The notes under the pieces are model-generated. The model was not told where the DNA came from. It did not search any database and worked only from the letters and a program-made list of their open reading frames with translations. From Victivallaceae bacterium (GTDB taxonomy: Bacteria; Verrucomicrobiota; Lentisphaeria; Victivallales; Victivallaceae), in assembly GCA_045657185.1 (NCBI GenBank), contig JAZOSO010000129.1, positions 1 through 55,396 of the forward strand: a DNA stretch of 55,396 nt, written 5' to 3'. Position numbers and translations under genes: made by a program. Below, in pieces: positions 1-55,396 of this stretch. The first letter of the stretch is position 1. Every line of letters starts with the position of its first letter.

Positions 1-1026
1 CATGATGCAGTATCCGAAGCCGTAAAAGAACAGTGCGAAAAACTCGTTCATGTTTCCAATTTGTACTACAACGAAGTAACCCCAAAACTCGCAGAAAAAC
101 TTATTACTTCAGGTTACGACGGCGCAGTATTTTTCGCAAACTCCGGCGCAGAAGCCAATGAAGGCATGATCAAACTTGCCCGCAAATTCGGTTACGCCAC
201 CGGCCGTTATGAAATTATCACCATGGTTGATTCTTTCCACGGCAGAACTCTCGCAACTCTCGCAGCCACCGGCCGTGCCAAATACCGCAAAGGTTTTGCT
301 CCCGATGTTGAAGGTTTCAAAATGGCTGAATTCAATAACTTTGAATCTCTCAAAGCCGCTGTAACCGACAAAACATGCGCAGTCATGCTGGAACCGCTGC
401 AGGGCGAAGGCGGTATCATCCCCGCCGATGTTGAATATCTCAAAAAAGTCCGTCAATTCTGCGATGAAAACAATCTTCTTCTTATGTTTGACGAAGTTCA
501 GTGCGGCATGGGAAGAACCGGCAATCTTTTTGCATGGCAGACTTTCGGCGTTCAGCCCGACGTCCTTTCTATGGCAAAAGCTATCGCCAACGGTCTCCCC
601 ATGGGTGCAGTCGTTGTTTCACGCAAATATTGCGATGTCCTCAAAGTCGGCGAACACGCCAGCACTTTCGGCGGTACTCCGCTTGTTTCTGCTGCAGCTC
701 TGGCAACTCTGGAAGCTATTGAAAACGAAAATATGCTTGAAAACTGCCGCAAAATGGGCGACTATCTGATGGAAAAACTTACAGCTATGACCAAGCCCTA
801 CTCCTTTGTCAAAGGCGTTCGCGGCAAAGGTCTCATGCTCGGTATCGTACTCGACCGCTCCGGCGCAGACCTCAAAGCAAAATTGCAGGAAAACGGTCTT
901 ATCGCTCTGACTGCAGGTGAAACCGTAGTCCGCTTCCTCCCCGCTCTCAATCTGCCTGAAGAAATCGCAGATGAAGCTCTCAATATTATTGAAAAATCGC
1001 TCGCAGAATATGCGGCATCTTTATAA
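1..1026 (+). CDS. argD: acetylornithine aminotransferase (class III PLP aminotransferase), 5' end cut by the window edge
   Basis: Frame 1 is open from nt 1 (HDAVSEAVKEQCEKLVHVSNLYYN...) and continuous with track ORF 61..1026. Motifs DEVQCGMGRTG and SMAKAIANGLP (PLP lysine) are present. It lies directly upstream of argF. Confidence 0.9.
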   Translation, partial: HDAVSEAVKEQCEKLVHVSNLYYNEVTPKLAEKLITSGYDGAVFFANSGAEANEGMIKLARKFGYATGRYEIITMVDSFHGRTLATLAATGRAKYRKGFAPDVEGFKMAEFNNFESLKAAVTDKTCAVMLEPLQGEGGIIPADVEYLKKVRQFCDENNLLLMFDEVQCGMGRTGNLFAWQTFGVQPDVLSMAKAIANGLPMGAVVVSRKYCDVLKVGEHASTFGGTPLVSAAALATLEAIENENMLENCRKMGDYLMEKLTAMTKPYSFVKGVRGKGLMLGIVLDRSGADLKAKLQENGLIALTAGETVVRFLPALNLPEEIADEALNIIEKSLAEYAASL

Positions 1027-1041
1027 AATAAGGAACAGAAT

Positions 1042-1941
1042 ATGAAAAAAGATTTGTTGACTCTCGCTGATATTGATTTGAATGATTTGGAAAACCTTTT
1101 CGAACTTACCCGCAAGATGAAAGCAGAACGCGGTAAAAGCAATTACCGTCCGCTCACCGGAAAAAGTATCGGTATGATTTTTGCAAAATCATCCACCCGT
1201 ACACGCGTCTCTTTTGAAGTCGGCATTTCTGAACTCGGCGGCAACGCTCTCTATCTTGACGAAAGCCGTATGCAGGTCGGCAGAGGCGAAACAGTTGCTG
1301 ATACAGCAAATGTTTTGAGCCGTTACCTCCACGGTATCGTCATCCGTACCTTCTCTCATCAGGGAGTTGAGGAGCTTGCAAGAGTCGCAACTATTCCCGT
1401 CATCAATGCTTTGACTGACGAATATCACCCCTGCCAAATCCTTGCTGATATGTTCACCATTCTTGAATACAGCGGCAAGGTCAAAGGCACAAAACTCGTC
1501 TTCACCGGCGACTGCCAGAGCAATATTGCCAATTCTCTTATTCTCGGTGCCAAACTTACCGGTATGGAACTTGTTTTTGCCGCTCCCGAAGAATTCAAAC
1601 CCCGCGCTGATGTCATCGGCGGCGCTTCAAACATTTCCTGGGAAAGCGACCCCGTCAAAGCCGCAAAAGATGCAGACTACCTCTACACTGACGTTTTCGT
1701 CTCCATGGGATTTGAAGAAGAACGCAAAATGCGCCTTGAAAAACTCATGCCCTATCAGCTCTCAATGGCAATGGTCAAAGCAGCCAAACCCGATGTCAAA
1801 GTTCTGCACTGTCTTCCCGCTCACCGCGACGAAGAAATTGCAGCTGAAGTCATGGATTCAAAACACTCAATCGTTTTTGATGAAGCTGAAAACCGTCTCC
1901 ATGTCCAGAAGGCACTCCTTTCAATGCTTTTTGACAAATAA
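1042..1941 (+). CDS. argF: ornithine carbamoyltransferase
   Basis: 299 aa with STRTRVSFE (carbamoyl-phosphate site), HPCQILAD and HCLPAHRDEE motifs. An AAGGAA RBS sits just upstream of the ATG. Confidence 0.93.
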   Translation: MKKDLLTLADIDLNDLENLFELTRKMKAERGKSNYRPLTGKSIGMIFAKSSTRTRVSFEVGISELGGNALYLDESRMQVGRGETVADTANVLSRYLHGIVIRTFSHQGVEELARVATIPVINALTDEYHPCQILADMFTILEYSGKVKGTKLVFTGDCQSNIANSLILGAKLTGMELVFAAPEEFKPRADVIGGASNISWESDPVKAAKDADYLYTDVFVSMGFEEERKMRLEKLMPYQLSMAMVKAAKPDVKVLHCLPAHRDEEIAAEVMDSKHSIVFDEAENRLHVQKALLSMLFDK

Positions 1942-1943
1942 TC

Positions 1944-2510
1944 ATGGGCATTATCGGAATACTTGTATTGTCGGTGAGCGTCGCGCTTGACGCTCTGGCA
2001 GTATCATTTTCCGGTGCTCTGATTGACAGAGAGCATCCGGGAGAACACGCACTTATTGCGGGGGCGGCATTCGGAACTTTTCAATTCATTATGCCGCTTA
2101 TAGGTTTTGCTGTCGGCAAATCGGTTATTGACCTCATAAGTTCATGGGACCACTATGCGGCATTTGCCTTATTGGCACTTGTCGGCGGCAATATGATTTT
2201 TGAAGTTTTGAAAAACGATGATGACTCCCCGAAAGTCAGCCCTTTTCATTTTCCGGCAATTCTGGTTATGGCAGTTGCCACCAGTATAGATGCACTTGCT
2301 GTCGGGGCATCGCTGGCACTTATCAAAAGTCCGGTTCTGCTGACAGCGGCATCCATGGGTATCGTCACTATGATAATTTCAATGGCGGGAGTCATGCTCG
2401 GCTCATTCAGCACCAGATTTCCGCTTTCTGAGAAATGGCTCGGCTGTCTCGGCGGTCTGGCTGTTATTCTTATAGGTTTTAAAGTTCTGATTGAACATTC
2501 AATAAATTAA
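1944..2510 (+). CDS. mntP: manganese efflux pump MntP family membrane protein
   Basis: 188-aa polytopic membrane protein with a duplicated DALAV motif (SVALDALAVSFSG and ATSIDALAVGASL), typical of MntP/YebN. The ATG is 2 nt after the argF stop. Confidence 0.8.
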   Translation: MGIIGILVLSVSVALDALAVSFSGALIDREHPGEHALIAGAAFGTFQFIMPLIGFAVGKSVIDLISSWDHYAAFALLALVGGNMIFEVLKNDDDSPKVSPFHFPAILVMAVATSIDALAVGASLALIKSPVLLTAASMGIVTMIISMAGVMLGSFSTRFPLSEKWLGCLGGLAVILIGFKVLIEHSIN

Positions 2511-2522
2511 AGGAACAAAAAA

Positions 2523-3752
2523 ATGGCTCAATTTTTACCATTCAACGGACTTTTGCCCACCGTAGAACGGGCTGAACTCGTCGCGGCTGTGCCGTATGAT
2601 GTCGTTAACACTGCCGAAGCTGCAGAACTTGCCAAAGGCAATCCCTATTCTTTTCTGCATGTTTCACGCCCCGAAATCGACCTTGCGCCCGGCATTGATT
2701 TGCACAGTGAGGAAGTTTACAATCAGGCCCGTACTGCATTTCAGAAACTCTGCAAAGAAGCTCCTCTGACATTGGACGAAGGCAAACACCTTTACATTTA
2801 TCAGCTGCAGATGAACGACCATATCCAAACCGGTATCATCGGTGCCGCCAGTGCCGAAGATTACAAAAACGGCGTCATCAAAAAACATGAAAAAACCCGT
2901 CAGGACAAAGAAGACGACCGTACCCGTCACGTTATGGAACTGCGTTCACACACAGGCCCTGCTTTCTTCACTTACAAAGACAAAGCAGAAATCGACTCTT
3001 TCGTCAACAAAGCTATGGAAGAAAAACCGCTTTTCAACTTCACTGCTCCCGACGGCATACGCCATACCTTGTGGCGACTTGACGAAGCAGCAAGTGCAAA
3101 ACTTTCAGACTTTTTCGCCGCAGTTGATGTTTTCTATATCGCTGACGGACACCACCGCAGCGCAGCTGCCGCCCGTACCGCCGCAGAATGTGCGCCCAAA
3201 AACCCGAACCACACCGGCAAAGAAGATTACAACTACTTCCTCGCCGTTGCTTTTCCTGCAACCCAGCTGGCTATCATGCCCTACAACCGCGCAGTGAAAA
3301 ACCTCAACGGTCACAGCAAAGATGAATTTATGAAACTTGTTTCTGAAAAATTCACCGTCACTCCTGCTGCCGACGGCAAAGCTGCCAAACAGGGTGAATT
3401 CAAAATGTATATCGACCACGCATGGTACAATGTTGCTCCCAAATTCAATATTGCCGAACTCGGCGTTATTGACAGTCTGGATGTCAGCGTTTTGCAGAAT
3501 AACATCCTTGCCCCCATCCTCGGCATTGCTGACCCCCGTACCAGTCAGGATATTGACTTTATCGGCGGCATCCGCGGCACAGCAGAACTGGAAAAACTGG
3601 TCAACAGCGGCAGTCACGAAGTTGCATTCAGTATGTTTGCCACTACTGTTGAACAGCTGATGGCGATTGCTGATGCAGGCGAAATCATGCCTCCCAAATC
3701 AACATGGTTCGAACCGAAACTGCGTGACGGTCTCGTTTCCCATAACTTCTGA
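2523..3752 (+). CDS. DUF1015 family protein (function unknown)
   Basis: 409 aa, the size of the family, with the typical IADGHHR motif. Recognised from memory of the family, not by search. Confidence 0.75.
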   Translation: MAQFLPFNGLLPTVERAELVAAVPYDVVNTAEAAELAKGNPYSFLHVSRPEIDLAPGIDLHSEEVYNQARTAFQKLCKEAPLTLDEGKHLYIYQLQMNDHIQTGIIGAASAEDYKNGVIKKHEKTRQDKEDDRTRHVMELRSHTGPAFFTYKDKAEIDSFVNKAMEEKPLFNFTAPDGIRHTLWRLDEAASAKLSDFFAAVDVFYIADGHHRSAAAARTAAECAPKNPNHTGKEDYNYFLAVAFPATQLAIMPYNRAVKNLNGHSKDEFMKLVSEKFTVTPAADGKAAKQGEFKMYIDHAWYNVAPKFNIAELGVIDSLDVSVLQNNILAPILGIADPRTSQDIDFIGGIRGTAELEKLVNSGSHEVAFSMFATTVEQLMAIADAGEIMPPKSTWFEPKLRDGLVSHNF

Positions 3753-3759
3753 GGATAAT

Positions 3760-4683
3760 ATGTCTGACTCCCGTTTAGTTTTAGTTGATGCTTATTCGCA
3801 GATTTTCCGTGCTTTTTACGCTATTCAAAGTTTGACGAACAGCCGCGGAGAACCGATAAATGCACTGCATGGTTTTATCAAAATCATGCTGAAACTGGAA
3901 CGGGAGTATCCCTCAAAATTCGGTGCGGTAGTCTTTGACTGCGGACGGGTTGAATTCCGTTTGAAACTTAATCCGGAGTACAAAGCCAACCGCAAACCAA
4001 CCCCCGAAGAACTGAAAATTCAAGTCCCGTTCATCCGTGAATTTCTTGAATGCCGCGGCTGGCCGATACTTGAAGAATGCGAATACGAAGCAGACGACCT
4101 TATCGCCGCTCTCGCTCTCAACTGCGATAAAGAGGTCTTTTTCCTGAGCACTGACAAAGACCTCTCTCAAATCGTCAACAATCGTATAACTCACCTCGTC
4201 CCCGATGTCAAAAGTTCATTTATGCAGAGAACTGTTGACAAAGTAAACGAAAAATTCGGAGTCCCCCCCGAACTCGTTGTTGACTATCTGTCTCTCCTCG
4301 GAGATGCTGTTGACAACATTCCCGGTGTCCCCGGCGTCGGCACAAAAACCGCCGCAAAATGGCTGCAATCTTACGGTTCTCTCCTCAATATTCTGGACAA
4401 TCCGTCTATCGTAGATGATGCAAAAATCCGCAGCCGCATTGAAGAAAACAGCGAAATCATACGCAAAAATATCGCCTTGATAACTCTGCGTTCAGATTTG
4501 CCGGAAAAATACAGCAACATCTCTGAATGCTGTCTCCGCAAAGCCCCCAATTACTCCAAACTTGACACCTTCTGCGAAAAATACGGATTGAAATCAATCC
4601 GCAAAGAACTCGCTGCGGAAAATCCCCTCCCCCTCATAGAAGAAAAAGTTGAAATGGTACAGGATGACCTTTTCAACTTTTAA
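3760..4683 (+). CDS. 5'-3' exonuclease / flap endonuclease (Pol I N-terminal-domain-like)
   Basis: The track ORF starts at 3667, but the ATG at 3760 follows a GAGGA RBS (3751-3755) and gives MSDSRLVLVDAYSQIFRAFYA. EADD and TDKDLSQ metal-site motifs and the H3TH motif LLGDAVDNIPGVPGVGTKTAAKWL are present. Confidence 0.88.
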   Translation: MSDSRLVLVDAYSQIFRAFYAIQSLTNSRGEPINALHGFIKIMLKLEREYPSKFGAVVFDCGRVEFRLKLNPEYKANRKPTPEELKIQVPFIREFLECRGWPILEECEYEADDLIAALALNCDKEVFFLSTDKDLSQIVNNRITHLVPDVKSSFMQRTVDKVNEKFGVPPELVVDYLSLLGDAVDNIPGVPGVGTKTAAKWLQSYGSLLNILDNPSIVDDAKIRSRIEENSEIIRKNIALITLRSDLPEKYSNISECCLRKAPNYSKLDTFCEKYGLKSIRKELAAENPLPLIEEKVEMVQDDLFNF

Positions 4684-4754
4684 GTACAAAGGCTCAGTTC
4701 CCAATATGGGAAGATAACTTTAATTTACGTTTTTTTTGCAGGGGCTTGTGCCGC

Positions 4755-4796
4755 AAAAAAAAGTCAGACCTGTCAGATAAAACTGACAAGTCCGAC
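4755..4796 (-). terminator. rho-independent terminator downstream of the 4815..6020 gene
   Basis: On the minus strand, GTCGGACTTGTCAG / loop / CTGACAGGTCTGAC form a 14-nt stem with two wobble or mismatch positions, followed by T8 (the A-run at 4755-4762 on the plus strand). It lies between convergent genes. Confidence 0.6.
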
Positions 4797-4814
4797 AAAT
4801 TAGATCTGTTTTTT

Positions 4815-6020
4815 TCAGAATTTTACTGTATCATCACAGCGCAGGAAATAAATTCCCCGTATGCCGGTATGAATGGAGTCAATAGTTATCATGCTGCCGT
4901 CATTTGACCAGCGCGGATGCAAGTCACAGCGAACATCACTGTCTCCGAGTTCGGCATTGTGTTTGAAACTGCCGAGAATTTCAAATTCTCCTGTTTCAAC
5001 TTTGACCAGAGCGAGATTTTGAATACACTCAGTTGACGGATAAGAGTCTGCCAGCATCCATTTGCCGTCAGGTGAAAAAATAAGATGCCCCATCGGTCCC
5101 TGTCCGACTGAAATACGTTTGCCGCGCGGCGGGCGTATACGGTTATCAAAAACAACATATTCAAAATTAACACCGCCCCAGCGGCAGTCAATAAGAATTT
5201 CATCTGGAGTTCTGCCCCAAATCTGATGTGAAATCATACCTTTCCAGTAAGGTTCAGGAAGTGTACACTGCAGATTTGAACCGTCAAGATTGCATGTGTA
5301 CATATATGTATGCCACATCGGAGACCACGGTTTTTCCGGGTTGCGGCAAACGCGGAAGAGGAAGAGCAGCTGACTTGAATCACAGTTGAAAATAATGTGA
5401 TTCAGCCACCAGTAAACATCCGGCAGCATATCTGCAACAGGATGAATTTCAGCCATCTGACGATAAGAGACTATAAGTTTTGCTTTACCGGTTGCAAGCT
5501 CAACCAGAAAAATACCGTCATTATCAAGGTCGGGAATGCGTACTTCAGGTTTGAGAACAGCATCGGCATAAGAATAACCGCGGCGGGGAATACGGCAGAA
5601 ATTCAATGAAGCACCCCATTTGCCGTCAGGCGAAATTGCATAAATAGGATGCTCATAAATTCCTACTTCTCCTTTATCCAAGTCACGGATGCGGGTGATG
5701 ATACGGTCGTTTGCTTCATCATAATCATTATACATAACAGCATTGTCATACTGCGGATGCCACAAATTCATACATCCCTGCTGGTGACACCATGCGCGGG
5801 TTTCAGTAATTTTAACAAATTCCTTTTTATCGGGCATAACATAACCGAGTTCAGCTTTTTCGCCTCTGACGGGCAAATGTTCACACTGGTCAACTCTCAA
5901 TGCGAGGTGCCGTTCCATTTTTTTATCCCACGGATTACGGTCATAGTACCCGAAAAAGTAATGTTTACCATCATCCGGAGTAATACGCTGCCAATTAAAT
6001 TTTTCACTGACTGTTTTCAT
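4815..6020 (-). CDS. beta-propeller-type protein, possibly oligogalacturonate-lyase (PL22)-like; function uncertain
   Basis: 401 aa with an AAGGAG RBS and no signal peptide. The N-terminus QRITPDDGKHYFFGYYDRNPW resembles the TRLTPPD..H.NYFY start of PL22 lyases (memory-based, weak). It is the last gene of glycan locus 1. Confidence 0.7.
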   Translation of the reverse strand: MKTVSEKFNWQRITPDDGKHYFFGYYDRNPWDKKMERHLALRVDQCEHLPVRGEKAELGYVMPDKKEFVKITETRAWCHQQGCMNLWHPQYDNAVMYNDYDEANDRIITRIRDLDKGEVGIYEHPIYAISPDGKWGASLNFCRIPRRGYSYADAVLKPEVRIPDLDNDGIFLVELATGKAKLIVSYRQMAEIHPVADMLPDVYWWLNHIIFNCDSSQLLFLFRVCRNPEKPWSPMWHTYMYTCNLDGSNLQCTLPEPYWKGMISHQIWGRTPDEILIDCRWGGVNFEYVVFDNRIRPPRGKRISVGQGPMGHLIFSPDGKWMLADSYPSTECIQNLALVKVETGEFEILGSFKHNAELGDSDVRCDLHPRWSNDGSMITIDSIHTGIRGIYFLRCDDTVKF

Positions 6021-6089
6021 TTATATCTCCTTATCTGTTATAAAATAACCTTATAATTTTCTGGTTTCAGATCAAATTATTCATTATTT

Positions 6090-7880
6090 TCATTTTTCTG
6101 CGTCAGCAATTTTTTCAATTTCAATATGAATTTTCAAGCTGTTTGCTCCTTCGGCGGCAAATGTATCATAATGTCCGTTGCGATTGCGTGCAGGGCGTTT
6201 CAAATCTTTCAAAGTTCCGTCAGATACGGTATAACGACATACATAACCGTTAAAAATTACTTCAAGAACATTTTCTTTCAAAATAACTTCAGTATATTTT
6301 TCACCGTTAAATTTAAATACCGGAAGAAGACAGCATATTTTTTCGCCGCCGGAAACAGTAACATCCAATCCGTTTTTGTCAAGAACATATTTTGAAACAA
6401 GAGTTTTGCTGCCGAAAGTACATTCAATTTCAGATTGCGCAGTTTCTCCTGAAGCTGAATGAGATTTTATTTTATGTATAACATCTTCATCAACAGCATA
6501 TTTCCATTTGCCATTGACACAAATACCCGGCGCAACAGCAAGCGGAAACGGTTTTTTAATATCAATAATGTAGTGAGGTTTGGCGGGACACGGAGTACTG
6601 AGACACAATTCTGACGGTGCGCCTTTTTTGTGCAAACGCCCAAGTCCGCTGCAATCAAAAAGCGACTCTGCTCTATAATCATATTGCGCAAAATATTCGC
6701 CGCCCCTCATAAATAATTTATGAAAATCATCAGAAGTCTGCCATGTCATACCCTTGCAATCATCAAGTTCAGATGCAGGAACGGAATCATCACAAATCCT
6801 GTACGCCGCATAGAGAAAAGAGGCGGCAGTTATCATATATTTATCAAAATAAGCATACTCCTCACAGCCGTATTGCGAACTTACAGGGAAGCTGTTTTTG
6901 ATATGAGATATCTTTTTTTTGCTGAGCCATCCGGAAATATTCTGCAAAGCGCGTTGAACTTTGGCCTTGTATTGTCCTGCAGTATGCATATCGCCTTTTT
7001 GGGCAAAACGTTTGGCATAATATTCCAGCACTAAAATCACATGAGCTTCATTATGCAGAAATTGATTACTTCGTCCGCCGTACGGCATTTCACCGGTTAC
7101 TGACGGCATTTTCAATGTTGCAGAAGCCGACTTGTCAAGCGCGTCTTCCCAGATTTTTTTGTATTTGCCCTGATAACCTTCACTCAAAAGCAGAGCATAA
7201 AGTCCGCGGGTAACAAAATCATATACCATCGGGGCGCCGGGCTCACAATACATCATATTTTCGTCCAGGAAACGTATCTGCGAAAAAGCCTGCAAATCAA
7301 TGAAATCGCCGTACTTGTCAGCCAATCCGGCTTTCTGCCGCATAAATTCACTGAGCATGGTGAATGCCGCCCAGTTGTAAACGATATCTTCGGATTTCAC
7401 TGCATACACATTGTAACAGCTGTAAGGGTCAATCTGACTCAGCAATTTTCTCCATTCGGCTGTTTTTTCTGCATCAAAAACCTTACTTTTTTCCAGTTCC
7501 TGAATGCAGAAAATCACCTCTTTTACTGAAAAATCATTTCCGACAAATGGTTTTATGCCATGCTGAACTTTAAGAAATTCACGACAGCAAAGGTCCATCA
7601 TTTTAACAAATTGCTCTTTTAAATCAAGCCTTCTGCCGTGAGCAATCAAAATGCCGATATTAGCAGTCAAACGCGGATAACCGTGTTCCTTCAAGCCGTC
7701 AGACTTGACATCATTGTAATACTTGATTATATGCTCATTGCTATATGCCGCAAGAACTTTTTCCATCAACTCAATATAATATGACTTATCCATTTTTTTT
7801 GCCTTATTAACAGTTATTCCGCTTGCAGAGACAGTAACAAAAATAAAAAGAATAAGCAGCAATAAAATATTTTTCTTCAT
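6090..7880 (-). CDS. secreted protein of unknown family (helical N-half, beta-rich C-half; candidate polysaccharide lyase/hydrolase)
   Basis: 596 aa with a clear Sec leader (MKKNILLLLILFIFVTVSASG) and an AAGGGA RBS. It starts 13 nt downstream of the PHP gene. I recognised no diagnostic motif. Confidence 0.8.
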   Translation of the reverse strand: MKKNILLLLILFIFVTVSASGITVNKAKKMDKSYYIELMEKVLAAYSNEHIIKYYNDVKSDGLKEHGYPRLTANIGILIAHGRRLDLKEQFVKMMDLCCREFLKVQHGIKPFVGNDFSVKEVIFCIQELEKSKVFDAEKTAEWRKLLSQIDPYSCYNVYAVKSEDIVYNWAAFTMLSEFMRQKAGLADKYGDFIDLQAFSQIRFLDENMMYCEPGAPMVYDFVTRGLYALLLSEGYQGKYKKIWEDALDKSASATLKMPSVTGEMPYGGRSNQFLHNEAHVILVLEYYAKRFAQKGDMHTAGQYKAKVQRALQNISGWLSKKKISHIKNSFPVSSQYGCEEYAYFDKYMITAASFLYAAYRICDDSVPASELDDCKGMTWQTSDDFHKLFMRGGEYFAQYDYRAESLFDCSGLGRLHKKGAPSELCLSTPCPAKPHYIIDIKKPFPLAVAPGICVNGKWKYAVDEDVIHKIKSHSASGETAQSEIECTFGSKTLVSKYVLDKNGLDVTVSGGEKICCLLPVFKFNGEKYTEVILKENVLEVIFNGYVCRYTVSDGTLKDLKRPARNRNGHYDTFAAEGANSLKIHIEIEKIADAEK

Positions 7881-7893
7881 GTTTTCATCCCTT

Positions 7894-9291
7894 TTATTTA
7901 TTGAAAAAACATCTGATATAATCTGCTACATTATCATTTTCAAATTTGACAGCTTTGTTTGTACGCATGGAATTCAGCATAAGTATTCCCTCTGCTTTGC
8001 ATAATTCATCATGCTCCGGATAGAAGTTGCGCAGCAGAAAGTGAACATAACGCACCAGACGGAACGAACCTGAAACATGCGGAGCAATACCCGGTGAGTC
8101 AAAAGTCATAACTGCTGCGCAATTTCCTTTTTTAATTGCCTCCTGCAATGCTTCAAACGATGTATCTTCGGCAAAAACGACGGTAAATTTTGTCCCCAAT
8201 GTCAAATCCGCGTCATTGTGACTGTCGCTGTTGCCGACCACCGGCAGAAGTTTGCCGCAACGTATTACGGCGTCCTGATAAAAAGCCGCCCCGAGGTCAT
8301 TGGCTTCGCTGTATGAATAACTTTTGGAGTTGTTTTCAGCAACTGCCATACCGATAATTTCAACAGCATCGAATTTGCCCTGTTCAAGAATATAATCCCG
8401 TATCGGAATAGGCATATTGAACATATAATCCGACATCCAGCAGGGGTGACAGAAAAATGCCAACCCGCCGTATTCATGGATTTTTTCACAAATCCAATCT
8501 GCGCCCGCCATCAGATAGCGGACTTCAAAAGCGTACGGCAAATCTATTTTTTCCGCACGCGCAGTAAGCTCAGCACAAAGCTCCTCATAATGGTCATTGG
8601 CATAAGCAGAAACACAGCTGCTGCCGCCGAAATTCACTATATGTACATGCCCGAAAAACTGACCGTTACGGAAAAGAGTTTCATCATGTTTATAAGGCAA
8701 ATGACACTCTTCACCTTTAAAAACCTTAAATCCGCTGTTAAATTCAGCTCCGAATTCCGTCAAAGTTTCAGAACTTGTCATTTGTCTGTGGTCAGTCATG
8801 CAGATATAATCCAAACCGTTCCTGCGGGCGCATGCGGCAATATAACGCGGAAAATTTTCTTTATTTGAACAGTGGGAATAACTGCTGTGAACGTGCATAT
8901 CTCCTTTAAACGGAGTAAGTTCATAAAGGTCATCTTCAAGGATATAAATATCAAATTCACAGACAAGTTTGGTTATTGCAGAGTCAATCCCATCATCTTT
9001 GACAGTACCTATACGGCAATGATATTCCCCCTCATCCATGGCATCAATCACACACTTGCCGTAATCAGAAGAGTTGTCAAAAACAACAGGATATTTTCTG
9101 TAAATAACCTTGCGGCGGATGAGTTTGCCGTCAGAATAAATTCCGTTTCCGGCAAAAAGCACCAGATAAAGGACTTCATTTTCAGCAAATTGCTCAAGCG
9201 CAGTTTGAAAACTCCTGCCATTCAATTCAATTTCAAAGGGTTCTCCGGCCCGGAAAACCCTTGCATTAACATTATAAAAATCACTGAACAT
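7894..9291 (-). CDS. PHP-domain metal-dependent phosphoesterase (CehA/McbA-like) with an N-terminal beta-rich domain
   Basis: 465 aa. GDMHVHSSYSHCS is the classic PHP first motif (HxH), and later His/Asp-rich segments occur (MTDHRQ, HVHIV, FFCHPCW, GNSDSHN). No signal peptide. Confidence 0.8.
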   Translation of the reverse strand: MFSDFYNVNARVFRAGEPFEIELNGRSFQTALEQFAENEVLYLVLFAGNGIYSDGKLIRRKVIYRKYPVVFDNSSDYGKCVIDAMDEGEYHCRIGTVKDDGIDSAITKLVCEFDIYILEDDLYELTPFKGDMHVHSSYSHCSNKENFPRYIAACARRNGLDYICMTDHRQMTSSETLTEFGAEFNSGFKVFKGEECHLPYKHDETLFRNGQFFGHVHIVNFGGSSCVSAYANDHYEELCAELTARAEKIDLPYAFEVRYLMAGADWICEKIHEYGGLAFFCHPCWMSDYMFNMPIPIRDYILEQGKFDAVEIIGMAVAENNSKSYSYSEANDLGAAFYQDAVIRCGKLLPVVGNSDSHNDADLTLGTKFTVVFAEDTSFEALQEAIKKGNCAAVMTFDSPGIAPHVSGSFRLVRYVHFLLRNFYPEHDELCKAEGILMLNSMRTNKAVKFENDNVADYIRCFFNK

Positions 9292-9449
9292 TTTTATATA
9301 CCTTTGTAAACAGAGCTTTTTAAAATAACGGTATGAACCGCTTTTTAATATAATCTCTGTTTACTGAATTACAAATACCGGAATAAACTTCGTCAGGAGT
9401 TTTGTATTGCAAATGCTTCGGCAAGTCGTCCGGCTTTCGAGGCTATTCA

Positions 9450-12170
9450 TCACGGTTTGGCAACGAGAATAACTCTATCAGCAAAAACTTCATTATTTTC
9501 TGTAATTTTTACAGAAACAATTATCTGCCATTTTTTCTTGAGAGCGTCTGCACCTTTGGCGGCAACAGCTTTGCCTATCGGAAAAACAACATTCCAGCGA
9601 CCGCCGAAAAGAATGGAATCTGCATGCAGAACTCCGGGACGGGGCAGAGTATAAAGTTTGAACTCATTTTTCTTTGCAATTTTATAATTGATACCGAGAC
9701 TTGAACTGCCGTAATTTTTGGCTTTCTGATTGTACACACCGAAACCGTAAGCGGCTTTTTTGGTATCAATTTTTTCATACAGAGCTTTACCGCAGCTGCC
9801 GTCAGAGCAGTTCATAAGATTTTTTGCATTTTCGGGAGCTTCAATTATTATGACATCAGAGGCGGGAAGTTTTGCCAGATTTTCGGGAAGTGCTTTGGGC
9901 GGAATTTTAACTTTCTGCTGAAGAACGACACGGTCGCAAAGGACACGGTCTTTTTCAAATTTCAATGAAACATGAACGAGATATTCCTTGTCTGCCCCTG
10001 CGGCATCATCATGGAAAGCCTTGCTGCCGATACGGAAATTCAAGTTCCATGAACCGCCGAAAAGAATGGTCGGAGTGGTAAGTTTGACCGTACGCGGGAA
10101 AGTGTAAAAGTGATAGCCCTCCCCTTTAATCATAGACGGAGTAATGCCGATACCTGCACCGTATTTTTTGGTTGCGCTGTCATAAGTACCGAGAGTAAAC
10201 GGTTTTTTGCGGTTCCATTTTTCAGCGAAAGCTCTGCCGAGATTAGCGTCGGGGTCTTTGACAATAGTTGAACCGCTTGACGGTGCGAAATAGTCAAGGA
10301 TGTATTCGGGAGCGATGTTGGCAAGTTCAGCCGGAAGTTTTTTAGCTGAAGATGCGGCATAAATCTCTTTTTTCCAATTATTGAAATTTTTGAGAGTGGA
10401 ACGGACTTTGCGTTTGGCAATAAGTTCCTTGAAAATTGTCTCCATTTTTTCCAGACGGGCTTTGTGGTCAGTGTTGACCAATGCAACATAAGTGCTGTCA
10501 AAACCGAGACGGAGTGCGCGGACACGGAAGGCAAAATCACCGTCAACCGCTTTTTCCGCCTTATTGAGCAATTCATCAATCTTATTGAGAATATTTTTGG
10601 TCAGGAAAGGATAGTCAGCAGTATTGTAATACCAGATACCTCCTTTCTTGGTGAAAGCACGCATCTCTTTGGCAAGGATGTCGTGATATTCCTGAACAAA
10701 AGGAGCGGCTGCGCCGTAATAGGCATTTATGAATTTGCGGGTGAGTTTGTCAGTATCGCAGTCGGGATTCTGCATCAGTTTGAACATGATGTAGGTCTGA
10801 AGTTCAGAGAAGTTGGTACCGTTGGGGATACCGCCTGAGTCATGTTCGGTATAAAATCCTGCAATCCCCAAATCTCGCATAAGTTTGTAATCCGCAGCCA
10901 GACGGTCGGTCATAAAGGTCGGCGGCAATTCAAAATATTTGTCACGCTGACGGTTGTACGGATTGGGATAATACCAGAAAAGGATATCGGAAGTATATTT
11001 GCGCCATCCCTTGATTGCATTGTACTCAATGGTATTTTCCTTTGAAGTCAGAGGATTGGCGAAGTCGCCGTTGATGGGAGCGAAAATCAGAGCAAGATTT
11101 TTCGGCCATTTGACCGCTTTTTTAGGCGGAATCAATGACTGCCCGCGCTGATAAGCCATGGCACGGAACGGGATTTGCGGATTTCTTTCGGCGATTTCAC
11201 AAATGGCAAGCAGCATGGCAACACCGCGTGCGCCGTATTCATTATCGAGAGCAAGACAGGGTTTGCAGCAGCAGATACGGTTGTAAATGTCATTGGCACT
11301 GAGTTCAATAACACCGTTCAGACCGCTTTTGCCCTTGAGGAAATTGAAGTAAGTCTGAATATTTTTTTCCAATTCTTTTTTAAGTTCGGCATTAGTGAAG
11401 CAGAGCTGACGGTCGGGAACGCGTTTACCGTTCTCATCCATTGAGAACCATTCAGGATTAGTGACGAAATATTTCTTATCCTTAACGAAATCAAGAGCGG
11501 CATTCTGGATATAAGAATTTCTGTTTTTTACACCGGGAGGAATCAGGCGTGAAAACGAGTGAGCCTGCAAAAAGTCATATTCCAAAGCGGAAATGCCTTT
11601 TTCTCTGCCGGGGTGGCGCGGATGGTCGCCGCCGTTCAAAAGAATATTGCAGCGGTTGCGGTACATATAAAGTGATGAAACAGTATTATCAGCATAGAAA
11701 AAATTCATCATGCCGCGTTTGGGAAAAGCGTAACGGACGGAGGTTTTGCCCTTTTTGACCGCAAGGTCTGTTGCTGCGGGGATATGGCAATCGCCGTAAG
11801 CATTCAGAAACATGATGCCGAAATGATTTTCAAGCAATTCATAAACGGCAAAAAGATTGCCGTGCATACCGCCGCCGTAGAGACGGATATTGCCATCTTC
11901 GGCGTCAATTACATTTTCGTCCTGATGGATATTGGCGGCAGGACCGATAACGATTTTTTTACCGCTTGCGGTTTCAGCCACGGGAAGTTTGACTTTGGTC
12001 ATTTTTTCAATGAAAGTCTGCAATTCACGGGCGGCGAATTTATCAATTTCAGAAGCATTTTTATCAACAACGATAGTATAATCGCTTTTGCCGTTATTGA
12101 CGATTGAAATATCTTTTGCACAAAGGGCAAAAGCCGAACATATAATAAAAAGAATTGTAAAAAATCTCAT
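9450..12170 (-). CDS. secreted DUF4838-family glycoside-hydrolase-like protein with a duplicated C-terminal domain
   Basis: 906 aa with a Sec leader (MRFFTILFIICSAFALCA). The N-terminus IVNNGKSDYTIVVDKNASEIDKFAARELQTFIEKMTKVKLPV is the typical DUF4838 start. Two about 120-aa C-terminal repeats are described in the findings. Confidence 0.8.
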   Translation of the reverse strand: MRFFTILFIICSAFALCAKDISIVNNGKSDYTIVVDKNASEIDKFAARELQTFIEKMTKVKLPVAETASGKKIVIGPAANIHQDENVIDAEDGNIRLYGGGMHGNLFAVYELLENHFGIMFLNAYGDCHIPAATDLAVKKGKTSVRYAFPKRGMMNFFYADNTVSSLYMYRNRCNILLNGGDHPRHPGREKGISALEYDFLQAHSFSRLIPPGVKNRNSYIQNAALDFVKDKKYFVTNPEWFSMDENGKRVPDRQLCFTNAELKKELEKNIQTYFNFLKGKSGLNGVIELSANDIYNRICCCKPCLALDNEYGARGVAMLLAICEIAERNPQIPFRAMAYQRGQSLIPPKKAVKWPKNLALIFAPINGDFANPLTSKENTIEYNAIKGWRKYTSDILFWYYPNPYNRQRDKYFELPPTFMTDRLAADYKLMRDLGIAGFYTEHDSGGIPNGTNFSELQTYIMFKLMQNPDCDTDKLTRKFINAYYGAAAPFVQEYHDILAKEMRAFTKKGGIWYYNTADYPFLTKNILNKIDELLNKAEKAVDGDFAFRVRALRLGFDSTYVALVNTDHKARLEKMETIFKELIAKRKVRSTLKNFNNWKKEIYAASSAKKLPAELANIAPEYILDYFAPSSGSTIVKDPDANLGRAFAEKWNRKKPFTLGTYDSATKKYGAGIGITPSMIKGEGYHFYTFPRTVKLTTPTILFGGSWNLNFRIGSKAFHDDAAGADKEYLVHVSLKFEKDRVLCDRVVLQQKVKIPPKALPENLAKLPASDVIIIEAPENAKNLMNCSDGSCGKALYEKIDTKKAAYGFGVYNQKAKNYGSSSLGINYKIAKKNEFKLYTLPRPGVLHADSILFGGRWNVVFPIGKAVAAKGADALKKKWQIIVSVKITENNEVFADRVILVAKP

Positions 12171-12186
12171 ATTACTACCTTATTTA

Positions 12187-12930
12187 TCAGAAGTGAATAG
12201 TTGAAGACGTACCTGAACATGCATTAAAATCTTTATCATAAACGGTAATATTGAATCCCGTTGTTTCTGCAGCATAAGTTGAATGTTTATATTCTTTCTG
12301 CACACTGATATAGAAATCTCTCGGATGACGGAATGATGCAACATGACCGTCAAGCATAACCTGATTCATAACATTTTCATGTATAAACATTACACGCGAT
12401 ACAGACTCAACGCTTTTGTGGATATAGAAATTTGAAGTCTGTGTTTTTGAATCATTTCTGCCGCTGTCAGTCCAGACAAACATATGTGAAGGTTCACGAA
12501 CAGCTTTTGCATTCATATACTGATGCTGCGGATTGGTACCTTTGACACCTACATGACGCGGCAATGCACTCCAGTGGCGTCCGCCGTAAGTCTGATAGCA
12601 GTTGATACTTGCGGGGTCGTCAGGGTCCACGGGTGCATACTTGAAAGGTGCAAGTGCAGGACAGATTGTAACATGCGGATTTTTACCCAAATATCCGTTG
12701 CTGATATACCAGCCAGCCCATTGCCAGTTGTTATCGTTTGTAAGAACCCAGCCTTCAAAATCACCTTCATAAATTGCCGTCATCATCCCGAGATTTTTCA
12801 AATTACCGACGCATTTTGCGGATCTGGCTTTTGCTCGTGCTTTGTTCAAGGCGGGCAGCAGCATACCTGCAAGAATGGCGATGATTGCGATGACAACGAG
12901 AAGTTCGATAAGTGTGAATTTCTTTTTCAT
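12187..12930 (-). CDS. prepilin-type N-terminal domain protein of the H-X9-DG family (pseudopilin-like)
   Basis: 247 aa. The N-terminus is [35 protein letters not shown]. The C-terminus carries [12 protein letters not shown], which is H-x9-DG. An AAAGGA RBS is present. Confidence 0.9.
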
Positions 12931-12954
12931 GATTTTATCCTTTCTGTTAAGGTT

Positions 12955-14610
12955 TTACAATTCATATTCTTTCAAGACCTGAGTAATTCTGCGCCATGCT
13001 TCTTTGGGGACACGATGGCTGTCAAGTGCGCCCTTGAAGTTGAAATTTCCGGCTTTGGTTTGAGCTGCACTGCCCGCAAATGTGCGTGCGTCGCAGAACT
13101 GCCAGATAAATGTGCCGCTGAAACGCTCATCTTCAATCACTCTGCGGACAAGTGCTTCATGCAGTTCTGCCTGATAATCTTCGCTCCAACGCTGACCGCC
13201 GCGAAGTCCCGGAATTGCTTCCGCTCCGACTTCACTTATAATAACAGGCTTATTTATATACTGTTCCTGTGAGGCAAATTCAACCAGACCGTCCATGACC
13301 CGTTTAAATTCGGTATGATTCATAAATTCATCTTCATTACCGCTGTACCAGCAGGGATAAGTATTGAATGAAATAACATCAGCGTATTCCAGACATACAT
13401 CTTTCTGTGCTTTGTCAGTGGCAAAAGTAACAGGAGTTGCAGGGTCAACTTCATGCAGAATATCCGCCAATGCTTTAACCAGCGGTTTGGCAGTTTCCAG
13501 ATGAGTTCCGGCTTCATTCAGAAATCCGCGCAAAATTATGCAAGGGTGATTGATTGATGCAAGAGCGGCTTTGCGGGTTTCGCGTTTTTGTTTCTCCTGA
13601 AAATCGGGGTCGGTCAGAGAAAATTCTCTATTGCCCCAGCCGAGAGATTCCTCCCAAATCATCACACCGGTACGGTCGCAAAGGTCAAGGAATTCTTCAC
13701 TCTGCGGATAATGCGAACCGCGGAAGCAGTTTCCGCCGAGCTGTTTCAAAAGCTGCAAATCCTGAACCATAACCGCTGTCGGCACTGCGTAGCCGAAATC
13801 AGGATGTGCATCATGACGGTTGTAACCGATAAGAGTAAGTTTTTTTCCGTTCAAATAAAGTTTACCGTTCTTTGCTTCAACTTTGCGGATACCGAAATTG
13901 CGTTCAAAAACGACCTCCCCGACTTTAATTGACGCATGATGAAGTGCAGGATTTTCGGGTGACCAGAGCTGAAATGCGGGAACTTTGAATTTTGCACTTC
14001 CCTGCCCTGCTGATAACGGCAATTTATTGACAATCAGAGAGTTATCAAAAACGATTTCAGCTTCACTGATATTTTTGATATCACCGTCAAAAATGCAGGA
14101 TATTTCAACTTCGCCGTTATCAATATTTGAAGTGATAATCTTTATTTCACGAGCGAAAACAGTTTCAGCACGTCTGATTACTACCGGACGGTAAATGCCG
14201 CCGTGTGCATAAAAGTCATAATCTCTGCGCCAGAGAGATGAATTACTGTCGTCAAATTGATTGTTTACTGCAAATATAAGTTCATGTTTTCCCTCAACTC
14301 CCGCATTGAAGCGGAAAGTATTTTTTGAGAAAGGAGCGTCGATTTCAGCAACTTTCTTTTTGTCCCAGTAAATATCCGCCCGCAACCCCAAACCTTCGGA
14401 ATAAAGCTCAATTTCACCGCCGACTTCAACAAAAGTCCGGTAACATCCCGTACCGCGCTGCAAAAAATATGTATGACCTGTATCAAAACACCCCGGCACT
14501 GCGGCAATATCATCAAAAATGATTTCCGCAACATCAATTTCAGCAAGCGATTTCCTGCAGAAATTAAAATCCCACATCGACGCCAGCGGGATTTGATTTG
14601 CTTTTTTCAT
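12955..14610 (-). CDS. glycoside hydrolase family 2 (beta-glucuronidase-like)
   Basis: GH2 TIM-barrel motifs are present: NRHDAHPDFGYA, IWEESLGWG, acid/base region RGFLNEAG and nucleophile region VIISEVGAEA. The track ORF runs to 14631, but the ATG at 14610 is preferred because AAAGGA lies 7 nt upstream. 14631 remains an alternative start. Confidence 0.88.
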   Translation of the reverse strand: MKKANQIPLASMWDFNFCRKSLAEIDVAEIIFDDIAAVPGCFDTGHTYFLQRGTGCYRTFVEVGGEIELYSEGLGLRADIYWDKKKVAEIDAPFSKNTFRFNAGVEGKHELIFAVNNQFDDSNSSLWRRDYDFYAHGGIYRPVVIRRAETVFAREIKIITSNIDNGEVEISCIFDGDIKNISEAEIVFDNSLIVNKLPLSAGQGSAKFKVPAFQLWSPENPALHHASIKVGEVVFERNFGIRKVEAKNGKLYLNGKKLTLIGYNRHDAHPDFGYAVPTAVMVQDLQLLKQLGGNCFRGSHYPQSEEFLDLCDRTGVMIWEESLGWGNREFSLTDPDFQEKQKRETRKAALASINHPCIILRGFLNEAGTHLETAKPLVKALADILHEVDPATPVTFATDKAQKDVCLEYADVISFNTYPCWYSGNEDEFMNHTEFKRVMDGLVEFASQEQYINKPVIISEVGAEAIPGLRGGQRWSEDYQAELHEALVRRVIEDERFSGTFIWQFCDARTFAGSAAQTKAGNFNFKGALDSHRVPKEAWRRITQVLKEYEL

Positions 14611-14649
14611 TTTAAAGTCCTTTATTTGCATTTTTTTAACAAATTTAAC

Positions 14650-14678
14650 TTGACAAAATTATTGTCTTTTGCTATACT
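14650..14678 (+). promoter_or_regulatory. sigma70-type promoter for the AraC gene of locus 1
   Basis: TTGACA (14650-14655), a 17-nt spacer, then TATACT (14673-14678) with an upstream TGC (extended -10). Confidence 0.5.
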
Positions 14679-14704
14679 ATAAGGTATAAACTTGAAATTT
14701 GCAA
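14676..14704 (-). promoter_or_regulatory. sigma70-type promoter for the GH2/pseudopilin operon; its -10 overlaps the opposite-strand -10
   Basis: On the minus strand: TTGCAA (14699-14704), a 17-nt spacer, then TATAGT (14676-14681). Confidence 0.4.
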
Positions 14705-14720
14705 TAGTAAATTTGTAACA
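14695..14720. promoter_or_regulatory. direct repeat AAATTTG(C/T)AA(T/C)A x2, a candidate AraC operator
   Basis: AAATTTGCAATA (14695-14706) and AAATTTGTAACA (14709-14720) lie 14 nt apart. They overlap or abut the -35 of the minus-strand promoter. Confidence 0.3.
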
Positions 14721-14753
14721 AATAACTGCAATAATGTATCAAAAAGAAAAAAT

Positions 14754-15560
14754 ATGAAAAAGAAAACATTTACCGACTTTGAATTTTCATTGCGGATACC
14801 CAACAATATTTCAGCCTACATCCGTTCAGTCGGTCACTTCAATATCAAAGATATCCAAACCAACAGCATGTGGGAAAAAGCATATTTCGGCGAACTTTTC
14901 TGGTGCATTAACGGTAAAGGGGTATTCTATCTGGATGCTAAAAAATATATTGTCCGTCCCGGCGACATCTGGTATTATCCTGTCGGCAGTAAACATTTTT
15001 ATCATCCGCTTGATGACTATTTTCATTACAGATGGTTTACGATTGAAGGCGAGATGGCAGACTCTCTTTTCAAATCAGTAAACATTTCTCCCGGAATGAG
15101 TTACGGCGGCAAATGTCCTGAAGAACTTTTCGCGCGTCTGGAACTTGATATCAAACAAAGCACATTGAAAAAAAGATTGGAACTTCTCTCTGTCGGCTTT
15201 CAAATTCTATGCTGTGCCGCCGCAGGAGTAAAACAAAAACGCCCCGTCAACAATTATTTGTCCGAAGCCCGCTCAATCATGGATAACGATTTTACAAATT
15301 CAGAACTGAATATTCAAACTCTGGCAAAAATCCTTCATGTCAACCGCGTACAACTGAGCAGAGATTTTGCAACCCACTACGGAGTAACTCCGTCGGATTA
15401 CTTGAAAAATCTCCGTATCCAGAAAGCTGTAAAGTTACTGAAAACAAGCAATCTGCAGCTTAATGCCATCGCCTCCGTCTGCGGTTTCAATTCAGGAGCA
15501 TATCTCGGCAAAGTCATCGCCGCCGGCACAGGCAAAAAAAGTACCGAACACCGCAACTGA
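14754..15560 (+). CDS. AraC family transcriptional regulator (cupin sensor + HTH)
   Basis: 268 aa with an N-terminal cupin-like region (VRPGDIWYYPVGSKHFY) and a C-terminal AraC HTH (LAKILHVNRVQLSRDFATHYGVTPSDYLKNLRIQKAVKLL). It is divergent from the GH2 operon. Confidence 0.9.
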   Translation: MKKKTFTDFEFSLRIPNNISAYIRSVGHFNIKDIQTNSMWEKAYFGELFWCINGKGVFYLDAKKYIVRPGDIWYYPVGSKHFYHPLDDYFHYRWFTIEGEMADSLFKSVNISPGMSYGGKCPEELFARLELDIKQSTLKKRLELLSVGFQILCCAAAGVKQKRPVNNYLSEARSIMDNDFTNSELNIQTLAKILHVNRVQLSRDFATHYGVTPSDYLKNLRIQKAVKLLKTSNLQLNAIASVCGFNSGAYLGKVIAAGTGKKSTEHRN

Positions 15561-15565
15561 AAACA

Positions 15566-15613
15566 ATAAAAAAAGGGCTGCGGCCCACCTTTTTAAGGTT
15601 CGGCAACAGCCCT
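15566..15613 (-). terminator. rho-independent terminator of glnA (may act in both directions)
   Basis: An imperfect long hairpin closed by AGGGCTG (15574-15580) / CAGCCCT (15607-15613) contains an inner ACCTT/AAGGT stem. On the minus strand it is followed by a T-run (the A-run around 15568-15574 on plus). Confidence 0.5.
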
Positions 15614-15645
15614 GTAAAAAACTTTTCCCTGAAACGGGAGACAAA

Positions 15646-17142
15646 TTATCCGCAGTGGAAATATTCTTCAACGAGAGCAAGGATTTTTGCCTGGTCGTTG
15701 CCGATATCCTTACGGAGAGTGCGGTCATTGAAAGATTTGAGACCTGCAATGATACCGTCAATCATAGCAGTTGCGAAAACGCCGTCTTTTTCGTAAATTG
15801 CACGCTGTGCTTCAAGACATTCTGCAGAAGCTGCGCAGCTGTCAGGCAGAACGCTCAAACGGTTGAGAACGTCGGCATTTTCAGCTTTGTGAATATTGAC
15901 GTTGACATAAGTTTTTTCTGCAACATCAAGTGAATCAGCCATTTCAAAACCGTGACGGGCGGCAACTGCCAAACCTGCGATAAGCAAATAGACATTGGCG
16001 GAACCGTCGGGTGAACGCATTTCAACAGTCTGTTTCTGAGTTGTATCATATTTAGCAGAAGGTTCACCGGGGTTTGCCTGGCTGCAAAGGTCTTTTTTAG
16101 CGGTCCAGCCGAGGGGTACACGGACGAGGACGGAACGGTTGCGGTCGCCCCAGCAAACGTTGGTCGGAGCTTCCTGATGAGGAACCAGACGGAAATATGA
16201 AGTCGGATTGGTATTGCCGAAAGCTGTAATTGAAGGAGCAAGAGTCATCATACCGGCAATAGCGCGTTTGGCATCATCGGAAAGAACGCCGTCTTTGAGC
16301 ATCTGATTGAAACCGTCTTTGACAACACGGAAGTGAACATGAAGACCGGAACCTGCTTTACCGACAGTGATTTTGGGAGCGAAAGTTACATCCAAACCTT
16401 CCTGATAAGCGAGATTGCGAATAACCCATTTTGCAACAGTGAGCTGTTCTGCGGCTTCTTCGGCATTGACGGGGAGAAATTCAATTTCGTTCTGTTCGTA
16501 AATTTTGCCGTCAAGAGCGAAATTTCCGACTTCAGAATGGCCGTATTTAATTTTGCCGCCGGTGCGTGCGATGTAATTCATGCAAAGCTGACGGAATTCA
16601 CCGAATTTTGCATAAGGTGCAGATTCATGATAACCTTTCTGGTCAACAGCGGGATATGCTTCATCATCGGGAGCGATAACATAATATTCAAGTTCGCCCA
16701 TTGCCTGGAATTCCATACCGGTTGTCTTTTTGAAAGCTTCACATGCTTTGTGCAAAGTGTATTCGGGAGAACTTTCCAGCGGATTGCCGTCTTTGTTGAA
16801 GAAAGAGCAGAGGAAATTCAAAGTAGGCAGTTCACAGAAGGGGTCCATGTAAGCGGTGCGGAATTTGGGGACAACGTACAAGTCACTGTTGTTTGCTTCG
16901 ATGAAGGGGAAAAGGCTTGAACCGTCAACACGTTCACCGCAGGAGAGGATTTCTTCCAGATAATCGCCGTCATTGATGACGAAATTGAGAGTCTTCAATC
17001 TGCCGTCGCCTGCGGGATATTGGAAATTGATATGGCGGATTTCATTGTCCATGATGAATTTGACAATGTCTTTTTTGGTAAAATCTTTGGGGGACTTGCC
17101 GATTTCATCGACAAGACTGCGGAAACTGTAATTTTCTGACAT
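15646..17142 (-). CDS. glnA: glutamine synthetase
   Basis: 498 aa with GS signatures KAGSGLHVHF (GSGxHxH), NRSVLVRVP and ANVYLLIAGLAVAARHG. An AAGGAG RBS is present. Confidence 0.88.
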   Translation of the reverse strand: MSENYSFRSLVDEIGKSPKDFTKKDIVKFIMDNEIRHINFQYPAGDGRLKTLNFVINDGDYLEEILSCGERVDGSSLFPFIEANNSDLYVVPKFRTAYMDPFCELPTLNFLCSFFNKDGNPLESSPEYTLHKACEAFKKTTGMEFQAMGELEYYVIAPDDEAYPAVDQKGYHESAPYAKFGEFRQLCMNYIARTGGKIKYGHSEVGNFALDGKIYEQNEIEFLPVNAEEAAEQLTVAKWVIRNLAYQEGLDVTFAPKITVGKAGSGLHVHFRVVKDGFNQMLKDGVLSDDAKRAIAGMMTLAPSITAFGNTNPTSYFRLVPHQEAPTNVCWGDRNRSVLVRVPLGWTAKKDLCSQANPGEPSAKYDTTQKQTVEMRSPDGSANVYLLIAGLAVAARHGFEMADSLDVAEKTYVNVNIHKAENADVLNRLSVLPDSCAASAECLEAQRAIYEKDGVFATAMIDGIIAGLKSFNDRTLRKDIGNDQAKILALVEEYFHCG

Positions 17143-17179
17143 AATAACTCCTTATGGATTTAAAAAAATGTATGTCTAT

Positions 17180-17208
17180 AATGTACTCTCAAAATGCCGT
17201 TCTGTCAA
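17180..17208 (-). promoter_or_regulatory. sigma70-type promoter for glnA
   Basis: On the minus strand: TTGACA (17203-17208), a 17-nt spacer, then TACATT (17180-17185). A second TTGACA lies 11 nt upstream (17214-17219). Confidence 0.4.
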
Positions 17209-17247
17209 GCAAATGTCAAAAAAAAATAAATAATTAAATCTCCGTTA

Positions 17248-17276
17248 TTGCATTTTATGCAAAAACATTGTATATT
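17248..17276 (+). promoter_or_regulatory. sigma70-type promoter for panD with a palindrome over the -35
   Basis: TTGCAT (17248-17253), a 17-nt spacer, then TATATT (17271-17276). TTGCAT-TTT-ATGCAA (17248-17262) is a perfect inverted repeat. Confidence 0.5.
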
Positions 17277-17306
17277 ATAGAAAGTCTCAAAAATAAGGAT
17301 TCTATT

Positions 17307-17666
17307 ATGCAAAAACAATTATTATCAGGTAAAATCCACACTGCCCGTCTCACTCATTGTGAAATTAACTACGAAGGCAGTCTTGAAATTGACGGAGACT
17401 ACCTCGCCGCCGCCAAAATCCTTCCTTATGAAAAAATTCTCGTCGTCAACCGCAACAACGGTTCACGCCTTGAAACATATGCCATCCCCGGAGAAGCCGG
17501 TTCAAAACGCTTCTGCCTTAACGGTCCCGCCGCCCATCTCGGCAAAGTCGGTGATGTTGTAACTATTATGGCATTTTCAATTTTTGATGAAAAAGAGTGC
17601 GAAACTCACAAGCCGCGCGTCATCGTCCTCAACGAAAACAACGATATAATCGCTCAACGCAACTGA
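17307..17666 (+). CDS. panD: aspartate 1-decarboxylase
   Basis: The ATG at 17307 follows an AAGGA RBS; the track ORF starts earlier, at a TTG. The protein begins MQKQLLSGKIHTARLTHCEINYEGSLEIDGD and contains the self-processing Gly-Ser site. About 119 aa, the size typical of PanD. Confidence 0.92.
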   Translation: MQKQLLSGKIHTARLTHCEINYEGSLEIDGDYLAAAKILPYEKILVVNRNNGSRLETYAIPGEAGSKRFCLNGPAAHLGKVGDVVTIMAFSIFDEKECETHKPRVIVLNENNDIIAQRN

Positions 17667-17671
17667 AAGAA

Positions 17672-17845
17672 ATGAAAGCAGCAGGCAGAAAAAATAAAAA
17701 ATCACCATCCGGGCAAGTTCTCACGGAATATGTTATCATGCTCGTACTTATAGCATTGATAGCACTGTCCTGTCTGGTGCTGTTCAGCGTTTTCTCCGAT
17801 TACGGTATAAATATCCGCAAACAGGTAAGTATTGATATGCCGTAA
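17672..17845 (+). CDS. small Flp/Fap-pilin-like membrane protein (57 aa)
   Basis: The ATG lies 5 nt after the panD stop. The sequence MKAAGRKNKKSPSGQVLTEYVIMLVLIALIAL carries the G-x4-EY Flp motif followed by a hydrophobic helix. A strong terminator starts 5 nt after its stop rather than after panD. Confidence 0.5.
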   Translation: MKAAGRKNKKSPSGQVLTEYVIMLVLIALIALSCLVLFSVFSDYGINIRKQVSIDMP

Positions 17846-17849
17846 AAAA

Positions 17850-17892
17850 ACGGCTGCCGCAACTCAATGATTGCAGCAGCCGTTTTATTTTT
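17850..17892. terminator. bidirectional rho-independent terminator
   Basis: A 12-bp stem ACGGCTGCCGCA / TGCAGCAGCCGT (one mismatch) with a 10-nt loop, flanked by A7 upstream and TTTATTTTT downstream. It lies between convergent genes. Confidence 0.8.
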
Positions 17893-17945
17893 CTCTATTT
17901 TTCTGATATCAATTTATAACGAACTTTCAAAGCCTTATTTTTTAT

Positions 17946-18281
17946 TTACCTGACTATCTTGACACTGTTGAGCGTCCCGAAGTCATTGGGAGTAAAATTG
18001 GCGTTGTTATCATCAAGGCACCATTCGCCGTCAATAATAAATTTATACTCATAAACGCCCGGAGCAAGCATCAGATAACAGACATAAACGCCGTTACCGT
18101 CCTTATCCTGTAAATACTTGACATTCGGGTCCCATTCATTGAACGAACCGGCAATACTTACAGTCTTGCCAACACCTGCTGCGACTTCAAATTTCACACG
18201 CTTTTTAGTTGGCTGTTTTGCTTCGGCGGCATCGTCTGACTCACTTGTTATACCGAGAGCATTGAGATTTTTTTTGACCAT
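17946..18281 (-). CDS. stand-alone glycogen-binding domain protein (CBM48 / AMPK-beta GBD-like)
   Basis: 111 aa. VKFEVAAGVGKTVSIAGSFNEWDPN...DGNGVYVCYLMLAPGVYEYKFIIDGEW matches the CBM48 / early-set pattern (GSFN.W....M......G.W...L.L..G.Y.YKF.VDG.W). An AGGAG RBS is present. Confidence 0.8.
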   Translation of the reverse strand: MVKKNLNALGITSESDDAAEAKQPTKKRVKFEVAAGVGKTVSIAGSFNEWDPNVKYLQDKDGNGVYVCYLMLAPGVYEYKFIIDGEWCLDDNNANFTPNDFGTLNSVKIVR

Positions 18282-18319
18282 GACTTACTCCTGTTTTTTA
18301 TTTTTCCGGTATGGAGTAT

Positions 18320-18347
18320 AATATACACCGTTTTGTGAAAGTTTCAA
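18320..18347 (-). promoter_or_regulatory. sigma70-type promoter for the CBM48 gene
   Basis: On the minus strand: TTGAAA (18342-18347), a 16-nt spacer, then TATATT (18320-18325). Confidence 0.4.
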
Positions 18348-18363
18348 TTTTTTTCAGACTTTT

Positions 18364-20937
18364 TTATTCAATTTTAAAAACGATTTCTTTTTCCTTCTCA
18401 TCAATTGTCAGCGTCTGTCCGGCATGAAGCTGACCGCTGATAATCAGACGAGATACAGGAGTTTCAAGCATCTTGATAACAGTGCGTTTCAGAGGTCTGG
18501 CACCGAATGACGGATCATAACCGATATCAGCAAGACAACTCTTGGCATTATCCGTAACATGCAATGCTATCTCGTTATTATTAAGCAACTTGGCAAAATG
18601 GTTCAATTGAATATCAACGATATGCAAAATATCATCTTTGCTCAATGCATGAAATATCAATGTCTCATCCACGCGGTTAAGGAATTCAGGTCTGAAGTGA
18701 TGACGCAGTTCAGTCTGCAATTCCTCTCGCAGTTCTCCGGCATTGCCTTTGTTCTCCAGAATAAGACTGCTGCCGAGGTTGCTGGTCATTATGATAATAG
18801 TATTTTTGAAACTGACTGTACGCCCCTGTGAGTCGGTGACAATTCCGTCTTCCAACACCTGCAGCAGGATATTGAAAACGTCACTGTGAGCTTTCTCAAT
18901 TTCATCAAAAAGCACCACTGAATACGGATGACGGCGAACCGCTTCTGTCAGCTGACCGCCTTCTTCATAACCTACATATCCCGGAGGCGCACCGACAAGT
19001 CTTGAAACACTGAATTTTTCCATATATTCAGACATATCAATACGCACCATAGCGCGTTCATCGTCAAAAAGATTTTCAGCCAATGCTTTGGCAAGTTCAG
19101 TTTTGCCGACACCGGTCGGACCGAGAAAGATAAATGATGCAATCGGACGCTTGGGGTCTTTCAATCCTGCTCTGGCACGCAGAACTGCATCGGCAACCGC
19201 CTGAACAGCTTCATCCTGACCGATTACGCGGCAATGCAGATGTTCAGCAAGAGCGAGCAGCTTTTCCTTTTCACTCTGAATAAGTTTACTGACGGGAATA
19301 TGTGTCCAGCGGCTGACAATGGCGGCAATATCCTCTTCATCAACTTCTTCTTTGAGCAGACGGCCGTCCTGATCTTCCTTAATCTTGAGTTCTGCATCTG
19401 CGATTTGCTTTTCAAGTTTGGGAATAACTCCGTGTTTGAGTTCAGCTGAGCGTTCCAAATCATAACTGCGTTCAGCGCGTTCAAGCTGATTGCGGGCAGT
19501 GTCAAGAGTTTCACGCAGAGTGCGCAAATCAGTAATGGCTTTCTTTTCATTATCATAACGGCTGCGGAGAACTTTACCCTCGTCCTGCAAAGAAGCGACT
19601 TCAGCTTCAAGAGCCTCACGGCGTTTGATACTTGCGGCATCTTTTTCTTTTTTGAGACCGGCGATTTCAATTTGCAGCTGCATGACGCGGCGTTCATTCT
19701 CGTCAAGTTCAACAGGAGAACTTTCAATTTCAGTACGCAAAACAGCCGCTGCCTCGTCAAGCAAGTCAATCGCCTTGTCAGGCAGAAAACGATCAGAAAT
19801 ATACTTATCAGAAAGAACTGCCGCGGCAATCAATGCACCGTCACGGATTTTCACGCCGTGATGAATTTCATAGCGTTCTTTCAAACCGCGCAAAATGGAA
19901 ATAGTGTCTTCAACTGAAGGCGGATTGACCAACACCGACTGAAAACGGCGTTCCAATGCGGCATCTTTTTCAATATACTTGCGGTATTCGTCAAGCGTTG
20001 TTGCTCCGATGCAGTGAAGTTCACCGCGTGCAAGCATGGGCTTAAGCAGATTACCTGCATCCATTGACCCTTCAGACGCTCCCGCACCGACAACGGTATG
20101 CAATTCGTCAATAAACAAAATCACCTGACCGTCAGCGGAAGTAACCTCTTTCAAAACCGCTTTCAAACGCTCTTCAAATTCACCTCTGTACTTGGCACCG
20201 GCAATCAATGCCCCCATATCAAGAGCAAGAATACGGCGGTCCTTGAGAGATTCAGGGACATCACCGCGCACTACACGGCGGGCAAGACCTTCAACAATAG
20301 CAGTTTTACCGACGCCGGGTTCACCGATAAGAACGGGATTATTTTTGGTGCGGCGGGAAAGTATTTGAATGACACGGCGGATTTCGTCATCTCTGCCGAT
20401 AACAGGGTCAAGTTTATCCTGTCTGGCAAGCAAAGTCAAGTCTTTGGCATACTTATTCAACGCCTCAAAAGTATTTTCCGGGTCGGGATTATCAACACGC
20501 TGATTGCCGCGGACGCTCTGCAAAGCACTTAAAACTTTATCCGCAGAAATGCCGCTCTGTTTCAAAATTTCCGCCGCTTTGCCGCCGTTTTCCAGAATGG
20601 CAAGGAACAAATGTTCCACACTGACATAATCATCGTGCATGTCAGAGGCTTTTTTCATGGCAGACTGCAAAACCTGCGAAAAATCACGGGACTGATACAA
20701 ATCTGCCGCTCCCTGCACACGGGGAAGTTTACTGATTGCATCATCAACCGAATTGCGGAAAATGGATTTGGACAACCCCATTTTTTCTATGAGAGACGGG
20801 ATAAGACCGTCATTCTGATTTAAAAGAGCATTAAGCAAATGAAGTGATGTAATTTCAGCATTACCGTTTTGCTGTGCGCTCTGCTGAGCCATCATCAATG
20901 CTTCTTTGCTTTTGTTGGTAAACTTTTCGATATTCAT
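18364..20937 (-). CDS. clpB: ATP-dependent chaperone/disaggregase ClpB
   Basis: 857 aa with two AAA+ modules ([15 protein letters not shown] and [15 protein letters not shown]), a long coiled-coil middle domain and a Clp N-domain. Confidence 0.97.
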
Positions 20938-20979
20938 AGTATAACCTCCGTAAGTTGATTTGTTTTTACACTTCTGTTA

Positions 20980-20994
20980 GCAAAAACCGTGCCA
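20980..20994 (-). promoter_or_regulatory. sigma54 (-24/-12) promoter element upstream of clpB
   Basis: The minus strand reads TGGCACGGTTTTTGCT, which is TGGCAC-N5-TTGC and matches the TGGCACG-N4-TTGCW consensus exactly. The GC of the -12 box is about 43 nt upstream of the clpB ATG, and a GGAGG RBS lies in between. Confidence 0.5.
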
Positions 20995-21168
20995 TAATTT
21001 AAAAACAAACCGTTTCAAATTCAAATCAGCTTGAAATTTTTCTGACAAATCAATAAAAAATATCTTTTTGCGACATTTTGTCATAGCACTGCGACAAAAT
21101 TGCGCATTTCTTTGCCGCACAACTGGAAAAAAAAAGCAGATATGCTATAATATAAAAGGAGGTATAAT

Positions 21169-22326
21169 ATGAATTTTTTAAACCGTCTCAAACGAAAAAT
21201 ATTTTCTGAACCTCTGCGGCTTTTCATACCGGAAAAAATTTATGCCGCAGTCGGCAAAGAATGTAACATATATTTTGACAACCTTATCACTGCCATTTCC
21301 CCGCAGGATTACTTTTTTGAAGTAAAATGCAAAATCGGACGACTTGAAAAACGCCGCTATACAGTAATTCCGCAAGCAGAAAATATCGGAGAACATCTTT
21401 TGTCAATAAAAATTTATGACAAATTCGGTATGGCAGGAGAAGTGCAGTCAAAGCTTATTGTCAGTCGGGAAATAAGCACGAAGCAAAATTTTTCGCTTCT
21501 CCTTATCGGCGACAGCCAGACTGCGGGCAAAGGCTATCCCGACCAACTCTATCTGCACCTTTCAAAGGAAGAAAATATTACATTCAATATGGTCGGATCA
21601 AACTCAAGCAATTACAGCACTCCCCTCCCCGGCGGAGTTGCGCATGAAGGTTTCGGCGGCTGGGGATGGAATACTTTTTTTACCAATTACAATGTAAATG
21701 CAAGTTCATCAAATGACGGACTTGACCCGTCCCGCCCGTGGCTCAGAGACAGCAGTTTTCTGTTTCCCGACGGAGACAGTTTCAAATTTGATTTTGAGCA
21801 GTATTGCCGGAAATACAATGCCTCAAAATATCCCGAATTTATTATAATTATGCTTGGCACAAACAATATTTTCTGCTGCAAATCCGACAGCGAAGTTGAT
21901 AAAGTATGGGAAACTGAAATTTATCCGTATATGAAAAAAATGATTGATTCTTTCAGAAAATGCAACCCGTCATGTCATATTGCTTTCAATACTCTTGTGC
22001 CGGGAGCATCTTCGCAGGATGCTTTCGGCAGATGCTACGGAGCAAACTACAATATACGCAGATGGCGGCTCAATCTGCATATTTATCATCAGCATTTGCA
22101 GCGTGCGGCAAAAAAAATGAATATTCCGTTAATTCCCGTTCACTGTGCTGTTGACTGCGTTTTCGGTTTCCCGCAGGAGGAAGAATTATTGAATGCCAAT
22201 TCAGACAAAAAGATTTACAGAACAGTCAATGCCGTTCACCCGAACCGCTCAGGATACAACCAGATTGCAGATGCCGTTTTTGCTTATTTAAAACACATTA
22301 TAAGTTCTGAACAGGTTATATCATGA
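21169..22326 (+). CDS. SGNH/GDSL-type hydrolase with an N-terminal Ig-like domain, leaderless paralogue
   Basis: 385 aa with an AAGGAGG RBS. SGNH blocks: LLLIGDSQTAG (I), GFGGWGW (II), IIMLGTNN (III) and NAVHPNRSGYNQIA (V). No signal peptide. Paralogous to the genes at 23359, 24572 and 25786. Confidence 0.88.
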   Translation: MNFLNRLKRKIFSEPLRLFIPEKIYAAVGKECNIYFDNLITAISPQDYFFEVKCKIGRLEKRRYTVIPQAENIGEHLLSIKIYDKFGMAGEVQSKLIVSREISTKQNFSLLLIGDSQTAGKGYPDQLYLHLSKEENITFNMVGSNSSNYSTPLPGGVAHEGFGGWGWNTFFTNYNVNASSSNDGLDPSRPWLRDSSFLFPDGDSFKFDFEQYCRKYNASKYPEFIIIMLGTNNIFCCKSDSEVDKVWETEIYPYMKKMIDSFRKCNPSCHIAFNTLVPGASSQDAFGRCYGANYNIRRWRLNLHIYHQHLQRAAKKMNIPLIPVHCAVDCVFGFPQEEELLNANSDKKIYRTVNAVHPNRSGYNQIADAVFAYLKHIISSEQVIS

Positions 22327-23315
22327 AAAAAATATTTACACTTTTGATTTTACTGTCCGTTTCGGCAGTCTATGCACTCAATTGTTCCGTCTGTGATAAA
22401 AAAATTAAAGGACGTTATCTCAAAAATCAGCAAAATACAGTTTTCTGCTCAAAAACTTGTTTTGCAAGTACGCAGCCCAAATGCACAAAATGCAATAAAC
22501 CGTGTATAAGAATTTACACTTTTATGAAACAAACATACTGTTCGGAAAATTGTGTCAATGCAGTCTCAAAATGTGCAAACTGCAATCAGCCTACTCCGCG
22601 CAGCTGCCGTGTCATTATAAATCCGGAAGGAAAACAAAAACTTTTTTGTCCCGCCTGTGCAGTCAAAAAGCCATGCTATTATTGCTCTTTCCCTATCAGA
22701 ACAACAAGGCTGCCCGACAACAGACATATCTGCAGTGAATGTAAAAAAACAGCGGTAACTTCATTCTCAATAATTCAACAGAAAGTAAAAAAAATACGAC
22801 AAAAATTAAGTCGGATGTACGGTTTTGACCCCAATCACCATATAGAATTGATTGTTCTCAATCTGACTGAACTGGAAAAAGAGTGTCAGGAAATATACAG
22901 CCCCGCCGGCGGCGGACGCATAGCTCTTATGCGGTTCAATTATGTAATCAATGAAAAAAAAGACTTCCGCGGCAGAAAAAAACGCAGTATGTCACAGCAG
23001 AAATGCCGCATATTCATACTCAACAATACACCCGAACATCTCCTCGAAGATGCAATCGCACACGAACTCGCTCACGACTATCTGCGCCACAACACAGGCA
23101 AATACAAAGACCTCGCAATTGAGGAAGGTTTCGCAGAAACTATCGCCGCCGAATATAATAAAGCCGTCAACCGCTCCCATATCAATAACAGAAAAAATAA
23201 TGAAAAAGACCCCGTTTACGGCGGAGGATATCGCAAAATGTCCGAATATATGCGAAAAAACGGTTTCAGAAAAACCGTTCAATTCATCAAAGCCAACTCC
23301 GTTCCGTATTTATAA
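22323..23315 (+). CDS. exported multi-zinc-finger (TRASH/FCS- and LIM-like) protein with a DA1-like HExxH metallopeptidase domain
   Basis: 330 aa. The ATG overlaps the upstream stop (ATGA). A Sec-type leader is followed by four CxxC...CxxC modules, then HELAH (23061-23075) and EEGFAE 16 residues later, as in DA1-like peptidases. Confidence 0.8.
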   Translation: MKKIFTLLILLSVSAVYALNCSVCDKKIKGRYLKNQQNTVFCSKTCFASTQPKCTKCNKPCIRIYTFMKQTYCSENCVNAVSKCANCNQPTPRSCRVIINPEGKQKLFCPACAVKKPCYYCSFPIRTTRLPDNRHICSECKKTAVTSFSIIQQKVKKIRQKLSRMYGFDPNHHIELIVLNLTELEKECQEIYSPAGGGRIALMRFNYVINEKKDFRGRKKRSMSQQKCRIFILNNTPEHLLEDAIAHELAHDYLRHNTGKYKDLAIEEGFAETIAAEYNKAVNRSHINNRKNNEKDPVYGGGYRKMSEYMRKNGFRKTVQFIKANSVPYL

Positions 23316-23321
23316 TAAACA

Positions 23322-23351
23322 GGCTGTGTTATAAAACTTTATAACACAGCC
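23322..23351. terminator. bidirectional hairpin terminator between convergent genes
   Basis: Perfect inverted repeat GGCTGTGTTATAAA / TTTATAACACAGCC (14-nt arms, tiny loop). Only modest T-runs flank it. Confidence 0.6.
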
Positions 23352-23358
23352 GACAAAA

Positions 23359-24528
23359 TTATTTACCGGAAAGGTATGCTTTAAGGAAACAATACAAAGT
23401 ATCGCCCATTTGGTTATATCCCGCGGGAGCAGGATGTACGCCGTTATTCTGACGCATAATTTTATGAGTATTTTTACCGTTGACGGGCTGAGACTGCAGC
23501 GGGTAATTATTTTCAGTATCAATATTGATATACATAGGAATTACACGCAATTTAAGTTCCTTGCCTTTTTTCAGCAATGCACGGTTGTAGAAATCAAGAT
23601 TTTTGCGATACTGATATGAGGTCTGACCGCAAGCATAACTTTTGCCGAATCCGTCCTGCTGTGCGCCGGGGATATGCTGGAAAATAAACAGTTCAGGTGC
23701 AGGTTTGAGTTTGCGGAATTCAGCAATAAGTTTTTCCATGTTTTCAAGTGATTGAGCTGTTCTTTCCGCAATATTTTCATCTGTGGCAAGAAAGAAATCA
23801 TTAAGTCCGAGCTGAAAAGTCACAATATCAGGTGTATTGCCTTTATTGTGCAGTTTGAAGTATTTCTCAAGGTCAAAAACACCTTTGTCGGGATTTGACG
23901 GGTCGGGAAAAATAAACGGACTGTTTTTGCCGATCGGACGGTCAGGATGCATTCCGTCGTTTTTGTTCTTGCCTCTGAAGCCCCAGCGGGTCAGAAATGA
24001 GTGCCACTTCCAGCCGCCGTAACCTTCATGCACGATGTTTTTCGGGATTTTCACGCCTTTGGGTTCATAGTGGTTTGTGCCGATGAGAGTGACTTCGGGA
24101 TTGTCTTCAGTATTAAAAAGTTCATACACCCGTGCAGGATAAATTGTCGCATTTGTCTGACTTGCTCCGACCATAAGCAGTGAAAGTTTTCTGCCTTTGC
24201 CGGCATCAGCAGGTACAACGATCAATTCAGACTCACCCTGTGCGACTACGCCGTTTTCATTGATTACACGGATTTGCCATTTGTAAGTGCCGACATCCTT
24301 TGCAGTCGGGGTGAAACGCCAGCGTTTGAGGTCATTACGCCCCTTTTTGCAATCAACGTCAAAAACATAATTTGCAGGATTTATTACCGTAACAATATTC
24401 TGAAAATATACATTCATCTCCACTCCCGGAACCGCATAAATCTTCTCCGGCAGCATAAGTTTGACATTCTCTGCAGCATAAATCATACTGCAAAACAGCA
24501 TACATAACAAAAAACTGATTTTTTTCAT
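23359..24528 (-). CDS. secreted Ig-like + SGNH hydrolase paralogue (block I GAS variant)
   Basis: 389 aa with a signal peptide (MKKISFLLCMLFCSMIYA). SGNH blocks: LLMVGASQTNA, GYGGWKW, QLGLNDFF and NGVHPAPAGYNQMG. Confidence 0.9.
   Translation of the reverse strand: MKKISFLLCMLFCSMIYAAENVKLMLPEKIYAVPGVEMNVYFQNIVTVINPANYVFDVDCKKGRNDLKRWRFTPTAKDVGTYKWQIRVINENGVVAQGESELIVVPADAGKGRKLSLLMVGASQTNATIYPARVYELFNTEDNPEVTLIGTNHYEPKGVKIPKNIVHEGYGGWKWHSFLTRWGFRGKNKNDGMHPDRPIGKNSPFIFPDPSNPDKGVFDLEKYFKLHNKGNTPDIVTFQLGLNDFFLATDENIAERTAQSLENMEKLIAEFRKLKPAPELFIFQHIPGAQQDGFGKSYACGQTSYQYRKNLDFYNRALLKKGKELKLRVIPMYINIDTENNYPLQSQPVNGKNTHKIMRQNNGVHPAPAGYNQMGDTLYCFLKAYLSGK
24308..24381. repeat. 74-nt near-identical tract shared with 25494..25567
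   Basis: Hand alignment gives 70 of 74 identical positions, while the flanking coding sequence is much more diverged. Confidence 0.85.
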
Positions 24529-24571
24529 TTTTTTACCTTTTATATTATAAAATTTTTATATACAATATAAA

Positions 24572-25753
24572 TTACTTTTCTGCAAGAATATTTTTAAGCC
24601 ATGCGTAATAGGTATCACCGGCCTGTCTGTAACCTGCAATATCTGCATGAACACCGTTACTCTGTCGGGCGATAATTGTAGAATTATTTGCATTTACAGC
24701 TTCTTTTTTAAACGGATAATTATTTTCCGAATCAATTCCGGCATAAGTCGGAATCAGGATGATTTTCGGGTCTTTATTTTTGAAATGCTTAATCATTGCG
24801 ACAGTCAGAGCAAAGCGGTTTTTATTTTTTCCCCATGAAGTCTGACCGCATTTGTAACTGTTGCCGAAAGCGTCCTGATTGGCACACGGCGGCGGCAGAC
24901 CGACACCGATAATCGCATTCGGAGCATCTTTGCGGAAAACAGCAAGGAGTTTATCGGCATTTTCAAGAATTTTTTTGATTTTTTCATCGCGGTTTGCATC
25001 CGTCAAATGAAAAGCATCATTACCTCCGAGCTGAACTGTAATAATATCAGGATTCGGGAATTTGTAAGTTTTAAGAAAATCCGTCAGACTTAAAGTAACT
25101 TTACCGTCTTTCATATACAAAAATTTGCTTTTGGTATATTTTCTGCCTTTTCTTGCGGGACCGTCCCAGCGGGTCAGGAAAGAATCCCATCTCCAGCCGC
25201 TGTAACCTTCAGTGCGGACTTCTTGGGGAATATTCGCGCCTTTGTATTCAAAGCGGCGTGTGCCGATCATGTTCAATTCGGGAGTGTTATCTTTTTTGCA
25301 AAGTTCATAAAGCCAGGCGGGATAAACAGTATGATTGGTATAACTGTCTCCGACCATGAGAATATTGATTTTTTTGTTTTTGCCTGCATCTGCAGGGGCG
25401 ACATAAATCGTGGTTGATGCTTCGGCGACAAGACCTGTTTCATCATAAACTTTTATTGAGAGCGGGAAAGTTTTGCCGCCGTCCTCAGCTTTAGGGGTGA
25501 AACGCCAGCGTTTAAGGTCATTACGCCCCCTTTTACAATCAACGTCAAAAACATAATTTGCATGATTGACAGCAAGGAAAATATTGCTGAAATAGATATT
25601 ACATTCAATACCGGGGGTGGCATAAATTTTTTCAAACAATACCAGTTTATCCTGTTTAGGCAATTTTTTAACAGCAGCTGAAGTACTGCAGCAGCCGAAT
25701 GTTGACAAAAACAAAACTGAAAATAAAAACAAAAATACTACTTTTTTTGACAT
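24572..25753 (-). CDS. secreted Ig-like + SGNH hydrolase paralogue
   Basis: 393 aa with a signal peptide. SGNH blocks: ILMVGDSYTNH, GYSGWRW, QLGGNDAF and NGVHADIAGYRQAG. Confidence 0.9.
   Translation of the reverse strand: MSKKVVFLFLFSVLFLSTFGCCSTSAAVKKLPKQDKLVLFEKIYATPGIECNIYFSNIFLAVNHANYVFDVDCKRGRNDLKRWRFTPKAEDGGKTFPLSIKVYDETGLVAEASTTIYVAPADAGKNKKINILMVGDSYTNHTVYPAWLYELCKKDNTPELNMIGTRRFEYKGANIPQEVRTEGYSGWRWDSFLTRWDGPARKGRKYTKSKFLYMKDGKVTLSLTDFLKTYKFPNPDIITVQLGGNDAFHLTDANRDEKIKKILENADKLLAVFRKDAPNAIIGVGLPPPCANQDAFGNSYKCGQTSWGKNKNRFALTVAMIKHFKNKDPKIILIPTYAGIDSENNYPFKKEAVNANNSTIIARQSNGVHADIAGYRQAGDTYYAWLKNILAEK
25494..25567. repeat. 74-nt near-identical tract shared with 24308..24381
   Basis: Partner of the repeat at 24308..24381. 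It encodes NYVFDVDCKxGRNDLKRWRFTP on the minus strand. Confidence 0.85.
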
Positions 25754-25785
25754 TTTATACCTTTTAAAATTTTATGTTCGTAATA

Positions 25786-26934
25786 TTATTTTGCTGAAAG
25801 TATATTTTTGAGCCATGCGTAATATACATCGCCCATTTGTCTGTAACCGTCATGATTGGGATGCACTGCATTATTATGACGGGGGACAAGAGTTTTGCTG
25901 TTCATGCTTGCAGGTTCTTTCTTCACCGGGAAATTATTTTCACTGTCAAGTCCGAGGACAAGAGGAATCATGATAATATCAGGATGTTTGGCTGCAAAAT
26001 GTTTCTGCATTTCATTATTCAAATAAAACTGATTTTGAAACCTTAACCATGCAGTACCGCGGCATTTGTTAACTTTACCGAAAGCATCCTGGTCAGCAGC
26101 AGGAGTAATAAAAGCCACACCTATAATTGCATTGGGAATATCTTTTTTGAACGCATTGATAAAAGTATCTGCATCTGCAAGAATTTTCCTGACTTTTTCC
26201 TCACGGTTTTCAGGCACTATATTTGAAATATCATTGACGCCGAGCTGAAATGTAATAACATCAGGTGTAGGCAAATTGTATTTTTTCAGATAATCTGCCG
26301 GACTGATAACGATTTTGCCGTCTTTTTTAAAGAGAAACTTGCTGCTTTTCTTTTCTCCGAAAAGAGTTATAAACCTGTTCCAAGTCCAGCCGGCATACCC
26401 CTCATGTTTGACCTCCGTCGGAAGTTTCTCGCCCCGCGGATTGAAATAACGGGTTCCGACCATGGTCAATTTGGGGTTGCCGGGAGCCTGACAATATTTG
26501 TACAATTGTGCAGAATGAATTGTATAATTTGTCAAACTGTCGCCGATTTGAAGAATGTTGATTTTGCGGTCTTTGCCGGCATCTGCAGGGGCAACACAGA
26601 CCGTTGTTGAGCGTTCAGCGACCAAGCCGTCTTCATCGTAAACTTTGAGAGTCAGCGGAATTTTTTTCCCGCCGTCTTTTTCTGTCGGGACATAACGCCA
26701 GCGTTTAAGGTCGTTTCTGCCTGCCTCGCAATCAACATCAAAAACATAATTGTCATGGTTGATAGTAAGGAAAATATTTTTAAAATAAATGTTACATTCC
26801 ACACCTGGAACGGCATAAATTTTTTCAGGCAGAAACAATCTGTTCTGTTTTTTCAATTTACTGCTGCCGACAGCGGCAGCGGAAAGCAAGCCGCAAATAC
26901 ACAGCATAAAAACTGAAAACAATAATTTTTTCAT
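25786..26934 (-). CDS. secreted Ig-like + SGNH hydrolase paralogue
   Basis: 382 aa with a signal peptide (MKKLLFSVFMLCICGLLSAAA). SGNH blocks: ILQIGDSLTNY, GYAGWTW, QLGVNDIS and NAVHPNHDGYRQMG. It starts 9 nt after the upstream pseudopilin stop. Confidence 0.9.
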   Translation of the reverse strand: MKKLLFSVFMLCICGLLSAAAVGSSKLKKQNRLFLPEKIYAVPGVECNIYFKNIFLTINHDNYVFDVDCEAGRNDLKRWRYVPTEKDGGKKIPLTLKVYDEDGLVAERSTTVCVAPADAGKDRKINILQIGDSLTNYTIHSAQLYKYCQAPGNPKLTMVGTRYFNPRGEKLPTEVKHEGYAGWTWNRFITLFGEKKSSKFLFKKDGKIVISPADYLKKYNLPTPDVITFQLGVNDISNIVPENREEKVRKILADADTFINAFKKDIPNAIIGVAFITPAADQDAFGKVNKCRGTAWLRFQNQFYLNNEMQKHFAAKHPDIIMIPLVLGLDSENNFPVKKEPASMNSKTLVPRHNNAVHPNHDGYRQMGDVYYAWLKNILSAK

Positions 26935-26943
26935 AACAATCTC

Positions 26944-27654
26944 TTACTTATTCCAGTTGATGAAAGCCTGTTCGTCAACATGTTTGTTCCAGTTATTTGA
27001 AGTATTTCCCTCTCTCCAGCCTGTAATATTGCTGGTATCGCCTTTCCACCATTGTACGTGACCGTCAACAGAGAGGACATTTGCTCCGTTGTTATGCGGC
27101 AATTCCATACAATAATTTTCCCCAAGAAGAATAAACGGAGAGGAACCTCCGGGAGAGATTTTTTCAGACATTGACATTGTATCGGACGGACGTTTCAGTT
27201 TGGAAACCTGGCGTGCATATACGAACAACATTTCTTTTGTCTGATCTTTATTTTTACCGCCCGGCATACCATAATTAGTAGTACCGGCAAAAAGGTGTTT
27301 ATTGGCGGCACAGCGGTACGGCTTTCTGTTACCGATATAATAGTAAATTCTGGTAGGCCAACTATGATAATTTTTGCTTGATGTCGCCAAAAATGTCGGA
27401 TCTTCCGGTATCGCAGGTTCAGCCGGATTAAGGTCATCACTTTTTTTTGTATCTCCGTTTGCTCCCGGATAATATTCCTGATTATCAGCGGCATACTGAA
27501 CCAGTCCCAAGTTGAGCTGTTTCAGATTGGAGACACAGGAAGCCTGTCTTGCCTTGTCACGGGCTTTGTTCAATGCAGGCAAAAGCATACCTGCAAGGAT
27601 GGCAATAATAGCGATAACAACGAGCAATTCAATCAATGTGAAAGTCTTTTTCAT
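26944..27654 (-). CDS. prepilin-type N-terminal domain protein of the H-X9-DG family (pseudopilin-like)
   Basis: 236 aa. N-terminus [35 protein letters not shown]; C-terminal [12 protein letters not shown] (H-x9-DG). An AGGAG RBS is present. Confidence 0.9.
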
Positions 27655-27669
27655 ACCTTTTCTCCTGTT

Positions 27670-28386
27670 TTATTTATTCCAATTACAAAAAGCTTCATTC
27701 TGTAAGCGCATACTGTATTCAGGCTTGCTGCTATTAGGATTCGGCCATCCTTCTGCATCGCCGATTTCGCCCTTCCACCATTTTACATGACCGTCAACGT
27801 AGGAAGCATTTGCCCCGTTATTGTGCGGATGTGCAGTGATATAATAATTTTCACCCATAATGTACCATGAAGAACCGTCAAAATTTTTCTCGGAAAGCAC
27901 CATAGTTTCAGACGGGCGTTTGAGAGTGCGTATTTTTCTCGGCATATAAAAAAGGTCTCCTGCCAGTTTTTTTGATGCATCATAATTTGAACCTGCGACC
28001 ATTCCGTAATTGCATGTTTTTACCTTCAAAAACGGATTTGCATCACATTTGAAAACCTTGATATTGTTAACATAGTACCAGATACGGTCGGGATAACCGG
28101 GAGCCCATTCTTCTTTGCTGGCTTTTTTCAAAAATTCAGGAAATTCGGGAAGCGGAGCTTGCGTTTTTGGCATTCCCATACGCATACCGTCAAGAGCAGG
28201 ATACCAGTCAGCATTATCATCCTGATACATGGTAAGTCCGTTCTGAAGATTTTTCAGATTTGAGGTACATGAAGCCTGTCTGGCTTTGTCACGGGCTTTG
28301 CCCAATGCAGGCAAAAGCATACCTGCAAGAATGGCGATGATGGCGATAACTACAAGCAATTCAATCAGTGTGAAAGCCTTTTTCAT
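27670..28386 (-). CDS. prepilin-type N-terminal domain protein of the H-X9-DG family (pseudopilin-like)
   Basis: 238 aa. N-terminus [35 protein letters not shown]; C-terminal [12 protein letters not shown]. An AAGGAG RBS is present. Confidence 0.9.
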
Positions 28387-28397
28387 ACCTTTTCTCC

Positions 28398-29681
28398 TTA
28401 TTGGTTGAAATCAGGTTTATCTGAGGTTATATCTTTCAAGGCAATATTGTTACAATTTTTAGTTCTGAATGAATACAAATATTTTTCACTGGCTTTTGAC
28501 CAGTCAATGCGGACTTTTTCAAAGCATGAGTCTGCAACCCACTCCAAATGGAATGCTTCGGGGGGAGCATTATTTCTGAAAGCCCGGTAAATTTCTTCTT
28601 CACGCACATCCTCACCGCCGGAATATTCAAAATTTACATTATTGAAATACAAACGCTTGAGCGGATAACCGGGATTTCCCTGAATAAGACTGCCCCAGAC
28701 AGCTTTGCCGCTGATATTGGTAAATTCAATATCATTCATGCGCTGATCTTCAGGTTCAACAGGACCGCTGGTACAGCTTTGCAAAAAGAACGGACGATTA
28801 CATTCCATAATAATATCATGGAATTTGATTTCACTGATATCCGCACCGGTATAATTGCCGTGTCCGTATTTACAGACTGCACAAATCGCAGTTCTGCTCT
28901 CATGGATGACAAGGTTTCCGAATTCAGCACGACGGATAATGCCGGAACCGACACCGACACGGATAGCGTTGCAGCAGGTTTTCAAAATGCAGTTGCTGAC
29001 CACCACATCTTCGCAAACACGGGTCTGGTCCTTGAGTTGTTTCAAGTCTGCACGCAGCGTGATACAGTCATCACCGGTATCAATAATGCAGTCGCTGACC
29101 GTTACACGGCGGCAGCAGTCAATGTCGATTCCGTCACCGTTGCGGGTGCGCCATTCGGTAAAAATTTTCAAACCTCTTGCACTGACATCTTCACAGCCGT
29201 GGAAAAGCAAACTCCAATAAGGTGCATTGACAAGTTCAACATCACGAACTGTAATATGGTCGGATTCAACAAAATAAATCATCTGGGCAGGACGCCATTT
29301 GTCAATTTCATATTTTCCGCTCGGCAGCGGTGTATGCTGGAAAAATTTGCGGCTGCCGTCAATCGTACCGTCACCGGAAATAACAACATGTGTAACTTCA
29401 ACACCGCAAATAAGATGCGCGCCTGAAGCCTCTTCATGCGGACGGGGACGATTCTGAACGCAGAAATCATCTGCATTGTAATCAGCGGGATTGCCGCTTG
29501 CGACAATTTTTGCACCCATTTCCAAATGCAGACCGCCGTAACTTTTCAAATACAGCGTACCTGTAAGATAAGTTCCGGGCGGGAAATTTACAACTCCGCC
29601 GGCATCAATCGCCCGCTGAATAGCAGCGGTATCCATTGTCACGCCGTCACCGACGGCACCGAAATCTTTTACATTTATCAT
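28398..29681 (-). CDS. right-handed beta-helix glycoside hydrolase, GH28-like with an atypical active-site region
   Basis: 427 aa. The N-terminus [29 protein letters not shown] is a pectate_lyase_3-type start. RNGDGIDID and DTGDDCITL correspond to the GH28 NTD and GDD motifs. No signal peptide. The ATG overlaps the upstream stop (ATGA). Confidence 0.75.
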
Positions 29682-31297
29682 TTATAAAGCTCCTTTAAAC
29701 CTTTTACTGTTGCATCTACAAGTTCCTGACCGCCTTTAGAGCTTACAGGACTCTGATTGAGTGTTGCGGAGTAACCGCGGTTTTTCTCTGCGCGAGCAAT
29801 CGGCAGATAACTGTGTGATTCAGTCATTTTATTTCTGTGTTTAATACCGGAAAGTTCAACGACAAAAGTCTGAACAAACGGACTTCTGCCCTGAATGCGG
29901 TGCATATAATCCATAAACAGCTCAAAAGCATTACTTGCAAATGCGATATCTCCGACACGGACAAGATTGGCTTCAGAAGCAAATTTTCCGCCTTTTTTGT
30001 AATGCTCTGCACGGGCAAGAGTCACTTTTGCGTTGTCGATTGCTTTGGTACGGTTGAAATTGAATTCGCCGCGTTCCATGAGAGTTCCGTCAGTTTTGTA
30101 CGGAACTTTTTTGTATTTTTCAAGAGTTGCCTTTGCTTTCGCCACTATATCAGCGGGAATCGGAGTGGGTGTAAGTTCAAGATTCAGATGCTTATAACGC
30201 AAAACGGCTTCGCTCTGTTTGGATTTTGAAGCCCATTTGAGAGTATCCTCAAAGATATTGACAATGCGTTCAGCCATATCCATGCACTGGGCCTTCTTGT
30301 ATGCAATAACCTTATCCCATCCTTCGGGCATACCTTCGTATGAACATGCTGCAGCGTAATCGTTCAGGATTTTTTCATCATATTTCATAGCGATACGGCG
30401 TTTCTCCGCCTCTTTGTAATGCACCTGGAAAGGTATTGTATCCCCTGCCCCTGAAACCTGCGGCAGAATATAAACTCCGGTATATTTCTTTTTGAAAATT
30501 TCACGGACATCATGCCAGAAATCGCTGGTATATTTTCTCATATGTCCTGAATACATTTGCGAGGTTACGGAAGCATTGATAATGCAGCCGGTCAATTTGT
30601 CATTCATATCGTATGTGAAAAGGAAATTCATGAAATTTTCAGAACCGCTTTCCCAGCCTTGAAATTTATCATCATCGGTTTTGCCGAGGATAACTGCGTG
30701 ACCGGCATGGGGAATTGTACTGCCGTACTGACCTTGGGGCCGTTTGGACAAATCATCAGCATAAACATTGCGGCGGTTGAAAGATGTTGCCCCCAAACCG
30801 TAACCGTAAGCAATTTTACCTTTTTTGCGGCTTGCCCATGCTTTTTTAGCAGAAATTACAACTTTTTCCGCAACAAAATCGCGAATGTCATCGCTATCCA
30901 TCAACCCCAAATCAGCAGGCACACCTTTCATCGGATAGTAAATGTTGATTGAACTGTGAGTATGGGTCGCATTGATAAAAAATCTGTCTGCCGGAAGTTC
31001 GGGAGCAATTTTTTTGGCAAGCTCACGAACTCTGCCGGGAATATCTCTGGGATTGATAATATCGAGAGAAACAAAAATAACTGATTCTTTGCCGTTGTCC
31101 AGCACAAGTGTTGTCGCATAAATCGGGTCAATAATCCCCTTTGACGGACGGAAATAACCGTAACCGGGCATGATACTGTTTTTTCCGGGGTCAATGGATT
31201 CCATTGCCCAGCCGATTTTCAGCGGAGCTTTTTGAGCAAAAGCCGAGATACATGCACCTATAACAGCACATACTAACAAAATTTTGTTTTTTTTCAT
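29678..31297 (-). CDS. secreted protein with a neutral-ceramidase-N-terminal-like domain
   Basis: The preferred start is MKKNKILLVCAVIGACISAFA (ATG at 31297, AAGGGA RBS); the track ORF extends to a TTG at 31339. The pattern GWAMESIDPG..MPGYG....SKGIIDPIYATTLVL...ESVIFVSLD...NATHTHS resembles the ceramidase N-domain (memory-based). Confidence 0.75.
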   Translation of the reverse strand: MKKNKILLVCAVIGACISAFAQKAPLKIGWAMESIDPGKNSIMPGYGYFRPSKGIIDPIYATTLVLDNGKESVIFVSLDIINPRDIPGRVRELAKKIAPELPADRFFINATHTHSSINIYYPMKGVPADLGLMDSDDIRDFVAEKVVISAKKAWASRKKGKIAYGYGLGATSFNRRNVYADDLSKRPQGQYGSTIPHAGHAVILGKTDDDKFQGWESGSENFMNFLFTYDMNDKLTGCIINASVTSQMYSGHMRKYTSDFWHDVREIFKKKYTGVYILPQVSGAGDTIPFQVHYKEAEKRRIAMKYDEKILNDYAAACSYEGMPEGWDKVIAYKKAQCMDMAERIVNIFEDTLKWASKSKQSEAVLRYKHLNLELTPTPIPADIVAKAKATLEKYKKVPYKTDGTLMERGEFNFNRTKAIDNAKVTLARAEHYKKGGKFASEANLVRVGDIAFASNAFELFMDYMHRIQGRSPFVQTFVVELSGIKHRNKMTESHSYLPIARAEKNRGYSATLNQSPVSSKGGQELVDATVKGLKELYK

Positions 31298-31360
31298 TTT
31301 TTCCCTTTTAAAATTTGAAATATTTTCTGACATTATCAAAAAAAAATTGTTATCAATATA

Positions 31361-31389
31361 ATTATAATCTATAAATTCAAATTATGCAA
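31361..31389 (-). promoter_or_regulatory. near-consensus sigma70 promoter for the locus 2 operon
   Basis: On the minus strand: TTGCAT (31384-31389), a 17-nt spacer, then TATAAT (31361-31366). Confidence 0.55.
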
Positions 31390-31399
31390 GTCAAAAAAC

Positions 31400-31449
31400 A
31401 TGGATTTTTGCATCATTATATGTAATTTTGAGTCATTAAATGGATTTTT
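31400..31449. promoter_or_regulatory. direct repeat ATGGATTTTT x2, a candidate AraC operator
   Basis: ATGGATTTTT occurs at 31400-31409 and 31440-31449, exactly 40 nt apart. Further GATTTT(T) copies lie at 31453 and 31463. The repeats are upstream of the minus-strand -35. Confidence 0.3.
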
Positions 31450-31460
31450 AGTGATTTTGC

Positions 31461-31489
31461 TTGATTTTTTCAGACAATTATGCTATACT
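31461..31489 (+). promoter_or_regulatory. sigma70-type promoter (extended -10) for the AraC gene of locus 2
   Basis: TTGATT (31461-31466), a 17-nt spacer, then TGC-TATACT (31481-31489). The same TGCTATACTA decamer occurs at the locus 1 AraC promoter. Confidence 0.45.
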
Positions 31490-31514
31490 AAAACATAATC
31501 AAGGAGCCGATATC

Positions 31515-32345
31515 ATGGACGAAAAAAAATTCCCGAAAAGTTTTGCCTCATTACCGCAAATTCATTATATGGCATTAGCTGATTTTTCCCTGAATTACCG
31601 TGAAGAATGGCACAACTCACATTACAACGATTTGATATACATTATTTCAGGCAGCATGACTATAATTATGCCAGGTGTTGAAGAGTTGGAATACCCCGTC
31701 AATCAGGGCGAAGTTTTTCTGATGCAGAGCAATGTTAAACATAAAGATATTTTCAAGTTGCGCAAAGGGTTGAAAGCACTGGTTATTTCATATCTCTGGG
31801 ATGGTGACAAAGACTATCTGCCGCCGGAAACTCCGTTCCGTAAATTTGCAGCTGATGAACTGCTCGAAGTGCGCTGGATTCTTGAACGTATCCGTGAAAA
31901 CTCTATCGGAACAAAACCGAAATCAGATATTTCTTTTATCCAGCAAAGCCGCCTGCATACAATATTACTGCTGCTGTACAACCTCATGAACGACAATTTC
32001 ATTGAGCGTCAGGACAGAGTATTGACATACAGACCCGAATCTTTGCTTAAAGCTGCGCAATACTATATCCAATGCAATTATGCCACTCCGAAACTCAACC
32101 GCACACAAGTCGCTAATGCACTGTCCGTGAGTGTAGCAACACTCACACGGGCATTTGACCGCTGTTCAGGCTATTCCTTTGTAGAGTATTTGACCAATGT
32201 CAGACTTGAAGCTGCACAAAGAATGCTGCGCAACCGCAGCTGCCGTGTCAGCGAAGCCGCAATCAACTGCGGTTTTACCGATGCCGGCTATTTTACCAGA
32301 GTGTTCAAAAAAGCTTTCGGAGTCTCCCCGATAGACTTTCGCTGA
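31515..32345 (+). CDS. AraC family transcriptional regulator (cupin sensor + HTH)
   Basis: The ATG at 31515 lies 7-8 nt after an AAGGAG RBS; the track ORF starts at an upstream TTG. The C-terminal AraC HTH reads VANALSVSVATLTRAFDRCSGYSFVEYLTNVRLEAAQRML ... GFTDAGYFTRVFKKAFGVSP. Confidence 0.9.
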   Translation: MDEKKFPKSFASLPQIHYMALADFSLNYREEWHNSHYNDLIYIISGSMTIIMPGVEELEYPVNQGEVFLMQSNVKHKDIFKLRKGLKALVISYLWDGDKDYLPPETPFRKFAADELLEVRWILERIRENSIGTKPKSDISFIQQSRLHTILLLLYNLMNDNFIERQDRVLTYRPESLLKAAQYYIQCNYATPKLNRTQVANALSVSVATLTRAFDRCSGYSFVEYLTNVRLEAAQRMLRNRSCRVSEAAINCGFTDAGYFTRVFKKAFGVSPIDFR

Positions 32346-32539
32346 CCTGTAAAATTTACATCATCAAAAAACAGCTTTCGCAGCCAAAAGTGCCTTAAAA
32401 CGCAAAAAAACGGCATTTTGTATTTTTTTTACCGTTTTTTTTGTGATAAATCATTTTTTTAACTTGTTTATTCGTTTTTTTGTGTTATTGTATGGATATA
32501 AACAACGTTATTGCATAAAATGAAAAGGAAAAATTTTTT

Positions 32540-35158
32540 ATGAGCGAAACACAGCTTCGGGATATTCCGGTAAGCATTGATGATATCATGCATACCGCTT
32601 ACCTCCAGTACTCCCTCTCTGTCAACGTCGGACGCGCCATTCCCGACGTCCGCGACGGTCTCAAACCCGTTAACCGCCGAATTCTCTACGCCATGCGCCA
32701 GCTCGGTTTGACAAAAAGTCACTCCTATATGAAAAGTGCGCGTGTCGTCGGTGAAGTAATGGGTAAATACCACCCCCACGGCGACACCAGCGTTTATGAC
32801 GCCATGGTCCGTCTGGCTCAGGACTTCTCAATGCGTGCAGTTCTGGTTGACGGTCAGGGTAACTTCGGTTCAATCGACGGCGATAAAGCAGCTGCTTACC
32901 GTTATACTGAATGCCGTATGGAAAAACTTGCCGAAGAACTGCTCGCTGACATTGATAAAGACACCGTTGACATGATGCCGACATTTGACGAATCAAGTCT
33001 TGAACCTGAAGTTCTCCCCGCCCGTTATCCTCAGCTGCTCGTCAACGGCACCACCGGTATCGGTGTCGGTATGGCTACCACCATTCCGCCGCACAATCTC
33101 GGTGAAGTCATTGATGCAACTGTCGCTTTGCTGGACAATCCGCAGGCAACTGTTGACGAACTTATGCAGTATCTCCCCGGTCCCGACTTCCCGACCGGAG
33201 CAATTATCCGCGGCAGAGCCTCTCTCCGCCGTTTCTACGCCACCGGCCGCGGCAGCATCAAAGTCCGCGCCAAAGCCGATATCGTTGAAACAAACGGCAG
33301 AGAACGCATTATCATTACCGAAATCCCCTTTATGGTCAATAAAGAGGAAATGGTCAAAAAAATCGCCGATTTGGTCAATGATAAAAAAATCGTCGGCATC
33401 TCCGGGCTCCGCGATGAATCCAGTAAACGTACCGGCATCCGCATTGTCATTGATATCAAACAGAATGCAATGGCTCATGTTATTTTAAATCAGCTTTATA
33501 CTCATACTTCACTTGAAACAGGATACGGCGCAATCATGCTGGTCGTTGACCACAACCGCCCCCGTATTATGAACCTCGTTCAAGTCCTTGAAGCATACCT
33601 CGACCACCGTATGGAAGTCGTTATCCGCCGCGCCCGCTTTGACCTGAAAAAAGCCGAAGCACGCGCCCATATCCTCGAAGGTTTCCTCAAGGCTCTTGCC
33701 AACATTGATGAAGTTGTTAAAATCATCCGTGAATCCCATACAAAACAGGATGCGGCAGATGCTCTTATTGAGCGTTTCTCTTTCACCCGTGTTCAGGTTG
33801 CCGCAATCCTTGAAATGCGCCTCCATCAGCTGACAGGACTCTCAGCAGAGGAACTGAACGCTGAATATGAAGAAAAACTTGCAACAATCAAATACCTCAA
33901 TGACCTCCTTGCTTCCCGTGAAATGCGCCTCGGCGTCATCCGTGAAGACTTGCTGGATATCAAAGCCAAATACGCAGATCCCCGCCGTTCAGAAATCACT
34001 CTTGACGACGCCGACCTCAATGTTGCCGACCTCATTCCCCGCCACAGCTGCGTTATCACTGTTTCCAATACAGGTTATATCAAACGCGTTCCCGCTGACA
34101 CTTACAAAACTCAACACCGCGGCGGCAAAGGCATTATCGGCATGAAGACCAAAGAAGCCGACTATGTTGAACACCTCTTCAACGCCGACAGCCACGATCT
34201 GATATTCTTCTTCACCGACAGAGGCTTCATGTACTGGCTCAATGTCTATGAAATTCCCGAAGGCAGCAGAACCGGAAACGGCAAAGCTATCGTCAACATG
34301 ATCAAAGTCATGCCCGGCGAAAAAATTTGCGCCATGCTCACCGTCAAAAAAGAAGATTTTGAAGACCCGAATAAATTTATCGTTATGGCTTCACGCCTCG
34401 GTTATATCAAAAAGACTTCACTCTCTCTCTTTAAAAATCTCCGCCGCACCGGTCTCCGCGCTCTCGTCATTGAAGAAAACGACGACCTCATCGGCGCAGC
34501 TGTCAGTTCCAACGGCGATGAAGTTATCCTCTCAACCCGCAAAGGTATGGCTTGCCGCTTTGACCAGACCGATGAACAAATCCGTCCCATGGGCCGTACC
34601 GCCCGCGGCGTAACCGGTATGCGTTTCAAACTTGACGATGACGATATTGTCAGTATGGAAATCATCCACGAACACGTTGAAGATGCTGAAATTGACGAAA
34701 ACGAAGAAGTTTCTGAAAACGACGAAGCTCCCGTCACCGGCAGCGGCCCGCAAGTCCTCGTCATTACTGACGGCGGTATGGGTAAACGCTCATTCGTTTC
34801 AACTTACCGCAAAACCAACCGCGGTGCCAAAGGCGTCGTAAGCATCCGTCTCAAAGAAAACGAATCCGTCGTCTCCGCAATCCAGATTGCTGACGATGAC
34901 GAACTCCTCATGACTACTGAATGCGGTCAGCTCGTCCGTATTCCCGCCAATGAAGTCCGTACCGTCGGCCGTGCATCCAAAGGCGTCCGCATCATGAATC
35001 TCAATGCCAACGACCGTATCACCGGCGTTGCAAAATTCAAAGAAGTTGAAGGTGAAAAATCTCAGGAAAATTCTGAAACTTCTGAAAATGCAGGCGATGC
35101 CGAAATCACTCCCGATGTTGAAATCGTTCCCGAAGAAAATACAACTTCTCAGGAGTAA
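32540..35158 (+). CDS. gyrA: DNA gyrase subunit A
   Basis: 872 aa. [20 protein letters not shown], the [19 protein letters not shown] (QRDR) region and the active-site segment [11 protein letters not shown] are present. An acidic C-terminal tail follows. Confidence 0.97.
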
Positions 35159-35161
35159 TCC

Positions 35162-35986
35162 ATGACATCTCTCCATGACATGCTTGCGCAAAAGGACACT
35201 TTAAACGGTGTCCTTGTCATGGGAATTGTCAATACCGCTCCCGATTCATTCAGTGACGGCAGCGACGGACTTGACCCCGTTGACAAAGCCTTGCAACTTC
35301 TTGATGAGGGGGCTGATATTATTGATATCGGCGGAGAATCCACCCGTCCCGATGCGGATGAAATTCCCGTTGATATTGAAATCAAAAGAGTGCAGAATGT
35401 CCTTTTGCAGATAAAAAAACTCCGTCCTTCAGCCATTGTAAGTATTGATACACGCAAAAGTAAATGCGCTGCCGAAATGCTTAATTTCGGCGCAGATATC
35501 ATCAATGATGTAAGCGGGCTGACCTACTCGGAGGATATGGCGCAAATTACAGCTTCATTTAATGCCAATCTGATAATCATGCACTCCTGCGGCAAAGGAG
35601 TTTCAGCTCAACTTCATACCTACAATAACATTGCAGATGAAGTTTTCAACTTTCTGCTGCAGCAGAAAAATACAGCAATAAGTCACGGAGTCGCTCCGCA
35701 GAACATTGCCGTTGACCCCGGTTTGGGGTTCTCAAAAAATACCGATGAAAATTGCATCATGCTGAAAAACACCGGCAAATTCTCCGAAATCGCGCCTGTT
35801 CTCATCGGCTGTTCCCGCAAGCGTTTTGTCCGTGAACTCGGTGAAGTAAATGAAATTGCCGATTCTGATACTTACAGTGCTTATGTAGGAGCGTTATCCG
35901 TACTTGAAGGGGCAAAAATTCTGCGGGTACACAATGTCAGAGAAACCGTTAAATTTTTAAACATTATGAATAAAATAAGGAGTTGA
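35162..35986 (+). CDS. folP: dihydropteroate synthase
   Basis: 274 aa with the motifs GIVNTAPDSFSDG, IIDIGGESTRP and DPGLGFSK. Confidence 0.92.
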   Translation: MTSLHDMLAQKDTLNGVLVMGIVNTAPDSFSDGSDGLDPVDKALQLLDEGADIIDIGGESTRPDADEIPVDIEIKRVQNVLLQIKKLRPSAIVSIDTRKSKCAAEMLNFGADIINDVSGLTYSEDMAQITASFNANLIIMHSCGKGVSAQLHTYNNIADEVFNFLLQQKNTAISHGVAPQNIAVDPGLGFSKNTDENCIMLKNTGKFSEIAPVLIGCSRKRFVRELGEVNEIADSDTYSAYVGALSVLEGAKILRVHNVRETVKFLNIMNKIRS

Positions 35987-35990
35987 TGAT

Positions 35991-36797
35991 ATGTTTTTAC
36001 AAAGTTTGTCCAATTTATACAGTACGATCACTCCGCTGCTTGAAATTATGACTATCACAATATTTATTTATTGTATATTATATTATCTGCGCCGTACAAG
36101 AGCAGTTTTCGTGCTTTCCGGCATGATATTAATGCTGGTTGTGACAATTCTGCTTTTCCGGCTACTCAATTTTTCAACTCTGTCAAGCCTTTTGAGCGAA
36201 CTATGGCTTGTGCTTCCCGTTGCATCCATAGTTATTTTTCAATCGGAAATACGGCAGGGATTTGCAAAAATCGGTACTTCTCTTTTTATCTTCAAAGGTC
36301 AGCAAAAAGAAACAATTCACGAACTTGTTGAAGCCAGCTGCGCCATGGCTGATGAAAGATGCGGAGCAATCATGGTGATTGAAGGAAAAATGCAAATGCA
36401 CTCCATCTGCAACGATGCAATTCCGCTTGACAATCCGGTTCAGGCGATTGTCCTTGAATCAATATTCTTTCCCAAAGCCCCGCTGCATGACGGCGCAGTT
36501 ATTATCCGTGACGGCCGCATTGTTGCCGCCCGTGCAATTCTGCCGCTCGGTAATAATGAAAATATTTCAAAACGCTGGGGAACCCGCCACCGTGCGGCAA
36601 TCGGTATTACCGAGGAGAGTGACGCCATTGCTCTGGTTATTTCTGAAGAAACAGGCAGCATAAGTATTGCCGCCAGAGGCTTTATGTGGAAAAACATTCC
36701 GCAATATAAACTTTATGATGTACTCAATGAACTTCTGCTAAAAAAGAGCAGTAATAACGATATCAGCAAAATTTTGGAGAATACTGAAAAATGTTAA
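35991..36797 (+). CDS. cdaA: diadenylate cyclase CdaA (DisA_N domain, membrane-anchored)
   Basis: 268 aa with three N-terminal TM helices, then DGAVIIRDGRI and GTRHRAAIGITEESDAIALVISEETGSISIA. Confidence 0.92.
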   Translation: MFLQSLSNLYSTITPLLEIMTITIFIYCILYYLRRTRAVFVLSGMILMLVVTILLFRLLNFSTLSSLLSELWLVLPVASIVIFQSEIRQGFAKIGTSLFIFKGQQKETIHELVEASCAMADERCGAIMVIEGKMQMHSICNDAIPLDNPVQAIVLESIFFPKAPLHDGAVIIRDGRIVAARAILPLGNNENISKRWGTRHRAAIGITEESDAIALVISEETGSISIAARGFMWKNIPQYKLYDVLNELLLKKSSNNDISKILENTEKC

Positions 36798-37735
36798 AAA
36801 AAATCTGGAAACAACTGCGTTCGGACTGGGTTCGTGTGCTTATGGCTTTCGTTCTCGGTTGTCTTATCTATCTTTTGCATTCAAATGTATTTTCATCATC
36901 AGTAGAAAGTAAAGAATTCTCCGATATCACCGTAGAATTGGAATACCCCAACAATATCACCAATCTGGATGACAATAAACCTGTTGCTTCCGTAACGCTT
37001 GAAGGAACTCCGTACCGCATCAAAAAACTGACTGCAGAAAAAATCAAAATTAAAGCAGCCGTTGAACCGGCTCATTTGAAAAGCAAAGTGATAGAACTTA
37101 CCGAAAAAAATATAGAAGTTCCGTTCGGAATACGCATAAAAAGTATCAATCCCAAACGCATACCTGTCTATTTTGACATAACTGAAAGTAAAAAAGTCAA
37201 AGTTACTCCTGTTTTTGATTCAATAAAAAACCTTTCAGAAAACTACTATATTGCCAAAACAAAAATCATTCCTCAGGAAGTGATGATATCAGGTCCGCTG
37301 TCAAAGATAAAACACATCAGCGAAGTCCGTACCGCCCCTATTCCGCTTGACAGCACCATTCAGGACAATTTCAAATATGTTGCAAATATAGAATCAATTA
37401 CAGACGCTGCAGTACTTCCGTCAAAAGTGAATTGTGAAGTAATAATAGCCCGCAATTTCAGCAAACGCATTATCACAAAAGTTCCGGTTCGTATGCTCAT
37501 TCAAAAAAATACCAATTTTAAATTCACACTCAATCCGGCAACTGTTGATATTGAAATATCCGGTCCGGCAAGAATTATTCACTTCCTGAATGTAAATGAT
37601 TTTGATACTTTTGTCAATGCAGACAATATTACCAAACCGGGAGAGTATGTTCTTAATATCCGCTGTGTTCCGCGCTCAAAAGATATACAAGTCGTATCCG
37701 TCACACCTATTCAACTGACATTAAACGCCCGCTGA
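36791..37735 (+). CDS. cdaR: YbbR-domain protein (CdaA regulator CdaR-like)
   Basis: 314 aa with an N-terminal TM anchor. It overlaps the cdaA end by 7 nt. The repetitive beta-rich sequence and conserved position after cdaA fit CdaR. Confidence 0.75.
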   Translation: MLKKIWKQLRSDWVRVLMAFVLGCLIYLLHSNVFSSSVESKEFSDITVELEYPNNITNLDDNKPVASVTLEGTPYRIKKLTAEKIKIKAAVEPAHLKSKVIELTEKNIEVPFGIRIKSINPKRIPVYFDITESKKVKVTPVFDSIKNLSENYYIAKTKIIPQEVMISGPLSKIKHISEVRTAPIPLDSTIQDNFKYVANIESITDAAVLPSKVNCEVIIARNFSKRIITKVPVRMLIQKNTNFKFTLNPATVDIEISGPARIIHFLNVNDFDTFVNADNITKPGEYVLNIRCVPRSKDIQVVSVTPIQLTLNAR

Positions 37736-37738
37736 TTT

Positions 37739-38407
37739 TCAATGCCGTGTAAAAACAAACGGAGACTCTGAACTTATAACATCAAGTCTTTTCAGAAATT
37801 CTCCTATCATCTCCTCCTGTTCATACGGAGAACGCTCTTCCGGAGCATAAAAAATTTTGTCTATCATAACATTGAAACCGACATATTGAGCGACTCCGCG
37901 ATGTATCGGATAAAGTATTTCATAAATATCTCCATGCCGTCTGCCCGGACCGAAATTGTCCTCATCCATATCTGAAACAATAGAAAAAAGCGTGCTTTTG
38001 CCGCGAAAAAATCCGTTTTCGTAAATGTTAATCCCACCGTAAATCCTGCCGTTGGCAAAATTTTTATCAATATATCCCTTAAGTACGGCAGGCATGGAAA
38101 AGTTGCGGAGCGGGAATTGCCAAAGCAGGAAATCACAGTTCTCAAGTTTGACGATTTCTCTTTCTATATCAGGATGAAATGTTTTCTTTTTTGATGCTAT
38201 GCGTTCTTCTTTTTTCTGAGCGAAAAAGCCATCATCCACACATTCTGTGAAATTACTGCGGTCAGATACCGGATTAAAATTATCCGTAGTAAGTACTGTA
38301 GTATCAACAGTATAGCCTTTTTGCTTAAAAAATTCTTTCTCCCTGAGAAAAAGACGGTGATTGAAACTGTTTTTGTCATCATAATAATGAAGAATAAAGA
38401 CTCTCAT
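37739..38407 (-). CDS. flavodoxin-like-fold NAD(P)H dehydrogenase (quinone) family protein
   Basis: The ATG at 38407 follows an AGGAGGA RBS; the track ORF extends upstream. MRVFILHYYDDKNSFNHRL...FNPV matches the Flavodoxin_2 / NQO-type N-terminus. Confidence 0.8.
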   Translation of the reverse strand: MRVFILHYYDDKNSFNHRLFLREKEFFKQKGYTVDTTVLTTDNFNPVSDRSNFTECVDDGFFAQKKEERIASKKKTFHPDIEREIVKLENCDFLLWQFPLRNFSMPAVLKGYIDKNFANGRIYGGINIYENGFFRGKSTLFSIVSDMDEDNFGPGRRHGDIYEILYPIHRGVAQYVGFNVMIDKIFYAPEERSPYEQEEMIGEFLKRLDVISSESPFVFTRH

Positions 38408-38598
38408 AACTCCTCCTGAAAAATTCCGGATTAAAAACGAAGAGGAGTAGATATATGTTGAAAATATAAAGCCATTTAACAAAAAATCAAGCCCCGTATG
38501 ACAAATAAAAAATAATAACCCCTGTCATCCTCCGATACCTGACAATATCACTGAAATTATCAAAGCTCTTAAAACTCTCAGAAAAAAAGATTTTCCGC

Positions 38599-38626
38599 TT
38601 GAAATATTGTATAAAAATGATATATT
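38599..38626 (+). promoter_or_regulatory. possible sigma70 promoter for trpS
   Basis: TTGAAA (38599-38604), a 16-nt spacer, then TATATT (38621-38626). It lies about 70 nt upstream of the trpS ATG. Confidence 0.35.
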
Positions 38627-38699
38627 TCCGTATGTATTTTTTATAACGTGGCTATTTCAAAAAAGTTCTGAAATTACCACTAACAACAAGGAGATTATT

Positions 38700-39662
38700 A
38701 TGCGTATTTTAAGCGGCATTCAGCCGTCAGGAATTCCTCATATCGGCAACTATTTCGGCATGATGAAAAATGCTGTTGAACTGCAGAACAAAGGCGAAGC
38801 ATTTTTGTTTATTGCCGACTACCATTCACTTACGACCAATCCTGATGCAGAGACTTTGAGAAATAATGTCGTAAATCTGGCTCTTGATTTTCTCAGCTGC
38901 GGTCTTGATGTCAGCAAAACCGTTTTTTTCCGCCAGTCAGATGTTCCGCAAGTCACTGAACTTATGTGGATTCTCAATAATAACATCACTGTCGGGTTCC
39001 TTGAACGCGCACACAGTTACAAAGACAAAACTGCCAAAGGTTTTGTTCCCAACAACGGACTTTTCTCTTATCCTGTTCTGATGGCGGCAGACATTCTCCT
39101 TTATCAGTCCGAACTCGTCCCCGTCGGCAAAGACCAGAAGCAGCATTTGGAAATCACACGCGACCTCGCAATCCGTTTCAACAATACATATGGCGATATC
39201 TTCACCATTCCCGAAGGTTTCATTCCTGAAACTTCCGCAGTTGTACCCGGTACTGACGGTCAGAAAATGTCAAAATCTTACAACAACACTATTCCGATTT
39301 TCGGCAATCCCAAAGCTCAGCGCAAAACTATTATGAGCATCGTCTCCGACTCTACCCCGATGGAAGATCCCAAAGATCCTGATAAATGCAATGTTTTCGC
39401 ACTCTACAAACTTTTTGCAACTCCTGAAGAAATAGAGGAAATGGCAGCACGCTACCGCGCCGGAAATTACGGCTACGGTCACGCAAAACAGGCTCTTTTT
39501 GAAAAAATGCAGCAGTATTTTGCTCCTATGCAGGAACGCCGCAACGAACTTGCCAAAGACCTCGACACCGTTTGGGATATCCTCCGTGACGGAGCAAAAC
39601 GCGCTTCTCAGGAAGCTGACAAAACTATGGAAAAAGTTCGTTCCGCAGTCGGATTGCGCTGA
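38700..39662 (+). CDS. trpS: tryptophan--tRNA ligase
   Basis: The ATG at 38700 follows an AAGGAG RBS. The protein begins MRILSGIQPSGIPHIGNYFG (HIGH-type motif) and contains KMSKS. Confidence 0.95.
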   Translation: MRILSGIQPSGIPHIGNYFGMMKNAVELQNKGEAFLFIADYHSLTTNPDAETLRNNVVNLALDFLSCGLDVSKTVFFRQSDVPQVTELMWILNNNITVGFLERAHSYKDKTAKGFVPNNGLFSYPVLMAADILLYQSELVPVGKDQKQHLEITRDLAIRFNNTYGDIFTIPEGFIPETSAVVPGTDGQKMSKSYNNTIPIFGNPKAQRKTIMSIVSDSTPMEDPKDPDKCNVFALYKLFATPEEIEEMAARYRAGNYGYGHAKQALFEKMQQYFAPMQERRNELAKDLDTVWDILRDGAKRASQEADKTMEKVRSAVGLR

Positions 39663-39679
39663 TAACAAAGGATTTAAAA

Positions 39680-41101
39680 ATGAAAGATTCACTCAAACAA
39701 ACTTTAAACTCCTACAATCAGCAGCAGCTTTTACGTTTTGAAGCAACTGCAACTTGTGAAGAGAACGCCGCTCTTGAAGCCGAACTTGAGAAAATAAATT
39801 TCGCCCATCTGGACAAACTTATCAAAGATTATGTCCTCAAAAAACCGGAAATCTCCATTCCGTCCGACCTTCAGCCCGCACCCTATTTCCCGCTTGTTCC
39901 TGCCGATGCTGAACAGCAGAAACTCTATCTCGATGCAGAAAATTACGGCAAAAAACTTATCTCTGACGGCAAAGTTGCCTGCCTCATCGTTGCAGGCGGT
40001 CAGGGAACGCGTCTCGGTTATGACGGTCCCAAAGGAACTTATCCCATAGGTCCTGTTTCCGGCCGCTCTCTTTTTGAATATTTTGCTCTCTCAATCCGCC
40101 GCAATGAAATCAAATACAATACTGAAATTTCCTGGTATGTAATGACCAGTCTGCTCAATAATAAGCAGACAATTGACTTTTTTGAAGAAAACAAATACTT
40201 CGGACTGAACAAAGAGCAAGTCTTCTTTTTCGTTCAAGGCACTATGCCGGCAGTCGGTTATGACGGCAAACTTCTGATGAATTCAAAATCAAGTCTCTGC
40301 CTCTCCCCCGACGGTCACGGCGGCACTCTGCTTGCACTCAAAAAATCCGGTGCTCTGGATGATATGAAATCCAAAGGCATTGAATATCTCTCATATTTTC
40401 AGGTTGACAATCCGCTTGTCCCTGTTCTTTCACCGCGTTTCATAGGTCTGCATGCGCTGGAAAAATCAGATATGTCCGCTATCATGCTTGCCAAAACAAA
40501 TGCATTTGAAAAACTCGGCAACTTTTGCATCGCCGACGGCAAACTGCAAATCATTGAATACAGCGACCTCCCCGATGACCTCGCACAGAGTGTTGATGAA
40601 AAAGGCAAGCTCCGCTTCATTGCCGGCAGTCCGGCAATCCATGTCATTTCCCGTGAATTTATTGAAAAACTCACTTTTGACGGAACTTTGTCTCTGCCGG
40701 CTCACCGTGCTGACAAAAAAGTTCCCTGCCTTGACGAAAACGGCAATCAGATAAAACCTGAAACACCCAATGCTGTCAAACTGGAAACCTTTATCTTTGA
40801 CGCATTACAGCTTGCTGACAAAACTATGGTGCTTGAAGGCGACCGCAAAGAAGTTTTCGGACCGACCAAAAACGCCACCGGTGTTGACTCCGCAGAAAGC
40901 TGCCGTGAGATGCTTATTGCCCGCGACTGCCGCCGTCTGGAAGCCGCAGGAGTCAAAATCCCCCGCAAAGCTGACGGCACTCCCGATTGCAAAGTTGAAA
41001 TATCTCCTCTGATTGCAGTCGATGATGAAGATGTCATACAGTATGTCAAAGCAAACAATATTACTGAAATTGAAAACTCAAGCAGCAAGGTACTGAACTG
41101 A
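39680..41101 (+). CDS. UDPGP-family (UAP1-like) UDP-sugar / UDP-N-acetylhexosamine pyrophosphorylase
   Basis: 473 aa. LIVAGGQGTRLGYDGPKGTYPIG is the UDPGP nucleotide-binding signature. YFQVDNPL and SPDGHGG are also present. Confidence 0.85.
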   Translation: MKDSLKQTLNSYNQQQLLRFEATATCEENAALEAELEKINFAHLDKLIKDYVLKKPEISIPSDLQPAPYFPLVPADAEQQKLYLDAENYGKKLISDGKVACLIVAGGQGTRLGYDGPKGTYPIGPVSGRSLFEYFALSIRRNEIKYNTEISWYVMTSLLNNKQTIDFFEENKYFGLNKEQVFFFVQGTMPAVGYDGKLLMNSKSSLCLSPDGHGGTLLALKKSGALDDMKSKGIEYLSYFQVDNPLVPVLSPRFIGLHALEKSDMSAIMLAKTNAFEKLGNFCIADGKLQIIEYSDLPDDLAQSVDEKGKLRFIAGSPAIHVISREFIEKLTFDGTLSLPAHRADKKVPCLDENGNQIKPETPNAVKLETFIFDALQLADKTMVLEGDRKEVFGPTKNATGVDSAESCREMLIARDCRRLEAAGVKIPRKADGTPDCKVEISPLIAVDDEDVIQYVKANNITEIENSSSKVLN

Positions 41102-41102
41102 A

Positions 41103-42374
41103 ATGTTATTTCAATCCGAAAAAAATAATACAGAAGAAGAAAACATTCCTGTCAATTCCGCAATTTCGTGGAATTTCGGGGCGGGACGCTTTATATCTGA
41201 TGAAGAAAATTCATCAATCATTATCCGTTATGCGTGGATGCTGATTCTGACAACTGCTTTTTTGACTTTTTTCGGATTGACAATGATTTATTCAGCCTCC
41301 TACGGCAGTCAGGAAATGCGCTTTTTCAAAAGCCAGATATTTTGGATTCTTATCGGCATTTCCGGCGGCACTTTTTCATACTACATAGGATATAAAAAAC
41401 TTACGGAATGGAGTCCGTTTATGGTCATCGGCGTGCTGATACTGCTCGTTATTGCTCTTTTTTCAAAAGAAGTAAACGGTGCGCACCGCTGGATTTTCAT
41501 AAATCTGCCCGGCTTGAGCATGAGTATTCAGCCTTCCGAATTTGCCAAAGTCGTAATGGCTCTTTTTGTCGCAGGTTACTGTTCAAAAAATTTCCGTACG
41601 CTGCCATATTTATTCAACCGCAACGGGTTGGGAAAAATTTTCCTTATATCCGGAGTAGTACTCGGCAGTATTTTTGCCGGCGGGGATTGGGGAACGACAA
41701 TTCTTGTTGCCGCTATGATAGGATTTATTCTTTTAGCGGCTGGAATGCCGCTGAGATATATATTGCTGGCATTTATATTAGCGGGCGTACTCGGGATATA
41801 CGTTTACTATTTTGATGCTGAACGCCTGTCCCGTGCCATAACCTGGCTCAATCCGCAGGAATACAAGAAAAAAGACGGCTATCAGCTCTGGATGTCACTT
41901 ATGGCTCTCGGCTCCGGCGGCTGGACAGGAATGGGATTTCTCGGCAGTCGTCTCAAAGCAAAATACCTGCCTGAACAGCATACAGACTTCATTCTGTCAG
42001 TAGTCGGTGAAGAACTCGGATTTCTGACTGTACTTTTCGGGGTTATCGGCGGCTATGTGCTTCTGGTCTTTTCTGCATTAAAAATCAGTTTAAACGCCAA
42101 GAACCGCGGGTCTATGCTGCTCGGCTTCGGCATTACGACATTCATTGCTTTTCAGGCGATAATCAACATGATTGTCATTGCAGGACTGGGACCTACCAAA
42201 GGTATGCCTGCGCCATTCATAAGTTACGGCGGCAGCAATATGGTCGCCTGCATGACCTCTATCGGTATATTACTGTCAATCGCCTCAAGCTCAATAAATG
42301 AAGATTACAATTTGCCTTTCCTTGAAAAATGTAAAAAAATAAGTTCCAAACTTTTCCGTCGTAAATATGAATAA
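41103..42374 (+). CDS. FtsW/RodA/SpoVE family peptidoglycan glycosyltransferase
   Basis: 423-aa polytopic membrane protein with family motifs QPSEFAKV, EQHTDFI and PTKGMPAPFISYGGSN. Confidence 0.9.
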   Translation: MLFQSEKNNTEEENIPVNSAISWNFGAGRFISDEENSSIIIRYAWMLILTTAFLTFFGLTMIYSASYGSQEMRFFKSQIFWILIGISGGTFSYYIGYKKLTEWSPFMVIGVLILLVIALFSKEVNGAHRWIFINLPGLSMSIQPSEFAKVVMALFVAGYCSKNFRTLPYLFNRNGLGKIFLISGVVLGSIFAGGDWGTTILVAAMIGFILLAAGMPLRYILLAFILAGVLGIYVYYFDAERLSRAITWLNPQEYKKKDGYQLWMSLMALGSGGWTGMGFLGSRLKAKYLPEQHTDFILSVVGEELGFLTVLFGVIGGYVLLVFSALKISLNAKNRGSMLLGFGITTFIAFQAIINMIVIAGLGPTKGMPAPFISYGGSNMVACMTSIGILLSIASSSINEDYNLPFLEKCKKISSKLFRRKYE

Positions 42375-43260
42375 AAATCTGATACTGAAACAACGCGCAC
42401 GAATTTACCGTGCGATACGCAACTTTTTTGATGACCTTGATTTTACTGAAGTCACCACTCCGACTGCACTCAATGAAGCCGCCCCCGAAGAATTTATAGA
42501 GTCTATATTTTGCGAAAACGGCAAACTTCTCCGCTGCAGTCCGGAACTTGCCATGAAGCGTCTTATCGCCGACGGTATGGAAAAAATTTACCAGCTCGGC
42601 CCCTGTTTCCGAGCCGATGAATACGGCTCCAGGCACCGTGAAGAATTTACCATGCTTGAATACTACCAAGTCGGTATAAATTATATGCAGATGCTCAATC
42701 TGACAGCAGAAATGGTACGCGCAGCAGGACGGGCGATAAATCCTGATTTACAATTTACTTATAAGGATAAAATTTTTTCTCTTGCAGAAGAACCTGAAAT
42801 CATCACCGTTGCCGATGCTTTTCTGAAATACACTCAAAAAACTGCCGCTCAAGCAGACATTGACGGCGATTTTGATGAACTTATGGTCTGTAATATTGAA
42901 CCGAACCTCGGACGGGGAAGAATGACTTTTCTCATTGATTACCCTGCCAATCGTGCATCGCTCTCAAGATTGAAAAGCGATAACCCGTCAGTTGCAGAAC
43001 GCTTTGAATTGTACATTGAAGGAATGGAACTTGCCAACGCCTTCGGAGAACTCACCGACTGCGCCGTCCAGCAGGAAAGATTTAATGCCGCCCGCAAATT
43101 CCGTGCAGACAACAACATGCGTGACTATCCCCCCACTCCGAAATTTTTTGAAGCCTTACAAAAAATGCCTGACTGTTCCGGTTCCGCTCTCGGTGTTGAC
43201 CGATTGATTATGGTTCTTACTGCACAATCGGATATTTCAGAAGTTATTGTTGAAGACTGA
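42367..43260 (+). CDS. epmA: elongation factor P--(R)-beta-lysine ligase (EpmA/GenX/PoxA, truncated class II LysRS-like)
   Basis: 297 aa with class II aaRS core motifs (LGPCFRADEYGSRHREEFTMLEYY, GSALGVDRLIM) and no anticodon-binding domain. It overlaps the upstream gene by 8 nt. Confidence 0.82.
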   Translation: MNKNLILKQRARIYRAIRNFFDDLDFTEVTTPTALNEAAPEEFIESIFCENGKLLRCSPELAMKRLIADGMEKIYQLGPCFRADEYGSRHREEFTMLEYYQVGINYMQMLNLTAEMVRAAGRAINPDLQFTYKDKIFSLAEEPEIITVADAFLKYTQKTAAQADIDGDFDELMVCNIEPNLGRGRMTFLIDYPANRASLSRLKSDNPSVAERFELYIEGMELANAFGELTDCAVQQERFNAARKFRADNNMRDYPPTPKFFEALQKMPDCSGSALGVDRLIMVLTAQSDISEVIVED

Positions 43261-43269
43261 CTTATAAAC

Positions 43270-43989
43270 TTACACCATAAACGGCTGTTTATTTACACGG
43301 TGTACCAGAATTTCATCAATCACAGCATTGGTGCGGTTGGCAAGGAAAAAATGTACTATTTGAGCAATATCTTCCGGCATTATCATTCCGTCAGATTTGA
43401 GGTCAGGGCGGGAGACTTTGACCATATCGGTATAAACACCGCCGGGAGCAACAGCATGAACGCGAATTCCCTGCTGATAATATTCAGCAGCGATGCTTTT
43501 AGTCAATCCGAGCAATGCGTGTTTTGACGCGGAATAAATACTTTGCAGCGGATAACCTGCATGACTGACTACAGATGCAATATTTATAATCGTTGCAGAT
43601 GAAGATTTTTTCAGATAAGGCAAAAGCTGCTGAGTCATCATAAACGGAACTTTTACATTGATTGCCATTATGCGGTCATATTCCTCTATGGAAATATCTT
43701 CAAATGCGGTACTCTGTGCCACACCTGCATTATTGATAAGAACATCAACACCACCGAACTTTTTCGCCGTTTCAGCAACGCCGTCACGGATAAAATCAGC
43801 TGAAGTAAGATTGCCGGGCAGAACCAGACAATCAGTATATTGTTTTACAATTTCAGCAGTCTCTTCAAGTTTGGCAATATTATTACCGCCGAAAAGGACG
43901 ATTTTCATTTGGCACTGCGCCAGTTTGACGGCAACAGCTCTGCCGATACCGCCGCCGGCACCGGTTATAACAACAACTTTATTTTCCAT
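43270..43989 (-). CDS. SDR family oxidoreductase
   Basis: 239 aa with TGAGGGIGRA (cofactor site), NNAG and the catalytic YSASK. An AGGAG RBS is present. Confidence 0.9.
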   Translation of the reverse strand: MENKVVVITGAGGGIGRAVAVKLAQCQMKIVLFGGNNIAKLEETAEIVKQYTDCLVLPGNLTSADFIRDGVAETAKKFGGVDVLINNAGVAQSTAFEDISIEEYDRIMAINVKVPFMMTQQLLPYLKKSSSATIINIASVVSHAGYPLQSIYSASKHALLGLTKSIAAEYYQQGIRVHAVAPGGVYTDMVKVSRPDLKSDGMIMPEDIAQIVHFFLANRTNAVIDEILVHRVNKQPFMV

Positions 43990-44049
43990 TCAACACTCTC
44001 CTGTAAAGAATTGATTTATGCAAAAAATTCTCTCTTTACAGCAAATCAA

Positions 44050-46233
44050 TTATCTTTTATTACTTTTGACAAATGAAGCGAAATCGGCGGCAATATTTAC
44101 TGCTTCATTCAGAACGCCGTCACTTTTTGCTTTCTTTTTGCTGTCTTTTTCATTGAGAGAACGGCGGCTTTCCTCATATATCTTTTTCTCTGCAAAATAT
44201 TCTTTGTAGCGTTCTTTTTCATTCAGAGAGCGTCTGTTTTCCTTGCGGTATTTAGTGTAAATATCTTGCTCTTTTTTAACTGCGGCAAAAAATTTATCTG
44301 CAGCAACACGCTGTGCTGATTTCTTGCTTAGAGTATTCAATATATCACTGAAATTCTGATAATACGGCTTATATTTACAGGCGTTTATCTCATCCCACGG
44401 CAGATGATTTTTGCTGAAACGCTCCCCGATTTCCATGACTTCGCTCAAAGACGGAATTACAATATCCGCAGAAATACCAAGCTGCTGAACCGATGAACCG
44501 TTGACTCTGTAAAATACAGCTGACTCATACTGCAATGAACCTGCATCAAAGTTTATCGGAATGAGTGAAAAAAGGTCATTAAGTTTAACAACTTCAAGTA
44601 CAGTTCCTTTACCGAATGATGTACTGTCTCCGACAATCAACGCCCGCTGATGGTCACGCATTGCACCGGAAAAAATCTCTGACGCACTCGCAGACATGCG
44701 GCTGTTCAATACAACCAGCGGCCCTCTGTAAGCAATATAATTCTTGTCCATATCCTCACGGACGCCGAATCTGCCGCTGCGGTCACGAATTTGAACAACA
44801 GGTCCGTTGATAAAAAGTCCTGCCAGCTGAATTGCTTCCATCAGACTGCCGCCGCCGTTTGAACGCAAGTCAACAACAACAGCATCAACTTTCTGTTTAT
44901 TGAAATCCTGCAAAATATTATTGACATCGCGGCTGACACTGCGGTAATCTTTTTTACCTGCCATGGCACCTTCAAAGTCCATATAAAAGCTCGGAATAAA
45001 AATAACGCCGATTTTCTTGGCATCAGCACCGGTCCCGACAGTGCGGACAGAACCTTTAGCCCCTGCTTCTTTAAGCTCAATTTTCTGACGGACAATTTCA
45101 ATAAACTGCGGTTTTGCATTTTTGCCTTTGTCGCCGGGAAGAATAGCCAGACGGACAACTGAGCCTTCCTTACCGCGGATAAGTTTTACCGCATTTGAAA
45201 CTGACATATTGACAACATCGACTATTTTTCCGTCTTTGCCCTGACCGACACCGATAATACGGTCTTCAACTTTAAGTCTGCCGTCAAGTGCGGCGGGACC
45301 GCCCGGAACTATTTCAACAATACGGATAAGGCCGTCTTCACTGGTCAGAGTAGCACCGATACCGGAAAGCGACAAACTCATGCGAATATCAAAATCCTCG
45401 TCGCTTTTGGGAGAAAGATAACTTGAATGAGGACCGTAAACCTGAGCAACCGCAGTAAGATAAATATCCAGAACATCAAGAACGTTTTTCTGCATGACAT
45501 CATTATTTATATCTTTCAGCAGATTGAGAATTTTAACTTTGGGGTCTTTACTGCCCCAGAGGGCGCGTATTTTTTCAATACGTTTTTCTTCGTCACTCTC
45601 TTTGCCGTCATGGTTCTCTGCCATCATTTTTTCATACATGCGCAAATTGAGGATTTCATTTTTCAGCCGTTTGCGCCACAATTCATACATCTCGTTTTTA
45701 TTGGCGGGACGGGGAGCTTTGCTGCGGTCAAGGATGATATTTTCATTAACGCTGAAATCAAAATCCTTTTTGAGCAATTTCTCTGCGAACTCACGGTATT
45801 CCGCCATGCGGGATTTAAAAAGGTCATAGACCTCAAAAGCAAAATCCGCATTACCATTCTCCAAATCATCATCCAGAGTATTGTAACGGCGTTCAAACTT
45901 TTTCAAATCTTCTTCAGTAAAATAGATGCGTGCAGGGTCAAGCATTTCAAGATATTTTTCAAAAACTCTATGCGAAAAATCATCATTGAACGGCTGTGAA
46001 CGATAGTGACGGGACTGCAGAATTGCCACTACATTGCGTGTGACATAACGGATGCGTGAAGCATTGGCTTTCTGTCCTGCATCCTCGGTAAATGAATAAG
46101 ACCTCTGCTTTTCCTGACTTACTGCGGCATTGAGCGAATTTATGAAATTACTGAAAAAGAATACAAAACATCCGCAGACAAGAAATACAACAGCACTGCT
46201 TAAAACGGCATGAATTTTTACTTTGTTTTTCAT
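44050..46233 (-). CDS. prc: tail-specific (C-terminal processing) protease, peptidase S41
   Basis: 727 aa with an N-terminal anchor. A Prc-like N-domain (FEKYLEMLDPARIYFTEEDL), a PDZ domain (LSGIGATL), the catalytic Ser region SASASEIFSGA and the Lys region FGKGTV are present. Confidence 0.9.
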   Translation of the reverse strand: MKNKVKIHAVLSSAVVFLVCGCFVFFFSNFINSLNAAVSQEKQRSYSFTEDAGQKANASRIRYVTRNVVAILQSRHYRSQPFNDDFSHRVFEKYLEMLDPARIYFTEEDLKKFERRYNTLDDDLENGNADFAFEVYDLFKSRMAEYREFAEKLLKKDFDFSVNENIILDRSKAPRPANKNEMYELWRKRLKNEILNLRMYEKMMAENHDGKESDEEKRIEKIRALWGSKDPKVKILNLLKDINNDVMQKNVLDVLDIYLTAVAQVYGPHSSYLSPKSDEDFDIRMSLSLSGIGATLTSEDGLIRIVEIVPGGPAALDGRLKVEDRIIGVGQGKDGKIVDVVNMSVSNAVKLIRGKEGSVVRLAILPGDKGKNAKPQFIEIVRQKIELKEAGAKGSVRTVGTGADAKKIGVIFIPSFYMDFEGAMAGKKDYRSVSRDVNNILQDFNKQKVDAVVVDLRSNGGGSLMEAIQLAGLFINGPVVQIRDRSGRFGVREDMDKNYIAYRGPLVVLNSRMSASASEIFSGAMRDHQRALIVGDSTSFGKGTVLEVVKLNDLFSLIPINFDAGSLQYESAVFYRVNGSSVQQLGISADIVIPSLSEVMEIGERFSKNHLPWDEINACKYKPYYQNFSDILNTLSKKSAQRVAADKFFAAVKKEQDIYTKYRKENRRSLNEKERYKEYFAEKKIYEESRRSLNEKDSKKKAKSDGVLNEAVNIAADFASFVKSNKR

Positions 46234-46234
46234 T

Positions 46235-46759
46235 TTAAAATGCTTTCCTGCGTCTTTTCATCTCTTCTGCGGCACAATCAACAACACTCATCAGGAACTC
46301 TTCCTGATACTCAGCTTTGATTGCATGAAAGAGAGAAAGAATGTGATTTTCCTCAGCGGAAAGTTCTTTAATTTCAAGCATTACAACATCTTCATTATTA
46401 ACAGCATCCGCAAATGTTTCAGTAAAAGCTCTGCGGTCTGACTTGCCGAGAGAAGAAAAAGTATCAAGTAAAACCTTGTCATTACTGGTAAGTTCATCAA
46501 GATAATGTCCCATGCGCGGCGCACTGCCGATACGAACGGGACGAACTTCATCAACTTCAGCTTCTTTGAGCAGCAGATAGCGGCGAAGTTCAGGATAAAT
46601 CTTACGCAAAGTCTCACTCGGAGCGTATTTTCCTTTGCGGTCACTGAAGCGGCGGAGGGTATCTTTGCCGACACCTGTGCGTTCAGACAACTCTCTGAGG
46701 GAGACGGCTTTCAAGCATTTTTCAAATGCTTTAGCTATATCATCATTTATTTTTTTCAT
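46235..46759 (-). CDS. HTH-domain protein of unknown function
   Basis: 174 aa with a putative HTH (SLRELSERTGVGKDTLRRF). Its stop lies 1 nt before the prc ATG. Confidence 0.7.
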   Translation of the reverse strand: MKKINDDIAKAFEKCLKAVSLRELSERTGVGKDTLRRFSDRKGKYAPSETLRKIYPELRRYLLLKEAEVDEVRPVRIGSAPRMGHYLDELTSNDKVLLDTFSSLGKSDRRAFTETFADAVNNEDVVMLEIKELSAEENHILSLFHAIKAEYQEEFLMSVVDCAAEEMKRRRKAF

Positions 46760-46825
46760 TATATTTCATCCATGTTAAAAATTGTATCTGTTTGAATATA
46801 ATACATAAACGGCAAAATACAAACC

Positions 46826-48871
46826 TTATTCATCCAACATTGAGAAAATTTTTGCAAATGCAGCTTTCAGATCGTCCTGCGACAACTCTTTGATAAAATC
46901 GTCGGGTTTGCCGGTCTGCAAAGCATCTTTTGGCAGCAGATGCAGAAACGGCGATTCGGTACGGACTTTTCTCTGTCCCCGGATATAACGCTCACGCGAA
47001 CAAGTCAGGAAAAGTTCTTTTTTGGCACGGGTTATCGCCACATAAAAAAGGCGTTTTTCCTCGTCAACAGAACCTTCCTCAAGCGACCGTTCATGCGGAA
47101 ATGAGTCTTTCTCCATAGCAACGATAAAGACAAACGGATATTCCAAACCTTTGGCGGCATGGACCGTTGACAATGTGACTCCAGTTTCCTCTTTTTCCTC
47201 GGTGCGGTCATTCTCCTCAAGCAGAGAAAAACTCTCCAGATAATCTGCAAGCGTCGGAGGTTCTGAACATTTGTTTTCATACTGAGAGACAGCAGAGATA
47301 AATTCATCCACATTTTCGCGGCGGGCGCGTGCGTCTTCAATATCCTTATACATTATCTGCATACCGTCAAGAAACCCCGTTTCACGCAGAAATGCAGTTA
47401 TTTTGGCGGCTAAATCTCCTGGAACGGCAAAAGCTTTGCGGGCATTATCAAATGCAGCAGTAAGTTTTTTGGCTCCCTCTGCACCTTTGGCAGAAACAGC
47501 TTTCAGAAACTCCTCCTGAGCAATAAGCTGTATCATCGGAGTTTTGCTGACACTGTAAAGATTTTTCAAAGTATCAACAGCTTTTTGCGCCAGTCCGCGC
47601 GGAGGAGTTCCGAGAATACGCAGGAAGCTCTGATTATCACGCTCATTTACCAGCAATTTCAAATACGCTGCGGCATCCTTGATTTCCTTGCGGTTGTAAA
47701 AATCCTGACCGCCTACCAGAGTGTAAGGAATATCCGCCTGACGCAAGGCACTTTCAAGTTCACGGGAAAGGTGATTTGAGCGATACAAAATAGCAAAATC
47801 CTCATATTTCAAATCCGGATTTTCACCCATTTTCTGTCTGATCATTGCGGTAATGAATTCACACTCTTTTTCGCTGTTTTCCGCATTAACGGCAACCAGA
47901 TCTCCGCCGTCACCGAGTGCGGACCACAATTTTTTATCATGCCGCGCAGCATTGGTGCGTATTACTGCGTTAGCGGCATTCAAAATTTTATTGACAGAAC
48001 GGTAATTCTGCTCAAGTTTGATTTCACATGTTCCGGGAAACAAGTTGGGGAAATCAAGAATATTTTCAATTTCAGCACCGCGCCAGCCGTAAATACTCTG
48101 GTCATCATCACCGACCACACAGAGGTTGCAGCGGTCGCCGGCAAGCATTTTTATAACCTGGAACTGCGCGGCGTTGGTATCCTGATATTCATCAACCAGC
48201 AAATAACGGTACTGCTCCTGATAACGTTTCAGAACTTCGGGATATTCGCTGAAGATACGATAAACCAGCATAATCATATCATCAAAATCAACCATATTCT
48301 GAAGCTCAAGCAGTTCCTGATAAGCAAAATACAATGCACTTGCCATTACATCAACATCTGTTGCGGCAATATTACGTGCCTCCTGCGGAGTAAGGAGCTG
48401 ATTTTTCCATGACCCGATACGGTTTACAAGCACATCCATACTGCACTCATCCTTACTCCAGCCGAGCTGTGCAAGCGCCTGCTTGTACAATCCCTGCTGG
48501 TCACCTGTATCAGCAATAGTAAACCCCGGCAGATAACCGAGATGCGTAATATCACGACGCAGAACTTTCACACAAAAGGAGTGAAATGTTCCGAGTGTCA
48601 CTTTTTGTGCCGAAGCAGGTTCAATCAGCGACGCCAGACGCTCACGCATCTCTTTTGCCGCCTTGTTGGTAAATGTAAGTCCGAGTATGGAATCAGGCTG
48701 AATTCCCGAAGCAATCATATAAGCAATACGGAATGTGATAACCCGTGTTTTGCCTGTTCCCGCACCGGCAAGAACCAGCACAGGACCATGCATAGTTTTT
48801 ACAGCTTTCTGCTGTTCAGGATTCAAAACTTTTAAAATCTCATCACAAGTCATGGATTTTATTCCGCTCAA
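46826..48871 (-). CDS. UvrD/PcrA/Rep family ATP-dependent DNA helicase
   Basis: 681 aa with SF1 motifs AGAGTGKT, LLVDEYQDTN, VGDDDQSIYGWRGA, QNYRS and VHAAKGLEY. Its start overlaps the purO stop (ATGA). Confidence 0.93.
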   Translation of the reverse strand: MSGIKSMTCDEILKVLNPEQQKAVKTMHGPVLVLAGAGTGKTRVITFRIAYMIASGIQPDSILGLTFTNKAAKEMRERLASLIEPASAQKVTLGTFHSFCVKVLRRDITHLGYLPGFTIADTGDQQGLYKQALAQLGWSKDECSMDVLVNRIGSWKNQLLTPQEARNIAATDVDVMASALYFAYQELLELQNMVDFDDMIMLVYRIFSEYPEVLKRYQEQYRYLLVDEYQDTNAAQFQVIKMLAGDRCNLCVVGDDDQSIYGWRGAEIENILDFPNLFPGTCEIKLEQNYRSVNKILNAANAVIRTNAARHDKKLWSALGDGGDLVAVNAENSEKECEFITAMIRQKMGENPDLKYEDFAILYRSNHLSRELESALRQADIPYTLVGGQDFYNRKEIKDAAAYLKLLVNERDNQSFLRILGTPPRGLAQKAVDTLKNLYSVSKTPMIQLIAQEEFLKAVSAKGAEGAKKLTAAFDNARKAFAVPGDLAAKITAFLRETGFLDGMQIMYKDIEDARARRENVDEFISAVSQYENKCSEPPTLADYLESFSLLEENDRTEEKEETGVTLSTVHAAKGLEYPFVFIVAMEKDSFPHERSLEEGSVDEEKRLFYVAITRAKKELFLTCSRERYIRGQRKVRTESPFLHLLPKDALQTGKPDDFIKELSQDDLKAAFAKIFSMLDE

Positions 48872-49503
48872 ATAGTTTTGACAGCGATATCAAAATTGCC
48901 GTTATCACAGACAACACATGCTGCGGCAACAGGATTTTCAAAATCAGCAAAAACACCGCCTGAAACAACATAATCACATGCAGCTTCAGCATTTGCAACA
49001 TCAAAAGCAGCATCAAGGTTGTCATCGCAGGGACGGTTCTTTTCATAAGTTGAAATATAGAGAGCCTGACCGTTTTTGAGTTCAAATTCACGAACCAATA
49101 CTGCATCTTTGCGGACAATACCGAGGAAACCTCTTGTTCCGTTCATTTCAACTGCACCGACGATACGGGGAGTATCAAGAGAGTCATGTTCATAGTCCAA
49201 TGCCAGCAAGCCCAAAGTCATTGCATCACGGACAGGCATGCCTGAAGCGATTTTTTCAGCGATAGGGTCAGTCTGAGAACCGTTGCTTACGACTGCATAA
49301 TCACCGGCAATGCGGACGCAGTTATAAGTGATGTAGGGGTTCTTCTGCAAATCGCCTTCAAAACCGGGACGGGGCATAACAGCAACTTTGTCGCCCATTT
49401 TGACGGTTTGACGATTGGGGAATGAACGGGAAGAAACACGATACATGGCAACATTTTTTCCATCATTGGTTCTGCCGATTGAAACGATACGACCTAAATA
49501 CAT
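48868..49503 (-). CDS. purO: archaeal-type IMP cyclohydrolase
   Basis: 211 aa. MYLGRIVSIGRTNDGKNVAMYRVSSRSFPNR ... NPYITYNCVRIAGDYAVVSNGSQTD ... LDTPRI closely follows the PurO sequence pattern as I remember it from methanogens. An AAGGAG RBS is present. Confidence 0.85.
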   Translation of the reverse strand: MYLGRIVSIGRTNDGKNVAMYRVSSRSFPNRQTVKMGDKVAVMPRPGFEGDLQKNPYITYNCVRIAGDYAVVSNGSQTDPIAEKIASGMPVRDAMTLGLLALDYEHDSLDTPRIVGAVEMNGTRGFLGIVRKDAVLVREFELKNGQALYISTYEKNRPCDDNLDAAFDVANAEAACDYVVSGGVFADFENPVAAACVVCDNGNFDIAVKTI

Positions 49504-49529
49504 TTTTTTACTCCTTTATATTATATGTG

Positions 49530-51104
49530 TTAAAAAATTTGAGTTAATCCGATTACATTCATAAATACAATCCAAATAACAACAGGAACAGCAAAACGGA
49601 TAAGCACTGCCCATAATGAAATTATGGTCATACCTGAATAATCATTCTGTCTGACACCTGAAAGCAATGTCCAAATATTTACATTGATAATATTCCCGGC
49701 ACCTTTGTTCAACTCTTCGGAGGCATACTTTGTCCCCCATACCCAGCCGACAAACAGCGCAGTAAAAAGTCCGGACAACGGCAAAAACCAGTTGGAACAA
49801 ATCGTATCAAGCATATCAAAGAAACTGCCTGAAACATATTTTACTCCGAAAATTTTGTCCAGAATTTTTTTGAGCCATGCCAAATTATCCCAGTTGGCAA
49901 CACTCAATGCAGAACCGACACCTAAAAGTGTAATGACGATTGCAGAGCCGACAAGAGCTTTAATTCTTGATATTTTGAACTGGTCATTAAGAAATGCCAC
50001 GGTTATTTCAAGCAGACTCATACCACTGGTAATCGCAGCAATGGAAAGCATCAGGAAAAAGAAACCGCACCAGACCGCACCGCCGGGAATTTTGCTGAAT
50101 GCGGCAGGCAGAATTTCAAACAGCAGACTCGGTCCCTGTGCTTCATTGAAGCCCATGGCAAAGACAGCAGGAAAAATTGCAAGTCCTGCCATAATAGAAG
50201 CAGCAGTATCAAACAAGGCAATCTGAAATGATGCTTTGAAAAGATTCTGCTTGGAACTGAGATAACTGCCGTAAGTAATAATAATACCCATTGCCAGACT
50301 CAATGTATAAAATGAATGTCCGAGAGCATCAAGCACACCTTCTCTGCTGAGTTTGCTGAAATCAGGATAAAGGAAAAATCTTACGCCTTTGCCTGCGCCT
50401 TCCAGCATGAGATTGCGGACAATAAGCACAATAAGCAAAACAAACAATGCGGGCATAAGGATTTTTGACCAGCGTTCAATACCGTTTTTGACACCGCCGA
50501 TCAAAATCAGCACACACAGCACCATAAAAATCAGCATACAGCCGACTGAAGCATAGGGATTTGAAATGAATGAGCTGAAAACTTCTCCCGCCGCCTCTTT
50601 GGTCGTATAATGCAGTTGACCGGCGAATGCTTTGTAAACATAAGCCAATGCCCAGCCGCCGACAACGCTGTAATAAGAAAGAATTACAGCACTGCTTAAA
50701 ACCTGCAAAAATCCGACTAATTTAAAGCCTTTCCAATAAAAAAGAACAGCTATCAGCAATGCAAGTATGCCGAATGCAACTTTCCCGGAAAGAAAAAGCA
50801 GTACAGAAAGGATAAATACAATGACTGTTAATGCAGTAAGCAGAACTGACCGTCTGCCGCAATCAAGCGTACCGAATGCGCCGTACGGATTTTTCTGTGT
50901 TCTTCTGCCGACAGCCATTTCGCAGAACATAATCGGAATGCCGACAAAACAAATGCTCAAAAGATAAATCAATACAAAAGCACCGCCGCCGTTGACTCCC
51001 GTAATATAGGGGAAACGCCAAATGTTTCCGAGACCGACTGCCGAACCTACCATCGCAAGCACAAAACCGATTGAACTTGCAAAATGTTCTCTTTTTTCTT
51101 CCAT
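49530..51104 (-). CDS. sodium-dependent transporter, neurotransmitter:sodium symporter (SNF) family
   Basis: 524-aa polytopic protein. The N-terminal signature is FASSIGFVLAMVGSAVGLGNIWRFPY. Confidence 0.9.
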   Translation of the reverse strand: MEEKREHFASSIGFVLAMVGSAVGLGNIWRFPYITGVNGGGAFVLIYLLSICFVGIPIMFCEMAVGRRTQKNPYGAFGTLDCGRRSVLLTALTVIVFILSVLLFLSGKVAFGILALLIAVLFYWKGFKLVGFLQVLSSAVILSYYSVVGGWALAYVYKAFAGQLHYTTKEAAGEVFSSFISNPYASVGCMLIFMVLCVLILIGGVKNGIERWSKILMPALFVLLIVLIVRNLMLEGAGKGVRFFLYPDFSKLSREGVLDALGHSFYTLSLAMGIIITYGSYLSSKQNLFKASFQIALFDTAASIMAGLAIFPAVFAMGFNEAQGPSLLFEILPAAFSKIPGGAVWCGFFFLMLSIAAITSGMSLLEITVAFLNDQFKISRIKALVGSAIVITLLGVGSALSVANWDNLAWLKKILDKIFGVKYVSGSFFDMLDTICSNWFLPLSGLFTALFVGWVWGTKYASEELNKGAGNIINVNIWTLLSGVRQNDYSGMTIISLWAVLIRFAVPVVIWIVFMNVIGLTQIF

Positions 51105-51128
51105 ATTATCCTCTCTTTGTTAGGGGGG

Positions 51129-52922
51129 TTAACGGTTGCTGCGTCTGCGTTCAAGTTCGGTAAGATAGAGTTTACGCAGACGGATATTTTTCGGGGTTAT
51201 TTCCACGAGTTCATCATCATTGATGTACTCAAGTGACTGTTCAAGCGACATTTTGCGGGCGGGAATAATTTTCAAATTGCGGTCACTGCCTGAAGCACGC
51301 ATATTGGTAAGCTGTTTACCTCTTTGAACATTGACGACCAGGTCATCTTCCTTGCAATGTTCTCCGACAATCATACCTTCGTAACAATTGTCATTGGGGT
51401 CAATGAAAAATGTTCCGCGTGCCTGCAAGCCGTCAATAGCATAAGCTGCCGCTTTACCGCCTGCCATACTGACCATTGTTCCGACATTTCTTGAAGGAAC
51501 GGGACCGCGGTCGGGAGCGTATTCAAGAAAACGGTGTGCAACAATGGCTTCGCCGCCTGACAGAGTCAGAGCCTTACTGCGGAAACCGATAAGACCTTTG
51601 GTCGGGATTGTAAATTCAACCAGCTGTCTGCCGCCTCGTGCTTCCATATTGACCATTTCACCGTGTCGGATACCTGCAAGTTCAATGATTTTGCCGGCAT
51701 ATTCATCAGGAACATCAACAACGAGAGTTTCAATCGGCTCGCAGATAACGCCGTCAATTTCTTTTTGGATAACCTGCGGTTTGGCTACTGCAAGTTCATA
51801 ACCTTCACGGCGCATAGTTTCAATGAGAATGGCAAGATGCAGAACACCGCGTCCTGAAACTTTAAATGAATCTCCGTTCATTTCTTCAACTCTCAATGCA
51901 ACGTCTTTTTCAGTCTCTTTAAAAAGTCTTTCTCTCAAATGACGGCTGCTGACATATTTTCCTTCCTGACCGTAAAACGGAGAATCATTAATACGGAAAA
52001 CCATAGACAAAGTCGGTTCGTCAATGGCAATGGGAGGCATTGCTTCAGGATTATTTGCATCAGCAATTGTATCACTGATATCAATACCTTCAAGACCGAC
52101 GATACCGCACAATTCACCGCAAGGCACAAATCCTGTATCTTTTCTGCCAAGACCTTCAAATGTGAAAATCTGTTTGATTGCCGCAGGCATAACTTTGCCG
52201 TCACGCTTGATGACTGACAGAGGTTTGCGGATATCCAAATCACCGCGGTAAACACGGCCGATACCGATACGGCCGACAAATTCAGAATAATCCAGAGTTG
52301 CAATCTGAATCTGCAAAGGTCCATCTTTGCGAGGCGGCGGCTCCACATATTCCAGAATTGCATCCAACAAAGGCTCCAGTGATTCGCGCGGGTCATTCAA
52401 ATCACGCACTGCCCAGCCGTCTCTGCCGGAAGCATACAAAGTCGGATAATCCAGCTGTTTCTCACTTGCATCAAGTTCACAGAAAAGGTCAAAAACTTTG
52501 TCCTGAACCACATTCACTCGGGCATCGGGCTTATCAATTTTATTGATGACAACAATCGGCTGCAAATCAAGCTGCAGAGCTTTGCTGAGAACAAAACGGG
52601 TCTGCGGCATGGGACCTTCTGCAGAGTCAACCAGCAGAACCACACCGTCGGCAAGTTTCAAAACTCGCTCAACCTGACCGCCGAAGTCACTGTGTCCGGG
52701 AGTATCAATAACATTGATTTTGGTACCTTTGTACTGAATGCTGATATTTTTTGAGAGAATAGTGATACCGCGTTCGCGTTCAAGGTCATTATTATCCAGA
52801 TAACAATCAACGACTTCCTGATGTTCACGGAATACTTTTGACTGACGCATAATCTGGTCAACAAGTGTAGTTTTGCCATGGTCAACATGGGCAATAATTG
52901 CAATATTTCTGATGCTTTGCAT
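51129..52922 (-). CDS. typA: translational GTPase TypA/BipA
   Basis: 597 aa. IRNIAIIAHVDHGKTTLVD, DTPGH and NKID GTPase motifs are present, with an EF-G-like domain order and a BipA C-terminal domain. Confidence 0.95.
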   Translation of the reverse strand: MQSIRNIAIIAHVDHGKTTLVDQIMRQSKVFREHQEVVDCYLDNNDLERERGITILSKNISIQYKGTKINVIDTPGHSDFGGQVERVLKLADGVVLLVDSAEGPMPQTRFVLSKALQLDLQPIVVINKIDKPDARVNVVQDKVFDLFCELDASEKQLDYPTLYASGRDGWAVRDLNDPRESLEPLLDAILEYVEPPPRKDGPLQIQIATLDYSEFVGRIGIGRVYRGDLDIRKPLSVIKRDGKVMPAAIKQIFTFEGLGRKDTGFVPCGELCGIVGLEGIDISDTIADANNPEAMPPIAIDEPTLSMVFRINDSPFYGQEGKYVSSRHLRERLFKETEKDVALRVEEMNGDSFKVSGRGVLHLAILIETMRREGYELAVAKPQVIQKEIDGVICEPIETLVVDVPDEYAGKIIELAGIRHGEMVNMEARGGRQLVEFTIPTKGLIGFRSKALTLSGGEAIVAHRFLEYAPDRGPVPSRNVGTMVSMAGGKAAAYAIDGLQARGTFFIDPNDNCYEGMIVGEHCKEDDLVVNVQRGKQLTNMRASGSDRNLKIIPARKMSLEQSLEYINDDELVEITPKNIRLRKLYLTELERRRSNR

Positions 52923-53100
52923 AAAAACTTTCTTTCGTATTAAAAATTCAAAAAATATACATTTACATAATATAGCACTTTTTTGTCAGAAAATAAAGTT
53001 TTTTTTGTAATTTTTTTCATTTATCTTTGAATATTTTATTTATTGCTGTATATTTAGTCTCAAAGTATATATATTATAACACATTAAATAAGGATTTTGT

Positions 53101-54708
53101 ATGGAACTTACCCGCAAGCAGATAATTCTCAACTGTGAGAAACTGGAACGGCGTTTTGCTTTGCTTGCAGGAGGCAGATTAGAGGAATATATTGTTGAAC
53201 GCGAAAATGACGATGTCAAAGTAGGCTCAATTTATCTCGGAAAAATCGTCAACCTCGAACCCTCTCTGCAAGCCGCTTTTGTTGATATAGGCGCAGATAA
53301 AAATGCTTTTCTGCACTTCTCCGATATTATTGACGGCAGTGACGATGTTATTGAACGGCAGGATGACCTTATAAAAGTTAAAAACCGTGAATCAGACCGC
53401 AAACGCTCCGCAAAACTTGAAGAAATTACAAGCGAAGCAAAAAAACGCAAAAAACACAAATTCACAGTCAACAACATACCGGAATATTTCAAACCCGGTA
53501 CCGAACTGCTCGTACAGGTCGTCAAAAGTCCGATAAGCACAAAAGGCGCACGCGTCTCCACCAATCTCTCCATTGCCGGACGCTATCTGGTAATCCTGCC
53601 GTACTCCGCACATATCGGACTTTCCAGCAAAATTGAGGACAAAGCCGAGCGTGAACGCCTCAAAAAAATTCTCAATGACCTTGAAGTTCCCGAAGGCGTA
53701 GGTCTTATCTGCCGCACTGTCGGCGAAGGCCGCAAAGCAGTATTCTTCAAACGGGATTTGAAACTTCTCCTTGATTACTGGGACAGCATTGAAGACAAAA
53801 TTTCCCGCTGTCAATCTCCGGTCTGTGTTTATCAGGAACCGAATCTCATTGAACGCACCGCCCGGGACTTTATGACAGAGGAAATCGGCGGAATTCTTGT
53901 AGATGACAAAGACGCTTACAGCATTATTCACTCTCTTTTGCGCAAGCACGGCGGTCTCCGCATGGGGGCAAAAGTCAAACGCTACTCCGGAAAAGACCCG
54001 ATTTATGAATATTACCATGTCGATAAACAACTCTCCGAACTGCTGCGCCGTGAAGTCGCCCTTCCCTCCGGAGGTTACATCTGTATTGACGAAACCGAAG
54101 CCCTTATCGCCATTGATGTAAATTCAGGAAAAGTCGGACATCACAAAAAAATCGAGCACCCCGAACTGATTTTCCGCACCAATCTTGAAGCGGCGGAAGA
54201 AATCGCCCGTCAGCTCCGCCTGCGCAATGTCGGAGGTCTGGTGGTAATTGACTTTATTGATATGCGGACACAGAAAGACCGCGAAGAAATTTATAAGGCA
54301 ATGAAAAAATTTGTCAAAGAAGACCCCGCAAAAACCAAAGTCCTGCCCATCAGCAAATTCGGTCTTATGGAAATGACCCGTCAGCGGGAACAGGAGAGCC
54401 TTTCAAGTTCAATTTTTGACCCCTGCCCTTACTGCAAAGGTTCAGGTCATGTCATGTCCGCCGAAAGTATGAGTGTCGCCATTCAGCGGCGGTTGACAGA
54501 ACTTCTCAAAGAGCCGAAATACAAAAAAATTCCTTTCCGTCTCATCATGCACCCCGATATTCTCGCCCGTCTCAAAAATGAAGACTCTCACCTTCTTTCC
54601 GATATTGAAGAAAAATACAACCACGATCTGACCTTCCGTGCAGATCCGTCCATGCACTGTGAGGAATTTAAAATTCTCGATGCAGAAACTTTACAGGAGC
54701 TTGAATAA
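53101..54708 (+). CDS. rng: Rne/Rng family ribonuclease (RNase G-like)
   Basis: 535 aa with an S1 domain (VGSIYLGKIVNLEPSLQAAFVDIG), the catalytic region ALIAIDVNSGK and GGLVVIDFIDM, and a Zn-link CPYC. Confidence 0.9.
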   Translation: MELTRKQIILNCEKLERRFALLAGGRLEEYIVERENDDVKVGSIYLGKIVNLEPSLQAAFVDIGADKNAFLHFSDIIDGSDDVIERQDDLIKVKNRESDRKRSAKLEEITSEAKKRKKHKFTVNNIPEYFKPGTELLVQVVKSPISTKGARVSTNLSIAGRYLVILPYSAHIGLSSKIEDKAERERLKKILNDLEVPEGVGLICRTVGEGRKAVFFKRDLKLLLDYWDSIEDKISRCQSPVCVYQEPNLIERTARDFMTEEIGGILVDDKDAYSIIHSLLRKHGGLRMGAKVKRYSGKDPIYEYYHVDKQLSELLRREVALPSGGYICIDETEALIAIDVNSGKVGHHKKIEHPELIFRTNLEAAEEIARQLRLRNVGGLVVIDFIDMRTQKDREEIYKAMKKFVKEDPAKTKVLPISKFGLMEMTRQREQESLSSSIFDPCPYCKGSGHVMSAESMSVAIQRRLTELLKEPKYKKIPFRLIMHPDILARLKNEDSHLLSDIEEKYNHDLTFRADPSMHCEEFKILDAETLQELE

Positions 54709-55396
54709 TGAACGATCTCAAAATCCCGCGCCATACCGCAATAATCATGGACGGCAACGGCCGTTGGGCGACCGAAAAAGGACTTCCCCGCACTGCCGGT
54801 CACAAAGCAGGTGCTGAACGCATAACATCACTGCTCCGGGCAGCAAAAAAATTCGCTATTCCGTACATTACAGTTTACGCTTTCAGTACCGAAAACTGGA
54901 AACGCCCGCAAGCAGAAGTAGATGCTTTGATGAAGCTGCTTGACCATTTCCTTGACACCTACACCTCAAAACTCATGGAGGAAAATATCCGTCTGTTCAT
55001 CATCGGCAGAATTGAAGAGCTTTCTGCTTCTTTACAGAAAAAAATTGCCGCCGTTACGGCAAAAACTGCACTTAACGACGGTTTAACTTTCACTATCGCG
55101 CTCAACTACGGCGGCAGAAGTGAAATTGCAGATGCGGCAAAAAAAATTGCCGTTGATATTCAGAACGGAAAAATTTCTTCTGCTGATATTGACGAAAATC
55201 TCTTTGGCAAATATCTCTATCAGCCCTCCCTCCCCGATGTTGATTTACTCATCCGCACCGGCGGGGAACTCAGGGTCAGCAATTTTCTTCTCTGGCAAAT
55301 TTCTTATGCAGAGCTTTATGTCACTGATTTGTATTGGCCGGACTTTGACGATGCGGCACTCCTTGATGCGATAAACGCATACAACCGCCGCGACCG
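54708..55396 (+). CDS. uppS: undecaprenyl-diphosphate synthase (cis-prenyltransferase), 3' end cut by the window edge
   Basis: Not in the ORF track because no stop lies inside the window. The ATG overlaps the rng stop (TAATG). My translation is MNDLKIPRHTAIIMDGNGRWATEKGLPRTAGHKAGAERI...YAFSTENWKRP, and the frame is open to the end of the window. Confidence 0.9.
   Translation, partial: MNDLKIPRHTAIIMDGNGRWATEKGLPRTAGHKAGAERITSLLRAAKKFAIPYITVYAFSTENWKRPQAEVDALMKLLDHFLDTYTSKLMEENIRLFIIGRIEELSASLQKKIAAVTAKTALNDGLTFTIALNYGGRSEIADAAKKIAVDIQNGKISSADIDENLFGKYLYQPSLPDVDLLIRTGGELRVSNFLLWQISYAELYVTDLYWPDFDDAALLDAINAYNRRD

Follow-up and report, generated by a model that had tools for sequence, protein, structure and literature searches.

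In plants, DA1 peptidases have an important part in setting how large organs and seeds grow. Prokaryotic LIM-domain metallopeptidases were reportedly described, computationally, by Burroughs, Iyer and Aravind in 2011. In Arabidopsis DA1, the active-site motif HEMMHX15EE has been validated by mutation, and the C274Y substitution abolished activity (PMC5322733). The same paper, Dong et al. 2017, mentions bacterial (Roseiflexus) homologues of DA1, citing Burroughs et al. 2011, and a survey has called DA1 'plant-specific' (PMC4007552). Our literature search on the family returned plant DA1 papers only, and a search of our PDB copy returned no solved DA1 structure. Here we report that a 330-residue protein encoded in a 55,396-nucleotide stretch of bacterial DNA (the window) is, on profile and architectural evidence, an orthologue-level member of the DA1-like LIM-peptidase family. 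A predicted secretion leader is found in most of its relatives, and this family-wide leader is the most interesting feature of the bacterial DA1-like proteins.

A DA1-like LIM-peptidase gene and its relatives

The DA1-like LIM-peptidase gene occupies positions 22323..23315 on the + strand, stop codon included, and encodes 330 amino acids, as the preliminary description of this DNA had read it. Its best homologues reach an E-value of 4.8e-182, which marks it as a real gene and not a chance reading frame. An NCBIfam search with the protein returned no family, and searching the PDB with the single sequence yielded nothing better than an insignificant match (3cmn, E 0.59). The AF2 model of the whole protein has a pLDDT of 91.2 and a pTM of 0.81. 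The DA1-like assignment proposed earlier was borne out by Pfam, in which PF12315 scored 32 bits (E 1e-7), its cut-off being 25, and also matched all of the 23 homologues searched. An hhalign comparison of the bacterial alignment (A1) with an alignment of 12 plant DA1/DAR1 sequences (A3) gave a probability of 99.5% and an E-value of 7.7e-23 over 294 columns. [quoted passage not shown] Direct comparison with AtDA1 by BLASTP gave an E-value of 4e-7 at about 20% pairwise identity.

The preliminary description had regarded this architecture as eukaryote-type. However, about 3,900 prokaryotic clusters (50% identity) share the same architecture. The named genomes among them are mostly Lentisphaerota, the named relatives being mainly anaerobic gut, rumen and sediment Lentisphaerota; looking up the clusters of ten distant representatives brought in no taxa beyond Verrucomicrobiota and CSSED10-310. 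Relatives occur in cultured Victivallis vadensis (L036) and in strain zth2, for which a complete genome exists (L051). NCBI names members of the family 'protein DA1' or 'LIM domain-containing protein', and one relative 'M1 family metallopeptidase'. DA1 is not plant-specific, contrary to the survey (PMC4007552), and the 330-residue protein is one more member of a large, database-recognised family that is uncharacterised in bacteria.

Two LIM-type double zinc fingers

The protein contains 20 cysteines, at positions 21, 24, 42, 46, 54, 57, 61, 73, 77, 84, 87, 95, 109, 112, 118, 121, 137, 140, 188 and 228. The four 4-Cys modules reported previously are all there, with spacings of x2/x17/x3, x2/x15/x3, x2/x21/x2 and x2/x15/x2, and modules 1-2 carry the motifs F41-C42-S43 and Y72-C73-S74. 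The first LIM-type double zinc finger spans aa 21-77 (22383..22553, + strand), with C21/C24/C42/C46 and C54/C57/C73/C77 as its predicted cysteine sets. Its spacing is non-canonical, with C-x3-C pairs and a 7-residue inter-finger linker, and the Pfam LIM model (PF00412) has no match to the protein at E<=1; the model does match 5 of the 23 homologues (best E 9.4e-10). The hhalign alignment pairs aa 19-80 with residues 170-228 of Arabidopsis DA1, its canonical LIM domain.

The second, LIM-like double zinc finger spans aa 84-140 (22572..22742, + strand; C84/C87/C109/C112 and C118/C121/C137/C140), contains four CxxC pairs and directly precedes the peptidase domain. C109, C112, C118, C121, C137 and C140 are invariant among 23 aligned sequences, and C84 and C87 are nearly so. 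By hhalign, the pairs from C84/C87 to C137/C140 align with those of DA1 from C232/C235 to C294/C297, and C118/C121 correspond to C271/C274, the latter being the residue mutated in the inactive plant variant. All eight cysteines of the LIM-like domain, which are needed for plant DA1 activity, are retained. A Foldseek search with the whole model matched only the LIM part, with PINCH1 LIM4-5 as the best match (E 7.8e-5), followed by LMO2 and FHL2, and the family profile aligned residues 20-144 with the tandem LIMs of LMO4 and Lhx in the PDB. Across the relatives, the number of CxxC motifs varies from 5 to 16.

Predicted peptidase domain and active site

The predicted gluzincin-type peptidase domain covers aa 143-330 (22749..23312, + strand) and aligns with DA1 residues 298-525 in hhalign. 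Modelled alone by AF2, it has a pLDDT of 92.2 and a pTM of 0.88, and its elements follow the order N-terminal helix/beta-sheet, HExxH helix, Glu helix and three more helices; the helix at 238-257 carries HELAH and that at 264-281 carries EEGF. HELAH (aa 247-251; 23061..23075, + strand) supplies two predicted zinc ligands and the predicted catalytic Glu, with H247, E248 and H251 invariant, and aligns with HELAH of M1 aminopeptidase N and with HEMMH of DA1. EEGF (aa 267-270; 23121..23132, + strand) contains two invariant residues, E268 and G269, the former being the predicted third zinc ligand and, in the alignment, the counterpart of the Glu ligand in NEGFA of aminopeptidase N. HELAH and the EEGFAE block thus lie as previously reported, E267 starting 16 residues after H251, and the HExxH-X15-EE spacing (H251, 15 residues, E267-E268) is identical to that of the DA1 motif. 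All gluzincin active-site residues are kept, with H247, H251 and E268 as predicted zinc ligands and E248 as the predicted general base. In the C-terminal helical subdomain, the family signature DPVYGGGYR (aa 296-304; 23208..23234, + strand) aligns with SPVYGDGFR of DA1, and the family alignment shows no variation at its V298, Y299, G300 or G302.

SprT, M48 and other families had been named in the preliminary description as possible better fits for the HELAH region; Pfam lists DA1-like alone for the 330-residue protein, with weaker matches among the homologues to Peptidase_M1 (3/23) and DUF6782 (2/23). A Foldseek search of the PDB with the peptidase-domain model gave a best E-value of 0.12; no zincin rose above the noise, and PprI came 25th with a TM of 0.28. 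Because no solved structure resembles this domain, the gluzincin fold rests on the motif and profile alignments.

An N-terminal leader conserved across the family

A Sec signal peptide is predicted at aa 1-18 (MKKIFTLLILLSVSAVYA; 22323..22376, + strand), with cleavage predicted after A18; LN follows, in agreement with the earlier reading of the N-terminus. The layout is M-K-K / IFTLLILLSV / SAVYA and then L19. Judged by a heuristic for Sec leaders, it has a basic n-region (K2 K3), a hydrophobic core of about 10 residues (the heuristic range being 7-15) and small residues at -3/-1 (V16-x-A18, V-Y-A). The lipobox [LVI][ASTVI][GAS]C was sought in the leader and is absent, which rules out a lipoprotein. 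The leader is the part of the AF2 model with the lowest confidence (pLDDT 62-67). Over the first 18 predicted mature residues the net charge is about +4, which is unusual among E. coli Sec substrates; counted over 15 residues after the hydrophobic segment it is +4, as compared with +2 in the n-region.

The leader is not peculiar to the window. A hydrophobic segment precedes the first CxxC in 141 of the 152 full-length representatives, of which 125 have a basic n-region, and an AXA-like site lies 3-6 residues before the first finger Cys in 181 of 219 relatives. Acidic residues follow straight after the leader in some relatives (e.g., P0020 and P0027), and in two relatives an extra TM helix at the C-terminus is followed by a basic tail, an arrangement that puts the protein body outside the cell. 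Retention of this leader family-wide supports the export proposed in the preliminary description. Since the Sec-type leader is family-wide and lies near the first finger Cys, the LIM zinc fingers of the bacterial DA1-like family probably work outside the cytoplasm.

The upstream SGNH gene

Upstream lies an SGNH/GDSL hydrolase gene (21169..22326, + strand; Pfam Lipase_GDSL), and, as described before, the ATG at 22323 overlaps its TGA in an ATGA junction. The encoded protein has no hydrophobic leader, and its three downstream paralogues have leaders. A hidden leader was ruled out because the ORF already uses the earliest start codon that follows a stop, and the orthologues are leaderless too. 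These orthologues (48-62% identity, all leaderless) lie upstream of the DA1-like gene only in L001/L007, L086 and L087/L088, and the adjacency with its 4-nt overlap is kept in four close lineages, window included. One promoter-like site was found upstream of the SGNH gene, the promoter count being equal to the shuffle expectation. A hairpin follows the DA1-like gene: a palindrome with a 13-bp stem (23322..23351, no strand assigned) forms a terminator-like site between the convergent DA1-like and SGNH genes and is likely a bidirectional terminator closing the SGNH and DA1-like two-gene unit. The upstream SGNH gene is probably a co-transcribed neighbour of the DA1-like gene. In a search for a conserved operon partner, even the commonest neighbour family occurred at no more than 7 of about 66 loci.

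Discussion

Several readings of the N-terminal half of the protein compete. The preliminary description noted a TRASH/FCS signature in the first module; on that reading, modules 1-2 would be MYM-type metal-sensing or trafficking fingers and not LIM domains. Their F-C-S-x2-C and Y-C-S-x2-C motifs and C-x3-C spacing do resemble zf-FCS/TRASH, and zf-FCS matches one of the 23 homologues (E 0.004). However, the protein has no significant match to PF06467, PF24900 or related models, TRASH_ZMYM4 reaching only 10.2 bits (E 0.78; cut-off 27 bits), LIM matches more homologues and far more strongly, hhalign sets both modules on the canonical LIM domain of DA1, and the top Foldseek matches are tandem LIMs, so that we give TRASH/FCS almost no credence; by these alignments, the fingers are LIM and LIM-like. 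Whether they hold zinc is a separate matter, as Cys4 zinc sites are unusual outside the cytoplasm and the cysteines could instead form disulfides. Clustered Cys pairs of exported proteins are usually disulfide-bonded in DsbA/DsbB bacteria, and the Cys count here is even (20), as would suit zinc-free structural repeats oxidised to disulfide-stabilised knots. The modules nevertheless align residue for residue with Zn-binding LIM domains and strictly keep the ligand spacing, and the named relatives are mostly anaerobic Lentisphaerota, whereas envelope disulfide formation is often absent in such anaerobes; disulfide knots are accordingly improbable. The fingers would bind zinc much as eukaryotic LIM domains do if the protein body stayed in the reducing cytoplasm, the segment inserting N-out/C-in or carrying no targeting signal. 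All characterised LIM domains are, as far as is known, intracellular, the region after the segment is strongly basic in this protein, and the C-flank is more basic than the n-region in 43 of 141 relatives. A cytoplasmic body is very unlikely all the same: the n-region is basic in most relatives, many have acidic residues just past the leader, the h-region falls short of the length that a TM helix needs, the relatives with a C-terminal TM helix and basic tail obey the positive-inside rule only if the body is outside the cell, and the leader resembles those of the secreted SGNH paralogues at the same locus. The segment might also be an uncleaved signal anchor (N-in/C-out), in which case the protease would be tethered to the membrane, face the periplasm and process membrane or periplasmic proteins at the membrane surface. 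In most relatives the predicted cleavage site lies only 2-5 residues ahead of the first zinc-ligand Cys, which could reflect a tether and not a free N-terminus, the additional C-terminal TM helix of two relatives points the same way, and Burroughs et al. 2011 reportedly describe prokaryotic LIM domains as partnering membrane-associated peptidases. We consider an anchor unlikely, as the hydrophobic core (about 10-15 residues) is short for a stable TM helix and is followed by a conserved Ala-rich c-region with small residues at -3/-1, as signal peptidase I expects.

The remaining alternative concerns the neighbouring gene. According to the preliminary description, the DA1-like peptidase is coupled to the leaderless SGNH hydrolase and the pair probably works as a single unit; the coupling would be translational. 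An ATGA overlap does exist, it is framed by a promoter-like site before the SGNH gene and a hairpin behind the DA1-like gene, and the same leaderless orthologue stands directly upstream in the L086, L087/L088 and L001/L007 lineages. However, the pairing is missing in the equally close L006/L089 (57% identity, with clpB directly upstream) and L090/L091 (L090, 54%, with Metallophos upstream), as well as in L008-L085 and L002-L005. The adjacency therefore amounts to vertical synteny in a small sub-clade, absent from about 75 other loci, and a functional unit is not supported, as the pairing is lacking in equally close relatives and at every more distant locus. The wider family is without a conserved neighbour, the promoter count is no higher than in shuffled sequence, and a leaderless hydrolase and an exported peptidase would occupy different compartments. 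We regard a functional unit as having little chance of being right, although some coupling may exist, given that the adjacency and its 4-nt overlap are kept in four lineages.

Taken as a whole, the locus is best explained by an exported DA1-family LIM-peptidase with the SGNH gene as a mere neighbour, an account that we consider moderately likely. The leader would be a cleavable Sec signal peptide, from which it follows that the mature protein of about 36 kDa would act in the periplasm or beyond, with four structural zinc ions and a catalytic one as its metal load. Beside the catalytic domain, the invariant LIM-like domain may serve as an obligatory module for structure or latency. The LIM-type fingers at the N-terminus, the number of which varies across the family, may be peptide- or partner-binding modules that select exported protein substrates for endoproteolytic processing. 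The upstream SGNH gene would be co-transcribed and inherited in one sub-clade, and not a required partner.

More broadly, we suggest tentatively, and with less than even confidence, that the bacterial DA1-like proteins are Sec-exported proteases which use zinc-binding extracytoplasmic LIM and LIM-like fingers for substrate selection or latency, and that they represent the prokaryotic ancestor of plant DA1. If this is true, theirs would be the first extracytoplasmic LIM domains, and plants would have derived DA1 from a prokaryotic ancestor by loss of the leader and gain of UIMs. That a Cys4 zinc-finger protein carries a secretion signal in nearly all its relatives prompts the question of how, and whether, zinc fingers assemble in the bacterial envelope. 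The LIM-like domain is essential in plant DA1. As the 330-residue homologue is just the LIM, LIM-like and peptidase core, with a high-confidence model and with relatives in a cultured species and a completely sequenced strain, this compact protein could be a tractable system for LIM-like control of the active site.

Comparison with known systems

The bacterial protein is collinear, at profile level, with the LIM, LIM-like and peptidase region of plant DA1/DAR (Arabidopsis DA1, At1g19270; PF12315), and it shares HExxH-X15-EE, the PVYG(D/G)G(F/Y)R signature and a LIM-like domain with four CxxC pairs, one of which contains the C274 equivalent. Plant DA1 has two N-terminal UIMs and is activated by ubiquitylation, whereas the bacterial protein has neither UIMs nor an N-terminal extension; the first finger begins at residue 21, right after the leader, leaving no room for UIMs, and in their absence ubiquitylation would not be able to switch the peptidase on. 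Its Sec-type leader predicts a different compartment, and its first LIM is non-canonically spaced and missed by the Pfam LIM model. Judged from its sequence, the bacterial protein is a DA1-like LIM-peptidase and not a DA1-type ubiquitin receptor.

With the M1 gluzincins (aminopeptidase N, leukotriene A4 hydrolase), the protein shares the HExxH ... (N/E)EGFA block (E 1.3e-4). However, only this block of about 40 residues is in common; the M1 N-terminal and ERAP1-like C-terminal domains are absent, no GAMEN exopeptidase motif was seen and Foldseek gave no significant match. Eukaryotic tandem LIM proteins (LMO2/LMO4, PINCH, FHL2, Lhx) also have two consecutive binuclear treble-clef domains and give the best matches to residues 19-144 in both structure and profile searches. 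In contrast to them, the bacterial protein has inter-finger linkers of 7 and 5 residues where 2 is canonical, its ligands are all Cys, with no His or Asp, and its fingers are joined to a protease in a chain that begins with a predicted secretion signal. Compared with the prokaryotic LIM-domain metallopeptidases reportedly described by Burroughs et al. 2011, it belongs to the same family with the same architecture and differs in nothing essential; its clade is the Lentisphaerota/Victivallales one, which has two finger pairs, the first of them spaced C-x3-C.

Results

The DA1-like ORF (22323..23315, plus strand, 330 aa) begins with an ATG that overlaps the stop codon (TGA) of the SGNH ORF upstream of it as ATGA. 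The encoded protein starts with MKKIFTLLILLSVSAVYA|LN and carries HELAH at residues 247-251 (nt 23061-23075, plus strand), with EEGF beginning 16 residues past H251. These features, together with the leader and the spacings of the four 4-Cys modules, had been reported in the preliminary description, and every detail was confirmed in the sequence. The protein is basic (pI 9.6). Judging from its 24 database matches, up to E 4.8e-182, the ORF is a genuine gene. DA1-like (PF12315) was the single significant Pfam family for the protein (32 bits vs a gathering score of 25) and was matched by all 23 homologues in the family alignment. As a characterised reference we used Arabidopsis DA1 (P0270, named 'DA1 protein [Arabidopsis thaliana]'), which matched the window protein in BLASTP with E 4e-7. 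A profile-profile comparison between twelve aligned plant DA1/DAR1 proteins (A3) and the bacterial alignment gave a probability of 99.5% and E 7.7e-23 over 294 columns, in which AtDA1 170-525 is collinear with query 19-323. The proposed DA1-like identity is borne out by the Pfam score and this plant match, which at the sequence level assign the protein to the family.

The fingers had been described as TRASH/FCS modules, but this reading was rejected, with TRASH_ZMYM4 at E 0.78 and zf-FCS matching one of 23 homologues. Three results favour LIM domains. Pfam LIM was matched by 5/23 homologues (best E 9.4e-10), a Foldseek search of the model against the PDB returned only tandem LIM proteins as significant matches (PINCH1 LIM4-5 at E 7.8e-5, then LMO2 and FHL2), and in the family profile residues 20-144 aligned with both LIM domains of LMO4 and of Lhx. 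The four 4-Cys modules thus make up two LIM-type domains, each of them binuclear. The first has a non-canonical C-x3-C spacing, and the inter-finger linkers are 7 and 5 residues long vs the canonical 2; because of this non-canonical spacing, the Pfam LIM model misses the window protein. N-terminal finger number varies widely among relatives, from 5 to 16 CxxC motifs per protein. The second, LIM-like domain forms the core that stays invariant in relatives. In the 23-sequence alignment, C54, C57, C109, C112, C118, C121, C137 and C140 are invariant, as are H247, E248, H251, E268, G269 and a VYGxG block. In two further proteins, P0104 (645 aa) and P0123 (728 aa), the finger array is matched five to six times and HExxH is absent; they are finger-only relatives of the family.

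The family profile aligned the HExxH...EEGFA block with HELAH...NEGFA, the zinc site in PDB entries of M1 aminopeptidases (E about 1e-4). This points to the invariant E268 as the probable third zinc ligand and to the protein, whose gluzincin motif is complete, as a gluzincin. The whole-protein AF2 model (pLDDT 91.2, pTM 0.81) places the active-site motifs on consecutive helices, 238-257 and 264-281. No significant structural neighbour of the peptidase domain model (pLDDT 92.2) was found among PDB structures, so the fold class rests on motifs and profiles.

Export was judged from sequence rules and from conservation in the family. In the leader, a basic n-region (K2, K3) is followed by some 10 residues of hydrophobic core and by V-Y-A at -3 to -1, and sequence inspection revealed no lipobox. 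A hydrophobic segment precedes the first CxxC in 141 of 152 full-length representatives, 125 of these 141 having a net positive n-region. Among 219 relatives, positions -7 to -3 are Ala-rich and 181 have an AXA-like site 3-6 residues ahead of the first finger cysteine. Several relatives show acidic residues immediately behind the leader. The leader is conserved among the bacterial members. Two distant relatives, P0024 and P0080, combine a leader with a C-terminal TM helix and a basic tail, an arrangement that keeps the positive-inside rule only with the finger-peptidase body outside the cell; the C-terminus probably anchors them with the body in that position. The early mature region of the window protein is strongly basic, however, and 43 of the 141 relatives have a downstream flank that exceeds their n-region in basic charge. 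Because of these charges the leader could be an uncleaved anchor or, less likely, the protein body could face the cytoplasm. If the protein is exported, its cysteines may either bind zinc or form disulfides.

The upstream SGNH/GDSL hydrolase gene (21169..22326, plus strand, assigned by Pfam) lacks a leader, and three paralogues downstream on the minus strand (23359-24528, 24572-25753 and 25786-26934) have one. A perfect palindrome at 23322-23351 (GGCTGTGTTATAAA...TTTATAACACAGCC, 13-bp stem), between the convergent DA1-like and first downstream SGNH genes, is probably a bidirectional terminator. Since the SGNH and DA1-like genes overlap and this hairpin follows, they are probably co-transcribed. 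The preliminary description had treated the pair as a probable functional unit, but its distribution does not support this. Besides the window, adjacency was found only at loci L086, L087/L088 and L001/L007 (DA1-like identity to the window protein 63%, 60% and 54%), where a leaderless SGNH orthologue (48-62% identity) lies directly upstream of the DA1-like gene, between it and a divergent clpB. Equally close relatives lack the SGNH gene upstream (L006/L089, 57%, with clpB directly upstream; L090, 54%, with Metallophos upstream), and none was found within 6 kb of the DA1-like gene in the remaining ~75 loci. Neighbour clustering with three genes per side in ~66 loci revealed no family in more than 7 loci. 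The closest relatives have a clpB / (SGNH) / DA1-like / SNF-transporter block in common, clpB (18364-20937 in the window) lying divergently upstream of the SGNH gene. The pairing is thus local, vertically inherited synteny, and the presence of the SGNH gene in some of the closest relatives and its absence in others indicates lineage-specific gain or loss.

A minus-strand cluster at 23359-32345 resembles a pectin/rhamnogalacturonan-type utilisation operon. It contains the three leader-bearing SGNH paralogues, two DUF1559/N-methyl pseudopilin-like genes (26944-27654 and 27670-28386), a GH28 glycoside hydrolase (28398-29681) and a 553-aa ORF that carries no annotation (29678-31339), with a divergent AraC-type regulator (31461-32345). 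The upstream context includes a GH2 glycoside hydrolase (12955-14631), an AraC regulator (14754-15560) and a glutamine synthetase (15646-17142).

A profile run exhaustively against 1.84 billion cluster representatives recovered 3,932 proteins with E<=1e-3, of which 468 reached E<=1e-30. Among the species-representative genomes, a relative was encoded in 237 stretches. The best 80 of these were nearly all from Lentisphaerota/Victivallales, including Victivallis vadensis DSM 14823 and strain zth2, the latter with a complete genome, and a few were from Delongbacteria, Verrucomicrobia and one Bacteroidia MAG. The named hosts are mostly anaerobes of gut, rumen and sediment. A ruminal Victivallales MAG (L075) has a tandem pair of DA1-like genes (3560-4540 and 4656-5672). 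One DA1-like fragment, P0097, bears the label of a 'Candidatus Nanoarchaeia archaeon' MAG, which probably reflects a binning artefact and not a true archaeal origin.

Discussion

The family is of interest mainly because a LIM zinc-finger protease carries a secretion signal in nearly all of its representatives. The 'eukaryote-type architecture' suggested earlier does not hold: given the bacterial distribution, the existing NCBI names ('protein DA1', 'LIM domain-containing protein', 'M1 family metallopeptidase') and the remark that the DA1 LIM-like region is highly similar to bacterial (Roseiflexus) proteins (Dong et al. 2017, PMC5322733, citing Burroughs et al. 2011), the combination of LIM and DA1-like peptidase is neither eukaryote-specific nor new. 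The claim that DA1 is plant-specific (PMC4007552) is outdated. Our literature search turned up no functional study of a bacterial DA1-like member. The window protein adds to a family that was already known and computationally described, but is experimentally untouched in bacteria. Burroughs et al. (2011) reportedly regarded LIM domains of prokaryotes as partners of peptidases that associate with membranes.

We propose that the protein would be exported by Sec and cleaved after A18, and would bind one catalytic and four structural zinc ions. As in DA1, the LIM-like domain may be obligatory, serving structure or latency, and the variable N-terminal LIM fingers may be peptide- or partner-binding modules. 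The enzyme would carry out endoproteolytic processing of exported proteins.

[quoted passage not shown] 2017, PMC5322733). The plant active-site motif HEMMHX15EE (PMC5322733) corresponds to HELAH-X15-EE in the window protein with identical spacing, and plant SPVYGDGFR is aligned with the C-terminal DPVYGGGYR. C118 and C121 are the counterparts of DA1 C271 and C274, and the C274Y change abolishes ubiquitylation and activity in DA1 (PMC5322733). The ubiquitin activation of plant DA1 does not apply to the window protein, because it has no UIMs.

Follow-up and report, generated by a model that had tools for sequence, protein, structure and literature searches.

The window analyzed here, a 55,396-nt stretch of DNA considered as a whole, carries three pseudopilin-like genes that lie inside two enzyme operons (Table 1). 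The source organism is an uncultured gut Lentisphaeria bacterium. All three open reading frames (ORFs) were found on the minus strand where a sequence-only reading of this DNA had placed them, together with the N termini and H-x9-DG strings that it quoted, and six-frame translation revealed no other pilin-type N terminus in the window. The two tandem copies, paralogs 1 and 2, share 52% identity. Each pseudopilin ATG is preceded at a distance of 7–9 nt by a strong Shine-Dalgarno sequence (AAGGAG or AAAGGA), and paralog 2 additionally has an in-frame stop codon six codons upstream of its ATG, which supports the assigned starts and hence the four-residue leaders.

Table 1. Pseudopilin genes and the surrounding operon features, in window coordinates
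Feature	Position	Strand	Remarks
PD40-repeat protein	4815-6020	-	remainder of operon 1
596-aa protein, no assigned family	6090-7880	-	remainder of operon 1
PHP / CehA-McbA-type metallohydrolase	7894-9291	-	remainder of operon 1
DUF4838 protein	9450..12170	-	906 aa; signal peptide; PF16126, E = 4.4e-45; 16 bp downstream of paralog 3
H-X9-DG-type pseudopilin paralog 3	12187..12930	-	247 aa; leader MKKK; in the second enzyme operon (operon 1)
GH2 glycosidase	12955..14631	-	first gene of operon 1; PF02836, E = 5.1e-37; no obvious signal peptide
AraC-family regulator (operon 1)	14754..15560	+	PF12833, PF02311; divergent; 122-bp shared intergenic region
Terminator-like hairpin	23322..23351	-	13-bp stem, then T-rich tail; closes operon 2
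Three paralogous SGNH/GDSL esterases	25786-26934, 24572-25753, 23359-24528	-	signal peptides; PF13472, PF00657
H-X9-DG pseudopilin paralog 2	26944..27654	-	236 aa; leader MKKT; tandem copy of paralog 1
H-X9-DG pseudopilin paralog 1	27670..28386	-	238 aa; leader MKKA, then FTLIELL
GH28 rhamnogalacturonidase / polygalacturonase-like	28398..29681	-	PF00295, E = 2.4e-23; no obvious signal peptide
553-aa signal-peptide protein (unk553)	29678..31339	-	first gene of operon 2; conserved pseudopilin partner
AraC-family regulator (operon 2, assigned by position)	31461..32345	+	PF12833, E = 1.5e-22; divergent; 121-bp shared intergenic region

The arrangement of AraC-flanked enzyme operons described earlier was borne out: the pseudopilins are internal genes, and an AraC-family gene diverges from each operon. 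In operon 2, which holds the tandem pair, the spacing between consecutive genes runs from a 4-bp overlap (between the GH28 gene and the gene upstream of it) to 43 bp. Specifically, paralog 2 is separated by 15 bp from the preceding gene and by 9 bp from the next, and the SGNH trio follows directly downstream of the pair, with intergenic gaps of 9, 32, and 43 bp. In operon 1, a 24-bp gap separates the GH2 gene from paralog 3; the genes at 4815..9291 were assigned to this operon by their same-strand position and spacing. From its position, the AraC gene at 31461..32345 is the putative regulator of operon 2. The 553-aa protein that opens operon 2 had no match in Pfam, NCBIfam, or the PDB sequences, and the nearest NCBIfam model to the GH28 protein was rhamnogalacturonidase BT4146 (129 bits, below its cut-off). 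Most enzymes of the two operons have Sec signal peptides; since the GH28 and GH2 proteins do not, not every co-encoded enzyme can be cargo of a type II secretion system (T2SS). Scanning the window against Rfam and for tRNAs returned nothing.

The proposed DUF1559 / H-X9-DG pseudopilin identity is backed by both profile and motif evidence. All three proteins passed the cut-offs of PF07963 (N_methyl; 30.2 bits for paralog 1 and 21.5 and 21.4 for the other two; cut-off 21.2) and TIGR02532 (30.1, 21.9, and 21.8 bits; cut-off 16.3). For PF07596 (DUF1559; cut-off 23.3), paralogs 1 and 2 passed (26.9 and 35.6 bits) and paralog 3 fell below (18.1 bits), while for TIGR04294 (H-X9-DG; cut-off 19) paralog 1 passed (24.6 bits), paralog 2 failed (16.4 bits), and paralog 3 gave no match. 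The window proteins are short family members that match only the first 29–87 of the 268 PF07596 model positions, and all three align over their full length with the H-X9-DG / DUF1559 family in a 70-member alignment. This family is very large: a word-index search returned at least 7,992 homologs, and there are 235,460 representatives at 50% identity with an E-value of ≤1e-3, or 46,914 at ≤1e-10. One family cluster member is named "type II secretion system protein" by the NCBI pipeline.

The bare pattern H-x9-DG occurred 11 times in the six-frame translation of the window and is, therefore, without significance by itself. The 70-member alignment, however, shows no variation at H188 and G199 and a conservation of at least 90% at D198 and H200, indicating that the true motif is H-x9-D-G-H; paralog 3 aligns with this H...DGH motif despite having no TIGR04294 match. 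At the other end, each protein has an MKKx start, i.e., a basic hydrophilic leader, followed by a hydrophobic stretch with Glu at +5, and the F, T, L, and E of the N-terminal motif are invariant in 70/70 aligned members. Codons 5–28 of the three genes differ by 7–12 synonymous and zero non-synonymous changes. Strict purifying selection thus acts on F+1 and E+5 and, more generally, on the helix and the first 28 mature residues. Gene conversion as the source of the identical N termini was ruled out by the 7–12 synonymous differences in 24 codons. The heads diverge to 23–30% identity on an invariant stalk.

The AlphaFold2 (AF2) model of paralog 1 (pLDDT 89.9) predicts a lollipop with a helix at residues 7–57 and four to six strands, and the best PDB matches of the full model in Foldseek were the full-length type IV pilins PilA (8tj2) and FimA (3sok), both weak (E = 0.065–0.09). 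The head-only model (pLDDT 83) matched no solved structure at E < 1, and the family profile matched none of the PDB sequences. By hhalign, the family aligned to Lentisphaerota GspG with 98.9% probability (E = 1.5e-17) over the N-terminal ~95 columns only; the three window proteins gave partial matches to TIGR01710 (49, 41.7, and 28.2 bits; GspG cut-off, 88.85) and none to the T2SSG head model PF08334. Profile comparison thus indicates that homology to GspG, the major pseudopilin of the T2SS, is confined to the N-terminal half.

The leader peptides depart from published rules in both length and sequence. By the rule now in force, position −1 is occupied by Gly or Ala (PMC10191384), and bacterial prepilin leaders, whose published lengths range from 6 to 26 aa, have been described as "invariably" Gly-ended (PMC4471445). 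The leaders in the window are 4 aa long in all three proteins and end in Ala, Thr, and Lys in paralogs 1, 2, and 3, respectively. All three had been counted as exceptions at −1; because the rule reads "Gly or Ala," this holds for the MKKT and MKKK proteins and not for the MKKA protein. Leaders in the family are as short as 3–4 residues, their −1 residues include Lys, Thr, His, Arg, Pro, and Phe, and Lys or Arg predominates at −2 and −3. Orthologs that are at least 90% identical bear unrelated leaders (MKKA, MKKY, MKKT, MKKS, or MKINLKKHDRNNIIGSC). In the Lentisphaerota-type "LLPAL" subgroup (n = 167), 19 different residues occupy −1 (Gly, 14%), whereas −1 in the Armatimonadota-type "LFPVF" subgroup (n = 80) is exclusively Gly or Ala (Fisher p = 1e-23). 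A −1 census based on genome-contig loci was dropped, as its scan pattern, MKKAFTLI, was skewed toward Ala. Among bona fide GspG proteins of Lentisphaerota, Gly occupied −1 in 0/115 (P29, S27, A16, H15, N13, and others); in Proteobacterial-type GspG, it did so in 117/117. The leader and position −1 are entirely without constraint, a trait that the window proteins share with Lentisphaerota GspG, and the missing Gly is not peculiar to the window paralogs.

The reported absence of a secretin, assembly ATPase, platform protein, and prepilin peptidase from the window was upheld by Pfam scans and by tblastn with PilD. The Pfam scans covered the 44 main ORFs of ≥150 aa that do not lie inside a longer ORF, a set outside which falls a 156-aa ORF (15463-15933) overlapping the AraC gene; the tblastn query was an approximate Pseudomonas aeruginosa PilD sequence. 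Across the loci examined (loci rather than whole Lentisphaerota genomes), this query found homologs in Elusimicrobia and CPR loci only and no prepilin peptidase in the Lentisphaerota loci. Lentisphaerota relatives do encode gspF-gspG, with the true gspG following DUF6941-gspF, and none of four Lentisphaerota loci has an A24 peptidase at a distance of 10 kb or less from its gspF-gspG operon. Two other candidates for the peptidase were rejected. The gene for an Rce1-like CPBP protease immediately follows gspG and a gspH-like gene in locus L008 but is missing at that position in Oligosphaera ethanolica and L088 and lies 7.5 kb away in L090. DUF6941, whose gene keeps its place upstream of gspF, is a soluble protein of 155 aa rather than a membrane protease.

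The absence of a nearby A24 peptidase, the sub-range leader length, and −1 residues such as Lys, Thr, His, Arg, Pro, and Phe, which no characterized prepilin peptidase is known to accept (PMC10191384), would all suit proteins that are never cleaved. Such proteins would be bitopic signal anchors of the inner membrane with a periplasmic head, might serve, e.g., as tethered chaperones of the enzymes or bind these enzymes or their products, and would never enter a filament. We regard this explanation as unlikely: a plain anchor needs neither an invariant Phe+1 and Glu+5 nor 24 codons with synonymous change only, and GspG, which must polymerize for type II secretion, shows equal freedom at −1. The drift in leader length and sequence between near-identical orthologs fits a discarded peptide, though it would also fit a functionless tail. 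Of the two consequences that had been drawn from the non-Gly −1 residue, a non-canonical peptidase or no cleavage, the former is thus the better supported, and the idea of a simple membrane anchor is the weaker. Taken together, the sequence comparisons favor a lineage-wide prepilin processing that would be indifferent to −1 over anchor-only proteins. A literature search returned no report that connects Lentisphaerota with either the processing of prepilins or the function of H-X9-DG proteins.

We further examined related loci for recurring gene orders. A recurrent Lentisphaerota architecture consisted of a regulator (AraC, LacI, or GntR), one or two pseudopilins, and a large signal-peptide protein (L002, L005, L013, L030, L084, L088, L095, L096, and L097). 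DUF4838 genes are also neighbors of pseudopilin genes in L030 and, on either side, in L002, and LacI-type regulators are found in L095 and L096, with the first residues of the upstream gene in L030 also being LacI-like. At another chromosomal site, L094 contains a divergent AraC gene followed by unk535, a pilin gene (91% identical), and an SGNH gene (88% identical to SGNH2); the product of the gene preceding this orthologous pilin is 78% identical to the 553-aa protein of operon 2, and the flanking AraC protein is 63% identical to that at 31461..32345. The core of 553-aa protein, pilin, and SGNH esterase is, therefore, a case of conserved synteny, and this pilin-plus-enzyme core relocates between chromosomal sites as a unit. 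Pilin-enzyme co-diversification was considered and rejected: at the present sampling depth, the pilins next to DUF4838 genes are neither mutual best matches nor each other's nearest relatives and so give no hint of it.

An enrichment of CAZyme genes near pseudopilins, which the sequence-only reading had led us to expect, failed to appear. In Pfam counts over the same 13 loci, recognizable CAZymes made up 4 of the 46 genes lying no more than two positions from a family member and 5 of the 63 genes farther away; this test is weak because many neighbors have no Pfam match. Only DUF4838 (3 near versus 0 far) and sugar regulators were recurrent near pseudopilins, the latter comprising GntR in 3/46 near genes and at least one AraC, while no family recurred among the far genes listed (families for 25 of the 63, with single regulators possible). 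The missing CAZyme excess, the enormous family size, the frequency of tandem duplicates (e.g., in the window and L088), and the presence of several members amid housekeeping genes (L093, L052, and L003) are what one would see if these were generic, largely redundant pseudopilins, scattered by duplication through CAZyme-rich genomes, adjacent to hydrolase genes mostly by coincidence, and without any locus-specific role. This view appears distinctly unlikely, however, given that the genes lie inside rather than between operons, with gaps of 9–24 bp to their neighbors, that the core shared with L094 has been kept across strains despite relocation and the gain of other genes, and that sugar-type regulators (the GntR, AraC, and LacI-type genes noted above) recur directly upstream. 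Proteomic co-induction in Verruconatronum alginivorum (PMC13274419) also speaks against it.

The proximity of sugar regulators could also be taken as a sign of glycan capture, as could the hypervariable heads on an invariant stalk. In such a scheme, modeled on SusD, the heads, carried on a pilus-like fiber along its length or at its tip, would bind the target polysaccharide and bring it to the cell, replacing SusC/D-type capture in PVC bacteria; pilin-based precedents exist in the Sulfolobus bindosome (PMC4471445) and the Akkermansiaceae MUL2 pilus (PMC13174399), and Kiritimatiella is without TonB/Sus-type uptake (PMC5148204). The SusD-like role originally suggested for these proteins was not corroborated, as the head has no likeness to SusD and searches of the window for SusD/RagB (Pfam), solved structures, and TonB-dependent transporters were all negative. 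More broadly, the head resembles no lectin, CBM, solute-binding fold, or other solved structure; Pfam scans found no transporter gene, including ABC transporters, in either window operon; and hhalign ties the family to the secretion pseudopilin GspG, in line with the NCBI name. Glycan-capture subunits are, therefore, an explanation to which we give little credence.

The reading that we prefer, with somewhat less than even confidence, is that the three proteins are GspG-derived DUF1559 / H-X9-DG pseudopilins that are co-expressed with the enzymes of their operon, processed, and used as locus-specific subunits of a T2SS-type machine. Under this proposal, each pseudopilin would be expressed from within a sugar-regulated operon alongside secreted glycan-degrading enzymes and inserted into the inner membrane by its class III signal anchor. 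A Lentisphaerota prepilin-processing activity would then remove the short basic leader before Phe, reading the basic −2/−3 residues and the hydrophobic helix rather than −1. The invariant alpha-1N helix would allow the mature subunits to be taken up by a shared T2SS-type machine (gspF-gspG and partners), and the variable heads of the locus-specific subunits may link that machine with the enzymes expressed alongside them, so that these pass through the secretin and/or are held at the surface. A broader joint reading, which we put forward only tentatively and consider rather doubtful, is that Lentisphaerota have dropped the Gly/Ala(−1) rule altogether, and that either a re-specialized A24 peptidase, which like archaeal PibD would read the basic −2/−3 residues, or some other enzyme acts on the core T2SS pseudopilin as well as on a very large number of H-X9-DG pseudopilins encoded at individual loci, resulting in a modular "one machine, many heads" secretion or display of the enzymes of each operon.

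Lentisphaerota, with no Gly at −1 of the essential T2SS pseudopilin in any of 115 sequences, offer a clean natural exception to the rule stated in reviews, and one through which substrate recognition by prepilin peptidases becomes directly testable. That rule is built into software for finding pilins and into HMM names such as "GFxxxE," and searches by motif are, therefore, probably missing pilins in this phylum. With tens of thousands of clusters at 50% identity, DUF1559 / H-X9-DG is among the largest families without a known function and dominates the paralog lists of Planctomycetota, Verrucomicrobiota, and Lentisphaerota; the operon-level hypothesis names partner genes for it. Locus-specific pseudopilins would bear on cargo recognition by the T2SS and on polysaccharide handling without SusC/D in PVC bacteria, and "one machine, many heads," if true, would be the PVC counterpart of the Sus paradigm of Bacteroidota.

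Among known systems, GspG/PulG (TIGR01710, PF08334) shares with the window proteins the class III-type N terminus, F+1, E+5, the N-terminal helix, and the start of the alpha-beta loop, and the Lentisphaerota GspG also shares the loss of Gly at −1. In contrast to GspG, the window proteins are 90–100 residues longer, their C-terminal half, with H-x9-DGH and a conserved Cys pair, does not align, and their genes sit with GH28/SGNH and GH2/DUF4838 genes instead of beside gspF. The window proteins match the Planctomycetota DUF1559 / TIGR04294 families by HMM and motif, and those families likewise have large paralog numbers; Planctopirus limnophila has 68 DUF1559 / H-X9-DG paralogs, two of which are essential (PMC10632474). 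In V. alginivorum, a member of another phylum (Verrucomicrobiota), the pulG-like pseudopilin pgaptmp_000050, with 67 paralogs in the genome, is encoded within a lyase cluster that alginate induces, and the proteome shows induction of another pseudopilin on alginate as well; its authors propose general T2SS export only and leave the leader undiscussed (PMC13274419). By its published description, this protein is likewise a pseudopilin within a polysaccharide-degradation cluster.

The Sulfolobus solfataricus bindosome resembles the window system in placing a pilin-type N terminus on nutrient-acquisition proteins and in relying on type IV filament machinery. The bindosome subunits themselves belong to the ABC-type solute-binding proteins, and their genes accompany those of ABC transporters, whereas the window heads are small and have no PDB profile or structural match, and their loci contain no ABC transporter gene. 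The bindosome comprises sugar-binding proteins with class III signal peptides and the Bas assembly system, and the archaeal −1 rule is also relaxed (PMC4471445). Modular and minor pilins share with the window proteins the concept of an invariant stalk and a variable functional head: Streptococcus sanguinis PilB and the PilA-PilC glycan-binding complex are described as pilins with grafted functional modules, and the MUL2 type IV-like pilus of Akkermansiaceae is an example of a pilus that a PVC bacterium requires to forage on glycans (PMC13174399). These pilins are encoded in pilus-biogenesis loci, with one set per machine, and MUL2A is archaeal-type and belongs to another family; here, in contrast, the paralogs number in the hundreds and are dispersed among enzyme operons. 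Finally, the window proteins have no lipoprotein signal, SusD fold, or SusC partner, and what they have in common with SusD of Bacteroidota polysaccharide utilization loci is solely the genomic logic, i.e., one variable non-enzymatic component per regulated locus.

The three pseudopilin-like reading frames named by the sequence-only reading proved exact in coordinates, strand and quoted sequence, and six-frame translation of the window recovered pilin-type N-termini in these three genes only. Their annotated ATG starts appear credible, since a Shine-Dalgarno-like AAGGAG or AAAGGA lies 7-9 nt upstream and, at the 26944 gene, a stop codon stands six codons ahead of the ATG. All three carry H-x9-DG 35-60 residues before the C-terminus; the bare pattern has 11 chance occurrences in the six frames of the window. 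Alignment of 70 family members revealed that the motif His and Gly are invariant, that Asp and the next His are at least 90% conserved, and that a Cys pair (C40, C114) is conserved too. No secretin, assembly ATPase, platform protein or prepilin peptidase turned up in the window, either by Pfam among the main ORFs (≥150 aa) or by tblastn with PilD. The window comes from an uncultured Lentisphaeria bacterium, whose protein clusters bear NCBI names of ruminant-gut MAGs.

Genes, operons and gene orders in the window and at other bacterial loci (L numbers; those from L002 to L097 in the last seven rows are Lentisphaerota or PVC); a slash marks the end of the leader
Feature	Coordinates (strand)	Description
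Pilin 1	27670-28386 (−)	238 aa, MKKA/FTLIELL...
Pilin 2	26944-27654 (−)	236 aa, MKKT/F...
Pilin 3	12187-12930 (−)	247 aa, MKKK/F...
Operon 2	31339 to 23359 (−)	seven genes, gaps from 4-bp overlap to 43 bp
Operon 2, gene 1	29678-31339 (−)	553-aa signal-peptide protein
Operon 2, gene 2		GH28, nearest model rhamnogalacturonidase
Operon 2, genes 3 and 4		pilin, pilin (tandem)
Operon 2, genes 5-7	23359-26934 (−)	three SGNH esterases with signal peptides
Operon 2, terminator	23351-23322	13-bp stem
Operon 2, regulator		AraC gene, divergent, 121 bp between
Operon 1	14631 to 4815 (−)	GH2, pilin, DUF4838 (signal peptide), PHP-type metallohydrolase, two proteins annotated without function; divergent AraC gene
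596-aa operon protein	6090-7880 (−)	
Fourth SGNH/GDSL esterase	21169-22326 (+)	
DA1-like gene	22323-23315	peptidase-like
GlnA-ClpB gap ORFs	17268-17666 (+), 17946-18281 (−)	small
L008 gspG	12297-12761 (−)	PF08334 102.6 bits, ...RRHHC/FTLIEIM...
L008 gspH-like gene		...QQHS/FTLIELL
L008 CPBP protease	10859-11638 (−)	Rce1-like, intramembrane
L090 CPBP protease	18006-18776 (+)	Rce1-like
DUF6941, L081 (O. ethanolica)	8220-8687	
DUF6941, L088/L089	L088:8288-8722	
DUF6941, L090	8256-8726	
L094 pilin	7001-7753 (+)	
L096 repeats	1841-6274	two pilin + 179-aa repeats, then 802-aa and 921-aa proteins
L002		DUF4838 - pilin - DUF4838
L030		regulator - pilin - DUF4838
L005, L013, L084		GntR - pilin - large secreted protein
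L088		pilin - pilin - GH109-like - GH123/LamG
L095		LacI - sugar isomerase-like - pilin - CBM9 protein - GH63
L096		LacI - (pilin - 179 aa) x 2 - large unknown proteins
L097		pilin with SASA esterase, sulfatase, LamG nearby

Among HMMs, PF07963 and TIGR02532 scored above their cut-offs in all three pilins, PF07596 (DUF1559) in two of the three and TIGR04294 (H-X9-DG) in one, and we assign the genes to the DUF1559/H-X9-DG family, which is already known and functionally uncharacterised (PMC10632474). Homologues numbered more than 7,992 among the matches listed by a word-index search, while an exhaustive search counted 235,460 representatives (50% identity) at E ≤ 1e-3 and 46,914 at E ≤ 1e-10. 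Profile-profile comparison matched the family to bona fide Lentisphaerota GspG (98.9% probability, E = 1.5e-17), but the alignment is confined to the N-terminal helix and the beginning of the alpha-beta loop and leaves out the C-terminal half. AlphaFold2 predicted a pilin-like lollipop (pLDDT 89.9; helix 7-57, then beta-sheet), with the motif Asp-Gly at the turn of the last beta-hairpin; Foldseek with the full model returned only full-length type IV pilins, as weak matches, and neither the head-only model nor the sequence profile matched anything in the PDB. Because the GspG alignment is partial, the score against the GspG equivalog model is far under the cut-off and the head is unmatched, we classify the window pilins, although homologous to GspG, not as GspG orthologues but as pseudopilin paralogues derived from GspG, whose head is structurally uncharacterised. 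Paralogue heads are hypervariable (23-30% identity, 52% inside tandem pairs) on an invariant stalk. Two 277-aa members of the 26944-gene cluster (P0174, P0175), starting MKK(F/S), have a disrupted transmembrane helix and so resemble copies that were frameshifted or pseudogenised in other MAGs.

Bacterial prepilin leaders have been described as ending 'invariably' in Gly (PMC4471445) or in Gly or Ala (PMC10191384). We took a census of position -1, the last leader residue, in 256 family members selected independently of the leader. The 'LLPAL' subgroup (n = 167), which includes the genes of the window along with named proteins of Lentisphaeria and Oligosphaeraceae, showed 19 residue types (G 23, S 20, H 18, R 18, A 16, F 10, K 9, plus others), whereas the 'LFPVF' subgroup (n = 80), in which the named members come from Armatimonadota and Abditibacteriota, had G 63, A 17 and nothing else (Fisher p = 1e-23). 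Positions -2 and -3 were mostly Lys or Arg. Orthologues at least 90% identical to the window genes begin MKKA, MKKY, MKKT, MKKS or MKKK, or instead have leaders of 16-17 residues, unrelated to these, whose last residue is Cys, Ser or Asn; the pilin of L094, a related strain, is 91% identical to pilin 1 in its mature part and has MKINLKKHDRNNIIGSC (17 aa), preceded by a good ribosome-binding site, in place of the 4-aa MKKA. Short and long leaders alike turn up repeatedly among the paralogue clusters, the long type loosely conserved as MK.xLxKHD...I(G/V)(S/N/C). Phe+1, Thr+2, Leu+3 and Glu+5 are invariant in 70/70 aligned members, and 7-12 of codons 5-28 differ among the three window genes, every change being synonymous. 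The signal outside position -1 is under strict constraint.

The same freedom extends to core GspG. At the Lentisphaeria locus L008, gspF is followed by a true gspG and a gspH-like gene, and this GspG has 118 scorable homologues, which are named GspG proteins from Lentisphaeria, Victivallales, Oligosphaeraceae and the cultured species Oligosphaera ethanolica; their position -1 was P 29, S 27, A 16, H 15 and N 13, more rarely C 5, Q 4, R 3 and G 3. The three sequences with Gly are the remotest matches, and two of them (P0327, P0328) belong to a proteobacterial-type GspG group, its named members being Proteobacteria, that has Gly in 117/117; Gly is therefore found in 0/115 of the Lentisphaerota-type clade (L008 gspG; P0211-P0326). 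Leaders in Lentisphaerota GspG are long (mostly 11-16 residues) and Arg-rich. Type II secretion requires GspG polymerisation. Since a polymerising GspG is equally free at -1, the missing Gly is no evidence that the H-X9-DG paralogues in particular are mere anchors, as the sequence-only reading had allowed. CPR and Elusimicrobia pilins (L070, L079, L035, L037, L042) commonly have Ala or Ser, also Gly, at -1, and those of L070 and L079 adjoin canonical PilD homologues; Ala(-1) is thus ordinary and the strict-Gly rule already loose outside model organisms, while the Lentisphaerota spectrum is out of the ordinary.

These data are explained most economically if processing of class III signal peptides has changed throughout the lineage, so that the processing step would recognise basic -2/-3 residues and the hydrophobic helix and ignore -1. 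This is reminiscent of archaeal PibD. Alternatively, prepilins may be cleaved nowhere in the phylum, which would accord with the lack of an A24 peptidase within 10 kb of gspF-gspG in four Lentisphaerota loci; altered processing remains the more economical. The CPBP protease genes, directly after the gspG and gspH-like genes in L008 and 7.5 kb from gsp genes in L090, are probably linked by coincidence, because none occupies this position in O. ethanolica or L088. Immediately 5' of gspF, a gene for a soluble protein of about 145-180 aa (DUF6941) is conserved in the three Lentisphaerota gsp loci for which Pfam annotation was precomputed (L081, L088/L089 and L090).

In the window, the 553-aa protein is a conserved partner 5' of the pseudopilin; neither it nor the 596-aa protein matched Pfam or NCBIfam, and the former had no match among PDB sequences either. 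The SGNH esterases and GH28 suggest acetylated pectin or rhamnogalacturonan as target. The four SGNH/GDSL paralogues span 382-393 aa; in the (+)-strand copy, which is followed by the DA1-like gene, and in SGNH2 the GDSL match starts at about residue 110-135, leaving the N-terminal stretch unmatched, and in the other two it is confined to the C-terminal part of the profile. By eye, aspartate 1-decarboxylase (PanD) is suggested for one of the two GlnA-ClpB gap ORFs, and a carbohydrate-binding (AMPK beta/CBM48-like) module for the other.

The L094 pilin has an orthologue of the 553-aa protein (78% identical) on one side and an SGNH esterase orthologue (88%) on the other, and an AraC orthologue (63%) adjoins them. 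Compared with operon 2, GH28 and the second pilin are missing here, a GH123-like gene has been added, and the operon occupies the chromosomal position held in the window by operon 1; the pilin therefore travels with its enzyme partners as a unit. The L094 operon (unk535, the 553-aa counterpart, then pilin, SGNH and GH123) adjoins 5'-3' exonuclease, DUF1015 and MntP genes, and the same site in the window (1944-14631) has the unrelated GH2-pilin-DUF4838 operon instead. Apparently, entire operons of pilins and enzymes are exchanged at one fixed place in the chromosome. Some pseudopilin paralogues may have a dedicated partner in the 179-aa protein of L096, which had no Pfam match.

Of the proposed coupling of pilins to their loci, the regulator-pilin-secreted protein theme recurs, but CAZyme enrichment is unproven, because a crude census of recognisable CAZymes showed no excess (4/46 genes within two positions of a pilin versus 5/63 further away) and the association is not universal; members at L093, L052 and L003 lie in housekeeping or mobile contexts. 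Only DUF4838 (3 vs 0) and sugar regulators were recurrent near pilins. An invariant stalk, hypervariable heads and operon-internal genes beside Sec-exported enzymes fit a model in which one shared machine would use many locus-specific pseudopilin subunits. Tentatively, and at slightly below an even chance, we suggest that locus pilins couple a shared T2SS-type machine to their operon's enzymes, for secretion or surface retention; glycan capture by the pilin heads, an uncleaved tethered periplasmic protein and generic redundancy of pseudopilins are each less favoured than such coupling. The interpretation of the sequence-only reading is partly supported overall, and mechanism beyond sequence and synteny is what we infer.

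Published support comes down to a single proteomic study, which placed a pulG-like pseudopilin with 67 paralogues inside an alginate-induced lyase cluster of a verrucomicrobium (PMC13274419); 28 'secretion system' proteins of a planctomycete are also reported to increase on fucoidan (PMC11685898), many of which we suspect to be DUF1559. In a literature search with most subscription journals outside its reach, neither the leader anomaly of Lentisphaerota nor operon-level linkage of the H-X9-DG family was found described; what appears new here is that the Gly/Ala(-1) rule is broken across the phylum, combined with operon-embedded, cassette-like deployment. The earlier analogy to SusD does not hold in any structural sense. 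Functional analogues are the Sulfolobus bindosome (PMC4471445), the modular minor pilins of Streptococcus sanguinis and the Akkermansiaceae MUL2 pilus (PMC13174399).
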